This document shows positions 1 through 64,000 of a DNA stretch of 64,000 nucleotides, piece after piece; the stretch's first letter is position 1; every line of letters starts with the position of its first letter. This DNA comes from Candidatus Dojkabacteria bacterium (lineage in GTDB: Bacteria; Patescibacteriota; Dojkabacteria; SC72; JAHDCA01): positions 587,686 to 651,685 of the forward strand of contig CP129478.1 of the NCBI GenBank assembly GCA_030583845.1, in the 5' to 3' direction. The position numbers were made by a program, and so were the translations under genes. The notes beneath the pieces are model-generated. The model saw only the letters and a program-made list of their open reading frames with translations, did not search any database and was not told where the DNA came from.

Positions 1-471
1 CAAATTGCAGCAGCTGGAGGATATGCCACCTCAGTTGGTACATATCGCAACTTTGGAGCTGCTCCTGGATGGAATGTATACAACCAGCGCGGAGATCAGG
101 CATATTCCGATGATTTCGCATTCGTGCCTAACGACGCGGTCTACATTGTGGTTCAGCAAGAGGCCACTTTGCAGTTTAGAGGCTCTACATATGTAGACCC
201 GGTCGATACATATCTAAAGCCGGGTTGGAATCTAATCGCGCTCAAGGGTAGCAACAGCCAGTACAGCATCCAGACATTGTTAGCCACGATAAATGAGCAG
301 ACAGGTGTAAATGCAAGGGTTGGAGCGATCTGGAGTCAGGGCAAGGGTAAGTACGATACATTTGTATTAGAGGTGGATGGGGATATTTATGGCGCGAATT
401 TTATTGTGCCTGATGATGTGGGTGTGTTTATATTCGTAGATTCGGGGTCGGGCTATTGGACGCCGGAGTAG
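1..471 (+). CDS. 3' fragment of a surface-protein paralog; the gene starts upstream of the window. Carries the conserved C-terminal domain shared with ORFs 23218-24399 and 24782-27853.
   Basis: Frame 1 is open from base 1 (QIAAAGGYATSVGTYRNFGAAPGWNVYNQ...). The C-terminal pattern GWNL..GSNS..YS...L....N..T...A.V...W......Y......Y..NF.V......F.F...G.G.W.P matches the tails of the two large Cys-rich proteins. Confidence 0.55.
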   Translation, partial: QIAAAGGYATSVGTYRNFGAAPGWNVYNQRGDQAYSDDFAFVPNDAVYIVVQQEATLQFRGSTYVDPVDTYLKPGWNLIALKGSNSQYSIQTLLATINEQTGVNARVGAIWSQGKGKYDTFVLEVDGDIYGANFIVPDDVGVFIFVDSGSGYWTPE

Positions 472-475
472 CCTC

Positions 476-510
476 TTGACTTACGACTATAATACGACTA
501 TAATACGACT
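476..510 (+). promoter_or_regulatory. Sigma70-like promoter for fic: TTGACT, 17-nt spacer, TATAAT, with only 6 nt between the -10 box and the ATG (likely leaderless transcript).
   Basis: TTGACT at 476-481 and TATAAT at 499-504. A second TATAAT at 488-493 is created by the tandem repeat. Confidence 0.4.
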
Positions 511-512
511 AT
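482..512 (+). repeat. Tandem 11-bp repeat TACGACTATAA x ~2.8.
   Basis: Reads tacgactataa tacgactataa tacgactatg directly in the sequence. Confidence 0.7.
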
Positions 513-1542
513 GTTTTCACCTAGGTATACGATAACTGACGCTCTTGCCACCAATATGCGCGAGATCGGTAAGATTATCGGTGAGCTTAACAGTAAAGTG
601 CTTTCAAGTACCGTTCTGACGGATATGGAGCGAGACGCACGTGTATTGTCGGCTCATTCCTCAACTCAAATAGAAGGTAATCCGTTGCCCCTCACCGACG
701 TAAAGAAGATCATCAAATCTAGGCCAGAGAATTTGCGGGATACCGAGCGAGAAATTCTGAATTACAACAAAGCAATTTTAATGCTCGATGAGGATATTAG
801 GTCCGCAAAAGTATCTGATCTATCCAACGTGTACATCTGCAAGATTCAAAGTGTTGTGATGAATGACCTAATAAGTCAGCCATACAACGGTAAATACAGA
901 ACTGAGCCTGTGTTTGTAAATGATCCAGTAAAAGGTGAGACAATCTATTTGCCTCCTGATGCCAAAGATGTAGAGCCTTTGATGAATGAATTAATTGTAT
1001 TTATAAATGAAAGTAAAAAACGAGTTGACCCTCTAATTATTGCAGGGCTATTTCATAAACAGGCAGTGATAATTCATCCGTTTATGGACGGTAATGGCCG
1101 GACTACTCGGTTGGTCACAAAAATGTTGCTAGCAGAGCTAGGTATTAACACTTTTCCACTGTTCAGCTTTGAGAATTACTATAACAAGAATGTTACAAAC
1201 TATTTTAAGAATGTTGGGGTTTTCGGTAACTACTACGAAATTGCTGAGAATATCAATTTTACAGAATGGTTGGAATATTTCGCGATTGGAATCATTGATG
1301 AATTGAATCGTGTGAAGTCGCAATTGCCACAATATGAGGAGAGAATTGAGTCTCATCACAAAAAGATACTAGAGTATATTAAAGAGCATGGCTCTATAAC
1401 GATGAGAGAGTACGAGGGTATTACGGATAGAGCAAGGGCGACGAGAATAATGGATTTTAAGAGGTTAGTAGATTTAGAGATGATTAGCTCTGTGGGTGTA
1501 GGCAAGTCAACGTACTATGTTTTAAAAAGGCATAGCTCGTGA
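511..1542 (+). CDS. fic: Fic family protein (putative AMPylase/adenylyltransferase), class II with an N-terminal inhibitory motif.
   Basis: Canonical Fic motif HPFMDGNGRTTR. An upstream STQIEGN matches the (S/T)xxxE(G/N) inhibitory helix motif. Confidence 0.85.
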   Translation: MFSPRYTITDALATNMREIGKIIGELNSKVLSSTVLTDMERDARVLSAHSSTQIEGNPLPLTDVKKIIKSRPENLRDTEREILNYNKAILMLDEDIRSAKVSDLSNVYICKIQSVVMNDLISQPYNGKYRTEPVFVNDPVKGETIYLPPDAKDVEPLMNELIVFINESKKRVDPLIIAGLFHKQAVIIHPFMDGNGRTTRLVTKMLLAELGINTFPLFSFENYYNKNVTNYFKNVGVFGNYYEIAENINFTEWLEYFAIGIIDELNRVKSQLPQYEERIESHHKKILEYIKEHGSITMREYEGITDRARATRIMDFKRLVDLEMISSVGVGKSTYYVLKRHSS

Positions 1543-1612
1543 GGTAGGGAATCGTCGTGTTATGGACATAGCGCTGTTTGCGTGCTACAATAATCTCGGA
1601 AGTTATGTAGGG

Positions 1613-1640
1613 AAGGTGAGTTTAGGCTCACCTTTTTTTT
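1613..1640 (+). terminator. Rho-independent terminator after fic.
   Basis: AAGGTGAG-tttagg-CTCACC hairpin followed by T8. Confidence 0.6.
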
Positions 1641-1761
1641 ACCCCGATGATTTGTGACCTGTTGATTGAGAGTTGAGGGTAACTTCACACTCTTAACCAC
1701 GCGGTTTACATAAATCTGTTATCATAATTCCGACAGAAATAAATTTTACATTTCATTAAAA

Positions 1762-3030
1762 ATGGCTTTAGTATCAGAATTCTTAGCTGCAATAAATCAG
1801 ATCGCATCAGAGCGAGGCATCGACCCTGAAGAGGTATTTCAGGCTCTTGAGGCTGCTGTCGCCGCTGCATACCGCAAGGAGTACGGTGGAACAGAAGAGA
1901 GCGTCAGAGTTGAATTAGACCGCGACGATGGGAAATTTAAGGTGATCGCCAACAAAGAGGTTGTGGCCAAAGTTGAAGATGAGTTCACACAGATCTCGCT
2001 CAAGCAGGCAAAAGCAATCGAGGATTCACTCGAGATTGGTGACTCGGTTGAGATCGAGCAGGAGGTAGAAGACTTCGGCCGAATCGCAGCCCAGACAGCC
2101 AAGCAGGTTATCATGCAGAAAGTACGTGACTCTGAGAAAGAGGCAGTGCTTGCAGAATATAGCGGCAAGGTTGGCGAAGTATTCGCTGCCATGATGCAGC
2201 GAATGCAGTATGGCGACGCAGTTTTTGAAATCGGCAAAGCGATGGCATTCATGCCACCAGAAGAGCAGATCTCTAGCGAATTTTACAGAATCGGTGAGAG
2301 ATACAAGGTATTGCTCAAAGATATTGCAGATACACCAAAAGGGAAGACATTGATTGTGTCAAGGAGTGCCCCTAACTTCCTGATTGAGCTTTTCAAGATG
2401 GAGGTTCCTGAAATTGAATCTGGCGTTGTTGAAGTTAAAGCATGTGCACGTGAAGCAGGCTCAAGGAGCAAGATGGCTGTCACATCACACCAGGAAGGTG
2501 TTGATCCAATCGGTTCATGTGTAGGTCAGCGAGGTGTAAGAATCGCTAACGTTATGGCCGAACTTGGTGATGAGAAGATCGATATCATCGAGTGGCGCGA
2601 AGAGCTTTCTGAATTTGTAGAGAAGGCACTTAGCCCAGCACAGGTGATCTCAGTCGAAATCAATGGCGACCTGGCAATTGTAAAGGTTGAAGAGGATCAG
2701 CTCTCACTGGCAATCGGTAAAGATGGTCAGAATGTAAGGCTTGCAGCCAAATTGACCGGTATGAAGATCGATATCCAGGGCCCCGACGGGAAACTAGAGC
2801 GAAGGCCAAAGGGTGAAGTGAAAACCGATGATTCTGCAGCAGCAGATGATGCAGTCGCTGATGATAGCGCAACTACAGATGGGTCAGCTTTGGACGCAGC
2901 ACTCGTTAAGAAATTAGAAAAGGCTGGAAAGACAGCAGATGATGTTAAGGGTTGGAGCGTTGAGCAGTTAATGGAGCTTGATGGAATTGGTAAGGCAACA
3001 GCAGAGAAGATCAACAAGGCTTTGAACTAA
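1762..3030 (+). CDS. nusA: Transcription termination/antitermination factor NusA.
   Basis: The N-terminal MALVSEFLAAINQIASERGI... matches the typical NusA N-terminus. S1 and KH regions are present, and the C-terminal LMELDGIGKATAEKI is HhH-like. Confidence 0.9.
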   Translation: MALVSEFLAAINQIASERGIDPEEVFQALEAAVAAAYRKEYGGTEESVRVELDRDDGKFKVIANKEVVAKVEDEFTQISLKQAKAIEDSLEIGDSVEIEQEVEDFGRIAAQTAKQVIMQKVRDSEKEAVLAEYSGKVGEVFAAMMQRMQYGDAVFEIGKAMAFMPPEEQISSEFYRIGERYKVLLKDIADTPKGKTLIVSRSAPNFLIELFKMEVPEIESGVVEVKACAREAGSRSKMAVTSHQEGVDPIGSCVGQRGVRIANVMAELGDEKIDIIEWREELSEFVEKALSPAQVISVEINGDLAIVKVEEDQLSLAIGKDGQNVRLAAKLTGMKIDIQGPDGKLERRPKGEVKTDDSAAADDAVADDSATTDGSALDAALVKKLEKAGKTADDVKGWSVEQLMELDGIGKATAEKINKALN

Positions 3031-3081
3031 GAAGGCGGATAAACTTAACGGAGCTACTACGTGAAAAAGGACCACGTTCCG

Positions 3082-3396
3082 ATGAGAACCTGTATCGTTA
3101 CGCGCGAGAAGGCTCCGAAAAGTGAGTTGATGCGGATTGTGGATAATGGTACGGTAATGCTCGACACAACCGGAAAGGTGCGCGGCCGAGGTGCAAGTAT
3201 GAAGAAAGACATCGATGTTTTTAACCTTGCGCTCGACAAAAACCATCTGGAGCGGGCTTTTAAGAGGAAGATCCACAAAGAAGAGAAAGAGAATCTGCGT
3301 GTAGAAGTTGAGAAATATCTGAGCAGGGAGAAACTACAGCCGGTTGAGGGGAAGCTGTCGGTAAGGGTGCAAGGGGAAAAAGTTAAGTTGAACTAA
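3082..3396 (+). CDS. ylxR: YlxR/DUF448 family RNA-binding protein encoded between nusA and infB.
   Basis: PMRTCIVTREKAPKSELMRIV motif at the conserved position. The ATG at 3082 follows an AAAAGGA SD-like sequence. An alternative GTG start lies at 3061. Confidence 0.7.
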   Translation: MRTCIVTREKAPKSELMRIVDNGTVMLDTTGKVRGRGASMKKDIDVFNLALDKNHLERAFKRKIHKEEKENLRVEVEKYLSREKLQPVEGKLSVRVQGEKVKLN

Positions 3397-3403
3397 GACA
3401 GCA

Positions 3404-5026
3404 GTGGCCAAAGCAAAGAAAACAGCAGAAGTTAAAGAAGTTCGAATCCCGATTGTTACAATTCTGGGCCATGTTGACCATGGTAAGACCTCTCTTCTCG
3501 ACAAAATCCGCGAAAGCAATGTACAGGCTGGTGAAGCCGGCGGCATCACACAGAAAGTGTCGGTATTTACCGTAGCAATCAATCAGAAAGATGAAAACGG
3601 CGCAAATAAGCAGATTACATTCATCGATACCCCAGGCCACGAGGCATTCGACTTGATGCGCTCTCGAGGTGGTCAGATCGCCGATGTAGTGTTGCTGATC
3701 GTAGCTGCAGATGATGGTCTCAAGCCACAAACTGAAGAGTCGATCGAAATTATCAAAGCATCAAAATCTCACCCGATCGTTGTAATCACCAAAGTCGACC
3801 TTCCTGATATCAATCTGGACAAGATCAAGCGCGAACTAAGCGTTAAAGGGATCATGGTAGAAGGAATGGGTGGAGATGTGCCTGTTGTAGAGGTATCTGC
3901 AAAAGATGGAACTGGAATAGACACACTTCTCGACACAATCAGCCTTGTAATTGATGTGCACAACTATATCGACCGAGCCGAGCTTCCAACAGGAGCTATT
4001 GGCAAGGCTTTCGTATTGGAATCAATCAAAGATGTGTCGAAGGGCAATGTCTCAACAGTAGTTATGCTTCAAGGAGATGCTTCAACAGGGAAATTCGTCG
4101 CATATGAGAAAGATGGCAACACTGTAGTAGAACGTATCAAGGGCTTCCTCTCTGAGGAGGGTGATAATGTTGATGCACTTAACACAGGCTCAGGAGGTAA
4201 GATCCTCGGCCTATCCAATCTGGTATCGCTCGGTTCAGAGATTTTCATAGTAGCTGATAATGACGCAAAAGTGGCAAAAGAGATTGTCGCCTCGAACAGG
4301 AAGATTGTTGCCGAAGAAGAAGCAGTAGTGCAGGCTGAAGGTGGCGAGGCCGATGATGAGGCAGCAGTGCTCCTCTCGCAGATGTTTGGTGCAGCCACAA
4401 CTACTGAGAATGAAGAAGAGGGTGGCAAGCTAAATGTGCTACTGAAATGCGGTTCAGAGGGTGCTCTCGAGGCAGTCCGATCCAACCTTCTATCAGTCGA
4501 TATTGAAGGATATAGCGTAAATATTGTGCTAGCAGGCGTTGGAGATATTACTCAAAGCGACATCGAGAAAGCCGCCGTGACCAAAGCAATTGTGCTTGGT
4601 TTTGAGGTGCAGGTTGATACCCGCGCAGAGGCAGAAGCTAAGAAAAGCAAGGTGCTCGTCCGCACATATGACATCGTGTATAAGCTGCTGGAAGAGATTA
4701 CCGATGCGTTGACATCAATGGCTACACCAAAAGAATCCGAAGAGGAGCTTGGTGAAGCCGAGATTCGCCAGATTTTCACATTGACTGATGGCTCACAGAT
4801 CCTTGGTGGTCGTGTAACTAAGGGACTAATCAAGCGTGGTGAGCGCTGCTATGTTGTCCGTGGCGACGATATTATTGTTGAGGGGAAGATTGTATCGTTG
4901 AGGCAGGGTAAGAATGCTGTGAATGAGGCACCTAAGGGTGCGGATTTTGGTGCTGGCATCGATCCGAAGTCGGATGATGTGAAAGAGGGGGATGTGATTT
5001 ATTGTTTCAAGGTGAATAAGAATTAG
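3404..5026 (+). CDS. infB: Translation initiation factor IF-2 (short form, G domain plus C-terminal domains only).
   Basis: GTG start. G1 motif [12 protein letters not shown] and DTPGHEAF are present. Only 540 aa, so the long N-terminal region is absent. Confidence 0.9.
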   Translation: MAKAKKTAEVKEVRIPIVTILGHVDHGKTSLLDKIRESNVQAGEAGGITQKVSVFTVAINQKDENGANKQITFIDTPGHEAFDLMRSRGGQIADVVLLIVAADDGLKPQTEESIEIIKASKSHPIVVITKVDLPDINLDKIKRELSVKGIMVEGMGGDVPVVEVSAKDGTGIDTLLDTISLVIDVHNYIDRAELPTGAIGKAFVLESIKDVSKGNVSTVVMLQGDASTGKFVAYEKDGNTVVERIKGFLSEEGDNVDALNTGSGGKILGLSNLVSLGSEIFIVADNDAKVAKEIVASNRKIVAEEEAVVQAEGGEADDEAAVLLSQMFGAATTTENEEEGGKLNVLLKCGSEGALEAVRSNLLSVDIEGYSVNIVLAGVGDITQSDIEKAAVTKAIVLGFEVQVDTRAEAEAKKSKVLVRTYDIVYKLLEEITDALTSMATPKESEEELGEAEIRQIFTLTDGSQILGGRVTKGLIKRGERCYVVRGDDIIVEGKIVSLRQGKNAVNEAPKGADFGAGIDPKSDDVKEGDVIYCFKVNKN

Positions 5027-5154
5027 AGAACAGTTAGTTACATTGGCAATTCATATGGCGATCATATATTTGCTGTCCAAGCTCCCGCTGAGGCTATATA
5101 ATCGCTTGTAGACTTTACCGCTGATGCGGGATCTAATCCATAATAAGGGGATAT

Positions 5155-6738
5155 ATGGCGAGCAACCACAAAACAGACACTACCAAAGAGCAAGAACGAG
5201 CAGAGTTGCATAGAGCGATCTGGCAGATTGCCAATGATTTGCGTGGTAGTGTCGATGGGTGGGATTTCAAGTCATATGTGCTAGGTATCCTTTTCTACCG
5301 GTTCATCAGCGAGAATCTAACAAACTATATCAACTCCGATGAACGGAGATCTAGTAAAGAAGATTTTGATTATGCAAAATTGTCAGATGAAGAGGCAGAG
5401 TTTGGCAGGGCCGATACAATTACGGAGAAGGGTTTCTATATACTGCCTAGCGAGCTCTTTGTAAATGTGTGCAGAAATGCCAGAAATGATTCTAATCTCA
5501 ACGAAACTCTATCGAGAGTATTCAACAATATCGAAAACTCCGCAAAGGGAGCTGTTAGTGAGGATGATCTAAAGGGTTTGTTTGATGATCTGGATGTTAA
5601 CTCCAACAAGCTGGGTAATACAGTTGAGAAACGTAATCAGAAGTTGGTTAAGCTCTTGGAAGCCGTAGGCAATCTCCAGCTTGGTAACTATGCTGATAAT
5701 ACTATCGATGCATTTGGTGACGCCTATGAGTATCTAATGATGATGTACGCCTCCAACGCAGGTAAATCTGGAGGTGAATTCTACACCCCTCAAGAGGTAA
5801 GCGAACTATTGGCTGAAATAACTACTGTGGGCAAGAAAGAGGTCAACAAAGTTTACGATCCAGCCTGCGGTTCCGGCTCGCTTCTGCTTAAATTTGCCAA
5901 GGTTTTGGGAAGAGAGAATGTGCGGCAGGGTTTTTTTGGTCAAGAGATCAATCTCACCACTTACAACTTATGTCGCATAAATATGTTCTTACACGACATT
6001 AACTACAACAATTTTGATGTCGCTCTTGGTGACACACTGAAAGATCCTAAGCATTGGGATGATGAACCATTCGATGCAATAGTCTCCAATCCGCCCTATT
6101 CTATTAAATGGGAAGGAGACGCTAACCCACTTCTTATCAATGACTCTCGTTTCTCACCTGCAGGTGTATTAGCACCGAAGAGCAAGGCAGACTTAGCATT
6201 TACAATGCATATGCTTTCCTGGCTCTCTACTAGTGGGACAGCAGCTATTGTTGAATTCCCAGGAGTCTTATATCGCGGGGGAGCAGAGCAAAAAATTAGA
6301 AAATATCTCATCGATAACAACTATGTAGACGCAGTTATCCAATTACCTCCAGATCTATTTTTTGGCACCACAATTGCTACCTGTGTCATAGTGCTAAAGA
6401 AGAGTAAGCAAGACAATAAGACTATCTTTATCGACGCCTCAAAGGAGTTTGTCAGGAATGGCAACAAGAATAAGCTGACAGAAGCTAATCGCAAGAAGAT
6501 CCTCGATGCTTTTAAAAACCGCACAGATGTTGATTATTTTTCTAAGCTGGTAGACAACAAAGATATTGCTGAGAATGGCTACAAAATTGCTGTATCTAGC
6601 TATGTTGTAGCCGAGGATACTCGTGAAGTGATAGATATCACCGAGCTAAATAGCAAAATCAGCCAGATAGTTGCTAGGCAGAGTGAGCTGCGAAAGGCAA
6701 TAGATGAGATTGTTTCTGATATTGAAGGGGGGGAATAG
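5155..6738 (+). CDS. hsdM: Type I restriction-modification system DNA methyltransferase subunit M.
   Basis: N6-adenine methyltransferase motif NPPY (SNPPYSIKW), an AdoMet-binding region DPACGSGSLL, and an HsdM-type N-terminus. Confidence 0.9.
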   Translation: MASNHKTDTTKEQERAELHRAIWQIANDLRGSVDGWDFKSYVLGILFYRFISENLTNYINSDERRSSKEDFDYAKLSDEEAEFGRADTITEKGFYILPSELFVNVCRNARNDSNLNETLSRVFNNIENSAKGAVSEDDLKGLFDDLDVNSNKLGNTVEKRNQKLVKLLEAVGNLQLGNYADNTIDAFGDAYEYLMMMYASNAGKSGGEFYTPQEVSELLAEITTVGKKEVNKVYDPACGSGSLLLKFAKVLGRENVRQGFFGQEINLTTYNLCRINMFLHDINYNNFDVALGDTLKDPKHWDDEPFDAIVSNPPYSIKWEGDANPLLINDSRFSPAGVLAPKSKADLAFTMHMLSWLSTSGTAAIVEFPGVLYRGGAEQKIRKYLIDNNYVDAVIQLPPDLFFGTTIATCVIVLKKSKQDNKTIFIDASKEFVRNGNKNKLTEANRKKILDAFKNRTDVDYFSKLVDNKDIAENGYKIAVSSYVVAEDTREVIDITELNSKISQIVARQSELRKAIDEIVSDIEGGE

Positions 6739-6859
6739 TATGGGAAAAATGCACGATCCATTTTCTGGGTTTCTGGGAACAACTAAACAACCCGGATTTT
6801 AAAGTACACGAATTCGTGTACTTTAAAGATAGTGATAGTTATGAGGAGTAAAAAGTGTT

Positions 6860-8083
6860 ATGTCAAAGGATAAAAGCAGAATTGAAAAACTTATCGAAGA
6901 GCTCTGTCCTGAGGGGGTAGAGTTTAAAGAATTAGCTGAAATCTTTTCGATGAAAAATGGGTATACCCCATCGAAATCCAAACCAGAATATTGGAAAGAT
7001 GGGGCAATACCTTGGTTTCGCATGGAAGATATTCGAGCGAATGGGCGCATTCTTAATGACTCTATACAGCACATCGCAGAAATTGCTGTGAAAGGGGGCA
7101 AACTTTTTCCAGCTCATTCAATCCTAGTCGCAACTTCGGCTACGATTGGTGAGCATGCACTGATCACTGTTAAACATCTTTCGAATCAGAGGTTCACTTC
7201 TCTTAGTCTTAAATCGGAGTATGTAGATCAACTAGACATGAAGTTTGCACATTACTATTGCTATGTACTTGATGAATGGTGCAGGAATAATGTTACTACA
7301 TCAAGTTTCGCCTCTGTTGATATGAACGGCTTTAGGAAATTCAAAATCCCCATCCCTCCTCTCGAAGTCCAGGAAGAAATTGTCAAAATCCTAGATAATT
7401 TTACAGAGCTGGAGGCAGAGCTGGAGGCAGAGCTGGAGGCAAGGAAGAAGCAGTATGAGTACTACCGTTCAAGGTTGATTGGATTTGATAAGTATTTGAG
7501 GTGGGTCACATTGAGTGAATTAGGGCAATTTAAATACGGGTTTACGGAGAAAGCAAAAGATTCTGGGAGTGCAAGATTCATACGCATTACAGATATCGGA
7601 GATAATGGACACATAAGAGATCAGGATATTAAGTATGTAGATATTACAGACCGTAACAAGGACTATCTTTTAACAGAAAATGATTTACTAATGGCGAGAA
7701 CTGGTGCGACCTTTGGTAAGACCCTTCTAGTAAAAGCTGAGCAACCCTCTATCTACGCATCATTCTTGATTAAGATCGATCTCGATAATTCAAAAATATT
7801 GAATCAGTTTTATTGGCACTTTACAAAAACAAGAGAATATTGGAATCAAGTTAACAATCTCGCTTCTGCAGGTGGACAACCACAATTTAACGCAAATGCA
7901 TTAAAGAAAATCAGAGTTCCAATTCCTGAGATCTCTGAGCAAAAAGACATAGTAGCCATCCTAGACAAATTCGACGCCCTCGTGAACGACATCACCATCG
8001 GACTCCCTGCCGAACTCAAAGCCCGACGACAACAGTATGAATACTATCGAGATAAACTACTAACATTCAAAGAATATGTCTGA
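6860..8083 (+). CDS. hsdS: Type I restriction-modification system specificity subunit S.
   Basis: Two target-recognition-domain halves, a central coiled-coil spacer with ELEAELEAELEA, and a conserved C-terminal LKARRQQYEYYRDKLL. Confidence 0.85.
   Translation: MSKDKSRIEKLIEELCPEGVEFKELAEIFSMKNGYTPSKSKPEYWKDGAIPWFRMEDIRANGRILNDSIQHIAEIAVKGGKLFPAHSILVATSATIGEHALITVKHLSNQRFTSLSLKSEYVDQLDMKFAHYYCYVLDEWCRNNVTTSSFASVDMNGFRKFKIPIPPLEVQEEIVKILDNFTELEAELEAELEARKKQYEYYRSRLIGFDKYLRWVTLSELGQFKYGFTEKAKDSGSARFIRITDIGDNGHIRDQDIKYVDITDRNKDYLLTENDLLMARTGATFGKTLLVKAEQPSIYASFLIKIDLDNSKILNQFYWHFTKTREYWNQVNNLASAGGQPQFNANALKKIRVPIPEISEQKDIVAILDKFDALVNDITIGLPAELKARRQQYEYYRDKLLTFKEYV
7406..7441 (+). repeat. 12-bp tandem repeat GAGCTGGAGGCA x3 inside the hsdS central spacer.
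   Basis: Three perfect copies encode (LEAE)n between the two target-recognition domains. Confidence 0.85.
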
Positions 8084-8693
8084 TCGTAACGAGATTATTT
8101 ACATATTAACAAACGAGGCGATGCCTGGATATATCAAAATTGGATTTACTCATGGCATTCTTGAGGACAGATTACGTCAGCTTGACACCACTAGCATGCC
8201 TCTGCCTTTTGAGATTTATTACGCTTGTGAAGTAGAGAATGCAAAGAAGGATGAACAATGGATGCACGAGATCTTCGGTGATAAGCGTGTACGAGACAGA
8301 CGAGAGTTCTTCAAGATGGATCCAGAACGTGCAGTTGTAGCTTTGCAAAGGATACAGGTGAGAGAAATTGGAATCTATGCAAGCATTGCGACCCCCGCCC
8401 AGCAAAAAGAAATCGCTCAAAAGAAAAGGAACCGTTCCCGCTTTGATTTCAAAAAATACGGTATAGCTGTTGGTACAGAGATCTATTTTTCCCGCGATGG
8501 TAATATAAAGGCGAAGGTGCTTGGGAAGAACAAGATCGAATTGAAAGGAATCGAAACAAGCCTTTCTAAATCAGCAGAACAATTACTAGGATTTGGACCT
8601 GTAGCAGGTACTTTATACTGGATGTACGAAGACGAAACCCTTGATGAGCGCCGCCGTCGTATGGATAGCGAAAATAACGAAAAATATGAATAA
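8076..8693 (+). CDS. T5orf172 / GIY-YIG-like domain protein embedded in the Type I RM locus.
   Basis: IYILTNEAMPGYIKIGFT...RLRQL....PLPFEIYYA...E..K.E...HEIF...R..RREFF fits the T5orf172 pattern. The position between hsdS and hsdR is common for accessory nuclease-like genes. Confidence 0.5.
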   Translation: MSDRNEIIYILTNEAMPGYIKIGFTHGILEDRLRQLDTTSMPLPFEIYYACEVENAKKDEQWMHEIFGDKRVRDRREFFKMDPERAVVALQRIQVREIGIYASIATPAQQKEIAQKKRNRSRFDFKKYGIAVGTEIYFSRDGNIKAKVLGKNKIELKGIETSLSKSAEQLLGFGPVAGTLYWMYEDETLDERRRRMDSENNEKYE

Positions 8694-8706
8694 CAAGAGA
8701 TACAAC

Positions 8707-11700
8707 ATGGTTACCCAAAGTGCAGAAAGCACGGTGGTGTCCGAATATACTCGTGAAGCCAACATGCTGAGAGATGCAGGATATCAAAGTGAGGCGGAGC
8801 TAGAACGAGCATTTATCCAGCAGCTACAATCACAAGCATATGAGTATATCTCAATTAGGACTGAGGCAGATCTGCTTGCCAACCTGCGGCACCAACTCGA
8901 AAAGCTGAACGAATATACTTTCACAGATGCTGAGTGGGATAGATTTTTCACAAGCGCTCTCGCCAACCCTAATCAGAGCATTGTAGAGAAAACAGTCACA
9001 ATCCAGGAAGATTACATTAAGAATCTTACTCGTGATGATGGCTCGACCAAGAACATCTACCTACTCAAAAAAGATACTATCCACGATAACAATCTCCAGG
9101 TCATCAATCAGTATGCAACTGATGATGGCCTCCGTTCTAACCGTTACGACGTCACGATTCTGGTCAATGGTCTCCCACTGGTTCATATCGAGCTTAAACG
9201 TCGCGGAGTTCCAATACAGGAGGCTTTTAATCAGATCAATCGCTATGATCGTGAAAGCTTCTGGGCCGCCTCTGGCCTTTTTGAATATGTACAGATATTT
9301 GTAATATCAAATGGCACCCATACCAAGTATTACAGCAACACAACCCGTGCTACTCATATCAAGGAAAATGGTGAAGGATCAGTTAAGCGAGGTAAACGGA
9401 CCAGTAATAGCTTTGAATTTACCAGCTGGTGGGCAGATGCAACAAATAGGCCGATTACTGATCTAGAGGATTTTGCGAAAACATTTTTTGCCAAACATAC
9501 GATTCTCAATATCCTCACCCGATACTGTATCTTTACCACCGATCGCCTTCTTCTCGTTATGCGCCCTTACCAGATTGTGGCTACTGAGAGAATCATAAAC
9601 CGTGTCGAAGTAAGTACTAACTATAAGAAGACCGGCGGTGTGGAGGCCGGCGGCTATATCTGGCATACAACCGGATCTGGTAAGACATTAACCAGTTTCA
9701 AAACTGCTCAATTGGTAAGCAAAATGGCTGATGTAGATAAGGTTGTTTTTGTAGTAGATCGTAAAGATCTGGATATCCAGACAATGCAGGAGTATGACAA
9801 GTTTGAAAAGGGCGCTGTGAATAGTAATACCAGTACGGCTATTCTCACCAGACAGCTTAGCGATCCGAACGCTCGAATAATCGTCACAACAATTCAGAAG
9901 CTTGATCGCTTTATTAGCCGAAACGAAGGGCACACCATTTTTAATGGGCATGTAGTGCTGATCTTTGATGAATGCCATCGCTCTCAATTTGGCGAGATGC
10001 ATGCTGCTATTACAAAAGCATTTAACAATTATCACATCTTCGGTTTTACAGGGACACCGATTTTTGCGATTAATGCATCTTCAGGCGGACGTCCAGATCT
10101 TAGGACCACAGAGCAGGCTTTTGGGGAGAAGCTTCACACATATACTATTGTTGACGCTATTGCTGACAAAAATGTCCTGCCATTCAAAGTTGACTATATA
10201 TCAACTATCAAGGAGGCAGAAGACATTGAAGATAAGAAAGTCAGCGATATTGATCGAGAAGCAGTACTTTCAGCTCCAGAGCGTATTGCAAATATTGTCA
10301 CTTATATTCGCGAGCACTTTGACCAGAAAACTAAAAGAAATAGCAGTTATAAGGTCAAAGATCGCAGATTGGCCGGCTTTAATTCGATCTTCGCAGTTTC
10401 TTCCATAGATGTGGCTAAGAAGTATTATGCTGAATTTAAAAAGCAGCTCGCTGACCTACCTAGCGACAAACAGCTAAAAATTGCAACCATCTACAGCTTC
10501 GGAGTGAATGATGAGGATGCTGATGGCATGATTGATGAGAACTCAGAGGATACAGCAGGACTCGATGCAAACTCTCGAGATTTCCTGGATAACGCAATTG
10601 TCGACTACAATCGAATGTTCGGCACCTCCTTTGATACCTCGTCTGACAAATTCCAGAACTACTACAAGGATGTGAGCAAACGAGTCAAAGATCGTGAAAT
10701 CGATCTATTGATCGTAGTCAATATGTTCCTTACCGGCTTTGATGCCACCACACTTAATACTCTTTGGGTAGATAAAAATCTGCGTTTACACGGATTATTA
10801 CAAGCCTACTCTCGCACGAACCGCATCTTAAATAGCGTTAAAACATTTGGGAATATAGTCTGTTTCCGCAACCTTGAAAAAGCCACCAATGAGTCGATAG
10901 CCCTGTTTGGTGACAAGGAAGCTAGTGGTATTGTTCTGTTGAAGGCCTATGGCGACTACTATCACGGATATAGAGATGATGAGAAAGAGGTTCGAGGCTA
11001 CGAGAGCTTAGTTAAGGAGCTCTTAGAACGATTCCCAGTCGGAGAGCGAATTTTGGGTGAGCAGAATCAAATGGATTTTGTAAAGCTGTACGGTGCAATT
11101 TTACGTGTACGCAATATCCTGACAACATTCGACGAGTTTTCAGGCAATGAGATTCTGTCCGAACGAGATATCCAGGATTATCATAGCGCCTACATCGATA
11201 TCTATAATGAGTTCCGTAAAGGTGTGGAAGTCGAAAAGGAGAATGTAAACGAAGACCTGCTGTTTGAGATGGAACTTATCAAGCAGGTGGATATTAACAT
11301 CGATTACATCCTAGGTCTGATAAAGATCTATCATGAGGGTCATACTGAAAACAAGGAGCTGCTTCTTGATATCAATAAAGCAATAGATTCAAGTGTTGAA
11401 CTACGCAACAAGAAAGACCTGATCAACCAGTTTATCTCATCGCTCGATATACACTCTGTGGTTGATGATGATTGGAAGGAATTTGTTGAAGGTAAGAAGG
11501 CTGAAGAACTCGAAACCATAATCAAGGTCGAGGGCTTGGATCGCGATGCCACTTATGCTTTTATCAAGAATGCATTTCGCGATGGGTCTGTGACAACAAC
11601 AGGTACCTCAATTACAAGGATTCTACCTCCGGTTTCTCGATTCTCACCAACTGGTGAGCGTACCAAGAAACGGGAGAGTGTAATTGAAAAACTCACAGAA

Positions 11701-11736
11701 TTCTTTGATAAGTTCTTCACGATTTCGAGTGAGTAA
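8707..11736 (+). CDS. hsdR: Type I restriction enzyme R subunit (helicase-nuclease).
   Basis: RPYQIVATERI, Walker A TGSGKTLTSF and DEAH-like FDECHRSQFG motifs. The start was moved to the ATG at 8707 to avoid a 53-nt overlap with the upstream gene. Confidence 0.9.
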   Translation: MVTQSAESTVVSEYTREANMLRDAGYQSEAELERAFIQQLQSQAYEYISIRTEADLLANLRHQLEKLNEYTFTDAEWDRFFTSALANPNQSIVEKTVTIQEDYIKNLTRDDGSTKNIYLLKKDTIHDNNLQVINQYATDDGLRSNRYDVTILVNGLPLVHIELKRRGVPIQEAFNQINRYDRESFWAASGLFEYVQIFVISNGTHTKYYSNTTRATHIKENGEGSVKRGKRTSNSFEFTSWWADATNRPITDLEDFAKTFFAKHTILNILTRYCIFTTDRLLLVMRPYQIVATERIINRVEVSTNYKKTGGVEAGGYIWHTTGSGKTLTSFKTAQLVSKMADVDKVVFVVDRKDLDIQTMQEYDKFEKGAVNSNTSTAILTRQLSDPNARIIVTTIQKLDRFISRNEGHTIFNGHVVLIFDECHRSQFGEMHAAITKAFNNYHIFGFTGTPIFAINASSGGRPDLRTTEQAFGEKLHTYTIVDAIADKNVLPFKVDYISTIKEAEDIEDKKVSDIDREAVLSAPERIANIVTYIREHFDQKTKRNSSYKVKDRRLAGFNSIFAVSSIDVAKKYYAEFKKQLADLPSDKQLKIATIYSFGVNDEDADGMIDENSEDTAGLDANSRDFLDNAIVDYNRMFGTSFDTSSDKFQNYYKDVSKRVKDREIDLLIVVNMFLTGFDATTLNTLWVDKNLRLHGLLQAYSRTNRILNSVKTFGNIVCFRNLEKATNESIALFGDKEASGIVLLKAYGDYYHGYRDDEKEVRGYESLVKELLERFPVGERILGEQNQMDFVKLYGAILRVRNILTTFDEFSGNEILSERDIQDYHSAYIDIYNEFRKGVEVEKENVNEDLLFEMELIKQVDINIDYILGLIKIYHEGHTENKELLLDINKAIDSSVELRNKKDLINQFISSLDIHSVVDDDWKEFVEGKKAEELETIIKVEGLDRDATYAFIKNAFRDGSVTTTGTSITRILPPVSRFSPTGERTKKRESVIEKLTEFFDKFFTISSE

Positions 11737-11903
11737 AGGTTCAACTGAATCTATAGATTTGGACGTAGTAGCTAGATCGATGAATTGCAACCCTCTCTCT
11801 TAGGCGACTGATGAGCTATCCTTCCCACCTCCCCTCATCCCTCATTTTAGTCTATAATAGACTATCCACTGTCCCATATACATTACCTATAAACCATCAA
11901 ACA

Positions 11904-13064
11904 ATGAGCGGTGAAGAATTCATTTCACAAATAAAGAAAGCCAAGAAAATTGCCCTTTGCGTGGACGAATTAACCGAAATGGACCATGTATATTTCGTCG
12001 TCGCGCTTGATAAACTTGCCAAACAGCTCGATACCAAGATTGACCTAATTCATCTTAATGAAATCAGACCTGAATTTAAGAAGAAGCTCGAGGAAAATTC
12101 AGTTTCATTCGCCTCCGACCCGAAGCCTCTAAGCTATGTAATTAGCATCGACTACTCCAAAACAGGAATTGAGAAAATTACATACGACCCAGACGAGAAA
12201 GAAGGAAAGCTGAAGTTTTTCATCATCCCAACCGACGGACAGTTTGATTTTGATAATGTGGAGTACTCGACCGAGGGTAGCAACTACGACCTCACAATGA
12301 CCATGAAGATTACAAGCTTCAAGGACATGGGTCGTGTTTACGAGAAGAATGGCTATATTTTCAAAGATAATAAAGTAATCTCATTTGCACAGGGGATTGA
12401 TTCGCTCGGCGATATGTTTATCGGCGTTGATGAGTCGGGCTACTCGGTCAAATTGTATGAATTAGTCAAAGATACAGCAGATCAGGAAGTGCTCAGCACA
12501 ATTGTCACAGGCGTAATTGAAGAGAGTGCGATAGCCGAAGGCGGAGCCAACTTCAATGTATGGATGCTACTTGGTGATGCTGCCGGTCGAAATATCAATG
12601 TGAATAACCTGATGCAGAAAGCCTACTATCAGAAAGATCCTTCACTTCTCGATGTGTATCGAAAGCAGATGTTTAATGTCGAGAATGATGATGATAACCG
12701 TGTGGTGTGGTCGATATTGGATAGCAACGACCTGGGAGAGCTTACGGTGTCTCAGACTCAGGAACTGCTCAAGGGGCGCCTCATCTTCAATGTCTCGAGC
12801 CAATACGATATTGCTTTCGCAGTGTATGAATTTACCAAGGATCGACTCAGTGTAGTGGTTGAATCAAATGCAACCGAGAAGTACTCAGCCGAGAAGATCG
12901 CCAAGGTGTTTGGTGGCGATGGCACAGCGGCGCATGCGCAATTTGTGGTTGAGGATATGCCTCCAAGTCAATTCAAGGATAGGTTCGCGAAAGTGGTAGA
13001 AGACCTGTACCAGATACGGTTTGGTGCGAAGCGGATTGAGGCAGTGCCTCAGGTACAGGGATAA
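11904..13064 (+). CDS. Hypothetical protein, possibly a degenerate DHH/DHHA1 (NrnA-like) protein.
   Basis: Long ORF with coding-like composition. The C-terminal FGGDGTAAHA resembles a DHHA1 GGGH motif, but no DHH motif is present. The ATG at 11904 is preferred over 11811. Confidence 0.45.
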   Translation: MSGEEFISQIKKAKKIALCVDELTEMDHVYFVVALDKLAKQLDTKIDLIHLNEIRPEFKKKLEENSVSFASDPKPLSYVISIDYSKTGIEKITYDPDEKEGKLKFFIIPTDGQFDFDNVEYSTEGSNYDLTMTMKITSFKDMGRVYEKNGYIFKDNKVISFAQGIDSLGDMFIGVDESGYSVKLYELVKDTADQEVLSTIVTGVIEESAIAEGGANFNVWMLLGDAAGRNINVNNLMQKAYYQKDPSLLDVYRKQMFNVENDDDNRVVWSILDSNDLGELTVSQTQELLKGRLIFNVSSQYDIAFAVYEFTKDRLSVVVESNATEKYSAEKIAKVFGGDGTAAHAQFVVEDMPPSQFKDRFAKVVEDLYQIRFGAKRIEAVPQVQG

Positions 13065-13134
13065 TCGCGGGTGTCGGCGAGCAGCTATCTGTTGGCAGCG
13101 AGAGCCGATGGACCCCCGGAGTAGCCTATAATTA

Positions 13135-13163
13135 TTGACAAAAGCTGATTTCTAGGGTATATT
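13135..13163 (+). promoter_or_regulatory. Candidate sigma70-like promoter for rpsO (TTGACA, 17-nt spacer, TATATT).
   Basis: Consensus -35 box at 13135-13140 and TATATT at 13158-13163, about 85 nt upstream of the rpsO ATG. Confidence 0.35.
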
Positions 13164-13250
13164 TTCTACGTTAATCTGTCCAATGATGAAATCTCATCTA
13201 AAGCACTGCTATTGTGCTATGTGCGAAATTTATGTTAGATTATAAGGAAT

Positions 13251-13514
13251 ATGTCACTTACCAGAGACGAGAAAAACCAGATTATTGCTAAGTATGCCCT
13301 CCACGAGGGTGACTCTGGTTCACCTGAAGTTCAGATTGCGCTCCTGAGCGAGAAGATCAACAAATTGAGCGAGCACCTAAAAGATCACAAGAAAGATAAC
13401 CATTCACGACGAGGATTGCTTCAGATGGTAGGTAAGCGCAGAAGGCTTATTGAGTATCTTAAGACATCCGATCCTGAGAGATATACAAAAATTGCGAAGG
13501 AACTAAAGCTCTAA
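13251..13514 (+). CDS. rpsO: 30S ribosomal protein S15.
   Basis: [36 protein letters not shown]...HSRRGLL is a canonical S15 sequence. Confidence 0.95.
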
Positions 13515-13560
13515 CAAGGGCTTTTTTACACTTCCCTTTATAACTTCCACCAAAGATGCA

Positions 13561-13721
13561 CCCGCCAACCTATAATGCGTGGCATTTCACGGCTCATCAA
13601 GTAAAATTAATGAGCAAGTATAATGCGGGATTTATTAAACGATGAGCCTTTGTGAGCTACACTCTGGTTGCTCGGTTAATGAAAAGTGCGTGATCTACGC
13701 GTTATAGGTTAGCGGGGGCGG
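13561..13721 (+). promoter_or_regulatory. Long imperfect inverted repeat (family B palindromic element) forming a structured rpsO-pnp intergenic leader.
   Basis: The left arm CCCGCCAACCTATAATGCGT (13561-13580) pairs with the right arm ACGCGTTATAGGTTAGCGGGGGCGG (13697-13721). An inner hairpin GGCTCATC (13591-13598) pairs with GATGAGCC (13641-13648). TATAATGCG occurs twice, at 13571-13579 and 13619-13627. Confidence 0.5.
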
Positions 13722-13752
13722 TAAAGATTAATTTATTCAAAATATTATTTAA

Positions 13753-16032
13753 ATGTTTGACGAGAAGAAATACGAATTTCAGATTGAGGGTGTAAACTGC
13801 TCATTCTCGACAGGGCTGCTAGCACGAAAGTCGCAGTCCGCAGTATTTGCCAAGATGGGCGATACTTCAATTTTAGCAACTGTAAACGTTGGCGAGGCCA
13901 AGACAGATGCAGACTTTTTCCCAATGAGCGTTGAGTACATGGAGAAAATGTACGCAGCAGGCAAGATTTCTGGCTCACGATTTGTGAAGCGAGAGAGATT
14001 CCCTACAGATGACGCGATCCTGAAGGCAAGAATGATCGACCGCACGGTTCGATCACGATTTCCTAAGGGTTATCGAAACGAAGTAAGCATCATTGTAAAG
14101 GTGCTTTCTTACGATCCTATGTACGATCCACTTATCTTGGGCATCAACGCCGTATCTGCAGCACTCTTGATCTCACCAGCTCCTATTGATGAGCCAGTTT
14201 CGGGAGTACGCGTTGGATATGTTGATGGTCAATTTACAGCATTTAACAGCAATACCGACCGAGATGACCTCGGAACCTCAACATTAAACCTCGTAGTAGG
14301 TGGTGATGGTGAGACATTCACCAACATCGACTCAAATGCATATGAGCTACCTGAAGATACAATGATCGATGCAATGAAGCACGGTTTGGAGCTGATGAAG
14401 CCATGGATTGAGGCACAGAACAAGTTCGTAGAGATGGTTGGTGAAGTTAAGAAGGCTGAATATGAGTCATTTGACTTGCCAGAAGCACTCGTAGAGAAAG
14501 CTATGGCAGTATATGGCAAAGAGATCGATGCTCTACTTGCCGATCGTGCATATGATAAGGGCGGTCCAAAAGAGCTTATGGAGAGGATGTTTGAAGAGTT
14601 CTCTGGCGAGTACTCGAAGCGACAGGTCACAGAGACCTACTTCGAGCTTGCTAAGAAGCTTACTCGAAAGGTTGTCTTGGAAACAGGCAAGCGAGTAGAT
14701 GGTCGAGCATTGGACGAGATCCGACCACTCGATACACAGGTAGGACTCTTGCCACGAACTCATGGTACAGGATTGTTCTCAAGAGGTATGACACAGGTGC
14801 TAACAGTTGCAACTCTTGGTAGCTCACGAAGTCAGATGATCGTTGACGACATGACTGGTGAGGACAGCCGCAGATATATGCACTACTATGTTGAAGCACC
14901 TTACGTTTTCGGTGAAGCCGGGCGTGTGAACTATATGCCTGGTCGACGTGAGGTTGGTCATGGTGCATTGGCTGAGAAGGCTCTGTTCCCAGTGCTTCCA
15001 TCGATGGAAGAGTTCCCATACACGATTATCCTCATGAGCGAGATCATGTCTGAAGAGGGCTCGAGCTCAATGGGCTCAACATGTGGATCGACACTTGCCC
15101 TGATGGATGCAGGCGTACCTATCAAGAAGCCTGTCGCAGGTGTCGCAGTCGGCGTTATGTTCGACGAGGAAACTCCAGAAAAATTCGTCACACTGGTAGA
15201 TATCCAGGGTGTAGAAGACTTCTATGGCTACATGGACTTCAAAGTAACAGGTACAGTTGATGGTGTAACTGCGGTGCAGATGGATACCAAGGCTAAGGGT
15301 CTCCCAATCGAGGTATTTGAGAAAGCAATTGCCGACTCAAAAGCAGCACGATTGAAGATTCTTGATCAGATTAACAGCGCAATCTCAGCTCCTAGAGAGC
15401 AGCTTTCTGAATTCGCACCTAAAGTTGAAGTGGTAAAGATCCCTGTAGCCAAGATCGGTGAATTGATCGGCCCAGGTGGCAAGAATATCAAGAAGATCGG
15501 TGAAGATACCGGCGCAGAGATCGACATTGAAGAGGATGGTACAGTAAACATCTTCGCTATGGATGCAGAATCACTGGCCAAGGCTAAAGCAGCTGTTGAG
15601 CCATTTGCATTCGTACCTGAAGTAGGGAAAACCTACATGGGTCTCGTAGAGAAATTGGCAGACTTCGGAGCATTTGTAGAGCTAGTACCAGGAGTAACCG
15701 GGTTGGTACATGTATCCGAGATGTCAGACAAGTATGTACGCGACGCAGGCGACTTCGTAAAAGAGGGCGAGCAGGTCGAAGTGCTTGTACTCGGCGTTGA
15801 AGATAATGGCAAGATCAAGCTTACAATGAAGGGCCTCGAGAGCAACAAAGATCGTGGTCCAGCAGATGATGGCAGTGGCGATAGTGGCAGTGACCGAGAT
15901 GGTCGCGGCGGAGATCGCGGAGGCCGAGGCGGATATGGTGGGTCACGTGGTGGCTCAGATAGACGTGGAGGTCGAGGCCGTGGCGGATATGGCGACCGAG
16001 ATGGTGGCCGTAGGGATTACAATAGGTATTAG
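13753..16032 (+). CDS. pnp: Polyribonucleotide nucleotidyltransferase (PNPase) with an unusual C-terminal RGG/GYG-rich tail.
   Basis: Two RNase PH-like domains, a KH domain (IGPGGKNIKKI) and an S1 domain are present. The last ~70 aa read DRGPADDGSGDSGSDRDGRGGDRGGRGGYGGSRGGSDRRGGRGRGGYGDRDGGRRDYNRY. Confidence 0.92.
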   Translation: MFDEKKYEFQIEGVNCSFSTGLLARKSQSAVFAKMGDTSILATVNVGEAKTDADFFPMSVEYMEKMYAAGKISGSRFVKRERFPTDDAILKARMIDRTVRSRFPKGYRNEVSIIVKVLSYDPMYDPLILGINAVSAALLISPAPIDEPVSGVRVGYVDGQFTAFNSNTDRDDLGTSTLNLVVGGDGETFTNIDSNAYELPEDTMIDAMKHGLELMKPWIEAQNKFVEMVGEVKKAEYESFDLPEALVEKAMAVYGKEIDALLADRAYDKGGPKELMERMFEEFSGEYSKRQVTETYFELAKKLTRKVVLETGKRVDGRALDEIRPLDTQVGLLPRTHGTGLFSRGMTQVLTVATLGSSRSQMIVDDMTGEDSRRYMHYYVEAPYVFGEAGRVNYMPGRREVGHGALAEKALFPVLPSMEEFPYTIILMSEIMSEEGSSSMGSTCGSTLALMDAGVPIKKPVAGVAVGVMFDEETPEKFVTLVDIQGVEDFYGYMDFKVTGTVDGVTAVQMDTKAKGLPIEVFEKAIADSKAARLKILDQINSAISAPREQLSEFAPKVEVVKIPVAKIGELIGPGGKNIKKIGEDTGAEIDIEEDGTVNIFAMDAESLAKAKAAVEPFAFVPEVGKTYMGLVEKLADFGAFVELVPGVTGLVHVSEMSDKYVRDAGDFVKEGEQVEVLVLGVEDNGKIKLTMKGLESNKDRGPADDGSGDSGSDRDGRGGDRGGRGGYGGSRGGSDRRGGRGRGGYGDRDGGRRDYNRY

Positions 16033-16037
16033 GCTGA

Positions 16038-16502
16038 GTGGTTGAGGTACGTGGGGATGGTAAGGGGCCAAGCTTAAGATTCGAAGAGACACCGGTGTAT
16101 AAGTACGCCGGTGTTGTTTTTTGTGATGTGGCACCCTGTGAGCGAGAGCATGGGATTGAAGTGTATGTTGACGTCGCTCGGGTTGGTTATCCGCTAAGGG
16201 AGCAGCTAGTCGATAGCATACTTACTGCCAAAGCATCACCTGGTGATCTGATTGTCGATCCTTTGCACTACCAAACATTATTACCAATGTCAGAATTATC
16301 GTGGTATGAGAAAGTGTGGAGTGGTAAAGGCTGGATTTTTCGAAGCGAACTTTGGGCATTTGGGTCCCCTTATGCTCTGTTTACAGTACGGTTTAAGGAT
16401 GGAGTAAAGCTAGAACTGTTTCAGTCAGCATATCCTGGGCTTTGCCATCAGATTCACTTGGGGTATCTTCGGTCGAATGGGTATAAAGGGGTGTATATGT
16501 AG
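16038..16502 (+). CDS. Hypothetical protein.
   Basis: 154-aa ORF directly downstream of pnp. No recognisable motif was seen, and it is followed by a strong terminator. Confidence 0.3.
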   Translation: MVEVRGDGKGPSLRFEETPVYKYAGVVFCDVAPCEREHGIEVYVDVARVGYPLREQLVDSILTAKASPGDLIVDPLHYQTLLPMSELSWYEKVWSGKGWIFRSELWAFGSPYALFTVRFKDGVKLELFQSAYPGLCHQIHLGYLRSNGYKGVYM

Positions 16503-16590
16503 AGTAGAGGATTCTTTAGCGCTTTATTAATTTGCTACAGTCTATAAGGCTTGAGAAGTAGATATTTAACTGTTAGAATTGCACAACCTA

Positions 16591-16622
16591 CCCCCAGTAC
16601 TGGTGACTGGGGGTTCTTTTTT
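16591..16622 (+). terminator. Rho-independent terminator.
   Basis: CCCCCAGT-actggtg-ACTGGGGG hairpin followed by TTCTTTTTT. Confidence 0.7.
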
Positions 16623-16872
16623 ATATCTGAATAGTCAAACCTTTAGATCTTACAGAGATACGGACTGTCCCTTTTTATACCATTAGTTGTGAAGCATACC
16701 CTTTTCCATTCTCATAAAAGCTATGTGGTAGATATAACGACAGACCTCGACGGGATAGTTGAGGCGGAATAGACTAAGAATATTATAGTTAGCTTCCGGT
16801 CAGGCTTCTGCCTAAACAGGTGGGGTGCAGTCTTATTTTAACTCTCCTGTATTGGTTTACACCCTATAGTAT

Positions 16873-16919
16873 TGACATCCGTTAAATTTGTTGCTAAATT
16901 TATGTTGTCTAGATACAAT
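16873..16919 (+). promoter_or_regulatory. Candidate promoter(s) for hicB. The -10 box lies 6 nt from the ATG, so the transcript is probably leaderless.
   Basis: TTGACA at 16873-16878. TTGCTA followed by a 17-nt spacer and TACAAT at 16914-16919. The ATG is at 16926. Confidence 0.3.
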
Positions 16920-16925
16920 AAATAG

Positions 16926-17267
16926 ATGATGGACATACCGGAAATAATAGATACAATTAAATATGGTGTCCTCAAAATGGAGTTACCCCCACTAAATATC
17001 CCTAACAGTATTAGGCTCGAGTTCAAAACGGATCGTACAACTGGGCTGACATGGGCGACATCACCCGATCTGCCAGCTTTCGTAGTAACTGGATACTCCA
17101 ATGAAGAGATTTTAAAGGAGACATATGAGACTCTTTTAGTGTACTTTGATGTACCTACATATTTCGCTAAAAGAATGAATGATTACGGGGAAATAACTCT
17201 CCAGAATGGCGAAAAAGTCAGAATCACGGATGTAAAAATTCCCGAAAATTTAAACTATGCCAAATGA
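16926..17267 (+). CDS. hicB: HicB-family antitoxin (UPF0150/RNase H-like fold).
   Basis: ATSPDLPAFVVTGYSNEEILKETYETLLVYFD matches the HicB pattern FPDLPGC.T.G.T.EEA..NA.EAL. It overlaps the downstream hicA by 11 nt. Confidence 0.6.
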   Translation: MMDIPEIIDTIKYGVLKMELPPLNIPNSIRLEFKTDRTTGLTWATSPDLPAFVVTGYSNEEILKETYETLLVYFDVPTYFAKRMNDYGEITLQNGEKVRITDVKIPENLNYAK

Positions 17268-17526
17268 TATCAAGCTCCCAAATAGCACTAAGGAGTGTAT
17301 TAGACTACTTGAATCATTAGATTTTACTAGAAAGAGGAATGTCGGGAAAGGAAAACATCAGTACAAGTATGTTCATCCAGTACGTCGGTGTAATTGTGAC
17401 AATGAAAGGCCTTTCATTATAATCCCAACCCATTTTTACAAACAGTTGGGGAAGGATATCTGCAAGAAACTTATATGTTACGGGTATTCATGGGAGGAGA
17501 TACGGGGTGCCTGCCGTTCTAATTAG
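17257..17526 (+). CDS. hicA: HicA-family mRNA interferase toxin.
   Basis: ECIRLLESLDFTRKRNVGKGKHQYKYVHP...IIIPTHF.KQLGKDICKKLI fits the HicA/YcfA pattern (L..L...GF...R..GSHH....HP......P.H). Confidence 0.6.
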   Translation: MPNDIKLPNSTKECIRLLESLDFTRKRNVGKGKHQYKYVHPVRRCNCDNERPFIIIPTHFYKQLGKDICKKLICYGYSWEEIRGACRSN

Positions 17527-17542
17527 CTATTTATAAGTAGGG

Positions 17543-18559
17543 CTATACGACCTTCTTTATTTTCACTATAAAGAATGCCTGCATCCTTGATCCAGGAATA
17601 ACCCTGATTGCCTTCCTAAGCTCTCGGTCATAGAAATTGCCGCTCCATTTCGTAATTCCTGAAGTCACAAACGATCGATAATCATCAAATTTTGCATCAC
17701 CTGTGATAGGGATCTCAAGAATCTCTACATCCTTGCGCAACCTTAGAAGCCTAGTGACAACACCCTCATTTTCATCTGGCTCCAATGTGCATGTTGAGTA
17801 CACCATCTCGCCACCAGGCTTGAGTGCATCAAATGCTGATAATATCAATCGTTCCTGTACTTTGACCATTGCCTTGATCTTCTTTATATTCCAGAATCGC
17901 AACGGCTTCTCACCTTTCAGGTAGATCATCCCTTCGCCGCTACATGGGGCGTCGAGCAAAATCTTGCTGAATTTATTCTGGTGGGTGTGGCCAAGCTTGG
18001 CTGCATCACCGATGGTTACTTTTGCATTGGTGACATGGAATTCGCTAAGAACTCGCTTCAAAGAACTAAGTCGCTGAAAATTCTCGTCGTTGGCAATAAT
18101 TTCGCCTTTGTTGTTCATCATTGCTGCGAGCTGTGTGGTCTTGCTGCCCGGTGCTGCACACATATCGAGCACATAATCGCCCTCGCTTGGGTTGAGGATC
18201 ACTCCAGGGAGCATGCTTGATAAATTCTGGATGTAGAAAAGCCCTTTGCGGTACTCCTCCATCTTTCCCAGCTCAGATTTATCTTTATTCGTGACTATAA
18301 AAGTATGCTTCGACCATGGAACTTGCTCGAGCTGTATCCCTTTGGATAGCAGCTTTTTCTCAATATCGTCTGGGTTAGCTGCGAGATTGTTCAGGCGAAT
18401 AGTGGATACCGTGCGCTGGCTAAAATGGTTGCGCACATCTTTTTTCGACATTTTTAGAATGCTTGCGAGTCGTGATAAGAAGATCTCTTCTTTTGTGAAA
18501 AATCGCTCCTCTTGCTGCTTTCCTCGCTTCTGTTTGTAGTTTGACCTAGTTCTTTTCAT
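17543..18559 (-). CDS. rsmB: rRNA cytosine-C5 methyltransferase, RsmB/RsmF (NOL1/NOP2/Sun) family.
   Basis: DMCAAPGSKT (AdoMet motif I) and DAPCSGEG (motif IV catalytic Cys). Confidence 0.8.
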   Translation of the reverse strand: MKRTRSNYKQKRGKQQEERFFTKEEIFLSRLASILKMSKKDVRNHFSQRTVSTIRLNNLAANPDDIEKKLLSKGIQLEQVPWSKHTFIVTNKDKSELGKMEEYRKGLFYIQNLSSMLPGVILNPSEGDYVLDMCAAPGSKTTQLAAMMNNKGEIIANDENFQRLSSLKRVLSEFHVTNAKVTIGDAAKLGHTHQNKFSKILLDAPCSGEGMIYLKGEKPLRFWNIKKIKAMVKVQERLILSAFDALKPGGEMVYSTCTLEPDENEGVVTRLLRLRKDVEILEIPITGDAKFDDYRSFVTSGITKWSGNFYDRELRKAIRVIPGSRMQAFFIVKIKKVV

Positions 18560-18612
18560 TGCTGTTTTACTAAATTGGGTAAGCCCAATATTATTGTTGT
18601 GATTATATTATA

Positions 18613-19356
18613 CTAGAGGGCTTTTTGCACGTACTTAATTATAGAGATTAGCATCAGTGCAGGAGTCTCGGTTCTCAGCATATTTCCCTTCAGGTTAACG
18701 AATTGAAAGCCTAGTCCTCGCAATTTCGCGATATCTGCTGCACTCCAGCCCTTTTCCGGACCAATCGCTATGGTGAAATCGGAGCTGCTGTGCTTTTCAT
18801 TGACGTATTCATATATGGAAGTGGTATCCATCGGCTCTGTGCTCAAGGCGATGCGGATCTCGCTACTAGCTTGAGGTAGGCGAAGATTTTCTAGCTTTTG
18901 CAATCGCTCTAGCTGTGGTGGAGTGGTGGTACGGCTTTGTATCACCGCATCGTTAACAATTTTCGACCAGAGGCCCTCTTTCTTCTGATACTTCTCGAAT
19001 TTCAGCAGGCAAAGCTCGGAGTGAATCGGTAAAATTTGTGTCGCCCCAAGCTCCACGGCTTTCTCTAGGAAGAAATTGAACTTGCTCTCATTTGAAGCTG
19101 CTTGCATGACAGTAATTTTGTGACTCGATCGCGGCATTTGCGAAATTTCTTTGCTAAGCTGCTTCATCACCTCTATCTCAACAGTGGCCTTGTCAATGAA
19201 AACAACAGTCGCGAGAAAACTTCCTGAGGGTGAGTCGACTTCTACTGTGTCTTCGAGTGCGACATCTTCCTGATTAATCAATATATCGCTGTCTCTATCT
19301 GATAGATTCGCAATATCCCCAGTCGAGATTTTGTGCGGTATGTAGACTTTCTTCAT
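18613..19356 (-). CDS. rsmE: 16S rRNA (uracil1498-N3)-methyltransferase RsmE.
   Basis: C-terminal GPEKGWSAADI...LGF..V.LKGNMLRTETPALMLISII matches the RsmE signature GPEGGWS...LR.ETA. Confidence 0.8.
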   Translation of the reverse strand: MKKVYIPHKISTGDIANLSDRDSDILINQEDVALEDTVEVDSPSGSFLATVVFIDKATVEIEVMKQLSKEISQMPRSSHKITVMQAASNESKFNFFLEKAVELGATQILPIHSELCLLKFEKYQKKEGLWSKIVNDAVIQSRTTTPPQLERLQKLENLRLPQASSEIRIALSTEPMDTTSIYEYVNEKHSSSDFTIAIGPEKGWSAADIAKLRGLGFQFVNLKGNMLRTETPALMLISIIKYVQKAL

Positions 19357-19376
19357 ATTCGGTCATCCCTAAGTTG

Positions 19377-19414
19377 CTCTGAGATTAAGAGCTCAGACCC
19401 GATCGGGTCTGAGC
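19377..19414. promoter_or_regulatory. Palindromic operator-like array in the divergent rsmE / membrane-protein intergenic region.
   Basis: Perfect 24-bp palindrome GCTCAGACCCGATCGGGTCTGAGC at 19391-19414. A third TCTGAG half-site lies at 19377-19382, about 20 bp from the rsmE start codon. Confidence 0.4.
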
Positions 19415-19529
19415 GATTGAGCTATTCCTTATGACTATAGCAGAAATTAAGAAACCTTTATCATTAAGGTTACGAAAAAATAAATCTGGCGTATACTTCA
19501 ACAGTAGAATATAACTTTTATTTATAAGG

Positions 19530-21692
19530 TTGCAGCATATGAACGGGAAGAATGAATCCACCAAGGCTAAAAATAGCCACGAGTCCCAGGATAAGCAGGA
19601 AGGTCGCGTAACTAAGGGTAGCGATAGTAAGGGCTCAAACATCTATGCAACTTACGCATTACTCTCTGGACTCTTTCTTGGACTTATCTCAGCATATCTA
19701 TTCTTCTGGAAGGTCCCTGGAGTATCGGTTTCACTTTTCGCACTCGTAGCAATCGGTGTTGTGCTACTTCCTCTATTAACCCTCGGTGGCAAAGAAATTA
19801 TGAAGAGAGTCGGCTGGAATGCACTTCCAGCTATGCTCGGCTTATCACTAGCCTTTGTATATCTATACCGACTTAATCCGGCAGCACTAGCACTTGGGGT
19901 GATATTTCTACCGATGGTTTACTCGATGCTTTATGTCGCAGCGTTTAACCCTGAGATGCTAAACAATCTGGGGATATTAAAGACGATGGTATTGCCGTTT
20001 GTCATGGTATTCTCCTGGTTTGTCGACATTGTTAATTTTGTTCAAAATATCAAGCTTGGTGGCATCAAATCCGAGAGGAGCAGGTCAGTCATAAGGCGTG
20101 TACTCCTGGGAACAGCTGTCGCATTGCCGTTCCTGTTGGTTTTCTTAGTAATGTTCACTGCTGCTGACCGGGTCTTTGCAAAATATGTGATGGAGTTCTT
20201 TGAGTCGATCTTTGGCGAGATATTTAAAGATTGGGAAACATTCACATCCTTTGTCGTGAAGGCTATCTTCTCGGCATTGATCGCCATCTACTTCATGGTA
20301 TTTAACTTCTCGCTGTACAATGAGAATTCCGCACTTAGAAAGTATATCCGTAAGACAGAGCAACCTAGTGTGGATATCAAGCGAAACTGGGATGGTTTCA
20401 CTGTCTCAATCTTTCTGACATTAATCAATGTCCTCTTCTTCCTCTTCGTCGCGGTGCAGTTCTACTATCTATTTGCCGGCGAGCAGAACATTCTTGGCTC
20501 GGATGCCAACTTTACATATGCGCAGTATGCTCGACGAGGGTTTGTGGAGCTGCTAATTGTCGCAGTAATCGTGTTCGGCATCGGCTATGTTTTGAATCTC
20601 AAGACAAATGCAGTCGGCAAGCTGCAGAGGATCTTTTTCACAACTAATTATGTTCTGCTTCTACTTTTCACATTCATCATCTCGATCTCGGCTCACATGC
20701 GCTTGGGATTAGTGGAATCAACTTATGGGATCACGGGACTTCGATTGACTGGACACTATATCTACCTGGTTATAGATATTTTGCTGTTACTGTTGGCTGT
20801 CGCGCTTCTGGTGAAGGAGCGAGCGAAATTTGCTGCAGCTGGGACGATTGCTGTCCTATTGGCGTCGATTGCAATCTACTTTATGACACCAATTGATCTA
20901 GTGGTAGCGCAGATGAACTATGAGCGGTTTAAGAATGACGGAAAGGTTGACCTATCATATTTGACAACTCTCTCTGATGAGGCTATCCCAGTGCTTGTGG
21001 CTATGTATTACGATGATGAGATGACTCCGCTTTCTAGAACATTGCTTGGTGCACACCTTGAGCAGAGGTATGACGAGATTAAAGACCAAAGAAAATTATG
21101 GCAGGAGTTCAACATTCTGGATAGATACAATAAGCAGGAGCTGAAGAAGATTGTCGAGGATGAATCGAGTCTTGTCGAGGATGCCGAAGAAGGTCTGCGA
21201 GAATTCTTGGATGATTACTCTGAAGCCTTGGAAGCCGGTAACTATAAAGAGGCTCACGAGAGATTCTGGTCTGAGAATACCAGAGCTATGCGCGATGAGG
21301 AGTTTGATGGTATTACAGTGACTAGTTATGAATACACCTCGATACCTGAATTTGAATACTGGTATCTGCTAGGTGACAATGCTCGCCAGCTTTGGTGGAG
21401 CGATGACAATTATGATTACTGGACTGGCATGTATGTGTATGCAAATATGCGCTATTCATTTGTCGACGACTATGGTTACAGGCAGTATGGCTGTCGAAGC
21501 GATTCGCTGCGCGTGAAGATCGAGAATGGCGAGTGGAAAATTATGTATGCCGATTCATTTAACCTTGGGCGTTTCGAGGATGCGGGTAATTCTAGCTACT
21601 ACTCGGAGAATGATAGCCTCGAGCATTTGAAGGAGTTGCCTGCCCCGGGTGAGTACGATTATGGTTACGATGATTACGACAACTGCTACTAA
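19530..21692 (+). CDS. Polytopic integral membrane protein (about 10 predicted TM helices) with a C-terminal Tyr/Asp/Trp-rich soluble domain.
   Basis: Multiple 20-25-residue hydrophobic stretches. The C-terminal ~230 aa are acidic and aromatic-rich (YDYGYDDYDNCY). Confidence 0.6.
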   Translation: MQHMNGKNESTKAKNSHESQDKQEGRVTKGSDSKGSNIYATYALLSGLFLGLISAYLFFWKVPGVSVSLFALVAIGVVLLPLLTLGGKEIMKRVGWNALPAMLGLSLAFVYLYRLNPAALALGVIFLPMVYSMLYVAAFNPEMLNNLGILKTMVLPFVMVFSWFVDIVNFVQNIKLGGIKSERSRSVIRRVLLGTAVALPFLLVFLVMFTAADRVFAKYVMEFFESIFGEIFKDWETFTSFVVKAIFSALIAIYFMVFNFSLYNENSALRKYIRKTEQPSVDIKRNWDGFTVSIFLTLINVLFFLFVAVQFYYLFAGEQNILGSDANFTYAQYARRGFVELLIVAVIVFGIGYVLNLKTNAVGKLQRIFFTTNYVLLLLFTFIISISAHMRLGLVESTYGITGLRLTGHYIYLVIDILLLLLAVALLVKERAKFAAAGTIAVLLASIAIYFMTPIDLVVAQMNYERFKNDGKVDLSYLTTLSDEAIPVLVAMYYDDEMTPLSRTLLGAHLEQRYDEIKDQRKLWQEFNILDRYNKQELKKIVEDESSLVEDAEEGLREFLDDYSEALEAGNYKEAHERFWSENTRAMRDEEFDGITVTSYEYTSIPEFEYWYLLGDNARQLWWSDDNYDYWTGMYVYANMRYSFVDDYGYRQYGCRSDSLRVKIENGEWKIMYADSFNLGRFEDAGNSSYYSENDSLEHLKELPAPGEYDYGYDDYDNCY

Positions 21693-21742
21693 AACTATGG
21701 TCTAACCAAGTCTGTCTTGCAACCACTATCGGTTTGTTGTAA

Positions 21743-21779
21743 TTTGATAATAAGAAAACATTAAGTTCTTATTATCAAA
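21743..21779 (+). promoter_or_regulatory. Perfect 14-bp inverted repeat abutting the start codon of surface paralog 1.
   Basis: TTTGATAATAAGAA-aacattaag-TTCTTATTATCAAA. It ends 2 nt before the ATG at 21782 and occupies the RBS position. Confidence 0.5.
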
Positions 21780-21781
21780 CA

Positions 21782-23071
21782 ATGCGCAATCGCAAACTTT
21801 TCAAGGTTGTTGTGGTCTCGGCACTCGTGTTATTTGGCGGGTTTGTGGCTTTTCTCGGCTACACCTACTGGCAAACAAGCCCATCCAAATTATACGTCAC
21901 CAACATCACTGACCGTTCCGCTTCCATCTCGTGGGTCAGCAATGAGGCTACAACTGGTGTAGTGATAGTAAAGGAGGGCAACTACATGCTCCCTCTTAAG
22001 CTCACGACTAATGGTAGTACCCGCGCCGGCTTCGATGATAGAGATCGTGCCCGTGCAGAGCTTGAAGCATCCGAGCAGACAGCTGAAAATCTTGCAGATG
22101 GCACAGCCGCCACAGCAGATGATGTCCAGACAGATGTAACGATCAAGAACTATGGCGAGTATTATGTGCACCACGCCACAATCACAAATCTAAAGCCCGA
22201 AACTGAGTACGACTTTATGGTAGGCAATGGCTGGTTCTTCCACAAGGAGAAGAGTGTCGTTGGTGGATCAGACAAATTTACTACTTTCGCACAGCTTGAT
22301 CAGCTTGCCACTCCAAACCCATCATATGGCAAGGTGGTTCTACCTGGTGAAGGTGATGATTACGAATCGAGCACTGACTCAGTGCTTTATATGAGAGTGG
22401 ATTTTGGCGGTAACAAAGTATCTCAGGTATTGTCTTCGGTAACTGCTGAGAATGGATCATGGTATATCGACCTTGGAAATGCTCGAGATGAATTCGGCAA
22501 TGAGGTCGGAGAGGTGACAGAGGATTTAAATGAGAAGGTATGGGTCGAGGGTGGTCCAAATGGTATGGTTGAAGAGTTCGATAACCCTACAAGTCTGGAT
22601 GCGCCGATGCAGATACTGTTCTTAGAAACTGATGAGGTTGAGGCACGAGCGCCTTTTGATTTCTTAGCAGGTGAAGTAAATGCTGAGTGCTGTGAGGCGT
22701 TTACCTGTGTTGATGCCGACGGGACTACTGTAGCTTCGTATGGTGGTGACGATGACTTTGGAGGAGGTAGTTGTGAGACAAGAAAGACAGGCATCTGTCC
22801 GAGTGGTAGTTCGCCTGTAGGTGGAGCGAAGTGTGGTGATACATCATCGACACCTGGAGCTCCTTCGCAGCCTGGTGGTAGTCCAACTGCTCCAGCAGGG
22901 GCATGTTCGAGCCCTCAGTCAGGAAATTGCCACAACAAATACAACACATCGATCCAGATAGGGTCTAATCCGTATAATGCCTGCACTTGCACATTTTTAG
23001 ACAGCTCTAATCCGGCACTGTGCGGTTGCCATTATATTCCCTCCACAGACACCATCTCCTTCCAATCCTGA
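21782..23071 (+). CDS. Surface protein paralog 1, N-terminal part. It has an N-terminal TM anchor, an FN3/purple-acid-phosphatase-N-like domain, and the start of a Cys-rich region. It is probably the 5' portion of one frameshifted gene running to 24399.
   Basis: Hydrophobic KLFKVVVVSALVLFGGFVAFLGY. Domain signature SASISWVS...YYVHHATITNLKPETEYDFMVG. The Cys/Pro-rich tail continues without stops in another frame (23001-23459). Confidence 0.6.
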   Translation: MRNRKLFKVVVVSALVLFGGFVAFLGYTYWQTSPSKLYVTNITDRSASISWVSNEATTGVVIVKEGNYMLPLKLTTNGSTRAGFDDRDRARAELEASEQTAENLADGTAATADDVQTDVTIKNYGEYYVHHATITNLKPETEYDFMVGNGWFFHKEKSVVGGSDKFTTFAQLDQLATPNPSYGKVVLPGEGDDYESSTDSVLYMRVDFGGNKVSQVLSSVTAENGSWYIDLGNARDEFGNEVGEVTEDLNEKVWVEGGPNGMVEEFDNPTSLDAPMQILFLETDEVEARAPFDFLAGEVNAECCEAFTCVDADGTTVASYGGDDDFGGGSCETRKTGICPSGSSPVGGAKCGDTSSTPGAPSQPGGSPTAPAGACSSPQSGNCHNKYNTSIQIGSNPYNACTCTFLDSSNPALCGCHYIPSTDTISFQS

Positions 23072-23217
23072 GCCATCTGAAGTCGTCGCTCAACCCGGTG
23101 TTAACTGTGGCTCGCCTAGCAGTTCTAATCCATGTCCAATAACTGGACCTGAAACAGTCGTACAGGAGCCTCCGGTAGTCACACCGCCACCACCGACAAA
23201 TGATGATCCGATAACTA

Positions 23218-24399
23218 TTGAAGATGCTACAGCAATACCCGTTTCACCTGTTACCGGTGGTGATGAACCGGGCAGGTACGATGGGGTTCAGTGGACTGGT
23301 AGTAATGCGAGGGCAGAATGTGAAAGCTTATGTGATGGTAACTGTGTCGATCACTATAAGCCAGAGACTGAGGTTGGACGGTATTCAACTCCACAGTTCG
23401 CCTCAACTGCATGTGGGAATAATAGCAATTGTTATCCTGGTACTTGCGCCGTTGAGTGAGGCTTCTACTGGTGAATATGCAGCAATCTGTAACTTGTATC
23501 AATACACCGAGTGTGAAGTTTCCGATGAAATGTTTCAGGCTCCATCAGTGGTGAAGAGTGCGTACGCCCAAACCAACCCCGAATCCCAAGAGTTCCTCTT
23601 CGATCCATCAGCAGGCGTCTACTATGTGGGTGAAGCAGGTGTTTACCAGATCGAATATGAGGGTCAAACATATGAAGCAATTGTCGGAGAAGGTGATCAG
23701 AATGTAATACTGTATATCGACGAAAATGCAAATGGTACATACGATGAGGGTACGGACATTCAGATCTCAGTTAACCCATCGGAGCTAAATGTCGCCCAGA
23801 CCGCTGAGGCACACACATATGATTTGCAAGCTGGATTCAACTTTATCCACCTGCCATTTATCCCTGAAGATTACCCGATGGCATCTGACCTGTTGGAGTA
23901 TGTCAACAACGAGTATGGCGGAATTGCTTTCTCGATTGCCAAATTTGACGACACCTGGAAAGTAGTCGGTGCAAATGGTGGCGAGTTCAATGTAAATGAT
24001 TTCCAGCTCGTGCCAGGTGCTGGCTACCTGCTCAAAATAACTCAGGATACTGAGGTTACATTTACGGGGCGGGAGATCCTTTATGAAACTGAAGGCGATA
24101 CTGCGCCAGTATTCTTCGCACCAGGATGGAACTTGGTCGGTATCTACGGTAGTAATGCAGCTGTTTACTCGGCTGAATCCATGATTGACAGCCTAAACGA
24201 GTATGAAACGACAGATTTTACAGCGGTCAACGTCACACGATGGCCACCAGAGAAGGCACGGTATGAAGGATTGCAAAAGGAGATGGGTGAAGATGGAGAG
24301 TACGATGTATATGGCTTCGACTTCCCATTAAATCAGTATACTTCATACTTTGTGAGAATCACTGAAGGTACTGGTAATTGGGAGCCGGCGATGGAGTAG
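23218..24399 (+). CDS. Surface protein paralog 1, C-terminal part with the conserved ~200-aa C-terminal domain. It is probably the 3' portion of the same frameshifted gene.
   Basis: The C-terminus aligns with the C-terminus of 24782-27853: GFNFIHLPFIPEDYPMASDLLEYVNNEY...SIAKFDDTWKVVG...LVPGAGYLLK...PGWNLVGIYGS...YSAESMIDSLNE...TAVNVTRWPPEKARYEGLQKE...YGFDFPLNQYTSYFVRITEGTGNWEP. The real coding start is probably upstream by read-through from frame 3. Confidence 0.6.
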   Translation: MKMLQQYPFHLLPVVMNRAGTMGFSGLVVMRGQNVKAYVMVTVSITISQRLRLDGIQLHSSPQLHVGIIAIVILVLAPLSEASTGEYAAICNLYQYTECEVSDEMFQAPSVVKSAYAQTNPESQEFLFDPSAGVYYVGEAGVYQIEYEGQTYEAIVGEGDQNVILYIDENANGTYDEGTDIQISVNPSELNVAQTAEAHTYDLQAGFNFIHLPFIPEDYPMASDLLEYVNNEYGGIAFSIAKFDDTWKVVGANGGEFNVNDFQLVPGAGYLLKITQDTEVTFTGREILYETEGDTAPVFFAPGWNLVGIYGSNAAVYSAESMIDSLNEYETTDFTAVNVTRWPPEKARYEGLQKEMGEDGEYDVYGFDFPLNQYTSYFVRITEGTGNWEPAME

Positions 24400-24400
24400 G

Positions 24401-24561
24401 GCGCTAACCTATAATGCGTAGAATTGTACGGCTTATTAACCACCCGACCCACTTGCTTCGCAAGTGGTCGGGTGGTCGGGTGGCTAACCTTTATGGACTG
24501 TGATACTCTGATACTATCTACAGATTACAAATAAACTATTAACGCACTATGAGTTAGCGGC
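24401..24561. repeat. Composite nested palindromic element between the two surface paralogs, with family B half-sites flanking a family A hairpin.
   Basis: GCGCTAACCTATAATGCGTAG at 24401-24421. A CCACCCGACCCACTTGC-ttc-GCAAGTGGTCGGGTGG hairpin at 24440-24475. AACGCACTATGAGTTAGCGGC at 24541-24561 is the near reverse complement of the first half-site. Confidence 0.6.
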
Positions 24562-24810
24562 ATGAATAAGAAGAAGTTATACGTAATAATTGGGATTATC
24601 GCACTTTCGCTGGGCATCGCGGCGGTCAGCTTCTGGTTTGTAAATAGCAAAGCTCCCGATGTTGTGAATGTGACCAATGTGACATCGTCATCCGCGACAA
24701 TCTCGTGGGTAAGCGATGAAGCCGAACCCGGCAAGGTAATCGTCAAACGGGGTAATTACCCATTTCCATTCCAGCCGCGTAATGCAGAGCACGCAGGTAT
24801 ATTTCGATGA
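24562..24810 (+). CDS. Surface protein paralog 2, N-terminal fragment (TM anchor plus start of the FN3/PAP-N-like domain). It is truncated by a frameshift and continues in 24782-27853.
   Basis: MNKKKLYVIIGIIALSLGIAAVSFWF then SSATISWVSDEAEPGKVIVKRGNY. The stop is created at GGT ATA TTT CGA TGA. Paralog 1 reads RAGFDDRD at the same point, and here FDDRD continues in the +1 frame. Confidence 0.6.
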   Translation: MNKKKLYVIIGIIALSLGIAAVSFWFVNSKAPDVVNVTNVTSSSATISWVSDEAEPGKVIVKRGNYPFPFQPRNAEHAGIFR

Positions 24811-27800
24811 TAGAGATGTAGCCGAGTGGGAGGTGAATAATGCAAGCAGTGAAAGCGCATCTGTTGAATTACCAGACCTGACCGACGACGAGATCGGACT
24901 ATACTATACCCATCATGTCACTGTAGTCGGTCTTGAGCCCGATACAAAGTATGACTTTATGGTTGGCACTGGCAATTTCTTTTACAGAGCAACCGACCAT
25001 GATGGTGCAAATGAATTTACCACAGCCGCAATAGCCGACGAGATTGATACACCGGACCCTGCCTACGGCAAGATAGTGGCAACCGGTGAGACCATGTCTG
25101 ACCTGATCCCAGTCGTCGATGCAAATGTTTACTTCTATGTTGAGAATTCGTTTGGAGATGTTCTCACCAATAGGATCTCAGCAACATTAAATGATGAGGG
25201 CTCATGGTATCTCGACCTCAATACACTGTATGACAGTGAGGGAGAGGTATTCTTCTCAACTATCCCGGAAGAGGAGACAGAGCTCTACAAAGAGGTTGTT
25301 GAAGTTCATGTCCCAAGTGGTGATATCTACATGAAGCGAATCTCGCCTTCAGAGGACACTCCGGCTGAAGATATGCTGCTAATTGAAGATTATAAGGTTG
25401 AGAAAGCAATTGAAGGTGAACCCCCATTAAGTGGACTAGCATCATCCGCATATGCATGGGATCTTACCTGTCCAAATGGTAAAAAATTGCATGCTGATGC
25501 AGCTGATGAAGCCAGCTTTATAGCCGTATATGGCGCATCTCAAGCCCAATCGAAGTGGGAGCAGGAGGCAAGCGGCTACTGTGGCGACCCGAACACCCCG
25601 AGCTGGCAAGAGGGCCAGCCTACTGTACAGCTTACCGACGAAGTCTGCGCTGTAACCTATACTGAGACAGGCGCATTTGGCTCTAACGATGGCTGTGAGT
25701 ATAACTGTGTAGGTATGGGGCATAGAACCATAGGTGGTGATTGTAAGAATGAATGGGGTAATGGCTCCTACTGCCAGAAGAAAGATCCAAACTGTGGAAC
25801 TGTGTGCGTAGGTGGTGAAGTATGTAAGCAGGGAGATTTCTGTATTTCTGGTGATTATCAGTGCTGCACTGCAGGATGTAATGTGAGAGGCTCCGAGGGT
25901 GGTAGCTCAGGCTCTGGAAATGGGTCTGGTACTCCTACCAATCCATCTGTGTGCCCTAACAAGAAGCCTGACAATGCAACTGAGAGGTGTGGTGAAGATA
26001 ATGTCTGTAATACTGGTGAGTGGTGTGGAGACTTGAATGGTGTTAGCTGTAAGTGCGGTGAAGGGACTGTCGAGTGTGGGATGGTGTGTACACAGTCGAT
26101 CTCCGAAGGCAAGGTAGCTGTAAAAGTATGTTGCCTGTATCATGGTGTGCCATCGCTATTGACGAACTATACAGGGGAATGTCCAATAGGCTGGCAAGAG
26201 GGAACTCAGAACCAATGCAAGACAACGGCGGGTACGTTGCCAACAGAGCCTGTGTGTTGTAAACCTCCAAGTGGCGAGGATATATGGATGTATACTCCAT
26301 CGGGACAGTGTGAAGCGCCACTGGTTTCATCAACTTGTCCAGCCAAGCCTAAGCCTGTACCTCTGCCAATCAATCAATCAACTCCTGCTCCAGTCGTGAC
26401 AAGCGGCAGTGAGTATACAAACACATGCACTGTCGAGCCTAATCAGAGATGTGGTGATTGTAAAGGGCAGGTAGGTGAGGCAAATGGCATAACTTATATG
26501 TGTACAGATATTGGAGCCGGTAGCTTCTTATATTGGTGGAAAGCTGTTGTGCCTGCTGGTGAGAGATGTCCTGATGGAAATGAGTGTATATGTGTAACTA
26601 GAGGCGGTGATGGTTCGATCGAACATTACTCTGGTGACCACAATTGCAATTCTTTAGCGCAGCCTGCTGGATCGCTTACTCCGATAGGTAACAACCAGCA
26701 GTGTCCCGCGGACAGCAACGGATGCTTCTGTGATACTCAAAATGGATACATATATCCTGGCTCATGGTGTGGATATGCCGTCTCATGTGACGCCAATAAC
26801 GTCGGAAGCGTGTGTAATAACGATGGCACAACATGTGAATTCACTGAAGGACAAACGGCTACATATACTACGTTAGGTGGAGATACCAAGACTATGCCGT
26901 GGGATGAATGTCAAAATACCCCTGAGTGTATCAACGGCTATCCACAAGTTCGTTCAGGTGAATATACATGCACTGGTCCGACAGCTTCATCTTTGGACAA
27001 CGGGTCTGACCTCATCTCAGAAGCTAGCACAGCTGTGCTTGGTGCGGGAACGGGTAGGTCGGTCAAAGTGTCTCCTCAAAACAACGCTGTAGCTATAGAT
27101 GATAGTGGAATATATTGTACCGCTGTCGATGCTCAGGAGTACTGCTTCGAATTAACCGATGCAGCAGAAAATATCCTTTACGCTGATCTAAACGGTAATA
27201 ATACCTACGAAGAAGGTACTGATTTACTGGTCTCTCAGGATGGTAGAGAGCTTGAGCTCCAACAGCAAAATACCACCTTCGACTACCAGATGGTGAAAGG
27301 ATTCAATTTCGTCTCGTTCCCATTTGTTAACGCAAGCTATATGGCTACAGCTTCTGATCTACTGACCTATCTGAATTCCGAATATAGCAATGGTTTCTAC
27401 TCCATCGCGAAATTTGAAGCCGGTCGTTGGAGAATTGTTGGGAATAGAGAAGGCGACAACTATGGCTCAGAGGACTTCCCATTGGTTCCAGGAGAGGGAT
27501 ACCTGTTTAAAGCCAATCTTGACATCTTAATTTCATTAAGTGGTCAGCGAATTACAGAGCCAGTCCCAGTGTATATAGCAACAGGCTGGAACCTAATCGG
27601 TGTTAATAGCGGTAGCGATGAATCCAAATACACAGCTGAAAGCCTAATTGACGACGTTAACTCAACCGAGGGACTCACCGCAGTGAACCTATCGCGCTGG
27701 TCAACCAGCAAAGCCCGCTACGAAGGCCTACAGAAAGAAGATGTTGATGGCACTGCACAGGTTTATGGTTTCGACTTCCCGGTCGACAACCGTAGCTCAT

Positions 27801-27853
27801 ACTTCTTGAGAATCGTTGAAGGTGAGGGACTTTGGACACCCGACGCACAATAG
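24782..27853 (+). CDS. Surface protein paralog 2, main part. It has the rest of the FN3/PAP-N-like domain, a ~550-aa Cys-rich region (more than 60 Cys) and the conserved C-terminal domain.
   Basis: YYTHHVTVVGLEPDTKYDFMVGTGNFFY completes the domain. Cys-rich repeats read CxxGxxC...CC. The C-terminus is GFNFVSFPFVNASYMATASDLLTYLNSEY...GWNLIGVNSGS...KARYEGLQKE...YGFDFPVDNRSSYFLRIVEGEGLWTP. Confidence 0.65.
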   Translation: MQSTQVYFDDRDVAEWEVNNASSESASVELPDLTDDEIGLYYTHHVTVVGLEPDTKYDFMVGTGNFFYRATDHDGANEFTTAAIADEIDTPDPAYGKIVATGETMSDLIPVVDANVYFYVENSFGDVLTNRISATLNDEGSWYLDLNTLYDSEGEVFFSTIPEEETELYKEVVEVHVPSGDIYMKRISPSEDTPAEDMLLIEDYKVEKAIEGEPPLSGLASSAYAWDLTCPNGKKLHADAADEASFIAVYGASQAQSKWEQEASGYCGDPNTPSWQEGQPTVQLTDEVCAVTYTETGAFGSNDGCEYNCVGMGHRTIGGDCKNEWGNGSYCQKKDPNCGTVCVGGEVCKQGDFCISGDYQCCTAGCNVRGSEGGSSGSGNGSGTPTNPSVCPNKKPDNATERCGEDNVCNTGEWCGDLNGVSCKCGEGTVECGMVCTQSISEGKVAVKVCCLYHGVPSLLTNYTGECPIGWQEGTQNQCKTTAGTLPTEPVCCKPPSGEDIWMYTPSGQCEAPLVSSTCPAKPKPVPLPINQSTPAPVVTSGSEYTNTCTVEPNQRCGDCKGQVGEANGITYMCTDIGAGSFLYWWKAVVPAGERCPDGNECICVTRGGDGSIEHYSGDHNCNSLAQPAGSLTPIGNNQQCPADSNGCFCDTQNGYIYPGSWCGYAVSCDANNVGSVCNNDGTTCEFTEGQTATYTTLGGDTKTMPWDECQNTPECINGYPQVRSGEYTCTGPTASSLDNGSDLISEASTAVLGAGTGRSVKVSPQNNAVAIDDSGIYCTAVDAQEYCFELTDAAENILYADLNGNNTYEEGTDLLVSQDGRELELQQQNTTFDYQMVKGFNFVSFPFVNASYMATASDLLTYLNSEYSNGFYSIAKFEAGRWRIVGNREGDNYGSEDFPLVPGEGYLFKANLDILISLSGQRITEPVPVYIATGWNLIGVNSGSDESKYTAESLIDDVNSTEGLTAVNLSRWSTSKARYEGLQKEDVDGTAQVYGFDFPVDNRSSYFLRIVEGEGLWTPDAQ

Positions 27854-27896
27854 ATTAAAATCAAGGTAGAAATAAATTATTTACATGATTAGTTAA

Positions 27897-28232
27897 ATGT
27901 TAAATCAGATTCCCGCAGAATTTTGGATGGTTATTATCTCAGTCCTGACACTGTTCCTGGTATTTATCATGTACCAAATTGCCAACCTGTTGAAGGAAAG
28001 CACCAAGACTATGGCCGAGACAACCAAAGTTGTTACAGAGCTCCAGGATACAGTGAAGAAAGCCAATCTAGTGCTAGAGGATGCAGCAGAAGTTGTCTCA
28101 ATGACAAAAACCACTGTCGAAGAGGTACAGGATAACGTGGTGACTCCAGTCATTAAGATAGCTTCGATCATCGGTATGGTCTCAGATATTGTAGATAGCT
28201 TCACTGGCGGGTTCAAGGGCACCAAGGAGTAG
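27897..28232 (+). CDS. Small membrane-anchored protein, DUF948-like.
   Basis: N-terminal TM WMVIISVLTLFLVFIMYQIANLL followed by a charged coiled-coil-like region. Confidence 0.5.
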   Translation: MLNQIPAEFWMVIISVLTLFLVFIMYQIANLLKESTKTMAETTKVVTELQDTVKKANLVLEDAAEVVSMTKTTVEEVQDNVVTPVIKIASIIGMVSDIVDSFTGGFKGTKE

Positions 28233-28303
28233 CCATATCTTGCGCTGTGAGTATCCTACACGAGTAGACAATTTCTGCTCTGTTTCCTATTATAAAAGCA
28301 GAA

Positions 28304-30214
28304 ATGTACATCACACCTAGGCAGAAAAAAAGGTATATATTCAGATTCACACTTGTCGCTTTAGCCATTCCGCTAGTGGTTTTGGCCATCTATGCTGGTG
28401 TCCAATGGTTTTCAAGCGCTGACACCGAAGCAACTCCCGAGGATGTAGTTATCAGCAACCTCACTACCAGCGCTGTCACATTGAGCTGGACCACGACGGT
28501 GGATGCTAGCTCCAGCGTGAAGATGGTCGAAAGCGGAGATGTCTTCACCGATCCGCGAGGTGCAAGCTCAAGAAGGACCCATTTTGTTGAAGTCACTGGG
28601 CTCGAGCCAGAGACAGAGTATGAGTTCAAAATCACTTCAAATGGCCAGGATTATACCGCAGAGGGTGGAGCTGCATTTAGATTTACCACTGCCCCAGTGA
28701 GCGATGAGGCCTCAGTGCCCTTCCCAGCATATGGGACAATAGAGGGTGCGAATGGAGATGATGCACTTATTTTCTTCGTGGTTGCTGGTGCCACTCAATC
28801 TCTGCCGGTCTCAGCAGTGCCGCAATCAACAGGGAACTGGATCTTGGATCTATCTTCAGTCCGATCACTGGATGGTACTTCATTAATACAGGTCAGCAGC
28901 GATAGCTCTGTTGAGCTTCTGGCAATCGGGCATGACGGGATGGGCTCGAGAGTCACAGGAAAATTTAGCGATCTTTTCGACGAAGAGGGGATGCTTATTG
29001 CGGAATTTTCTCTTCAGTCCGATACCGATGTGATGGCCTACCTACCTGGCGCGTCAAAGATTACGACGATTATTGCTGAGCAGCCACCAGGAGAGGAACC
29101 ACCACCGTCTGAAGAACCACCACCATCTGAAGAGCCGCCTCCATCTGAAGAACCACCACCATCTGAAGAGCCACCTCCTGCTGAGGAGCCGCCACCATCT
29201 AACGACTTTGACCCTGCATCAAGACAGTTCCTGATTCGCGCCGATATCGTGTGGGTTGATATGGTTGAGATAACAGGCGATGGTGCTGCTCCAGTAGTTG
29301 TGACCGGTGAGCAGTCGGTACAGCTTGTTGCACGAAATGACACCAGCTTCTCTGTCGTATGGCTTACAGAAGATGAGGTCCCGGGCTATGTAAGCTATGG
29401 AGAGGATGAAGATGATCTGATCGAAGAGGCGATCGACATTCGCGACACCTTGGTATCGCGCGGAGATTACAGATCACACCTAGTCGAGATATCTGGTCTT
29501 ACCCCTGAGACCATATACTACTTTGAGATACATTCGGGCGACGAGACATACTCGTTGAACGGAGAGCCATATCAACTAGAAACATTTGACACAGTGGTCA
29601 CTCCACCACCATTTAGTACAGCCCAAGGCACAGTATCTGGCTTAGAGAGTTATGACGATGTTGTGGTGCTTGTGCAGCTAAATGATGTTGATGGCGCAGG
29701 TACTGCAGGTGCATCACAGCTTGGAGCTGTAGTCCCTGATGAGAATGGTGCTTGGATCGCAAGCATCGGCGACCTACGAAGCGAAAGTGGCACTGAGTAC
29801 TATGTGTTAGGCGATACAGATGAGGTTACAGCTGAATTGGTTGTATACGCTAATTCTGAGCCAGTCACGATTACAGGTGATGAGATTGAGGATAGTGAGC
29901 TAGCCTTGACTGCCGATCCGCCTACAGAGGGTGGGAGCAGCTACCAGCGAATAGCCTTGCTAAATGATTATGGGGTCTCATCGACCTATGCGGAGTCTCC
30001 AACAAGTGGCGTAGGGGGTGGTGGCCCTGCCGATGTCGATACTGGGAGCGAGATTACTACACCGAAGACCGGTATTGAAGATAACTTGGTAGTGGCTTCA
30101 GCGGTTGGTGGAGGTTTGCTTACGGTTGGGGCGGCTACTTTGTTGGTCGCTTACAGTGGTCGTGGCAAGAAGAAGGGCGTAAACAAGGGCTCTTTGACTA
30201 GTCGGGTCTCATAG
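28304..30214 (+). CDS. Cell-surface protein with an N-terminal TM anchor, two FN3-like domains, (EEPPPS)6 repeats and a C-terminal LPXTG-like sorting signal.
   Basis: FN3 signatures VTLSWTT...THFVEVTGLEPETEYEFKI and SFSVVWLTEDEV...YRSHLVEISGLTPETIYYFEI. The C-terminus reads TPKTG, then a 21-residue hydrophobic stretch, then RGKKKG. Confidence 0.7.
   Translation: MYITPRQKKRYIFRFTLVALAIPLVVLAIYAGVQWFSSADTEATPEDVVISNLTTSAVTLSWTTTVDASSSVKMVESGDVFTDPRGASSRRTHFVEVTGLEPETEYEFKITSNGQDYTAEGGAAFRFTTAPVSDEASVPFPAYGTIEGANGDDALIFFVVAGATQSLPVSAVPQSTGNWILDLSSVRSLDGTSLIQVSSDSSVELLAIGHDGMGSRVTGKFSDLFDEEGMLIAEFSLQSDTDVMAYLPGASKITTIIAEQPPGEEPPPSEEPPPSEEPPPSEEPPPSEEPPPAEEPPPSNDFDPASRQFLIRADIVWVDMVEITGDGAAPVVVTGEQSVQLVARNDTSFSVVWLTEDEVPGYVSYGEDEDDLIEEAIDIRDTLVSRGDYRSHLVEISGLTPETIYYFEIHSGDETYSLNGEPYQLETFDTVVTPPPFSTAQGTVSGLESYDDVVVLVQLNDVDGAGTAGASQLGAVVPDENGAWIASIGDLRSESGTEYYVLGDTDEVTAELVVYANSEPVTITGDEIEDSELALTADPPTEGGSSYQRIALLNDYGVSSTYAESPTSGVGGGGPADVDTGSEITTPKTGIEDNLVVASAVGGGLLTVGAATLLVAYSGRGKKKGVNKGSLTSRVS
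29093..29200 (+). repeat. 18-bp tandem repeat x6 encoding (EEPPPS)6.
   Basis: gaggaaccaccaccgtct and five near-identical in-frame units follow one another. Confidence 0.85.
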
Positions 30215-30282
30215 AGGTTATAACTGATGACTCCTGCAGCTCAATCAAGGCTAATTCTTAATCGTTCCCACACCTATAGCCT

Positions 30283-30311
30283 TGTAAACTTTTTGCCTAA
30301 TCAGTACAATT
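30283..30311 (+). promoter_or_regulatory. Candidate promoter (TTGTAA, 17-nt spacer, TACAAT) for gene 30338.
   Basis: -35 box at 30283-30288 and -10 box at 30306-30311, 26 nt upstream of the ATG. Confidence 0.35.
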
Positions 30312-30337
30312 TGGCAATTTAGCTTCTGTAATATTGA

Positions 30338-31864
30338 ATGTTGAAACTCGATAAAAGCAATTCACTATTTTTTCTGTTGGGCATCTTTGCACTGCTTTTT
30401 CTCGGCTATGTAGCCCTTTTCTATGAAAGCGATGCTTTTTATAGCGATGCGAAAGCCCCGGCAGAAGCATCCACAAGTAGCGAAGAGGCTGGTGGGTCAC
30501 AGGAAGTAGTGTTGGTGGGAAATACGGTCGGAGAAAATGTGGAAGTCCCAGAGATCACCGAAGAGCAGTATCGTCTTGTAAAAGAGCTAGTAATTGCAGC
30601 CGAGCCTTCACTCGCGAGCATGAGCAATCTGGATGAGGTTATTCGGGAGCCATATCTGGCTCAAAATATTGCTAGCCTGATGGAGCAGGTGGAAGAAAAT
30701 GATCTGACAGTGACACAGGTTCGAGCATCAGTACGTGGTGCTGGTACTGGGGATTTTAGCCCGACCGGTGAAGATTGCGCGGCAGGCGCGAAGGTGATTT
30801 TGATGGATCCGGCCTGTTATATTACCGAAGAAAACACCTCAATTAACGAGAATCTAGGTAACTATGTAGGCTCAGGGTGTGACAATAACCCTGCAACCCC
30901 GTGCCAGGTGCGGGCCAGCTCAGTTATTGAGCCGTGGGAGATCAATGGCCCAGATCAGAACCAGGGCTACTCTGCTGGAACTGATGTACGAGGAAAGACC
31001 GAGAGTGAACGGATCCTGATTCAGAACAAGCAGATGAAAGATGGAGTCCTAGCCTATCACTCAGAGAGCGGTAGCTATTATGGCGATGCCTCGGATGCGG
31101 AGAAGTATGAGCAGTTCAAGCAGGTAAATATGGGCGTGGCAAATTTGCTACGTCCACAGCTAGCAAGGGAGGTTTCAGAAGACTCAGCTGATGCCAAGAG
31201 AGACTTTGCAGTAGAGATCTGCGCAGGTGGTGAAGAGGTGTGTGATCAGAACGAGAAGACATTGGCCAGATTCAAAGGTACCAACTCAGATGGTGATTAT
31301 CTTAGCCCTGCAAACAGCAATAAATTTGCCGAGGCCAGATATTTTGGGAAGGCGCTCCAGCCACCTACTGGTGAGGTCGAGACTGAGCTACGAAATGAAT
31401 GCGTTGATAACAGCTCTCCACAATATCGCAATATTAGTAAGACAGATCAGCTATGTCTTGGGTCACGCAGGGTTTCTGATGTGTATCATGGCGTAAAGCA
31501 GCTTGGCAATGAGATACTTTGCAGACTAAGGCCGAATGACAGCGATTGTCAGCTACAGGTTGTTACAGGCATCCAGGTCGGTTCGATGTTTGGCGATACT
31601 GAGTATTTTGTTGAAGGAATATCTAGCAACTATATGGCAGAAGCAATGGTTTCAGTGTATTCTTCCCCTGTTGATGACAGGAATGTGACTATGCTTAGAA
31701 CTCCGTGTACAATACGTATAGATTATTCTAAGATTGTTGACGTATACTGTTATATCAAGAATCAGAATGAGTATGCAGAGTTCTCAAGGCAGGCTGCAGA
31801 GATGACGCCCGGAGATTCATTCAAGTATGAAGCATATGGAAGCGCGCTTGAGGAGGAGTTTTAA
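30338..31864 (+). CDS. Secreted or membrane-anchored Cys-containing hypothetical protein.
   Basis: N-terminal hydrophobic anchor FFLLGIFALLFLGYVALF. About 14 Cys are scattered in the mature part. No recognisable catalytic motif was seen. Confidence 0.55.
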   Translation: MLKLDKSNSLFFLLGIFALLFLGYVALFYESDAFYSDAKAPAEASTSSEEAGGSQEVVLVGNTVGENVEVPEITEEQYRLVKELVIAAEPSLASMSNLDEVIREPYLAQNIASLMEQVEENDLTVTQVRASVRGAGTGDFSPTGEDCAAGAKVILMDPACYITEENTSINENLGNYVGSGCDNNPATPCQVRASSVIEPWEINGPDQNQGYSAGTDVRGKTESERILIQNKQMKDGVLAYHSESGSYYGDASDAEKYEQFKQVNMGVANLLRPQLAREVSEDSADAKRDFAVEICAGGEEVCDQNEKTLARFKGTNSDGDYLSPANSNKFAEARYFGKALQPPTGEVETELRNECVDNSSPQYRNISKTDQLCLGSRRVSDVYHGVKQLGNEILCRLRPNDSDCQLQVVTGIQVGSMFGDTEYFVEGISSNYMAEAMVSVYSSPVDDRNVTMLRTPCTIRIDYSKIVDVYCYIKNQNEYAEFSRQAAEMTPGDSFKYEAYGSALEEEF

Positions 31865-31882
31865 TATTAAGTAACGCCCAAA

Positions 31883-33361
31883 ATGGTAGATCGAATATAT
31901 AAGATATACAAATTCGCAGGAAAGATAGCTAGGTCGAGGGCTTTGAACAGTGCGCTGGTGCTTGTGGCGACATTCGGTCTAGGCTTGGAGGTCGTATCGC
32001 CAATTGTCTATGCACAAGACGGCGAAGGTAATGCAACCGTTGACGCAGGAGAGTCTTATACTTCTGGGACTGCTGTGATTGATACTCTGACAGAGTCAGA
32101 GGGTGTGACAGACAGTGCGAATCTGGCACAAAATCAGGCAACAGACTTCGCGATTGTTGCACTTTCGATTACATGTATGGAGTGTCTCGAGAATGCAGAT
32201 GATGTGGCTGCCAACCCAAATATCCATCCTTCTGCAAAGACAAGTCTACTGACCCTCGTTGATAATAACAATAGACAGATGCTTACAAATCCGCCTACAC
32301 AGAACCTTTACGCACATATGCAGACCCAGTGGATGCCAGGCGAGACATATGCAAATAGAAGCGTCTATGCTCAGTCTGGGTATGACTTACTCATATCGAC
32401 CGGCATTGATCAGCTCTGGGAAAATGTGAGAAATGTTGCCTACGTTATCTTCGTGCTAGTGCTTATAGTTGCCGGGTTTATGATGATGTTTAGGCAGAAA
32501 ATAGGTGGTCAACTGGCTGTGACGGTATTCAACACAATTCCTCAGGTCATAATATGCCTGATATTGGTAACATTCAGTTTCGCCATAGTCGGTTTAGTCT
32601 TAAATCTTAGCGCCACGCTTACAAATGTAGCTGCTGGTATTCTTGGCCTAGCTGATCCGACAGATGGTGTAACGGCCACGGGGCCGCTTTCAGTGTTTAG
32701 CGCATTTATTTCTGGGAATATTGTTACTGTTGGTGCGGCAAGTGTAACGACAATAGTAACTACAGTAGCAGGATCGATCTTGGCAAATAGTGGAATTGCA
32801 GCACTGGGTATAGCTGCCTCTCCATTGGCAGGTGGTACACTAGCTATTATAGGTCTTGTTGGCATCTTGATAGTGTTAGTTATCCTCGGAATCGTTCTGG
32901 TTGGATCAGTGAAGGTATGGATTACCCTTCTAAAGGCATATGTTGGTATACTTATCGATACAATATTGGCTCCACTCTATTTAACAATGTCCGCCTTGCC
33001 TGGCAGATCTCAGATGCGCGGAGATTGGTTTAGACGAATCCTCAAAAATGCATTAACTTTTACTGTTGTGTTTTTCTTCCTTAATCTTGCGGCTTTTGTA
33101 TTTAATGCAAACATTAATCTTGGATTTCCTACCTCTCTGGCAGAAGGTCAGACAGCTCCAGTTGGCTCTGGCCCCGTTTTGCTTGCGTGGCTGCTGAAAG
33201 GTGCAGTCTCGATCTATCTAGTATATGTAGCGGCTGAGGCACCTAAATTCCTTGAAGAGTTCTTGCCGCAGACTGGTGGGAAGAGTGTTGCAGGGGCACT
33301 GCAGTCAGCTGCTAAGGGTGCATTTGGCAAGCTTCCAATTGTCGGTGGCATGATGGGCTAA
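31883..33361 (+). CDS. Polytopic membrane protein with a VirB6/TrbL-like topology: a signal peptide, a ~170-aa extracytoplasmic domain, then 5-7 TM helices.
   Basis: Signal-like SALVLVATFGLGLEVVSPIVYAQ. Dense TM bundle from VAYVIFVLVLIVAGFMMMF onward, with Gly/Ala-rich helices. Confidence 0.6.
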   Translation: MVDRIYKIYKFAGKIARSRALNSALVLVATFGLGLEVVSPIVYAQDGEGNATVDAGESYTSGTAVIDTLTESEGVTDSANLAQNQATDFAIVALSITCMECLENADDVAANPNIHPSAKTSLLTLVDNNNRQMLTNPPTQNLYAHMQTQWMPGETYANRSVYAQSGYDLLISTGIDQLWENVRNVAYVIFVLVLIVAGFMMMFRQKIGGQLAVTVFNTIPQVIICLILVTFSFAIVGLVLNLSATLTNVAAGILGLADPTDGVTATGPLSVFSAFISGNIVTVGAASVTTIVTTVAGSILANSGIAALGIAASPLAGGTLAIIGLVGILIVLVILGIVLVGSVKVWITLLKAYVGILIDTILAPLYLTMSALPGRSQMRGDWFRRILKNALTFTVVFFFLNLAAFVFNANINLGFPTSLAEGQTAPVGSGPVLLAWLLKGAVSIYLVYVAAEAPKFLEEFLPQTGGKSVAGALQSAAKGAFGKLPIVGGMMG

Positions 33362-33437
33362 TGAGCTGTTTTTCGACCAATTCCCAAGCTGAGAGAATCA
33401 GGCCACTGTTCTGAAATAATTATGTGAGCATAACTTA

Positions 33438-36400
33438 ATGGCGCAAAGAAAAGACCTATACTCCAATTCGTTCTCCTCGGTGTCGAGCTTTATTTTGGGT
33501 AATAACAAGCCTAAGAAGCCTGTAAAACGCAAGCCGCCTAAGTATGATGGGATTGATTATAATGATGGTCTCGCAGGCGCGCTTGCAACCATGGCAGGTG
33601 CGCCTGGTGTGTTTCTGGGTGAATCAGCCATAAACTCGCTTAACTCCACCCTTGGAGACCCTTCTCTGATAGAGCTTTATATTGATAAAAGCGAGAAGCA
33701 AAAGATGCAGGGTCTGGATAAGAATGCTGGACGTATTAGGGTCCGTGGATCTGACCTTAACAAGTTTATACAGTCTCCAAGCTCATTTCTCGACAAGGCA
33801 CTTCAAGGTGCACGTGCTGAACGGAAGTGGGCACTTACGGTAGCGCTTCTTGGTGGTGGTGCAGAGGTAGCAAATACCTATATGTGGGCAAAGAAAAACA
33901 ACCTCAGCAATAGTGATGCAGCTCGGCTTGCAAGCTCGGTATGGGATCTGGATAAGAGTATTTACACCGATCAAGAAAGTCTTGGAATAATGACAGAAAC
34001 GGCGCTCCTTAAGAGTGGAGGCCGGTCGATCAAAGAGGCTGAGGAATTAAACGCCAAACTTGTGGCGAGCGTGGCAAAGCAGAAAGAGGGTAGGCAGACT
34101 GTATCACGTTTATGGACTGGAGCGGCATCCGATGTTTCTGATCACATAATGTCTGGTGCACTGTTTAAATCTCAAGATGAGTACTCAAAATTTCTCTTGG
34201 AGAAGGGTCTTAAAGATAAGGAACGAGACTTAGTCTTGAAGCTTAGAGCAGGTACACTTACGGAACCGGAGGAAGTTAGTTACGCCAATCGGCTTGAGAA
34301 TGATCTCAAGTCTGCCGCTGCAGCAGGATGGCCTAAAATTACGTCGCAGAAGACAAAGCTAGATGCTCTTGTTAGTCAGAGCATACCAGATCCGGCAGCT
34401 CGTGAGCGATTCTATCAAGAGTTTGCGAAAGAGTATACCTCAAGGTATGGAAAAGTTGATTATACGGCAACAGGCAACTTAACGAATTTCGGTGTCCGCG
34501 AGATGTTGAAGGATAATTATTGGGCGAAGGCACAGCTTTCGACTGGAGCTGATAAGGAGAAGTATCTGAGAACAATAGCAGCTGTAGATGTATTGCAGAG
34601 GACGAAATCGCCGGGTGATTATTCAAAGCCTGATTACGATAAAGCAAGAGAGGCTGTTACATCACTCAAAGGACAGCCAGGTGTATCTCAGTCGGATATA
34701 GATGGCCTCTTGGGACAGATAAATAAAGCGGAGTCAATGTACGCAAAACGGTATGTTAAGCATCGTGCGCATAATGAGGTTGAAACTAAGTGGCTAAAGC
34801 CACTTAATAATCCGATGATGTCCTATGAAAATGCTCCTGAGGCCAAGCTTTTGCTTGAGGCCAAGCTGAAAACAAGCAGATATAGTCTTATATCACGAGG
34901 TTTAGCAGTGGATGACCCACGGGTACAAGAGATCGATTATGCGTTGGAGACGTTAAAAAGTGGGTTCAACCCGTTTGGTGGTGGTCGTCCACGTATGGCA
35001 AATATGATAATGATGTACCGCTCAAGGGGTAGCATGGCAAATTTTGTACCTGGGCTGTTTACTGGTGCTTCCTATGCCGATGGTGTGATGTCACCAGGGG
35101 ATTGGGGAGGGATCACTATGAAATATAGGATGAAAGATCGTTGGGGGGTTGATAAGAACGGTAACCCGAAGTTACAGGTCGGAGAAGCTAAAGGATTTAT
35201 CCTGCAAGGCCGCTCGCACCTTCCAACTGCATATCAAGGGCTAGTGAACTACTACTATCTGACTCCAGGCAGTTTGATCAAGAGTACATTGTGGAATGGT
35301 GAGGGTCTTTACTACCTTGCAGAGCAACGAAGGCGCCGAGGGATTACCAAGATGCTTTCTGAGCTCGATCCCGATAAAATCCAGAATCCAACAGGCTCCC
35401 TGGCGAAGTACTTCGAAGCGTTGAAGGATGATGCGGGCAATGTAACGGGGCATAGGTTTATGTGGGAAAAGGTGGATGGGGATTTTCTTGGGATTCTGGA
35501 AGCGCTAAAAGATTCTGGCTACGCTGAACTATACAGGAAGTATGACAAAGTATTTAGAGGATATGAGTCTACTGTCGCGTGGGCGCATAGATTCGCAATG
35601 CCTGAAAGATTTTTCGGAAATAAGGGGGTAATCGGAGCGCAAAGACTTAAACTTCAAGGTAAAGTTGTACAATTCTTTGGTGCATTGTCAAAAAATAAAG
35701 AATGGAATGCTGCACTTAAGCTGTTCGGAGCAGGTGAGATCGGGCTCTATCAGCTGGTCGAGGCTGGTGTGAAGATTGTATTTGGCACAGTACTTAAGGC
35801 TCTCGGCCCAGTCGGTACCGTACTCTCATTTGTCATCACGGATGTAATTGTCTCAGCCCTTGTCAAAATAAGCAAACCAATCCTCGATATGAGCGTATTT
35901 GCCCTAATGGCAACGGTCGCTCTCTTCTTCCTACTTCTCTGTACAGTAATCTCAAGCCCATTCACTCTTGCCAACCGCCTCAAGACACATGCAGTCCAGC
36001 CGCCAGTCGAGGGAGTCGAGCTCGAGCCATTGCCAGGTGAATTCCCGGATGATCCAGATGCAGTAGTTATTGACCCAACCAAAGATGCGATCTGTCCAAT
36101 AAATGCAGGTGCAATCTGTACGCAGGGACCACGCGGCTCCTACTCACACGCCAGGATGGGTACATATGCAATCGATGTGAGCACAGGTGCAGGTCCATTC
36201 AGAGCGCCAACCGATGGTGTAGTTGTGAGTGTGAGATCGTCAAACTCTTGCCCATGGGGACCAAACCGTGGAGCAAATTATGGTGGATCTGTTGTTTTCC
36301 GATCGTCGGATAATATCTACTATGAAGTGATGCACGCAAATCCAACAGTAGGCACTGGTCCTGTTGAGCAGGGCACAGTGTTAGCGACAATGGCTTACGG

Positions 36401-36554
36401 ATTGCCACGAAGCGGGTGCTGGACTGGGGCACACTACCATATCGATACCTGCTTCGGCAGCCAGTCTGCTTGTGTAGCTCGAAGCCGAAGTGCCAGATGG
36501 CTTAACTCTAAAGATTGGTATAACGAGTTGAAATGTAATATCCGCGGATGTTAG
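33438..36554 (+). CDS. Large (1038 aa) protein with a ~760-aa N-terminal domain, an internal TM hairpin and a C-terminal M23 (LytM-type) peptidase domain.
   Basis: M23 motifs HARMGTYAIDV...GAGPFRAPTDGVVV (HxxxD and active-site region) and GAHYHID (HxH). TM segments at aa ~770-840 (IVFGTVLKALGPVGTVLSFVITDVIVSALV and VFALMATVALFFLLLCTVI). Confidence 0.7.
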   Translation: MAQRKDLYSNSFSSVSSFILGNNKPKKPVKRKPPKYDGIDYNDGLAGALATMAGAPGVFLGESAINSLNSTLGDPSLIELYIDKSEKQKMQGLDKNAGRIRVRGSDLNKFIQSPSSFLDKALQGARAERKWALTVALLGGGAEVANTYMWAKKNNLSNSDAARLASSVWDLDKSIYTDQESLGIMTETALLKSGGRSIKEAEELNAKLVASVAKQKEGRQTVSRLWTGAASDVSDHIMSGALFKSQDEYSKFLLEKGLKDKERDLVLKLRAGTLTEPEEVSYANRLENDLKSAAAAGWPKITSQKTKLDALVSQSIPDPAARERFYQEFAKEYTSRYGKVDYTATGNLTNFGVREMLKDNYWAKAQLSTGADKEKYLRTIAAVDVLQRTKSPGDYSKPDYDKAREAVTSLKGQPGVSQSDIDGLLGQINKAESMYAKRYVKHRAHNEVETKWLKPLNNPMMSYENAPEAKLLLEAKLKTSRYSLISRGLAVDDPRVQEIDYALETLKSGFNPFGGGRPRMANMIMMYRSRGSMANFVPGLFTGASYADGVMSPGDWGGITMKYRMKDRWGVDKNGNPKLQVGEAKGFILQGRSHLPTAYQGLVNYYYLTPGSLIKSTLWNGEGLYYLAEQRRRRGITKMLSELDPDKIQNPTGSLAKYFEALKDDAGNVTGHRFMWEKVDGDFLGILEALKDSGYAELYRKYDKVFRGYESTVAWAHRFAMPERFFGNKGVIGAQRLKLQGKVVQFFGALSKNKEWNAALKLFGAGEIGLYQLVEAGVKIVFGTVLKALGPVGTVLSFVITDVIVSALVKISKPILDMSVFALMATVALFFLLLCTVISSPFTLANRLKTHAVQPPVEGVELEPLPGEFPDDPDAVVIDPTKDAICPINAGAICTQGPRGSYSHARMGTYAIDVSTGAGPFRAPTDGVVVSVRSSNSCPWGPNRGANYGGSVVFRSSDNIYYEVMHANPTVGTGPVEQGTVLATMAYGLPRSGCWTGAHYHIDTCFGSQSACVARSRSARWLNSKDWYNELKCNIRGC

Positions 36555-36567
36555 TTAGGAATCAAAT

Positions 36568-37659
36568 ATGGACAAGCTGCTCAACATAATAAAAAAGAAT
36601 AAAGTCGTGGTGCTTGGAGCTCTAGGGCTGTTGCTGGTAATTGCTATTGCACTAATTGTTATGCAGCTAATTGGTGGTGAAGAGACAGAAATCCCGAAAG
36701 GGAGTGTTGACCAGCCTTTTACATATGAGACGGGCAAGCAGTTGGAGATACCGGAAACAGTTGAGTACACAAATTTCGACCCAGGTGATGATACGACTGC
36801 GCCAATTTACGAATTTGCACTTGAGAATAAAGTCGATCTTGTGAAATCGTTCCTGGGTAGCATCGGTAAACGCTCGATGGAGCTCGAGGAGTATGAGGAT
36901 GTTGTGTATTACTGGAGAGATGACCCGAGCGATGATTTCTATGTGGTTGAGTACAACGCGTTGACCGACCGTGTATTCTTTAGATTTGAGAGCGCTGTAG
37001 ATCCAGACCTGAATGCTGGTGGATATCTGAGCAGAGAGGATCTCGAACAGTATTTTACTGCTTTTGTTCATGAGTATTGGGATCAGTCGTACAGCTACAC
37101 TGATTTCAATGTGACTAGGGATGGATCGACTTATCGAATTGAGGCGAGCAGGCTGATTGGGAAGTATCCTTTGCACATCTCTGGCTTTGAAGAGTATTCG
37201 GATTATCTGGTTGTTGAAGATGATGGAGATATACTCGAGGGGCAGATCTATCTGATGAATTACGATCTCTCTACAGCACAGAATGTTGATCTTATTACGA
37301 CAGTTGGTCTCGGATCAGTGATCGGGCGAGATGATTATCCGAAGGATTTCTATCAATTGGAGCCTCAAGATCTTGATGGTACCTTATTATATGGTGAGCC
37401 ATACACACCTGCACAATCAGCAGGTGATCCTCCTCCAACGCCTGATGGTGAGATCCCAGAATTGACCGAGTGCACAGCTGAAGAGATATCGTTGGTGTAC
37501 CTCTACATGAGCGGTACATATCAGATGCTTACCCCAGCGTATAAGATCAGGTGTGCTGGAAATGTCGTCGTAGAAGGTAGGAGCTATAGAACAGAGGCGC
37601 TTGTTTTTGCCAATGCGATCGATCCGGAGCTTGTGTATGTGCCGGCAACGACGGAGTAG
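36568..37659 (+). CDS. Membrane-anchored extracytoplasmic hypothetical protein.
   Basis: N-terminal TM VVVLGALGLLLVIAIALIVMQLI. Acidic, aromatic-rich body with C-terminal Cys residues. Confidence 0.55.
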   Translation: MDKLLNIIKKNKVVVLGALGLLLVIAIALIVMQLIGGEETEIPKGSVDQPFTYETGKQLEIPETVEYTNFDPGDDTTAPIYEFALENKVDLVKSFLGSIGKRSMELEEYEDVVYYWRDDPSDDFYVVEYNALTDRVFFRFESAVDPDLNAGGYLSREDLEQYFTAFVHEYWDQSYSYTDFNVTRDGSTYRIEASRLIGKYPLHISGFEEYSDYLVVEDDGDILEGQIYLMNYDLSTAQNVDLITTVGLGSVIGRDDYPKDFYQLEPQDLDGTLLYGEPYTPAQSAGDPPPTPDGEIPELTECTAEEISLVYLYMSGTYQMLTPAYKIRCAGNVVVEGRSYRTEALVFANAIDPELVYVPATTE

Positions 37660-37779
37660 CTTACGGATGGGTTATGTAAGAAATTCATTAACTCTTAATG
37701 GGAGATTCTGTATATAATAGTGCCGCTACTGACTAATTTTGTAGTTGCGGATTTAATCTTTGCCCGATAAGATATAGGT

Positions 37780-38976
37780 ATGAAAATTTTGACCAAGATT
37801 GTAAATATTCTGCTTGTTGTTGCCGCGTTTGTGGTGGTTGTGCCTCAGGTTCCAGGATATCAAGCTGTCAAAAGAGAAGATCTTGGTTTTGATGAAGGTC
37901 TCTCAAGCAAAGACGCTGCACTATATGCATTTCCAGGTAAGATATTAATAACACAGGTCGAAGCTCCAAATACCGCGATGGAATCTGACCCGGAATCATG
38001 GATCGATCTGCTCTACTACTACTACATCACAAGACTCGGTTTTGGCGACCTACCATACACCTATCTGGTTGATAAGTCGGGCACAGTGTACGAAGGCCGC
38101 TCGAATTATGAGGGAGTTGTGCCAGAGCTGCTGGATGCAGAAGGTGCTGTGCTAATTGGCTATCTATCAAATGGTGCCGATGTTACCTCTGCAGCAGCAG
38201 ATTCAATCAACGAGCTGGTCGAAGAGGTCTCATATAAATATGGAATCACTCGTGAAAATGTAGAGGCCGTTGACCTTGAAGTATCTCAGCAGACTGCTGA
38301 AGGTGAGCTGAGCAAGCTCGAGTATAAGAGTACTGATTCAATGTTTGCAGATGAGCTTGATCAGATCCTTTCAAAGGTTACATATTCCGATAGAGAAAAT
38401 TTGAGCTTTAAGGCAGCTGTCAGCGAGGTAAGCTTCGAAGAGAAGGTGCCGATCGGCGGGAAGCTAACTGTGAAATTCAAACTGAAGAATGATGGCGATA
38501 CTCCATGGTTTACACTGAACGATTTTGTCTATGTGGTCACATCAAGCAACGAAGATAGTCAATTTGCGGTAAATGGTGAGTGGGATAGCTTCGATACACC
38601 AACCCATGTTGAGGGCAAGACTGTGTTGCCTGGCGAGAGCGTAGATATTGAGTTCCAGATGGCAGCCAATACAATGCCTGGTGAGTACTCTGAGAGCTTC
38701 AAATTTAGCCGTACTGGTGGTAAAGATCTGCAGGGTGGTGAGTTTGAAGTTAAGTTCACAATCGAGCAGGGCGATGTCCAACTGATTGAGATCACAGAAA
38801 CTGAGACCGGTAATCTAAATGTCCGCAAAGACCCAAATCTTGGGGCACAGGTGGTTGGACAGGTTGATTCCGGCGCAATCTTTGTAGTTAAAGAATCGCA
38901 AAATAACTGGTATAAGATTGAATATGAGCCTGGCGCAGATGGCTGGGTGATCGGTAGATATATAAAGCGGCTTTGA
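37780..38976 (+). CDS. Secreted amidase_2/PGRP-like domain protein with a C-terminal bacterial SH3 (SH3b) domain. The catalytic Zn ligands are possibly substituted.
   Basis: Signal/TM ILLVVAAFVVVVP. LGFGDLPYTYLVDKSGTVYEGR resembles the amidase_2 GYHFLI..DG.I..GR block but lacks the His residues. The C-terminus TGNLNVRKDPNLGAQVVGQVDSGAIFVV...NNWYKIEY..GADGWVIGRYI has an SH3b signature. Confidence 0.55.
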   Translation: MKILTKIVNILLVVAAFVVVVPQVPGYQAVKREDLGFDEGLSSKDAALYAFPGKILITQVEAPNTAMESDPESWIDLLYYYYITRLGFGDLPYTYLVDKSGTVYEGRSNYEGVVPELLDAEGAVLIGYLSNGADVTSAAADSINELVEEVSYKYGITRENVEAVDLEVSQQTAEGELSKLEYKSTDSMFADELDQILSKVTYSDRENLSFKAAVSEVSFEEKVPIGGKLTVKFKLKNDGDTPWFTLNDFVYVVTSSNEDSQFAVNGEWDSFDTPTHVEGKTVLPGESVDIEFQMAANTMPGEYSESFKFSRTGGKDLQGGEFEVKFTIEQGDVQLIEITETETGNLNVRKDPNLGAQVVGQVDSGAIFVVKESQNNWYKIEYEPGADGWVIGRYIKRL

Positions 38977-39049
38977 ACTACCCGACCACTTGGCGTTTAT
39001 CGTATAGTGAGCAGCACTTTGCCACCTAGCCAAGTGGTCGGGTAGTTTT
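38976..39049 (+). repeat. Family A palindromic element, likely the terminator after gene 37780-38976.
   Basis: Perfect 19-bp stem AACTACCCGACCACTTGGC / GCCAAGTGGTCGGGTAGTT with a 34-nt loop and a TTTT tail. Confidence 0.6.
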
Positions 39050-39059
39050 ACCAATAAAG

Positions 39060-41078
39060 ATGAAAGACAATACCTTCCTTGAACAATTAAACACGCCTCA
39101 GAGAGAGGCTGCAGAGCATGTTGATGGCCCGTTGCTTATTTTTGCTGGTGCAGGGTCGGGGAAAACTCGCGTTCTTACCTACCGAGTCGCGAACCTAGTT
39201 ATCAACCACGATGTGAAGCCGCACAATATCCTCGCTGTAACGTTCACCAAGAAAGCTGCACAGGAAATGCTTGAGCGTATCAACAATATCTTGCTTGAGA
39301 AAAGTCCAGACATCTCTGAGCGACCACACATAGGAACATTTCACTCGATATCTGCCCAAATCTTGCGGCGCGAGGGGAAATATCTTGGATTTGATAGCAA
39401 TTTCTCAATTTATGATACGAGCGATTCAGAGGGACTGATCAAGGAGCTGATGCTCGCTGCAAACCTTGATGTGAAGCAGTTTAAGCCGGCGGTGATAATG
39501 CATATGATAGGTGCAGCGAAAAACGATATGGTGAGTCCTGATCAATTTGCATTTCATTATGCTGGTTTTATAGAGGATATTGCAGGTCAGATATACCCTG
39601 AATATCAGAAGCAGCTGCTTGAGATGAATGCAATGGACTTCTCGGATCTGCTCTACTATGTAGCCGAGCTTTTTACAAAACAGCCAGACATCCTCGAGAA
39701 GTATAAGAATCTTTATAAGTACATCATGGTCGACGAGTATCAAGATACCAATAAGGTTCAGTACACCATAATAAAGAAGCTTTCAGAGGCGAGCAAAAAC
39801 CTATGCGTGGTTGGTGACGATGATCAAAGCATCTATAAATGGCGTGGGGCAGACATCCACAATATCATATCTTTTGAACGCGATTTCGATAATGTAAAGA
39901 TCGTCAAGCTTGAGCAGAACTATCGCTCAACAGACAACATAATTAAAGCTGCAGTTGCAGTTATCCAGCAAAATAACGAGCGTGTTGAGAAAGAGCTTTG
40001 GACCGATAAGGGCGAGGGTGACAAAATAACGGTATACCAGGCTAGAGATGAGAAAGGCGAGGCGCAATTCATTGTGGATGAGATTACTCAGCTCAAGAAT
40101 AACCGCTACTACAAGCTTGGTGATTTTGCCGTCCTATACCGCACCAACTACCAGTCGCGTGTAATCGAGGAAGAGCTGCTCAAGCGGGGCATCCCTTACA
40201 AATTGGTTGGGGGCTTCAGATTTTATGATCGCAAAGAGATCAAAGACCTTCTCTCCTACCTGCGCGTCGCCAATAACCTGAAAGACGACATCAACCTATA
40301 CCGAGTTATCAATGTGCCCGCCCGCAAGATGGGCCCAACCTCGCTCGCCAAACTGGTGCAAACTGCTCGTAAATGCAAGACATCCGCGGCAGAAATGTTG
40401 GCAATTGCCTATATTCTTGGGCGAAACGACTTAAACATTAGCGACTACGAATTCGACCAGACCAAGGTCGACGCTGTGGATAAGTCTCTCGACGAGCTGC
40501 TTAAATTTCAGAAAGTTGTGGATATCTTCGGTGGTCTATACGCAGCTGCGCAAGATATGAATGTGATGGAGCTGCTAACAGAGCTGCTCAATAGGTCGAA
40601 GTATATTGAATCGTTTGACGACGGTAGTGAGCTTGCCGAATCGCGCAAAGAAAACGTGCAGGAGTTAAGAAACCTTGCAGCCAGCTATGCCGAAAAGTAT
40701 GGCGCAAAATCGCTAAATAAATTCCTGCAAGATATCGCACTTATTGAGGAGGAGCAGGAGAAGAGCAAGAAAGAAAGCTCAGCTGGGGCTGTTACATTGA
40801 TGACGCTTCACTCTTCGAAGGGGCTGGAGTTCCCAGGTGTATTTATGATCGGAATGGAAGAAGGAATAATGCCTCACTCAAGGTCTTTTACCGATCCTAC
40901 CGAATTAGAAGAGGAGCGTAGACTCTGTTATGTAGGGATTACGCGTGCACAGGAGAGGCTTTGGATGACCTTCTCAGAAGCGAGGACGCAGATGGGTGGC
41001 TACAGCGATCAGATACCGTCAAGATTCCTGGGTGAAGTGCCACAGGAGCTGTGTGAATATTACAGCTGGAATATCTAG
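39060..41078 (+). CDS. pcrA: ATP-dependent DNA helicase, UvrD/PcrA/Rep family.
   Basis: Walker A GAGSGKTRVLTYR, DEYQDTN (motif II) and the helicase motifs of SF1A. Length is 672 aa. Confidence 0.9.
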   Translation: MKDNTFLEQLNTPQREAAEHVDGPLLIFAGAGSGKTRVLTYRVANLVINHDVKPHNILAVTFTKKAAQEMLERINNILLEKSPDISERPHIGTFHSISAQILRREGKYLGFDSNFSIYDTSDSEGLIKELMLAANLDVKQFKPAVIMHMIGAAKNDMVSPDQFAFHYAGFIEDIAGQIYPEYQKQLLEMNAMDFSDLLYYVAELFTKQPDILEKYKNLYKYIMVDEYQDTNKVQYTIIKKLSEASKNLCVVGDDDQSIYKWRGADIHNIISFERDFDNVKIVKLEQNYRSTDNIIKAAVAVIQQNNERVEKELWTDKGEGDKITVYQARDEKGEAQFIVDEITQLKNNRYYKLGDFAVLYRTNYQSRVIEEELLKRGIPYKLVGGFRFYDRKEIKDLLSYLRVANNLKDDINLYRVINVPARKMGPTSLAKLVQTARKCKTSAAEMLAIAYILGRNDLNISDYEFDQTKVDAVDKSLDELLKFQKVVDIFGGLYAAAQDMNVMELLTELLNRSKYIESFDDGSELAESRKENVQELRNLAASYAEKYGAKSLNKFLQDIALIEEEQEKSKKESSAGAVTLMTLHSSKGLEFPGVFMIGMEEGIMPHSRSFTDPTELEEERRLCYVGITRAQERLWMTFSEARTQMGGYSDQIPSRFLGEVPQELCEYYSWNI

Positions 41079-41144
41079 CCCGACCACCCGACTACTTGCG
41101 AAGCAAGTGGGTCGGGCAAGTGGTCGGGTGGTCGGGCTAGTTTA
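41075..41144. repeat. Family A palindromic element with an internal duplication, shared by the convergent pcrA and rpfB-like genes (bidirectional terminator candidate).
   Basis: The left arm CTAGCCCGACCACCCGACTACTTGC pairs with GCAAGTGGTCGGGTGGTCGGGCTAG (1 mismatch). An extra GCAAGTGGGTCGGG copy sits in the loop. Both stop codons lie inside the element. Confidence 0.6.
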
Positions 41145-42126
41145 CCAGTCGTGTGCAGGCAGGCCAATGGTGTGCAGCACCACCTGAACGATAAATTGTG
41201 AGGGAGATTCTAAGCTGCTGATAACCATCCCAAATATTGGTACCGCCATATCCAGCGAAAGTCCTTTCGGAGAACTGCATTAAGCCTTTGTAGAGCCCTC
41301 CATTATTAGCACCTGCATAGCAGCCAGACTCACACCTCATCACAGATTTGAGCCAGTATCGTTCTGCATCGCTGCCAGTGATCTGGTCAATATAGCTATC
41401 CCACTGTACACAGCTGTTATTCAACCCTGGGACTGTGCTGAAATCAATTCTTTCTCTAGTTCCGACTTTGGTGATCTTGTTTACGACAGGTGTGACCATT
41501 TTCTGGTCAGTGACTTTCTCTTCAACCATCTGGCCATCATGGAATGTCCTTAAGATTGTTATCTCTTTCACACCATTCTGCCCTTCTTGTGTTACAAGTG
41601 ATGTGCCAACATACATGCTCGAGTCATTTACCTGCTCAGACCTGAATGGGACTATCTCTGTAACTGTCTCAAATGTTTTCTCAACTTTAACCAGTTTTAC
41701 GAGGAGGTTGTCGCTGATCTTAGTATCAAGATCTGGGGTGATAATATAGTCATCGACGTTGATCCCTAATGTTTTGACCACATCTCCGACAGTTGCTCCG
41801 TATATAAGCTCGGTAGTTACACCATCTACATTTTCTACTTTTACCATTACAATATTCTCTCCGTCGATAACTAGACGGTCATCATCCTCAAATTTGCTTG
41901 AGAAAGTGTGTGAGAAACGTTCGCTTGAGAGTTCTGATGCTCCGAGTACTGCCTGCTCATAAGCAGAAACAGAACGGCCTGTAGAAATAAAGCTGTGGAA
42001 AAGTGACGATAACACGAGAAAGGTCAAGACGTAGGCAGTAAAGGAAAAGATTCGCTTACTTCTTCTGCGTCTGTTTGAGGCTCTCAGGAGTCTACTATAA
42101 CTGCGATTGTGCAGCGGTATACTCAC
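41137..42126 (-). CDS. rpfB: Resuscitation-promoting factor RpfB-like protein: membrane anchor, DUF348-like region, G5 domain and a C-terminal Rpf-type transglycosylase-like domain.
   Basis: The C-terminal CESGCYAGANNGGLYKGLMQFSERTFAGYGG...HHWPAC fits the Rpf domain pattern (CESGGNW...GYYGGLQFS..TW...GG...W..C). The G5-like block is GQNGVKEITILRTFHDGQMVEEKVTDQKMVTPVVNKITKVGT. Confidence 0.7.
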   Translation of the reverse strand: MSIPLHNRSYSRLLRASNRRRRSKRIFSFTAYVLTFLVLSSLFHSFISTGRSVSAYEQAVLGASELSSERFSHTFSSKFEDDDRLVIDGENIVMVKVENVDGVTTELIYGATVGDVVKTLGINVDDYIITPDLDTKISDNLLVKLVKVEKTFETVTEIVPFRSEQVNDSSMYVGTSLVTQEGQNGVKEITILRTFHDGQMVEEKVTDQKMVTPVVNKITKVGTRERIDFSTVPGLNNSCVQWDSYIDQITGSDAERYWLKSVMRCESGCYAGANNGGLYKGLMQFSERTFAGYGGTNIWDGYQQLRISLTIYRSGGAAHHWPACTRLVN

Positions 42127-42389
42127 TTTTTCTTTAATTAATATCTTAATTCCATCGCTACATCTAATCTCAAGAACTAGAAGTAACTCATGTTGCTTTT
42201 ACTCACTCTAGCCGTCTGAATAATAACAGTCTGACCAGTGGTGCAACTTATGAGGCTACCATGCGGCAAACTTCGTATTTGCCCGTTGGTACGCTGTTTT
42301 TGATGGAACGGTGCATACTAACATATATTTGACAAGAAGTCACATAAGTAACTAGTATGTAGGTAGCACAATTAAGAAATAGTATTCTC

Positions 42390-43820
42390 GTGGAAGAAAA
42401 ATTTCAAGAGGGCGAAATCTCAAAGATTTCATTAAAAGATAATGAAGTGTCTGCCCAAGAACAGAAAAATAAGAAAGGTAGTAAGAATATGCCGGGTAAG
42501 CCTAAGAACAAAAAGTGGCTAACACTCCTTATGGTTGTGACAGGTATACTGCTTCTCGTACTAGTCGGGCTTATCGGTTATCGATTTTTCGCAAGATCTT
42601 CATCGAAAGATAAGTATGAGGCTCTTATGCTTGAGGCTGCCGGGCAGCACGACGATCAGGAGTACTCGCTTGCACTTGCTACATATAATGAGGCTCTCGC
42701 ACTTGATCCCACATTCCCTTCTGCATATATAGGTGTATTAAATATATTGCTCGAAAAGAACCTCGCTGATGATGCCGAAGAATTTGTAGCCGGTGCCGAA
42801 GAGATAATCGGTGGTGGAGATATGGCCGAGCTATATCTGCTTATGGCTGACTATTACTATGATGCTAAGGCTTGGGACAAAGCATATGCTTACTATGCAA
42901 AGGTCGGCAATCTCGAGGGAGAATCAATCGATCGATTTGCTATCGCCTCTGTAAACTCGCAAGAAGAGGATTGGAAATCACTTACCAGCCAGGTAAGCGA
43001 TGAGAAATTGCAGACTGTACTTCAGCAATATTCAGACATAAGCACCCAAAGTGATACAGATCTTTATGATCGAGCCAAGTTGGCTCAATTGGCCATCAAC
43101 GCCAAGGCTTACTACTTTGCGGTGAATCTGCTAAAGGATGATCAAGATCTGCCAGATTATTGGGATGGGCTCTACTATGTTGGGCGGGCCTACTACGAGC
43201 TGGGTGAGTATGAAAGAGCCGCCGACTACCTTGACCAGGCAGTACAGATTGCCCCTGAAGATCCAGCCTTACAGCTACTTGCTGCTCGTAACAGCGTACA
43301 AGATGGAAATCGTGATCTAGCATTCAGTCATTACGATCAGTACATCTCCTATTCAAAAGGTGATGGAGCTGACCAGGCAGTACTCATTGAATATATTGAG
43401 CTCTTGATTGAGGCGGAGAGATATTCGAAAGCGCTCGAGGTAATTTCTGAGCAAGAGACATCAACAGATGAGCTTGAGCTTCTAAAATTGCAGGTCTATA
43501 TCGCTCAGAAGGATAGCTCTGAGGTTATCCAGCTACTTGATAGGATGGAGTCGACCGTGGCTCCTGGGTCAGATAGCTATTATATGTATATCTGGTTAGC
43601 TGCTCTTTGGTATATCGAAGAGGGCCAATTCACAAAAGCAGAGGGATTGCTCTCACCAGTTGAGGAAGCGACTGCACAAGATCCGTACTATTTCTATGTA
43701 ATGGGCAGGCTAGTCGATGCAAAGGGTGACGAAAAAGGTGCTGATGAGTACTTTAAACTTGCTGTGGAGAAAGACCTGGAGGGTGAGGTGTCAAAATTGG
43801 CACTCAACTATATCCAGTAG
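42390..43820 (+). CDS. Membrane-anchored TPR-repeat protein.
   Basis: N-terminal TM WLTLLMVVTGILLLVLVGLIGY. Repeated A/L/Y-rich 34-residue TPR-like units (LALATYNEALALDP..., YYVGRAYYELGEYERAADYLDQAVQIAP...). Confidence 0.6.
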   Translation: MEEKFQEGEISKISLKDNEVSAQEQKNKKGSKNMPGKPKNKKWLTLLMVVTGILLLVLVGLIGYRFFARSSSKDKYEALMLEAAGQHDDQEYSLALATYNEALALDPTFPSAYIGVLNILLEKNLADDAEEFVAGAEEIIGGGDMAELYLLMADYYYDAKAWDKAYAYYAKVGNLEGESIDRFAIASVNSQEEDWKSLTSQVSDEKLQTVLQQYSDISTQSDTDLYDRAKLAQLAINAKAYYFAVNLLKDDQDLPDYWDGLYYVGRAYYELGEYERAADYLDQAVQIAPEDPALQLLAARNSVQDGNRDLAFSHYDQYISYSKGDGADQAVLIEYIELLIEAERYSKALEVISEQETSTDELELLKLQVYIAQKDSSEVIQLLDRMESTVAPGSDSYYMYIWLAALWYIEEGQFTKAEGLLSPVEEATAQDPYYFYVMGRLVDAKGDEKGADEYFKLAVEKDLEGEVSKLALNYIQ

Positions 43821-43947
43821 CCGCCCCGTTAACTTATAGTACGTGCATCAATAGTGTATTCATAGCCTTCCTTTCAATTTATGAATTCTAAATAAGTGAA
43901 ACTGCTGCAGCAATTAAGACTTGACGCACTATAAGTTAGCGGGGCGG
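43821..43947 (+). repeat. Family B palindromic element (long-loop version) immediately after the TPR gene stop.
   Basis: CCGCCCCGTTAACTTATAGTACGTGC (43821-43846) pairs with GACGCACTATAAGTTAGCGGGGCGG (43923-43947), separated by a 76-nt loop. Confidence 0.55.
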
Positions 43948-43957
43948 CAGGCGGTAC

Positions 43958-43986
43958 TTGCATTAGTTGCTCGCCGCATATATACT
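43958..43986 (+). promoter_or_regulatory. Candidate fusA promoter (TTGCAT, 17-nt spacer, TATACT).
   Basis: -35 box at 43958-43963 and -10 box at 43981-43986. The leader is about 125 nt. Confidence 0.35.
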
Positions 43987-44114
43987 CCACAGCAGCCAAT
44001 CACCCCGTTAGTTCGCAGCCAACCTATCAGCTGATATCTTGAGTATCCACCTGATTTATTGCGAGCTGACGAGATGGTCGGAAGCGACTATATATTAATT
44101 AATGTATTAAAAAT

Positions 44115-46205
44115 ATGGCGAACATATCTTATAACGTAAAGTTCGATCTTAAAAAGATTCGAAATATTGGTATCATCGCACACATCGACGCTGGTAAGAC
44201 TACAACTACCGAGCGATTGCTATTCTTCACTGGACAGATCCACAAGATCGGTGAGGTTCATGAAGGTGCAGCGACCACTGACTTCATGGAGCAGGAGAAG
44301 GAGCGTGGTATCACCATTATGTCAGCAGCTGTAACATGCTTCTGGAAATATAAGGGAGAGGATTACCGAATCAACATCATCGATACACCAGGCCACGTAG
44401 ACTTCACTGCAGAGGTAGAGAGGTCACTCCGAGTATTGGACGGTGCGGTTGTAATCTTCGACGGTAAGATGGGTGTTGAGCCACAGTCTGAGACAGTATG
44501 GAGGCAGGCAAACAAGTATAAGGTTCCTCGCATGTGCTTTGTAAACAAGTTGAACCTACTCGGTGGAGACTTCGAGATGTCACTTGCTTCTATTAAGGAG
44601 CGACTCACTCCAAATGCAGTTGCAATTACACTTCCAATGGGACGTGAGCAGCAGCTATATGGAACTATCGACCTGATCGAGATGAAAGCATATAAGTACG
44701 AGACAGTAGATGACCTCGATATGAAAGAGGTTGAGATCCCTGCTGAGTATAAGGATAAGGCCGAAAAATTAAGAGCAGAGCTTATTGAGAAGCTTGTTGA
44801 GCAGGATAATGCACTTATGGAGAAATACTTTGCTGGCGAGGAGATCAAAGAAGAAGAAATGCTTGAAGCATTGAGAAAGGGTACATTGAGCATGAATATC
44901 TTCCCAGTAATGGGTGGAGACTCACGAACAGCTATTGTAAAGAGGTTGTTAGACAAGGTTGTGACATGCCTCCCATCACCAATTGATGACGGTGGTGCAG
45001 ATGGTACACACCCAAAGACAGGTGAAGAGATGCATCGTGATCCAGCTGAGACCGAGCCATTCTCCTCGTTGGTATTCAAGATTGTAAATGACCCACACGT
45101 TGGAAACCTATCCTACTTCAGAATCTACTCTGGAAAGGTAAGTGCAGGTACATATGTATACAACTCAACACAGGGTGCACGAGAAAGAATCGGTCGATTG
45201 GTGTTGATGCATGCTGAAGATCGAGAAGAGGTAAGTGAGCTACGTGCTGGAGATATTGGAGCGATAGTTGGTCTAAAAGACTCAAACACTGGTGATACTC
45301 TCTGTGAAGAGGGTAATCAGATAGTGCTTGAAAAGATCCAGTTCTCAGAGCCGGTTGTATCGCAGGCTATCGAGCCGAAGTCGAACGCCGATGAAGAGAA
45401 GATGGGTATGGCTCTCGCAAGATTGGTCAAGGAAGATCCTACATTTAAAGTATCTTCAAACCATGAGACAGGCCAGACGATTATCTCAGGAATGGGTGAG
45501 CTTCACCTCGAGATCAAGGTAGATATCATGAAGAGAGACTTCGGCGTCGAGGTAAATGTAGGTAAGCCACAGGTTGCATACCGAGAGACAATCAAGGCGG
45601 TACGTGAGCAGGAAGGTAAGTATGTGAAGCAGTCAGGTGGTAAGGGTCAATATGGACACTGCTGGTTGAGGCTTGAGCCAAATGAAGTTGGAAAAGGCTT
45701 TGAGTTCCTGAATGAGCTAAAGGGTGGGTCGATCCCACGTGAGTATGTGCCTGCTATTCAGAAGGGCGTTGAAGAGGCTATGAAGTCAGGTGTCGTTGCA
45801 GGATACCCAATGGTTGATGTTAAGGTCGCAGTATACGATGGCTCATACCACGAGGTTGACTCTTCGGAGGCAGCATTCAAAGTGGCAGGATCGATGGCCT
45901 TGCGCGAAGGTGCCAGAAATGCAAACCCAGTTCTTCTTGAGCCAGTCATGAAGTTGGAAGTAACTGTGCCTCATGAGTACCAGGGTGATATCACAGGTGC
46001 GATCAGCAGCAAGCGTGGTGAGATCCGCGAGACTGAGGCAGCACACAACCTGCATATTGTGCATGCGTTTGTGCCTCTTGCAGAGCTTTTCGGATTCACA
46101 TCGGAGTTGCGATCGATCACAAGTGGTCGTGGTAACTCGAGCATGGAGTTCTCACACTATGCAGAGGTTCCAAGGCATATTGCCGAGGAAGTTGCTAAGA
46201 AATAG
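44115..46205 (+). CDS. fusA: Elongation factor G.
   Basis: [27 protein letters not shown] and the full five-domain length (696 aa). Confidence 0.95.
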
Positions 46206-46228
46206 CGTTTGGTCAAGGTTTAAGGCCG

Positions 46229-46285
46229 CCGCCCCGCTAACTTACAGTGAAGTTCTCACTATAAGTTAGCGGGGCGGTTTCATTT
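46229..46285 (+). terminator. Family B palindromic element acting as a probable intrinsic terminator after fusA.
   Basis: 22-bp stem CCGCCCCGCTAACTTACAGTGA / TCACTATAAGTTAGCGGGGCGG (1 mismatch), loop agttc, then TTTCATTT. Confidence 0.7.
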
Positions 46286-46328
46286 AATACCGCTCGCGAA
46301 AAATAGTGAAAAATATTGTGTAAAACGC

Positions 46329-46357
46329 TTGCATACCTCTGATCTTTTTGATAAGAT
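46329..46357 (+). promoter_or_regulatory. Candidate tuf promoter (TTGCAT, 17-nt spacer, TAAGAT).
   Basis: -35 box at 46329-46334 and -10 box at 46352-46357. An AT-rich leader follows. No tRNA was seen in the 270-nt spacer. Confidence 0.35.
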
Positions 46358-46478
46358 CCATTCGACGCCGACCACGGTAGGCAAAGCCGTAGCGGTAGTG
46401 CAATTGTGTGGTTATACAATAGAAAATCTGGTATAAACACATAATTGGGAAATTTTTAATTTTTTAATAATTAAGTAA

Positions 46479-47645
46479 ATGGCAGACTATCAAAGAGATC
46501 TACCACACGCCAATATTGGTACACTCGGTCACGTTGACCACGGTAAGACCACATTGGTTAGAGGTATCCTCCGAGCATTCTCAGAGGAAGCCGATAAGTT
46601 TATTGATAAGCTAGACAAGGATCCTATTGCCCGTGCAAAGGCAATCACGATCTCTGTTGCTCACGTTGAGGTAACTACACCTAACAGACACTACGCACTC
46701 GTAGACTGTCCAGGTCACAAGGACTACATCAAGAACATGATCACAGGTGCCGCACAGATGGACGGCGCAATCTTGGTTGTTTCTTCATCTGACGGAGCAA
46801 TGCCTCAGACAAGAGAGCACTTGCTACTCGCTCGACAGGTTGGTGTGCAGCATTTGGTTGTTGCTATCAACAAGTTCGGTGAAGTTGATCCTGAAATTAT
46901 GGAATTGATCAAGGCCGACATCCAGGGCTTGCTCGAGAAATATGGATACGACGCAAGTACACCTATTGTTGAGGTTGATGCACTCAAGGCATTCAATGGT
47001 GAAGCAGAGGGTATCGAGAGCGTTAAGAACCTTATGGCAGTAGTCGACGAGAAGATCCCTCTCCCAGAGAGACCTCTTGATCAGCCATTCTTGATGCCAG
47101 TTGAGGATGTATTCTCAATTGAGGGTCGAGGTACAGTTGTAACAGGAAGAATCGAGAGAGGTGTAATCGCACTTAACGGTGAAGTAGACATCCTCGGAAT
47201 GGGTCGAAAAGACCAGAAGACAGCTGTAACTGGAATCGAGACATTCAACAAGCCAATGAAGGAAGGTCAGGCAGGCGACAACGCAGGTCTCCTCCTCCGT
47301 GGTTTGAAGAGAGAAGATGTAGAGCGAGGTCAGGTTCTTGCAGCTGCAGGCTCAGTAAAGACACACACAGACTTCAAGGCTGAGGTTTATGTACTTAGCA
47401 AGGAAGAGGGTGGTCGACACTCACCATTCACATCAGGATATAAGCCACAGTTCTATGTAAGAACTGCAGATGTGACAGGTGAAGTTAAGCTCCCTGATGG
47501 AGTAGAGATGGTAATGCCAGGAGAGAATGTTGAGCTCCAGGTTACATTGATCGCTCCTGTGGTTGTTGAGCAGGGAATGAAGTTTGCTATCCGTGAGGGT
47601 GGTAGCACAGTAGGTCACGGGGTTGTAACAGAGATTACTAACTAG
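46479..47645 (+). CDS. tuf: Elongation factor Tu.
   Basis: [10 protein letters not shown] and DCPGHKDY motifs. Length is 388 aa. Confidence 0.95.
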
Positions 47646-47653
47646 TCAGTAAA

Positions 47654-47702
47654 CTCCCCCGCTAACTTATAGTGAGAAGCTCACCATAAGTTAGCGGGGG
47701 AG
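47654..47702 (+). repeat. Family B palindromic element after tuf (hairpin or attenuator between tuf and the S10 operon).
   Basis: CTCCCCCGCTAACTTATAGTGA-gaagc-TCACCATAAGTTAGCGGGGGAG, a 22-bp stem with 1 mismatch and no clean T-tract. Confidence 0.65.
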
Positions 47703-47740
47703 AACTAAGAATTATTTTATTTGCTCTTTGATTAAAGGAA

Positions 47741-48061
47741 ATGGCAAACAAACTACCAAAAATTCGAGTCAAACTTGAAGGTTATGACCCGGTTGTTGTT
47801 GATAAGTCCGTAAAAAGTCTTGTTGAAGCTGCTGTAGGTACAGGTGCAAAAGTCGCGGGACCGGTTCCACTCCCGACTCGAAGCCAGAAGTTTGCCGTAA
47901 ACCGATCGCCTCATGTGTATAAGAGCTCTATGGAGCACTTTGTAGTGAGGAAGCATAAGAGACTGGTCGATATTGTGGAACCAACTGCCAAGACTATAGA
48001 TGCATTACAGCATCTCCAGATGCCTTCTGGTGTGGGTATTGAAATTCAGCAAGTGAATTAG
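47741..48061 (+). CDS. rpsJ: 30S ribosomal protein S10.
   Basis: KIRVKLEGYDPVVVDKSVKSLVEAAVGTGAKVAGPVPLPT is a canonical S10 sequence. Confidence 0.95.
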   Translation: MANKLPKIRVKLEGYDPVVVDKSVKSLVEAAVGTGAKVAGPVPLPTRSQKFAVNRSPHVYKSSMEHFVVRKHKRLVDIVEPTAKTIDALQHLQMPSGVGIEIQQVN

Positions 48062-48113
48062 ATTTGGGTGGCCACTTAAGAAAAGGCTGCTAAATGGTTA
48101 ACTAACGAAAGAT

Positions 48114-48698
48114 ATGAAATACATTCTAGGTATTAAAAAGGGAATGACAAGGGTATTTGATGGTGACCACTCTGTCGCTGTCACAGTTGTTGACGTTGAT
48201 GGCTGTAAAGTCTCTTTTGCTGATGATAAGGGCTACGAGCTTGGAATTGGCAGCAAAAAGGGTAATGGCGCAGCAGTCGGCAAGTATAAGAAATATGGCT
48301 CTGTCCCGAGATATACACAATGGGTTTCGACAAAGCTTGATGATGGCATGGAGGTAGGTAGTGATGTAAGTACAGATGGATTTGAGAAAGGCGTTAAGGT
48401 AAATGTAAAGGCTACAACAAAGGGTAAGGGTTTTGCAGGTGTAGTTAAGAGATGGGGTTTCCATGGTGGTCCTAAGACCCACGGTCAGTCAGATAGGCAT
48501 AGAGCTCCTGGCTCGATCGGTGCAGGTACAGACCCAGGTAGGGTATTGAAGGGTAAGAGAATGGCTGGAAGAATGGGTGGTGATCAGATTACTGTTAAGA
48601 ATAAGATGATTGTTGATAAGAAAGAGAATTATCTATTGGTATCTGGGGCAATCCCAGGATCAAAGGGAAGCAAAGTTTTAATTGCAGTAGCCGAATAA
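48114..48698 (+). CDS. rplC: 50S ribosomal protein L3.
   Basis: ILGIKKGMTRVFD and FAGVVKRWGFHGGPKTHGQSDRHRAPGSIG are L3 signatures. Confidence 0.95.
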   Translation: MKYILGIKKGMTRVFDGDHSVAVTVVDVDGCKVSFADDKGYELGIGSKKGNGAAVGKYKKYGSVPRYTQWVSTKLDDGMEVGSDVSTDGFEKGVKVNVKATTKGKGFAGVVKRWGFHGGPKTHGQSDRHRAPGSIGAGTDPGRVLKGKRMAGRMGGDQITVKNKMIVDKKENYLLVSGAIPGSKGSKVLIAVAE

Positions 48699-48703
48699 TT
48701 GAC

Positions 48704-49291
48704 ATGAATTACGAAGTAGTAGACCTAAAAGGAAAGAAGACAGGTGACAAGGTAGAGCTAAATGATGCTGTATGGGCAGCACCTTTTAACGCGGATCTTG
48801 TTGCACAGGTTGTAAACGTGTTTAGGTCTAACCAGAGGTCAGGTACAGCACATGCAAAAGGCAAGGGTGATGTAAGCGGTGGTGGTAAGAAGCCATGGAG
48901 ACAGAAGGGTACCGGTCGTGCAAGACATGGATCGATCCGCTCCCCTCTATGGGTTGGTGGTGGTGTAACATTCCTCCCTAACTACCGAAATTGGAAGCGC
49001 GGCATCAATAAGAAAATGAAGGTAAACTCGCTCAAGTCAATTCTATCGAAGAGACTTGGAGATAACGAATTGATGATTGTAGATTTTGGCAAGGCAGATC
49101 GAAAATCATTTGAAGAGAAAGGAAAGGTGCTTTTCGTGACTTCAGATAAGGATACATATATGAAATTTAGAAATGTCGGAAATGTGCAGCTTGTATCAGG
49201 TATGGATCTGCACACCTACGATATCTCTATATGTAGAAAGATCTATGTTGATAAAGAGGATTTAAGTAAGTTGGAGGGTAGGCTCTCATGA
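48704..49291 (+). CDS. rplD: 50S ribosomal protein L4.
   Basis: KKPWRQKGTGRARHGSIRSPLWVGGGVTF is the L4 signature. Confidence 0.95.
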   Translation: MNYEVVDLKGKKTGDKVELNDAVWAAPFNADLVAQVVNVFRSNQRSGTAHAKGKGDVSGGGKKPWRQKGTGRARHGSIRSPLWVGGGVTFLPNYRNWKRGINKKMKVNSLKSILSKRLGDNELMIVDFGKADRKSFEEKGKVLFVTSDKDTYMKFRNVGNVQLVSGMDLHTYDISICRKIYVDKEDLSKLEGRLS

Positions 49292-49578
49292 AAAGAAATG
49301 CTATAATACAGCCCGTTATTTCGGAGAAGAGCTACGACATGGCAAACGCTCAGAACAAGTATGTTTTCTATGTCGATCCTGCAGCTTCTAAAGTAGAAAT
49401 TGCCAAGGCGATAGAGGGTGAATACAAGGTCAAGGTTGTATCAGTAAATACAACAGTCCGACCTGGCAAGATTAGGAGAGACTGGAGATACTCTAAGTCT
49501 ACCCGAATCTCTGACCGCAAGAAGGCAGTTGTGAAATTGAAAGATGGAGATAAGATTGATGATTTCTTTAACTTCTAG
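49288..49578 (+). CDS. rplW: 50S ribosomal protein L23.
   Basis: IQPVISEKSYDMANAQNKYVFYVDPAASKVEIAKAIE is L23-like, and the gene sits at the conserved L4/L2 position. Confidence 0.9.
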   Translation: MKRNAIIQPVISEKSYDMANAQNKYVFYVDPAASKVEIAKAIEGEYKVKVVSVNTTVRPGKIRRDWRYSKSTRISDRKKAVVKLKDGDKIDDFFNF

Positions 49579-49580
49579 AG

Positions 49581-50432
49581 ATGGCAACAAGGAAATTTAA
49601 ACCAACAACCGCATCAATGAGAGGTACAAGGCTTGAAGATAGGTCTTACCTCGCCAAGGAGAAGGGTCCAAGGTCATTGACAACATCGAAGAGGAAAATT
49701 ACCGGTCGAAACAACCAGGGTAGGATCACTGTACGCCATAGAGGTGGTGCACAGAAGCGAAGATTGAGGATTATTGACTTCAAGAGAGATAAATTTGATA
49801 TCCCTGGAGAGATTGTAAACTTCTACTTCGACCCTAACCGATCTGCAAACCTAGCATTGGTACAGTATACCGATGGCGAGAAGCGATATATAATCGCACC
49901 TCGAGGGATGTCAGTTGGAGATAGTGTTGTCTCTGGTGAGAAGACAGACGTGCTTGTAGGAAATGCAATGAAATTGAAGAATATTCCTTCAGGTACTGAA
50001 GTGCACTGTGTTGAGCTTACACCTGGCAAGGGTGCAAAGCTTGGACGGGCAGCAGGCCAGGTGATTGTTGTTCTGGGTGTTGATTCAACAGGTAAATATG
50101 TGCAGCTAAGGATGTCATCGGGCGAGGTACGATTAGTACATGGTGAGGCTATGGCTGTAATTGGACAGGTTGGAAACGAAGATCGAATGAATATGAAGCT
50201 TGGTAAGGCTGGACGAAAGAGAAGGCTTGGCTGGAGACCAGAGGTACGAGGAATGGTGATGCATCCTGCACAGCACCCACATGGTGGTGGTGAAGGTAAG
50301 GGTGTAATCGGTGGACCAGCAAAGGATATTTATGGAAACAGAGTTGGCGTGAAGACAAGAAAGAATAAGAGAACTGATAGATTTATTGTAAGGATGAGAA
50401 GGTCTAAGACAAGGCCTTACGCGAAGAAGTAA
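49581..50432 (+). CDS. rplB: 50S ribosomal protein L2.
   Basis: The L2 motifs MHPAQHPHGGGEGK and KTRKNKRTDRFIV are present. Confidence 0.95.
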   Translation: MATRKFKPTTASMRGTRLEDRSYLAKEKGPRSLTTSKRKITGRNNQGRITVRHRGGAQKRRLRIIDFKRDKFDIPGEIVNFYFDPNRSANLALVQYTDGEKRYIIAPRGMSVGDSVVSGEKTDVLVGNAMKLKNIPSGTEVHCVELTPGKGAKLGRAAGQVIVVLGVDSTGKYVQLRMSSGEVRLVHGEAMAVIGQVGNEDRMNMKLGKAGRKRRLGWRPEVRGMVMHPAQHPHGGGEGKGVIGGPAKDIYGNRVGVKTRKNKRTDRFIVRMRRSKTRPYAKK

Positions 50433-50452
50433 TTATTTTAAAGTAGATTTCG

Positions 50453-50755
50453 ATGTCACGATCAGTAAAAAAAGGTCCGTATGTAGACGAGAAGTTAATG
50501 AAAAAGGTTCGAAAGGCTCTGGAAACAGGTGAGAGGTCTCCTATTAAGACATGGAGCCGAGCTTCTGTTATAACTCCAGAGATGGTTGGATTGACTTTTG
50601 GTGTGCACAACGGTAAAGATCATGTTTCAGTACTGGTCTCAGAGAGCATGGTTGGACATAGACTTGGTGAGTTCTCCCCTACAAGGAAATTCAAGGGTCA
50701 TGCTAAGAAGGGTAAGCTCTCTAAGGTTTACGGTAGCTCAGGTAGATTCGAATAA
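50453..50755 (+). CDS. rpsS: 30S ribosomal protein S19.
   Basis: [11 protein letters not shown]...[21 protein letters not shown] is S19. Confidence 0.95.
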
Positions 50756-51099
50756 TGGAAAACAGAACAGTCAAAACACAAGTAAAAAATATCGCGCAGT
50801 CTCCTCTAAAGTTGAGGTTGGTTGCAAATATGGTTCGAGGAAAGAACGCAGCAGAGGCTATGGAGATGATGAAATTTGTAAACAAGAAGGGCGCAAATTT
50901 TGTGTATAAAGCACTGAAGGGTGCGCTCGCCGATGCTGAGAATAATTACAACATGGACGGAAAAGATCTTTTTGTAAGTCATATCTCTGTAGATGGTGCG
51001 ACCCCTTATAAGAGAGGTCGATATGCATCACGAGGTAGGGCATCAAGAATTTTGAAGAGAAGGTCGCATTTAAATTTAGAGCTGAGTGTTAAGAGCTAA
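50755..51099 (+). CDS. rplV: 50S ribosomal protein L22.
   Basis: SPLKLRLVANMVRGKNAAEAMEMMKF is the L22 signature. The start overlaps the S19 stop (TAATG). Confidence 0.95.
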   Translation: MENRTVKTQVKNIAQSPLKLRLVANMVRGKNAAEAMEMMKFVNKKGANFVYKALKGALADAENNYNMDGKDLFVSHISVDGATPYKRGRYASRGRASRILKRRSHLNLELSVKS

Positions 51100-51741
51100 A
51101 TGTCACACAAAATCAACTCCAATGCGATGCGCATGGGGATAAGTAAAACTTGGAAGTCAAAGTGGTATGCCGAAGGTGATGCATACAAAGAGCAGCTCCA
51201 CCAGGATCTAAAGATCAAAAAATTTGTGGCAGAGAATCTTGATGCAGCAGGCTTGGACAGTATCGAAGTAAGTAGGTCAGCTGGCAAGGTATCGGTTGAT
51301 GCATTTGTGGCAAGGCCAGGTGTAGCAATTGGACGAGGTGGCACAGGAATTGAAGATCTTAACAAGAAGCTGAAGCAGATGTTGAAGCTAGAGGTTGATG
51401 TAAAGGTAAAAGAGGTTCAGAAGCCCGACCTTTCAGCAAATATTCTAGCTAGCGAGATTGTAAGTGGTTTGAAGAGGAGGATGCCTGCAAAAATGTTGGC
51501 TCAGGCCGCAATTGAGAAGGCAATGGGTGCAGGTGCAAAAGGAATCAGAGTGTGGATAGCCGGACGAATCAATGGTGCACAGCAGGCTAGAACTGTAAAG
51601 TTCTCTCAGGGTGCTGTCCCACTTCACACATTGAAGGCAAACATTGAGTTCTGCTCTGCTGTTGCGCAGACAGGTGACTTGGGCAAATTTGGTGTAAAGG
51701 TGTGGGTATATCGAGAGAGCAAATTAGATGATCAGGAATAG
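51100..51741 (+). CDS. rpsC: 30S ribosomal protein S3.
   Basis: KH-domain-containing S3 with HKINSNAMRMGISKTWKSKWYA and the conserved downstream core. Confidence 0.95.
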   Translation: MSHKINSNAMRMGISKTWKSKWYAEGDAYKEQLHQDLKIKKFVAENLDAAGLDSIEVSRSAGKVSVDAFVARPGVAIGRGGTGIEDLNKKLKQMLKLEVDVKVKEVQKPDLSANILASEIVSGLKRRMPAKMLAQAAIEKAMGAGAKGIRVWIAGRINGAQQARTVKFSQGAVPLHTLKANIEFCSAVAQTGDLGKFGVKVWVYRESKLDDQE

Positions 51742-51750
51742 TTAAAAATT

Positions 51751-52164
51751 ATGATGCAGCCAAAGAAGACAAAATATAGGAAAGAGTTCAGAGGCAAGAG
51801 GGGTGGAATTGCTTCAGCAAACAATGAGGTACAGTTCGGACAGTATGGTCTGAAGGCTGTAGATCGAGGCTGGGTAGAATCAAGAGAGATTGAAGCTGCA
51901 CGTAGAGCTATCGTTGGTCATATCAAGCGAAAGGGAAAGGTATGGATCAAGATCTTCCCACACAAGCCTTATACATCGAAGCCAGTAAACTCGAAAATGA
52001 CTGCAGGTAAGGGTGATCTTGAAGGCTATGTAGCAGTAGTAAAGCCAGGGACAATGCTTTTTGAGATGAGTGGTACTACCGAGGAGATCGCACGCGAGGC
52101 ATTCAGACTTGGAGCACACAAGCTTTCAGTAAAAACTAAGTTTGTATACCGAAGCGAGATCTAA
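51751..52164 (+). CDS. rplP: 50S ribosomal protein L16.
   Basis: MQPKKTKYRKEFRGK...VWIKIFPHKPYTSKP is L16. Confidence 0.95.
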   Translation: MMQPKKTKYRKEFRGKRGGIASANNEVQFGQYGLKAVDRGWVESREIEAARRAIVGHIKRKGKVWIKIFPHKPYTSKPVNSKMTAGKGDLEGYVAVVKPGTMLFEMSGTTEEIAREAFRLGAHKLSVKTKFVYRSEI

Positions 52165-52218
52165 AAATAGTTGAATATATGAAGGAATATTGATACAATC
52201 CTTCAGCGCAAAACAGTT

Positions 52219-52476
52219 ATGGATAAAGCAAACAAGAAGAAAAATAGAAAGAGATTAGAAGGTGTAGTGCTAAGCAATAAGATGCAGGGCACCGTAAAAG
52301 TACGCGTTGAGAAGCCTGTACAGCACGCACAGTACTACAAGATCGTGTCTTACAGGAAAGCTTTCTTTGCCAGTACAACCAAGGAGATTGAAGTCGGTGC
52401 AAGAGTTGTAATTGAAGAGACCCGACCAGTTGCCAAGAACGTGAACTGGAAAGTTGTGCAAGTTCTAGAAGCATAA
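52219..52476 (+). CDS. rpsQ: 30S ribosomal protein S17.
   Basis: RKRLEGVVLSNKMQGTVKVRVEK...ETRPVAKNVNWKV is S17. No L29 gene precedes it. Confidence 0.9.
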   Translation: MDKANKKKNRKRLEGVVLSNKMQGTVKVRVEKPVQHAQYYKIVSYRKAFFASTTKEIEVGARVVIEETRPVAKNVNWKVVQVLEA

Positions 52477-52559
52477 ATAGGTCTAGCGACTTTGATTAAG
52501 TCCTCAACTTTATTGTTAAGGATTTAACAGAAGAATTGTTAGATTAATAGGAGCTTTAA

Positions 52560-52928
52560 ATGGTTCAGAGAGAATCGAAGCTAAAAGTTACGGATAACTC
52601 AGGAGGAAAAGTAGCCAAGGTTATTGGTATTCCTGGCGCATCTAAGAAAAGATGGGCAAGAGTTGGAGAGATCGTTAAGGTCTCTATTGTGCAGGCAGCA
52701 CCAAATGCTGCTATTGAAGCACATGAGGTACATAGCGCAGTGATCGTACGAACCAGAAAAGAGAAGCGAAGATCCGGTGGATCTTACATCCGATTTGATG
52801 ACAATGCTTGTGTATTGATCGACGCAAAGAAGGCTCCTAAGGGTACCCGCGTGTTTGGCCCAGTTGCTCGTGAATTGAAGGATAACGGATTCGACAAGAT
52901 AATCTCGTTGGCACCGGAGGTACTATGA
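52560..52928 (+). CDS. rplN: 50S ribosomal protein L14.
   Basis: MVQRESKLKVTDNSGGK is the L14 N-terminus. Confidence 0.95.
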   Translation: MVQRESKLKVTDNSGGKVAKVIGIPGASKKRWARVGEIVKVSIVQAAPNAAIEAHEVHSAVIVRTRKEKRRSGGSYIRFDDNACVLIDAKKAPKGTRVFGPVARELKDNGFDKIISLAPEVL

Positions 52929-53350
52929 GAATAAAGAAAGGTGATACAGTAAAGGTTTTGTACGGAGTAAATCGAGGCAAGACAGGCGTAGTTGTACGAG
53001 TTTTGCCAAAGAAAGGTACTGTTGTAGTTGATGGTGTTAATGTCTTTAAGAAGCACCTAAAAGGTGACGGACAGCGAAGGCAGTCAGAGATCATCGATGT
53101 AGTAAAGCCAATGCCAGTATCAAAAGTACAGCTTATTGACCCATCTACATCTAAGCCATCAAGGGTTGGATATACAGTAGAGGGCGGCAATAAAGTAAGA
53201 GTAGCAAAGCGATCAGGCAAGGCATTGAGCAGTGTAAAGGAAGAGAAGAAAGCAGATAGCAAACCAGAAACGAAAAAGAAGACGACAAAAGATAAAACAA
53301 AGAAGACAGTAGCTAAGAAGAGCACAAAAACTAAGAAAGCTGATAAATAG
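52925..53350 (+). CDS. rplX: 50S ribosomal protein L24 with a Lys-rich C-terminal extension.
   Basis: MRIKKGDTVKVLYGVNRGKTGVV is L24 (KOW). The tail is a 40-aa K/T-rich stretch. Confidence 0.9.
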   Translation: MRIKKGDTVKVLYGVNRGKTGVVVRVLPKKGTVVVDGVNVFKKHLKGDGQRRQSEIIDVVKPMPVSKVQLIDPSTSKPSRVGYTVEGGNKVRVAKRSGKALSSVKEEKKADSKPETKKKTTKDKTKKTVAKKSTKTKKADK

Positions 53351-53352
53351 AT

Positions 53353-53907
53353 ATGGCACGACTAAAGGAATTATACGACAAACAGTACAGACAGGAATTG
53401 CTCAAAGAGGGTGGATTCAACAATATTATGGAGGTCCCTCGAATTGAGAAGATCGTTATAAACACAGGAGTAGGTGATGCTACAAAGAACTCGGCGGCGA
53501 TTGATGAAGCAGTAGAGATTCTTACCCTGATCAGCGGGCAGAAGCCAGTTGTATCTAAGGCAAAGAAAGCTGTATCTTCATTCAAAGTGAGAGAGAATAT
53601 GGATATTGGAGTACATGTTACACTGCGAGGTGAGAAGATGTGGGAGTTTTTGGACAAGCTGATTAGCGTTGTATTCCCAAGAACCACAGACTTCCGTGGA
53701 CTTTCACCAAAGGCTTTTGATGGAAGTGGTAACTACTCTGTAGGTATCCCTGAGCATACAGTGTTTATAGAGATTGACGCGAATAAGGTACAGAAATTGA
53801 GAGGCTTGCAGGTAAACATTGCAACTTCTGCGAAGAATGACAAAGCAGCGAAGATGTTGTTGGATAAATTTGGTTTCCCATTCAAGAAAGATGGCAAAGA
53901 AGTCTAA
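53353..53907 (+). CDS. rplE: 50S ribosomal protein L5.
   Basis: [36 protein letters not shown] is L5. Confidence 0.95.
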
Positions 53908-54085
53908 GGTAGCACAAGCGAAAAGATACAAGAAGTCACAGAAGCACAGTACCAAAGTGTATAATAGGTGCGAAATTTGTGGCAGGCCAAGGGGATATAT
54001 TCGAAAGTTTGGTATGTGCAGAATCTGTTTTAGAAAATTGGCACACGAGGGTGAAATCCCGGGTGTTAAGAAATTAGTTTGGTAG
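53891..54085 (+). CDS. rpsZ: 30S ribosomal protein S14, type Z (zinc-binding).
   Basis: [15 protein letters not shown]...[35 protein letters not shown] carries the C4 zinc ribbon. The start was moved to the ATG at 53891. Confidence 0.9.
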
Positions 54086-54093
54086 GAAGAAAA

Positions 54094-54471
54094 ATGAGCG
54101 ATATAGTTGCAGACACATTGGCAAGAATTAAAAATGCAGTAATGAGGAGACACGAGAGTGTTAACGTCACTAACTCAAAGATTTCTGCATCGATCGTTGA
54201 GATCTTGAAGCAAGAGAACTTTGTTGAGGGTTATGAGATTGATGGGAACGATATTGTTGTAAGTTTGAAATATGCTGCTGGCGAGCCAATGGTTGAGAAT
54301 TTTGTAAAGGTAAGCAAGCCAGGTCAGAGAATATATGTTGGTTATAAGGATATCTTGCCAGTGATGAACGGACGAGGTATTGCTATAATCAGCACTTCGA
54401 ATGGCTTGATGACTGGTGCGCAAGCAAAATCAAAGAAGCTTGGTGGAGAATATATCTGTAAAATCTGGTAA
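54094..54471 (+). CDS. rpsH: 30S ribosomal protein S8.
   Basis: MSDIVADTLARIKNA is the S8 N-terminus. The start was moved to 54094. Confidence 0.9.
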   Translation: MSDIVADTLARIKNAVMRRHESVNVTNSKISASIVEILKQENFVEGYEIDGNDIVVSLKYAAGEPMVENFVKVSKPGQRIYVGYKDILPVMNGRGIAIISTSNGLMTGAQAKSKKLGGEYICKIW

Positions 54472-54473
54472 TT

Positions 54474-55013
54474 ATGTCGAGAGTAGGGATAAACCCAATC
54501 AAAATTGAAGAAGGTGTAGATGTAAACATTAATGGAAACGTTGTGTCAGTAAAAGGCCCAAAGGGCGAAATTGTTCACACACTACCTGCAGAGCTTACTG
54601 TAGAAGTTAAAGACGGTCAGATTGTAGTTGGTAGGAAAGATGATGAGAGATTCTCAAGGTCGATCCACGGTACATTCAGAGCTCTTCTGGCTGGTGCGGT
54701 AGCAGGTGTCAAAGATGGATTTGAGAAGAAGCTTGAATTGGTAGGCGTTGGATACAGAGTCAGGATGGAAGGTGCAAACCTATCACTCTCACTTGGGCTG
54801 ACTCATCCAGTAGTAGTCGAGCCAGTTGAGGGTATTCAGTACGAGGTTCCAGATGAGGTTACAATAATTGTTAAAGGACATGATAAGCAAAAAGTTGGTG
54901 AAGTTGCAGCAAGAATCAGAGAGATAAAGAAGCCTGAGCCTTATAAAGGCAAGGGAATCCGATATGAGGGTGAGTATGTACGTAGAAAGAGTGCTAAAGC
55001 AGTAACTGCATAA
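54474..55013 (+). CDS. rplF: 50S ribosomal protein L6.
   Basis: SRVGINPIKIEEGVDVNINGNVVSVKGPKGE is L6. Confidence 0.95.
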   Translation: MSRVGINPIKIEEGVDVNINGNVVSVKGPKGEIVHTLPAELTVEVKDGQIVVGRKDDERFSRSIHGTFRALLAGAVAGVKDGFEKKLELVGVGYRVRMEGANLSLSLGLTHPVVVEPVEGIQYEVPDEVTIIVKGHDKQKVGEVAARIREIKKPEPYKGKGIRYEGEYVRRKSAKAVTA

Positions 55014-55033
55014 TAATTTTGAGATCTGTTGAA

Positions 55034-55363
55034 ATGAAGGCTAGTAAGAAAGTAAGAAGAGAAAAAAGAAAGAGACATATCAGGAAGAATCTGCATGGTA
55101 GTGCAGCAATTCCTCGAGTCTTCGTCTTCAAGAGCAATAGCTACCTCTATGCTGGCGCTGCTGATGATGATGCTCACAAGGTAATTGCTTCAGCAATGTC
55201 TGACAAGGGCATGGATAATGCGGCAAAGATGGGTGAGGAATTGGGAAAGAAGCTTGTTAAGGCAAAGTATGAGAAAATTGTGTTTGACAGAAGCGGATAT
55301 AAGTATCATGGCAATGTCAAAGCAATAGCAGATGGAATCAGAAAAGCTGGTCTTAAGTTCTAA
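55034..55363 (+). CDS. rplR: 50S ribosomal protein L18.
   Basis: RVFVFKSNSYLYAGAADD is the L18 core. The ATG at 55034 is preferred over the TTG at 55019. Confidence 0.85.
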   Translation: MKASKKVRREKRKRHIRKNLHGSAAIPRVFVFKSNSYLYAGAADDDAHKVIASAMSDKGMDNAAKMGEELGKKLVKAKYEKIVFDRSGYKYHGNVKAIADGIRKAGLKF

Positions 55364-55387
55364 AGAAATTAAATATTTAAGCACGAT

Positions 55388-56110
55388 ATGAGAGAAGGAA
55401 ATAACAGGAACAATAGAAGAGATCGAAGAGAATCAAAGTACGAGTCAAAGACCGTAGCTATTCGACGCGTTGCCAAGGTAACCGCCGGTGGTAAGAGGCT
55501 TAGATTCAGTGCCATGGTTGTATCAGGAGATAAGAGCGGTTCTGTAGGCGTAGGTCTTGGACGTGGTCTTGATACCCGAAATGCAGTAGAGAAGGGCTCA
55601 CGTAAGGCAGAAAAGAACATGACAAAGATCCAGTTGGTTGGAGATACCATCCCACATGAAGTTATCTACAAGAGTGGAGCATGCAAAGTGATGCTTCGTC
55701 CTGCCAAGCCAGGTACAGGAATCATCGCAGGCTCTTCAGTACGAACAGTGCTTGAGGTGTGTGGTATTGATAATGTTTATGGTAAAATCTTGGGCTCGAA
55801 CGACCTGATCGGAAACACCTACTGCACATTTGAGGCTTTGAAGTCACTTCGAAATGAAAGAGTGCTCGCAAAGATGAAGAATATGCAGGCAAGAATTGGT
55901 CTCAAAGAAGAGATTGAGCGGGAGAGAAAGAAGAAAGAGCTCGCCGCAAGGAAATTGAGACAGCAGAATGATAAGCGTGGTGATAACCGAGGAAGAAAAG
56001 GTGGAAGATTCGGTGGAAAGCGACATGATAGAAGGAAGCCAGAGGCAGCTGTTGAGGTTGCAAAAGTAGACAAACCAGAAGTTAAAGTTGAAACTGAGGT
56101 AAAAGAATAA
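55388..56110 (+). CDS. rpsE: 30S ribosomal protein S5 with a ~70-aa basic C-terminal extension.
   Basis: S5 core VAKVTAGGKRLRFSAMVVSGD...GTGIIAGSSVR, then a KR/E-rich tail. rplO follows directly, so L30 is absent. Confidence 0.9.
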   Translation: MREGNNRNNRRDRRESKYESKTVAIRRVAKVTAGGKRLRFSAMVVSGDKSGSVGVGLGRGLDTRNAVEKGSRKAEKNMTKIQLVGDTIPHEVIYKSGACKVMLRPAKPGTGIIAGSSVRTVLEVCGIDNVYGKILGSNDLIGNTYCTFEALKSLRNERVLAKMKNMQARIGLKEEIERERKKKELAARKLRQQNDKRGDNRGRKGGRFGGKRHDRRKPEAAVEVAKVDKPEVKVETEVKE

Positions 56111-56112
56111 GT

Positions 56113-56568
56113 ATGAAACTCGAAAATCTACCAAAAAGAAAAAATAGAACATTCAAGGGAAAGAGAATCGGCCGCGGTTATGGTAGCGGTGTTGGTGGAC
56201 ATACCGCAACTCGAGGTTCGAAGGGTCAGAAATCACGATCAGGCCACAAGTCACTCGTAATGTTTGAAGGTGGTAATGTGCCTTTCTACCGCAGAATGCC
56301 TAAGTACAAGGGATTCAGCCGACCATTCAAGATTGAGTATGAAGTTGTAAATGTCGCAGTGCTTAACGAAGAGTTTAAAACAGGTGAGACAGTAAATCTT
56401 GATACATTGAGAGAGAAAGCATTGATTCAGAAAAGGACTACACATGTGAAGATCCTCGGATCAGGAGATTTGGATAAGAAGCTTACTATAGAGGGTCTAG
56501 CGCTGTCTGAGAGCGCACGAGACAAAGTGCTTGGAGCAAAGGGTGTAATTAAGGAAGTTAAAGAGTAG
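56113..56568 (+). CDS. rplO: 50S ribosomal protein L15.
   Basis: KLENLPKRKNRTFKGKRIGRGYGSGVGGHTATRGSKGQKSRSG is L15. Confidence 0.95.
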   Translation: MKLENLPKRKNRTFKGKRIGRGYGSGVGGHTATRGSKGQKSRSGHKSLVMFEGGNVPFYRRMPKYKGFSRPFKIEYEVVNVAVLNEEFKTGETVNLDTLREKALIQKRTTHVKILGSGDLDKKLTIEGLALSESARDKVLGAKGVIKEVKE

Positions 56569-56576
56569 CATTTCTT

Positions 56577-57857
56577 ATGTTTATAGACGGCCTACAAAGA
56601 TTCCTGACCTCTCTAAGGTCAACGGAGATCAGAGATAAGATTTTTTTCTCTTTGTTAGTCATAGTTGTATTTAGGGCACTCGCTGCTGTGCCTGTTGTCG
56701 GCATTACCGCCGATACGATGGCTCAATTGAGTGGAATTATCGGCGCAGGTGGCACAATCTCAGCTGTCACAGGAGGTGTGCTAGAAACTGCATCGGTAAT
56801 TGCGCTAGGGGTTGGTCCATATATCTCAGCATCGATCATACTTCAGCTACTTGGAACGATAGTCCCGAGGCTTGAAGAGCTTAAGAAAGAAGGCTCATCA
56901 GGCAGAAGGGTTATCTCAATGTACACCCGATATCTTGCTGTGCCTCTTGCGATAATGCAGGCAATCTTGATCTACTCGACTCTACGAGGGTACGGCTTGA
57001 TGGGCGAGCTTGAGCTCCTGCCATTGGTTACAATGATTGCCACGCTTACAGCTGGAGCTATGTTGATGATGTGGATCGGCGAGCTTGTGACTGAGTCTGG
57101 ATTAGGAAATGGCTCTTCGTATATTATCTTCTTAGGAATTGTGGCGACCATTCCTGGTATATTTTCGGCAAACCTCCAGTCGGCAGATGCGCTGCAGATG
57201 GTTTGGTTCTTCCTGATCATATTGGGGATGATTGCAGTTGTTATCTTTATTACCGAGGGTGAACGAAGGCTTCCTGTGACATATTCAAGAAGGGTGCGGG
57301 CGACTGGGAATCAAGACAGCTATATCCCGGTAAAATTGACCCAGTTCGGTGTAATGCCGGTGATCTTTGCGTCGTATGTGCTTGCGTTGCCTACCGCGAT
57401 TGCCTCATTCATCGTGAGTCCGAATCGTGAGAATGTAGTCTCCGATAGGATGGTTGATTTCGCAAACCAGGTGCTTGAATGGAGCAATGATCCGTGGGTT
57501 CAGGTTGTAGTGACCTTTGTGCTTGTGATACTTTTCTGCTTCTTCTATGTGACAATTGTATTCAACACCGACGAGTATGCCGAGAACCTCCAGAAGCAGG
57601 GCGCATTCATCCCGGGTATCAGGCCTGGTGCACAAACTGCTAGATATCTCAGGATGGTCTCTTTCAGGCTAACTACGGCAGGTGCGCTTTTCCTCGCAAT
57701 TTTGGCTGTATTGCCAACTGTTTTGGTGGCTGGAGGGGTACTGGTAGCCGCAATATTCACAGGTACGGGGCTGCTCATCATGGTTAACGTGGCATTGGAT
57801 ATGAGAAGGCAATATAACTCACTGGTAGTAGTCAGAAGTTACGAGAAGTATATCTAA
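56577..57857 (+). CDS. secY: Preprotein translocase subunit SecY.
   Basis: Ten-TM topology, conserved IRDKIFFSLLVIVVFR...GISASIILQLL, and position after rplO. Confidence 0.95.
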   Translation: MFIDGLQRFLTSLRSTEIRDKIFFSLLVIVVFRALAAVPVVGITADTMAQLSGIIGAGGTISAVTGGVLETASVIALGVGPYISASIILQLLGTIVPRLEELKKEGSSGRRVISMYTRYLAVPLAIMQAILIYSTLRGYGLMGELELLPLVTMIATLTAGAMLMMWIGELVTESGLGNGSSYIIFLGIVATIPGIFSANLQSADALQMVWFFLIILGMIAVVIFITEGERRLPVTYSRRVRATGNQDSYIPVKLTQFGVMPVIFASYVLALPTAIASFIVSPNRENVVSDRMVDFANQVLEWSNDPWVQVVVTFVLVILFCFFYVTIVFNTDEYAENLQKQGAFIPGIRPGAQTARYLRMVSFRLTTAGALFLAILAVLPTVLVAGGVLVAAIFTGTGLLIMVNVALDMRRQYNSLVVVRSYEKYI

Positions 57858-57923
57858 TGTCCGACCACTTGGCGGCACTAGAAGAATAAATATCCAAAGC
57901 TATGGTCGCCAAGTGGTCGGACA
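57858..57923 (+). repeat. Family A palindromic element after secY (likely terminator).
   Basis: Perfect 17-bp stem TGTCCGACCACTTGGCG / CGCCAAGTGGTCGGACA with a 32-nt loop, starting at the base after the secY stop codon. Confidence 0.6.
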
Positions 57924-57949
57924 GTTGATAACTTTAGCCCTAGCTATTC

Positions 57950-58600
57950 ATGAGGACAGTTCTCTTTCATGGTCCTTCCGGTTCCGGAAAGGATACGCAG
58001 GTAGATCTTATTTGCGAGAAGTTTGGATTCACCAAGATCGGGACGGGTGAGGCGATGAGGAAGCTGTATGAAGAGGGTGATCCGGACGCCGTGAGGGCAC
58101 ATGATGATTATGCGGTGAAGGGGATATTTGTCGAGTCGGAATTGATCTACAAGATTGCGGCGAAATATATCACCCGCTTCGATCAGAATAGTGACTGGGC
58201 ATTTGTATCGCTTGTCCGCAAGGCAGACCAGATCCCGATGTTTGACGAGCTCTTGAAAAATTGTAATAGAACACTGGATAAGTTTATTCACTTCACCCTA
58301 TCTGAAGAAGAGGCTGTATTAAGGCGATCTTTGAGGTGGTACTGTCCTACCTGTCAGGCTACATATCACGAGCAGTTTAAGCCAGAGAAGGTAAAAGGTG
58401 TATGTGACAAGGATGGGACAAAGTTGACCCAGCGAGACGACGACAGCAAGGAAACGACATTGAGTTTATTGCGAGAATACAATAAAGATATCGAGCCGAT
58501 ACTTGCTGAGTATCGAAATCGAGGAGTGCTCGCAGAGATTGATGCTTCGCCTTCGATTGAGGAGATACATGCAGAGGTGGTGAAGCAGCTCGGTTATTAA
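57950..58600 (+). CDS. adk: Adenylate kinase (long form with a Zn-binding lid).
   Basis: P-loop GPSGSGKDTQ and lid cysteines CPTC...C.KDG. Confidence 0.9.
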   Translation: MRTVLFHGPSGSGKDTQVDLICEKFGFTKIGTGEAMRKLYEEGDPDAVRAHDDYAVKGIFVESELIYKIAAKYITRFDQNSDWAFVSLVRKADQIPMFDELLKNCNRTLDKFIHFTLSEEEAVLRRSLRWYCPTCQATYHEQFKPEKVKGVCDKDGTKLTQRDDDSKETTLSLLREYNKDIEPILAEYRNRGVLAEIDASPSIEEIHAEVVKQLGY

Positions 58601-58603
58601 ATA

Positions 58604-59368
58604 TTGAGAAAGTTAATGAAAAAATACGATCGCGAAAAAATTAAAAAAATGGAGGATGCCGGCAAAATCTGCTCGGATATTATGGAAAGGCTTGTCGAGA
58701 AGGCAAAGGCCGGTGTATCGCTGCTAGAAATTGACGACCTCGCTTTTGATCTGGCCAAGAAAAATAACGTCCAATCAGCTTTTCTAGGCTACGAGGGCTT
58801 TCCTGCCAATGCCTGTATAGGTGTAAATGATGTAGTTGTACATGGCATCCCTACCGATTACGAGCTAAAGGATGGCGATATTGTAAGCATTGACTATGGA
58901 ATTCGGTATAAGGATGTGTTTTCAGATATGTCTGTGACCCTCCCAATTGGTGGGGTCCCGAAGGAGGTTATAAGCCTTATAAATACAACAAAAGAAGCCA
59001 CTCTTGCTGGTATAATGGCTGCAACCCCAGGTAGCACGAGTGGAGATATTGGCTATGCAATGCAAAATGTGATCGAATCCAACGGTTTCTCGGTAGTGAA
59101 AGAGTTTGTGGGGCATGGTATTGGCTACTCGTTGCATGAAGACCCATATGTGCCAGGATATGGCCAGCCAGGAGCCGGAAGTAAGCTTCATGTGGGTCAA
59201 ACTTTGGCTATTGAGGCGATAGTCAATCAAGGCTCGCCAGAAGTGGTGATTGATGCCGACGATAACTGGACAACCTATACAAAAGATGGTATGCTGTCAG
59301 CACTTTTCGAACACACCATAGTCGTTGAGGAGAACCCCAAGATTTTGACGGATTGGCGATTGCTATAA
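58604..59368 (+). CDS. map: Methionine aminopeptidase type I.
   Basis: Pita-bread fold motifs: ...VHGIP..., metal ligands D, D, H, E, E, and FVGHGIG. Confidence 0.9.
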   Translation: MRKLMKKYDREKIKKMEDAGKICSDIMERLVEKAKAGVSLLEIDDLAFDLAKKNNVQSAFLGYEGFPANACIGVNDVVVHGIPTDYELKDGDIVSIDYGIRYKDVFSDMSVTLPIGGVPKEVISLINTTKEATLAGIMAATPGSTSGDIGYAMQNVIESNGFSVVKEFVGHGIGYSLHEDPYVPGYGQPGAGSKLHVGQTLAIEAIVNQGSPEVVIDADDNWTTYTKDGMLSALFEHTIVVEENPKILTDWRLL

Positions 59369-59428
59369 CCACATCTGTCTGATATAATCCGAAGGATTTC
59401 TAAGAAGTATAGGTGAAATAGCGAATTT

Positions 59429-59662
59429 ATGGCTAACGAAACGAAAAAAGTAGTCGAGGTCGAAGGCGTTGTCAAAGAGTGCCTCCCGAATACTAAGTTC
59501 GTAGTAGAGATAGAGGTGAATGGTGCAAAGCATGAGATTATAGGATACCTATCGGGTAGGATGAGGATGCACTATATCCGAATTCTGGAGGGCGATAAGG
59601 TGAGGATGGAAATCTCGCCGTACGACCCAACCCAAGGACGAATTACTTATAGATACAAGTAG
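59429..59662 (+). CDS. infA: Translation initiation factor IF-1.
   Basis: [56 protein letters not shown] is an S1-like IF-1 sequence. Confidence 0.95.
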
Positions 59663-59664
59663 AA

Positions 59665-59781
59665 ATGAAGGTTAAGGCTTCGGTTAAAAAGAGATGTAGA
59701 GATTGTTATGTTGTCCGAAGGAAAGGGCGCATTTATGTTTATTGCAAGAAAGATCCTAAGCACAAGCAAAAGCAAGGATAA
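59665..59781 (+). CDS. rpmJ: 50S ribosomal protein L36 (below the ORF-track size cutoff).
   Basis: Hand-translated as [38 protein letters not shown], with the C-x2-C...C...H zinc ribbon, at the conserved position between infA and rpsM. Confidence 0.85.
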
Positions 59782-59801
59782 ATTTATATTTATTGAACCA
59801 G

Positions 59802-60185
59802 ATGGCGAGAGTCTCAGGAGTTGAAATACCAGATAACAAGAAGTTGAAGATTGCACTCACATATATCTATGGAATTGGGCAGACAACTGCAGAGCAGATT
59901 GTCGACGAATTGAACCTTGATGGTGATGTACGGTTGAAAGAGCTCTCAGAGAGCGATATCACAAAGCTTCGAACCCATATTGATGCGAACTATGAAGTAG
60001 AGGGTGAGTTGAAGCAGAAAGTTTTCCGAAATGTTAAGAGATTGAAGGACACAAGAAGCTACCGAGGTATTAGGCATAAGCTTGGTCTTCCAGTAAGAGG
60101 ACAACGAACAAGAGTAAATGCTAGAACACGAAAGGGTAGAGCTTTGCCAGTTGGTGGATTGAAGATCAAGGTCTCAAAGACCTAA
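59802..60185 (+). CDS. rpsM: 30S ribosomal protein S13.
   Basis: MARVSGVEIPDNKKLKIALTYIYGIG is the S13 N-terminus. The ATG at 59802 is preferred over the TTG at 59793. Confidence 0.9.
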   Translation: MARVSGVEIPDNKKLKIALTYIYGIGQTTAEQIVDELNLDGDVRLKELSESDITKLRTHIDANYEVEGELKQKVFRNVKRLKDTRSYRGIRHKLGLPVRGQRTRVNARTRKGRALPVGGLKIKVSKT

Positions 60186-60212
60186 ATATATTACTTATTA
60201 CTCGTAGGTTAA

Positions 60213-60608
60213 GTGGCTACAGAAGAGAAGAAGACAGTATCAAAGAAGAAGAAACAGAATGTAAGTTCTGGGGTTGTTACTGTACAGTCAACTTTCAACA
60301 ATACAGTTATCACTATTAGCGATCAGGAAGGCAATACTCTAGTACAGGGAAGCCCAAAAAGCGTTGGCTTTGTTGGCTCAAAGAGAAGCACAGCTTTCGC
60401 AGCAACCAAGGCAGCAACAGATGCAGCATTAAAAGCAATTAAGAAATATAACCTACAAGATGTAAAAGTATATGTAGCAGGTCCTGGCGCAGGTAGAAAT
60501 GCCGCTGTTAAGGGTCTCGACGCTGCAGGCTTAAAGATCACTATGCTTGTAGACCGCACACCTCTTCCACACAACGGATGCAGGCCAAGAAAGAAGCCAA
60601 GGAAATAG
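60213..60608 (+). CDS. rpsK: 30S ribosomal protein S11.
   Basis: GTV.VQSTFNNTVITISD..GN.L...S.G..GFKGS.K.T.FAA is S11. GTG start. Confidence 0.9.
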   Translation: MATEEKKTVSKKKKQNVSSGVVTVQSTFNNTVITISDQEGNTLVQGSPKSVGFVGSKRSTAFAATKAATDAALKAIKKYNLQDVKVYVAGPGAGRNAAVKGLDAAGLKITMLVDRTPLPHNGCRPRKKPRK

Positions 60609-60640
60609 TAATTTTATTCTTTATTATCTAATTATTAGCT

Positions 60641-61252
60641 ATGGGAAGATATACCGGACCAAAAGGAAAACTAAGTAGGAGAGAAGGAATTAACCTATTC
60701 CTTAAAGGTTCGCGATCGCACTCAGAGAAGGATGCACTTGCACGCAAGCCTTATGCACCTGGACAGCACGGCAATGCGCGAAAGCCAAGATTGTCTCAGT
60801 ATGGTATCCAGTTGCGTGAGAAGCAGAGAGTAAAGAGGACTTATGGAATGCGTGAAAAGCAGTTCAATAACCTCTATACCGAGGCTAACCGAAGATCAAA
60901 GGTAAACAAGAGTGATAAGGGTCTTGAGCTTCTAAGGTTGCTCGAAACACGATTGGACAACGTAATCTATCTCGCAGGCTTGGCACCTTCAAGATCGGCA
61001 GCCCGCCAGTTTGTAACACATAAGCATGTAGAGGTTAATGGAAAAGTAATGAACATCCCATCTTATGAGGTAAAAGTTGGTGACGAGGTGAAATTGAAGA
61101 ATGAGAAACTGAAGCCAGCTGAAAGCTTGATTCCAAAGCCAGTATGGATTGAGGGTGAAAAGTCGGTAGTGAAAGTTGGAAGGTTGCCTGAGCGAGATGA
61201 GATCGATCAGGGAATCAAAGAGCACTATATTATTGAGTTTTACTCTAGATAA
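60641..61252 (+). CDS. rpsD: 30S ribosomal protein S4.
   Basis: MGRYTGPKGKLSRREG and the S4 domain RLDNVIYLAGLAPSRSAARQFVTHKHVEVNGK are present. Confidence 0.95.
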   Translation: MGRYTGPKGKLSRREGINLFLKGSRSHSEKDALARKPYAPGQHGNARKPRLSQYGIQLREKQRVKRTYGMREKQFNNLYTEANRRSKVNKSDKGLELLRLLETRLDNVIYLAGLAPSRSAARQFVTHKHVEVNGKVMNIPSYEVKVGDEVKLKNEKLKPAESLIPKPVWIEGEKSVVKVGRLPERDEIDQGIKEHYIIEFYSR

Positions 61253-61274
61253 CATTAATTTATTCATTAATATA

Positions 61275-62240
61275 ATGGTCGATTTTAAAGATATAAAGGT
61301 AAAAGTGGTAAAGGATGAGGGCAATGCAGCCCAGTTCGAGATCTCACCTCTCCCACGAGGATATGGTCATACACTCGCAAACTCATTGAGAAGGGTTCTT
61401 CTCTCAAGCCTAGAGGGAGCAGCAATCACAAGCTTGAAGGTTGCAGGGATTGATCATGAGTACACAACAATTGAGGGTGTAAAAGAGGATGTAGTTGAGA
61501 TTATCTTGAATTTGAAAGCATTGAAATTTAGCTCAACATCAGATGAGCCACAGATTGTTTCGCTCGATGTATCAGGCGAGAAAGAAGTCACAACTGGCGA
61601 CTTGATGCTCCCAGGTGGTGTTGAAGTAAGTGATAATAAGGCACATATCGCAACCCTCACAAATAAGAAAGCTTCATTAAGCATGGAGCTCGTTGTTGAG
61701 CGGGGTGTTGGATATAGGACAGCTGATGAAGCAGGTCGATCAGAGATGGGAAGAATCCCTCTTGATGCAGACTTCTCACCAATCAAGAATGTTAGCTTCG
61801 ATGTAACCAGCGCACGTAAGGGTCAGAAGACCAACTTGGACGCTGTAATCGTAGAGATTGAGACAGATGGTTCAATCAAGCCTATTGATGCTCTCTTAGA
61901 ATCTGCTAAAATCATCCAGGATTTTGCAGGCAAGGTAATGGTCGCACTTGGTGTGCCTGTTACTGAGGTTGAGGAGATGGCACAGGCAGCAAGAGAGTCC
62001 GACACAGCCGCAGAAGCAGCTGGTGAAGGGATGGACGATGAAGTTAGCGGATGGAGAGTTGAAGATCTTCCAATTTCAAAGAGATCAAAGTCAGGATTGT
62101 TGGCAGGAGGATATGAGACAGTTGGCGACCTTCGAGGGGTAACAGCAAGTGACCTTTTGGCACTTCCTGGATTTGGCAACAAGTCACTCAACGAGGTTTT
62201 GGATCTGATGAGCCAGTATGGCATTGAGATCGAGGCATAA
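61275..62240 (+). CDS. rpoA: DNA-directed RNA polymerase subunit alpha.
   Basis: The N-terminal domain PLPRGYGHTLANSLRRVLLSSLEGAAIT and the C-terminal domain LPISKRSKSGLLAGGYETVGDL are present. The start was moved to the ATG at 61275. Confidence 0.9.
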   Translation: MVDFKDIKVKVVKDEGNAAQFEISPLPRGYGHTLANSLRRVLLSSLEGAAITSLKVAGIDHEYTTIEGVKEDVVEIILNLKALKFSSTSDEPQIVSLDVSGEKEVTTGDLMLPGGVEVSDNKAHIATLTNKKASLSMELVVERGVGYRTADEAGRSEMGRIPLDADFSPIKNVSFDVTSARKGQKTNLDAVIVEIETDGSIKPIDALLESAKIIQDFAGKVMVALGVPVTEVEEMAQAARESDTAAEAAGEGMDDEVSGWRVEDLPISKRSKSGLLAGGYETVGDLRGVTASDLLALPGFGNKSLNEVLDLMSQYGIEIEA

Positions 62241-62265
62241 GATTTATTATTAACTGATTAGTTAG

Positions 62266-62823
62266 ATGTTTAAGAGGACAGGACAAAAAAAATTAGGAAG
62301 AAAGCAGTCACACAGGCATGCGTTGGTTAAGAACCAGGTTCGATCGCTTTTTGTTGACGGTAGAGTTACAACTACAACCCCTAAAGCAAAGGTGTTGAAG
62401 GCCAATGCTGAGAGTCTGCTCAAGAAGGCAGAAAAGGGTGCAGATGAGCTCGCAACAGTTAGATACCTCAACATGATGCTCGGAGATGCAAGACTTGTTA
62501 AAGCAGTTCAGGAGTATGTTGCAGCAGGTAATACAGGTGTAACAATCATGAAAGTGGGATTTAGAGCTGGTGACAACAGTGAGAAATCAAAGGTACAGGT
62601 AACTGGATATGCTGGCGTTAAGAAGCATGTAAAGAGGAAGAAAGTCACAGCAGACAGCAAGAAGAAAGAGGCTGAAGTGAAAGAAGCAACCAAGCAGCAG
62701 ACAGAGTTAGCCGCACAAGAGGGTGCCAAGGATGACAAGATCGGCAGCAAGATTGCCAAGTCATTCAGAAGCCGAATCGGTGGTAGCAACAAGGGTAAGT
62801 CAACAGTAAGATCAGGAATTTAA
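62266..62823 (+). CDS. rplQ: 50S ribosomal protein L17 with a Lys/Ala-rich C-terminal extension.
   Basis: HRHALVKNQVRSLFVDGRVTTTTPKAK is L17. About 70 extra C-terminal residues follow. Confidence 0.9.
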   Translation: MFKRTGQKKLGRKQSHRHALVKNQVRSLFVDGRVTTTTPKAKVLKANAESLLKKAEKGADELATVRYLNMMLGDARLVKAVQEYVAAGNTGVTIMKVGFRAGDNSEKSKVQVTGYAGVKKHVKRKKVTADSKKKEAEVKEATKQQTELAAQEGAKDDKIGSKIAKSFRSRIGGSNKGKSTVRSGI

Positions 62824-62845
62824 GCATTAATTTAGATAGACTCGG

Positions 62846-63292
62846 ATGAAATATAAGACAGATTGGGTAAAACCAGAAAACATTGAGCGAAATTGGCACC
62901 TAGTGGATGTTGGTGACCAGGTACTTGGCCGTGTAGCTACTCAGATTGCATCGCTGCTTATTGGAAAGCATAAAGTAAACAAGTCACCAAACCTCGACTC
63001 AGGAGACTATGTTGTAGTTATCAATAGCGACAATGTTAAGGTTACCGGTCGAAAAGCTACACAGAAGATGTATAGGCGACATAGCGGTTATCCTGGTGGT
63101 TTCAAGGAGATCACTTTTGATAAGCAGATGAAGAAGGACTCAACATTCGTAATTGCAGAAGCTGTCAAAAATATGATCCCAAAGAACAAGCTTCGAGATG
63201 GTAGAATGCTGAGATTGTTTGTGTACCCAGGTGCGACACATAAGCACGACGCACAGAAGCCCGTTGAATATAAATTGTTATCTGCTAAGTAG
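62846..63292 (+). CDS. rplM: 50S ribosomal protein L13.
   Basis: WHLVDVGDQVLGRVATQIASLLIGKHK is L13. Confidence 0.95.
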   Translation: MKYKTDWVKPENIERNWHLVDVGDQVLGRVATQIASLLIGKHKVNKSPNLDSGDYVVVINSDNVKVTGRKATQKMYRRHSGYPGGFKEITFDKQMKKDSTFVIAEAVKNMIPKNKLRDGRMLRLFVYPGATHKHDAQKPVEYKLLSAK

Positions 63293-63684
63293 TGGCTGAG
63301 AAGTATTTTGAAGGTGTAGGTCGAAGAAAAACATCAACCGCACGAGTAAGAATTTACAAAGGAAAAGATACAAGCATCGTAAACGAGAAGCCATTGGACG
63401 GCTACTTCCCTACAAAGGCAGATGTTTCTATCGTTTTGGAGCCACTAAAGACTGTAGGTCTCGAGGGTGAGTACTACTTCACAGCTAAGGTAAGCGGTGG
63501 TGGTATGACTGGCCAACGAGAAGCTGTTCAGCTTGGACTAGCCCGAGCGCTTTACAGCATGGATAGCGAGCTCAAGCCAAAGCTACGAAGCAAGGGCTTG
63601 GTAACCCGCGACCCAAGGATGGTTGAGCGAAAGAAGTACAATCTTCGCAAAGCTCGAAAGAAGGCACAGTTCTCAAAGCGTTAG
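63292..63684 (+). CDS. rpsI: 30S ribosomal protein S9.
   Basis: GVGRRKTSTARVRI...ARKKAQFSKR is S9. GTG start overlapping the rplM stop. Confidence 0.95.
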   Translation: MAEKYFEGVGRRKTSTARVRIYKGKDTSIVNEKPLDGYFPTKADVSIVLEPLKTVGLEGEYYFTAKVSGGGMTGQREAVQLGLARALYSMDSELKPKLRSKGLVTRDPRMVERKKYNLRKARKKAQFSKR

Positions 63685-63694
63685 TCTTACGCTT

Positions 63695-64000
63695 TTATCG
63701 AAGTCCTCTGGCCTCGAGCATATTTTCAACTGTTACAAGTTCATTCCCGTCTATATCGGCTATTGTTCGCGCGACCCTAGCAATGCTGAGGCAGTCTCTC
63801 AATGGCACTCTTTCGCGTGACCTAATCGTACTTAGTTGATCGAGCGCCTCGCTGCTGTAAATTGTCTGATCTATATCGGTAACCTCGAGCTGGCTGTTGA
63901 GCATACCTCCTCTCTCTCGCTGTAGATTCCATAGCAGCCGGATGCTTTTGCTAATCTGCTCGGGCTCGTTCTGCTTGCTTGAGCTCTGGCTACCCTCAGA
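63695..64000 (-). CDS. comM: 3' end of a ComM/YifB-family (Mg-chelatase-like AAA+) gene. The gene continues beyond the window end.
   Basis: The C-terminus RDCLSIARVARTIADIDGNELVTVENMLEA matches the ComM tail (R..LRVARTIADL.G.E.V...HL.EA). The reverse frame is open up to position 64000. Confidence 0.6.
   Translation of the reverse strand, partial: SEGSQSSSKQNEPEQISKSIRLLWNLQRERGGMLNSQLEVTDIDQTIYSSEALDQLSTIRSRERVPLRDCLSIARVARTIADIDGNELVTVENMLEARGLR

Follow-up and report, generated by a model that had tools for sequence, protein, structure and literature searches.

Short palindromic or repeated sequences that lie mostly outside genes are known from several bacterial systems. REP, BIME and REPIN elements are extragenic palindromes of ~20-40 nt that are mobilised by RAYT (Y1, HUH) transposases. 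They occur in tens to hundreds of scattered copies, chiefly at the 3' ends of genes, where they are co-transcribed as stable hairpins. Correia elements of Neisseria (CREE/NEMIS) are transcribed into long hairpins, which RNase III cuts, and they may carry promoter-like boxes. The uptake sequences of Neisseria (DUS) and the Pasteurellaceae (USS) are short and orientation-independent; in Neisseria and Haemophilus, at least one in three of these sites lies in coding DNA. Intervening sequences (IVS) in helices 25 and 45 of 23S rRNA are excised by RNase III. In the 23S rRNA genes of the candidate phyla radiation (CPR), short insertions without ORFs that are not introns have been reported at the classical IVS sites and are uncharacterised (PMC11270868). 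The Patescibacteria have tiny, repeat-poor genomes, in which the ending, processing and insulation of transcripts are almost uncharted.

The sequences compared here with these systems, designated family B, were found in a stretch of 64,000 nucleotides from a Candidatus Dojkabacteria bacterium (the window) and in its relatives. Family B is an undescribed inverted-repeat element of Dojkabacteria-type Patescibacteria of the CPR, and its copies behave like mobile DNA, not like classical terminators. A literature search with the arm sequence as a string returned no relevant paper, and nothing specific was found in the literature on promoter motifs or on repeats in Patescibacteria or Dojkabacteria. 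An Rfam 15 search of the window gave nothing at the gathering score; sub-threshold matches were to miRNA-precursor models only, as is typical of any long hairpin, and a known RNA family was rejected for lack of a match.

Repeat searches and folding revealed five inverted pairs in the window, none of them assigned to a strand, and all five loci proposed in a first-pass annotation of this DNA are present. The short hairpin 3' of fusA (46229-46277) has arms of 22 nt (46229-46250 and 46256-46277) that are 95 % complementary and separated by a loop of 5 nt; it folds at -40.5 kcal/mol (z = -8.3). Its end had been placed at 46285, but the hairpin proper stops at 46277 and only weak A-U pairing extends beyond it, to 46286. 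A partial T run, TTTCATTT, lies directly 3' of this hairpin. The short hairpin in the tuf-rpsJ gap (47654-47702) has 23-nt arms (47654-47676 and 47680-47702) that are 96 % complementary with a loop of 3 nt, and folds at -41.5 kcal/mol (z = -8.5). It lacks a T-tract, and the ATG of rpsJ lies 38 nt downstream. The short copies fold at about -40 kcal/mol, and the long copies fold with z of about -5. One of these, at the stop codon of the TPR gene (43820-43948), consists of 25-nt arms (43820-43844 and 43924-43948; 92 % complementary) around an interior of 79 nt, to which no related sequence was found among the fetched loci. The other, in the rpsO-pnp leader (13558-13719), has 23-nt arms of the CTAACC subtype (13558-13580 and 13697-13719; 87 % complementary) around 116 nt and ends 33 nt upstream of the pnp ATG. 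The fifth pair (24400-24561) is degenerate and weaker than the other four. Its arms (~24400-24420 and 24541-24561), which had been recognised as half-sites at 24401-24421 and 24541-24561, enclose a hairpin of a second palindromic family, family A, at 24436-24487; the left arm lies immediately 3' of a TAG stop codon and the right arm touches the ATG at 24562. A sixth copy in the same strain, with perfect arms of 28 nt, is located 2.7 kb past the end of the window (L178, 11450-11508), making six copies in 81 kb, every one intergenic. A search of the window with the 23-mer, allowing up to three mismatches, gave 6 matches versus 0 in 100 shuffles, and the 16-mer core gave 9 at the same stringency versus a shuffle mean of 0.34, covering 13561/13701, 24546, 43825/43928, 46233/46258 and 47658/47683. 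As had been supposed, the family is dispersed and is not the product of chance. The left arms begin 0 nt (TPR gene and the gene ending at 24399), 8 nt (tuf), 23 nt (fusA) and 43 nt (rpsO) after a stop codon. The first-pass annotation had the element always directly downstream of a stop codon; this describes the window copies to within 0 to 43 nt and is too narrow for the relatives.

The constrained unit is an arm of ~18 nt with the consensus (T)CCCGCTAACYTATAGTG. This 18-mer is not itself palindromic and also occurs singly, and its C-rich end always points outward, facing the neighbouring gene. Where two arms form a pair, they are 19-28 nt long and 87-100 % complementary. Conservation is restricted to the arms; the interiors are mutually unrelated, and a comparison of those of the long versions showed nothing in common except for the nested family A hairpin. 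The distance between inverted arms is 3, 5, 79 or 116 nt in the window, and overall it extends from 3 nt up to the length of an entire gene: in L106, the arms are 592 nt apart and hold a CYTH gene, and in L060, ~135 nt between them hold a tRNA-Leu gene. Stems are maintained, with 85.9 % of cells paired, and cells with a double change number 53 versus 23 in shuffles (0 of 500 shuffles as high), mostly at copy-specific outer positions; the positions flanking the arms co-vary within pairs. Among copies associated with mRNA in the window clade, G.U and A.C mismatches are about equally frequent (about 11 to 10), so that there is no direct sign of RNA-stem selection in these copies.

Family A, with arms CCCGACCACTTGGC, forms a hairpin at 38976-39047 (no strand assigned) and recurs at 41075-41140 and 57851-57930, besides the copy within the degenerate pair, which matches that at 41079-41136; its motif was found 13 times versus 2.85 expected. 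In the convergent UvrD/G5 slot of Dojkabacteria Bin_334, a single family B arm is present where the window has family A. Several conventional signals adjoin the family B copies. An intrinsic terminator of rpsO, outside family B and consisting of a short GC stem followed by TTTTTT (13506-13529, plus strand), lies upstream of the leader pair and has been kept in L175 and L176. Two sigma-70-like promoters on the plus strand can be read from the sequence. That of tuf (46329-46357, TTGCAT-17 nt-TAAGAT) is located 3' of the fusA hairpin, in a block (gcttgcatacc...tttttgataagatccattcg) kept in L121 and L123. That of fusA (43958-43986, TTGCAT-17 nt-TATACT) is located 3' of the TPR-gene copy, in a block (acttgcattag...atatatactcc) kept in L121, L122 and L123, all of which lack the element at the TPR site.

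Genomes were scanned with a 16-mer containing two degenerate positions, for which ~10^3 chance matches are expected, hence most of the single hits; the evaluation was confined to genomes in which several hits and the extended motif occurred. Against this single-hit background, Dojkabacteria-type MAGs gave repeated matches at multiple loci. The PNPase of the window is 100 % identical to that of a Candidatus Dojkabacteria MAG. The motif is nearly exact across deeply diverged genomes (EF-Tu ~75-80 % identical), with the dialect-like variants CTAACT and CTAACC, and a logo of 103 sites has CCATCC at the upstream positions. Its density is ~1 per 7 kb. Most sites in other Dojkabacteria are single arms that are unable to form the long hairpin. 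Together with 25-nt flanks, 76 single arms folded at -6.6 kcal/mol versus -6.2 kcal/mol with shuffled flanks, and hidden partner arms beside them were rejected; the only structure intrinsic to a single arm is a 5-bp mini-hairpin, CGCUA/UAGUG. A scan of viral contigs (IMG/VR) showed no enrichment. It gave seven isolated, chance-like hits without the CCC extension, four of them in one and the same phage, and on these grounds a viral origin was rejected.

Among relatives, the presence of family B differs at four of six comparable sites. The TPR-fusA site is occupied in the window only and is empty in L121, L122 and L123. Between fusA and tuf, where the window has family B, L123 has a family-A-like hairpin and L121 and L122 have a RAYT gene with hairpins of its own. 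The rpsJ-rplC and rpsE-rplO sites of the S10/spc operon carry family B only in L121 and L122 and are empty in the window. The copies at tuf-rpsJ and in the pnp leader are conserved in close relatives, and the absence from orthologous sites by which the first-pass annotation would recognise a mobile repeat applies to part of the copies. The tuf-rpsJ copy is common to the window, L121, L122 and L123, with core-to-core loops of 7, 7 and 34 nt, respectively, in the latter three (1 and 28 nt if the arm extensions are included). The pnp-leader pair has been kept in L175 (PNPase 87 % identical), with 31 nt between the arms, and in L176 (80 %), with 4-18 nt, and no family B pair was found in the pnp leader of L177 (67 %); among the three genomes that have it, loops and arm variants differ. 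L121 and L122 are 99.3 % identical, and 7 of their 21 differences in 12 kb lie within ~90 nt of family B. Of the terminator, attenuator and miniature mobile repeat put forward earlier, the last fits best, as four of six sites are variable and strain differences are concentrated in the elements. The copy between tuf and rpsJ had also been singled out as a possible regulated attenuator without a T-tract. The T-tract is indeed missing, and in the more distant relatives L124-L126 the same slot is taken by plain GC hairpins that likewise lack one, which makes a role as attenuator or 3' stabiliser at the tuf/S10 boundary plausible; such a role, however, belongs to the slot itself rather than to family B.

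In relatives, family B pairs are also found inside rRNA genes. In L161, a pair replaces the apical loop of 23S helix 45 (model position ~1218 in the Rfam alignment); helix 25 holds pairs in L164 and L161, and further pairs are located at the tip of 16S h44 and in the 3' domain of 23S rRNA. In these helices, family B represents extra nucleotides that have been inserted, and on the sense strand of the rRNA copies G.U mismatches outnumber A.C mismatches by 12 to 2.

No gene that could mobilise family B was found in its vicinity. A Pfam scan of 67 ORFs next to motif sites yielded housekeeping families only, with no transposase or integrase, and the window contains no Y1_Tnp. The RAYT (Y1_Tnp) gene at the fusA-tuf slot of the closest relative, L121, implies that HUH-type mobilisation of hairpins exists in the clade. 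This gene is flanked by a different hairpin family, AATCCCGGGGAT, for which reason it was rejected as the mobiliser of family B. Family B is missing from the surroundings of the two nearest RAYT homologues, in L134 and L135; that of L134 is flanked by GGTCAGACC hairpins. Searches by tblastn with 120 RAYT homologues gave none in the window or the other fetched loci, and no RAYT flanked by family B was found within ~0.6 Mb of sequence. The flanks of the five window copies have no common direct repeat and no target-site duplication, and the logo of 103 sites contains no conserved GTAG/CGTC tag; GTAG precedes only two of the five window copies, where it is part of the stop codon.

With evenly balanced confidence, we regard family B as a lineage-wide, non-autonomous selfish palindromic repeat of the REP/MITE/IVS type that is co-transcribed as long stems. 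Such an element would spread, or be homogenised, at the DNA level and persist where genes and stable RNAs end and on rRNA helix tips. As every copy of the window lineage is an inverted pair, each would be co-transcribed as a near-perfect stem of 19-28 bp. These stems would be inefficient intrinsic terminators and most likely serve to protect or process 3' ends; by analogy with rRNA intervening sequences and Correia elements, they would probably be cut by RNase III. Co-option is probable for the tuf-rpsJ and pnp-leader copies, whose slots would have a functional need for a hairpin. The former may damp read-through from tuf into S10 or stabilise tuf mRNA, and the latter may be a processing stem like that of the E. 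coli pnp leader. Counting against the selfish reading are the lack of a linked transposase and of a visible target-site duplication, the conserved single arms of other Dojkabacteria, the in-frame uvrD copy of Bin_334 described below and the balanced mismatches in the mRNA-associated copies.

It is highly improbable that the copies are ordinary intrinsic terminators or attenuators that resemble each other by coincidence. They do follow stop codons, in slots that hold terminator-like hairpins in relatives (a stem plus T-tract 3' of fusA in L124 and L125; some hairpin 3' of tuf in every relative compared), and the T run behind the fusA copy would suit such a role. However, an arm of 17-23 nt that is identical at five loci and in other genomes is impossible by convergence, four of the five copies lack a U-tract, the long versions have interiors of 79-116 nt, and the pair is preceded by a canonical terminator belonging to rpsO itself. 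Copies of relatives are moreover situated within the S10/spc operon and rRNA genes, and the operon copies together with the missing U-tract make strong termination unlikely. The general terminator function considered in the first-pass annotation does not hold: a scan of 40000-50000 called no family B copy as a terminator, L121 has copies in the S10/spc operon, and separate conserved sigma-70-like promoters lie downstream of the fusA and tuf copies. Hardly any weight can be given to a promoter element in which the TATAGT/TATAAG core would be a -10 box and the GC-rich end a discriminator. Position +1 of a tRNA coincides exactly with the end of the reversed motif in L048 and L079, where TATAAG/TATAGG lies 7 nt upstream and the vicinity offers no other -10 box, and in L100 the forward motif has TATAGT 8 nt upstream of a tRNA. 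Against this, a TATAAT of their own is found 9-20 nt upstream of most tRNAs; a general promoter role was rejected since most copies lie 3' of same-strand tRNAs and would fire antisense, fusA and tuf have separate conserved TTGCAT/-10 promoters, and a -35 partner is absent.

It is possible, albeit on the unlikely side, that the 18-nt arm is not selfish and is the recognition sequence of conserved Dojkabacteria machinery, either as a punctuation signal or as the first DNA uptake sequence of the CPR; in that case, each hairpin of the window would represent two paired copies of the signal. The punctuation version, which taken separately is rather unlikely, holds that a conserved DNA-binding protein or endoribonuclease recognises the 18-mer and marks RNA boundaries for 3'-end formation or processing, palindromes being two sites back to back. 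The arm would thereby define the ends of tRNA, tmRNA, rRNA segments and mRNA where the repertoire of RNases and terminators is reduced. The placement of the motif in relatives, where a location at stop codons only breaks down, speaks for this: the 3' end of a tRNA or tmRNA lies 0-7 nt before the start of 27 among 114 distinct sites (~0.05 expected by chance), whether an encoded CCA is present or absent, the outer arm end also adjoins tRNA 5' ends (L048, L079, L060) and ORF stops, and in five cases the TAA of the motif is itself the stop codon. Beside the same tRNAs (Val-GAC, Val-TAC, Ala-CGC, Ser, Asn and Lys), the motif is identical at 17 of 17 positions in genomes with unalignable flanks, which resembles purifying selection or strict targeting and not decaying selfish DNA. 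The conserved pnp-leader and tuf-rpsJ copies and the absence of mobile-element genes from the 67-gene neighbourhood also agree with it. On the other hand, the motif points either way relative to transcription where gaps are co-directional (about 12 to 10), so that at the RNA level one signal would appear as two distinct sequences. Where EF-Tu is 79-80 % identical, relatives use ordinary hairpins in the same slots, without any family B in 21 kb, close relatives vary in occupancy with other hairpin families standing in, and an end signal would do damage in rRNA helices or r-protein operons if the RNA were neither re-joined nor tolerant of the break. An uptake sequence, preferred by the competence machinery of bacteria that scavenge DNA and spread by uptake-biased recombination as in Neisseria, with inverted pairs doubling as hairpins, is very unlikely. 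It would account for the independence of orientation, the near-exact motif across deep divergence with its two dialects, the inverted pairs 3' of genes and the lack of enrichment in viral contigs. The single clearly coding site among ~114 sites also fits: in Bin_334, the 17-mer lies in frame within uvrD (FPLTYSG versus FAFHYAG, YSLHYVG and others), with no indel relative to six orthologues, so that it cannot be a simple insertion and resembles USS/DUS copies in genes. That ~99 % of the sites are intergenic, with no coding site in the window, argues against uptake, as do a density far below that of DUS/USS, the co-variation of arm-flanking positions, and the exact abutment to tRNA and tmRNA and the insertions in rRNA helices, which would not be expected from a point-mutational drive.

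Under either the selfish or the host-signal reading, one sequence family joins palindromes after highly expressed genes, short CPR rRNA insertions and the flanks of tRNA and tmRNA genes. If family B is selfish, it is a hairpin element placed with unusual precision beside structured-RNA genes; as a host signal, it would bring to light a new system of end formation or DNA uptake. For practical purposes, the motif is of use as a lineage marker, family B gives rise to breaks in assemblies and to variation between strains, and it is a candidate module for processing or insulation in the genetic tools under development for these bacteria.

The described systems resemble family B to different degrees. 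Integron attC sites are likewise imperfect palindromes right after stop codons; they carry conserved ...AAC / GTT... boxes close to the base of the stem and a terminal structure that varies from 3 to >100 nt. Family B differs in its GCTAAC box (attC: RYYYAAC), in its position beside core housekeeping, rRNA and tRNA genes without an integrase nearby, and in its near-perfect stems without extrahelical bases, and the attC reading was rejected because of the core genes, the missing integrase and the perfect stems. With the DUS and USS, family B shares its shortness, orientation independence, dialects of deep clades and frequent inverted pairs after genes, but it is about ten-fold sparser, almost never coding, fixed beside the ends of stable RNAs and inserted in rRNA helices. 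The copies at 23S helices 25 and 45 of relatives are extended perfect stems at the same sites as the 23S IVS; the window has no rRNA gene and its copies are intergenic, and family B, unlike the IVS, also populates mRNA intergenic regions and tRNA flanks. Like the MITEs and Correia elements, family B has terminal inverted repeat-like arms (~20-26 bp), many intergenic copies and no known transposase, and the TATA-like core of its arm is a further likeness to Correia elements. It differs from MITEs in having no TA or other target duplication, no common interior, no size class and no parent IS among the 67 neighbouring genes, its minimal form being two arms with a loop of 3-5 nt, and in the common single arms and the copies inside rRNA genes of relatives. 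The difference from REP and REPIN elements lies in the missing GTAG/CGTC tag and family-flanked RAYT, in the arbitrary spacer (3-592 nt), which is not family-specific, in the existence of single, non-palindromic arms and in a motif conserved far past the species level. Family B nevertheless shares with the REP, BIME and REPIN elements that it consists of short, dispersed extragenic palindromes, mostly at gene 3' ends and co-transcribed as stable hairpins, without target-site duplication or internal transposase; its short copies measure 49 nt, six copies are present in 81 kb, and one of its slots, that between fusA and tuf, carries a RAYT homologue in the closest relative.

An arm of 18 nt defines the repeat family B, whose occurrence in the window is real and well beyond chance. 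Using the 23-mer CCGCCCCGCTAACTTATAGTGAG with at most three mismatches, six matches were found in the window and none in 100 shuffles, and the 16-mer core gave nine matches at the same threshold against a shuffle mean of 0.34; the repeated palindromes reported in the first-pass annotation are thus present as described. The matches group as five inverted pairs. The pair after fusA (46229-46277) has arms of 22 nt that are 95 % complementary and 5 nt apart, and that between tuf and rpsJ (47654-47702) has 23-nt arms, 96 % complementary and separated by 3 nt. Longer versions are located after the gene for a TPR protein (43820-43948; 25-nt arms, 92 % complementary, 79 nt between them) and between rpsO and pnp (13558-13719; 23-nt arms, 87 %, 116 nt). 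The fifth pair (24400-24561), with weaker arms of lower complementarity, encloses a hairpin of family A, the second palindromic family of the window. Folding energies agree with the proposed stems: for the two short copies the predicted values are -40.5 and -41.5 kcal/mol (z about -8.4), and the predicted fold of the long copies is still closed by the arms (z about -5). A sixth copy, with perfect 28-nt arms, lies 2.7 kb beyond the window end, at 11450-11508 of L178, a contig of the same strain with 100 % identity to the window across a 9-kb overlap. This copy is an A/B chimera, whose outer part joins CCCGACCA, the core of family A, to TCCCGCTAAC. As every copy in this lineage is an inverted pair, family B is transcribed here as a long near-perfect stem.

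The start codon at 24562 abuts the right arm of the 24400-24561 element and leaves no space for a free ribosome-binding site. It opens an 82-aa ORF (24562-24810) with a signal-peptide-like N-terminus, overlapping a 1023-aa ORF (24782-27853) that begins within a purple-acid-phosphatase N-terminal domain. The gene seems to be split by a frameshift, through sequencing error, pseudogene formation or programmed frameshifting.

The presence of family B differs between close relatives. By EF-Tu identity to the window, the nearest other genomes are L121/L122 (92 %), L123 (90 %) and L124-L126 (about 79-80 %), all of which have the gene order SH3, UvrD, G5, TPR, fusA, tuf, S10 operon in common with it. 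Between tuf and rpsJ, family B is kept in L121/L122 and L123, with 7 and 34 nt between the cores, and L124-L126 carry a plain 8-9-bp GC hairpin without a T-tract. The element between the TPR gene and fusA has no counterpart in L121-L126. In the fusA-tuf interval, L121/L122 hold a transposase gene flanked by its own AATCCCGGGGAT hairpins, L123 a family-A-like hairpin and L124/L125 a stem with T-tract terminator, with none evident in L126. The rpsJ-rplC and rpsE-rplO junctions are empty in the window, where the latter two genes almost abut, and in L124-L126 (L123 is not covered); both are occupied in L121/L122, and in L121, the closest relative, there is no space for new promoters around the copies. 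A conserved layout of rpsO terminator, spacer, family B pair and pnp was found in the window, L175 (PNPase identity 87 %) and L176 (80 %), with pair interiors of 116, 31 and 4-18 nt, respectively, and an arm subtype that co-varies; the pair is absent from a genome with 67 % PNPase identity. Conservation at orthologous sites is therefore seen for tuf-rpsJ and rpsO-pnp, and occupancy varies at the four other sites. Variation is also fast between strains: in a 12-kb ribosomal protein region of L121 and L122 (99.3 % identical), 7 of the 21 differences fall within about 90 nt of family B.

The window PNPase is 100 % identical to that of a Candidatus Dojkabacteria MAG. With 759 aa it exceeds most of the homologues listed by about 40-60 residues, and it has a long Arg/Gly-rich C-terminal tail (...GGRGGDRGGRGGYGGSRGGSDRRGGRGRGGYGDRDGGRRDYNRY; pnp 3' end, 15880-16032), unusual for a bacterial PNPase. 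The infB-rpsO interval (window 5155-13064; 1555-7369 in L176) looks like a variable defence island, with a type I R-M methylase gene (HsdM_N/N6_Mtase, 5155-6738), a T5orf172/GIY-YIG-like gene (8076-8693) and a 1031-aa ORF in the window, and Cas12a (Cpf1) with Cas4, Cas1 and Cas2 in L176. Some 10-20 nt before the rpsJ start codon, a (t)GCTCTTT block (window 47715-47740) is kept in L121-L126 in an otherwise variable spacer; it may serve the S10 operon as a leader or translation signal, and no Shine-Dalgarno-like GGAGG is evident.

Of the two classes offered in the first-pass annotation, that of a miniature mobile repeat is the best supported, given the differences in presence between close relatives and the fast strain-level variation. 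The other, terminators or attenuators, is reduced to a slot-specific side role at best. A classical terminator family was rejected: the U-tract is missing from four of the five window copies, no copy was called in a terminator scan of 40000-50000, copies occur within the S10/spc operon of L121, and a canonical rpsO terminator with T-tract already precedes the family B pair in the window, L175 and L176. A role as fusA/tuf promoter was likewise rejected, since downstream of the copies both genes have conserved TTGCAT/-10 promoters of their own, which relatives lacking the element also possess. A textbook MITE would have a target duplication, a shared interior and a parent IS, all of which are missing. 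A REP-RAYT system is not demonstrable: family B has no GTAG/CGTC tag, and a search of about 0.6 Mb gave no family B-flanked RAYT (REP-associated Y1 transposase). The fusA-tuf gene of L121/L122 (9100-9860, minus strand; orthologous to window 46206-46330) does encode a true RAYT homologue of 209 aa, but its hairpins, AATCCCGGGGAT-n4-ATCCCCGGGATT, are other than family B; together they form a REPtron-like unit in the same slot as the window's hairpin after fusA. Family A, with CCCGACCACTTGGC arms (13 matches vs 2.85 expected; copies at 24436-24487, 38976-39047, 41075-41140 and 57851-57930), occupies gene-end slots that in relatives carry plain hairpins or single arms of family B.

When 185,579 species genomes were scanned with CCGCTAACYTATARTG, a pattern for which about 10^3 chance matches are expected, the matches listed were mostly single and chance-like; among them, one group of MAGs recurred with several loci each, labelled Dojkabacteria/WS6 with a few Saccharibacteria or Nomurabacteria. 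The extended consensus in these MAGs is CCA-TCCCGCTAACTTATAGTG, with positions -2 to +14 invariant at 86-100 % over 103 distinct sites and no conservation past the GTG end. Sites are intergenic almost throughout, in 10 convergent vs 4 divergent gaps, and both orientations are equally common in co-directional gaps (12 vs 10). The genes beside the motif have ordinary housekeeping functions, and no transposase recurs among them. Viral contigs gave only seven, chance-like matches, Rfam no known RNA family, and a literature search no paper with the sequence; no prior description of family B was found. In Dojkabacteria JBAYOB01, three copies (L011 3931-4030, 6730-6830 and 7692-7790) are alike over a further 100 nt or so inward of the motif, up to and including a degenerate second arm; this genome has its own, longer version of the element.

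The most unusual result is the placement of the outer end at stable-RNA ends. The motif-bearing loci total 582 kb and contain 114 distinct sites, of which 27 start 0-7 nt past a tRNA or tmRNA 3' end on the same strand, with about 0.05 expected by chance. The motif directly follows the discriminator base where CCA is not encoded and the CCA where it is (L150; tmRNA in L159/L168); in a few cases (L048, L079, L060) a reversed motif ends exactly at tRNA +1, and in five the preceding ORF ends on the TAA within GCTAAC. Many tRNA genes in L048, L087, L101, L104, L060 and L100 lack an encoded CCA, and those of these loci have their own TATAAT-like box just 9-20 nt upstream, which points to individually transcribed tRNAs with very short leaders. 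Family B also forms IVS-type insertions within rRNA genes of relatives (the L161 operon and related loci L164, L157, L174 and L070). In 23S rRNA they are found in helix 45 (at its apical loop, with 57 extra nt in the Rfam alignment at about model position 1218), at helix 25 and in the 3' domain, and in 16S rRNA at the tip of helix 44. RNase III-excised IVSs classically occupy these positions, and a 2024 survey noted many short insertions of this placement in CPR 23S genes, neither ORF-bearing nor introns, which it left uncharacterised (PMC11270868). Sense-strand mismatches in the rRNA copies favour G.U over A.C (12 vs 2), as compared to about 11 to 10 in mRNA-associated copies of the window clade.

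Conservation is limited to the arms, whose C-rich end always points outwards. For the interiors of the window's long copies there is no match elsewhere. What lies between the arms at other loci ranges from 24-45 nt in the rRNA copies, through about 145 nt and the 343 nt enclosed at 23S helix 25, to whole genes, namely one for tRNA-Leu in L060 and a complete CYTH gene in L106. Positions outside the core vary between copies yet are complementary within a copy (85.9 % of cells paired; 53 double-change cells vs 23 in shuffles, attained in 0 of 500). Because pairs were selected for recognisable arms, this shows that the arms of one copy are kept alike and not by itself selection on RNA structure. 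Most sites in other Dojkabacteria are single arms, which have only a 5-bp internal mini-hairpin and for which no structure with flanking sequence was found, and which are perfectly conserved beside the same tRNAs across genomes with unalignable flanks. Moreover, uvrD of Bin_334 (Dojkabacteria) contains an exact, in-frame copy of the 17-mer CCCGCTAACTTATAGTG (L108 2314-2330), encoding FPLTYSG without length change relative to six orthologues (FAFHYAG, YSLHYVG, YGLHYSG and others), so that this copy arose by substitution or conversion and not by insertion. Such conservation and the uvrD copy favour constraint on the single 18-mer itself, which could be a host "punctuation" site; the motif has no orientation bias, which speaks against an RNA-level signal, and we regard this reading as rather unlikely. 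The same evidence would suit a DNA uptake sequence, but near-absence from coding DNA, low density and exact abutment to RNA gene ends make that quite improbable, and less likely than punctuation. Even jointly, the two host-signal readings are a minority prospect, albeit one that would be considerably more novel if true.

The reading of family B as a self-propagating, possibly selfish repeat that is processed by RNase III and co-opted in places is, taken whole, about evenly balanced in our judgement. Spread would be by transposition or copy-to-copy conversion, and placement at the foot or tip of structured-RNA genes makes hairpin- or ssDNA-specific HUH enzymes the obvious candidate class. The RNA is probably cut by RNase III, like an IVS or Correia element, which would yield protected 3' ends and separated cistrons instead of termination. 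Copies have probably been co-opted in slots needing a hairpin, such as that after tuf, which has one in every relative, and that in the pnp leader. The latter has a parallel in E. coli, where an RNase III-cut hairpin mediates pnp autoregulation. Family B differs from REPs, MITEs and IVSs as described in combining arm-only conservation around arbitrary cargo, single arms fixed at tRNA and tmRNA ends, and the presence of one and the same family, throughout a deep clade of Patescibacteria, in rRNA helices as well as mRNA spacers.
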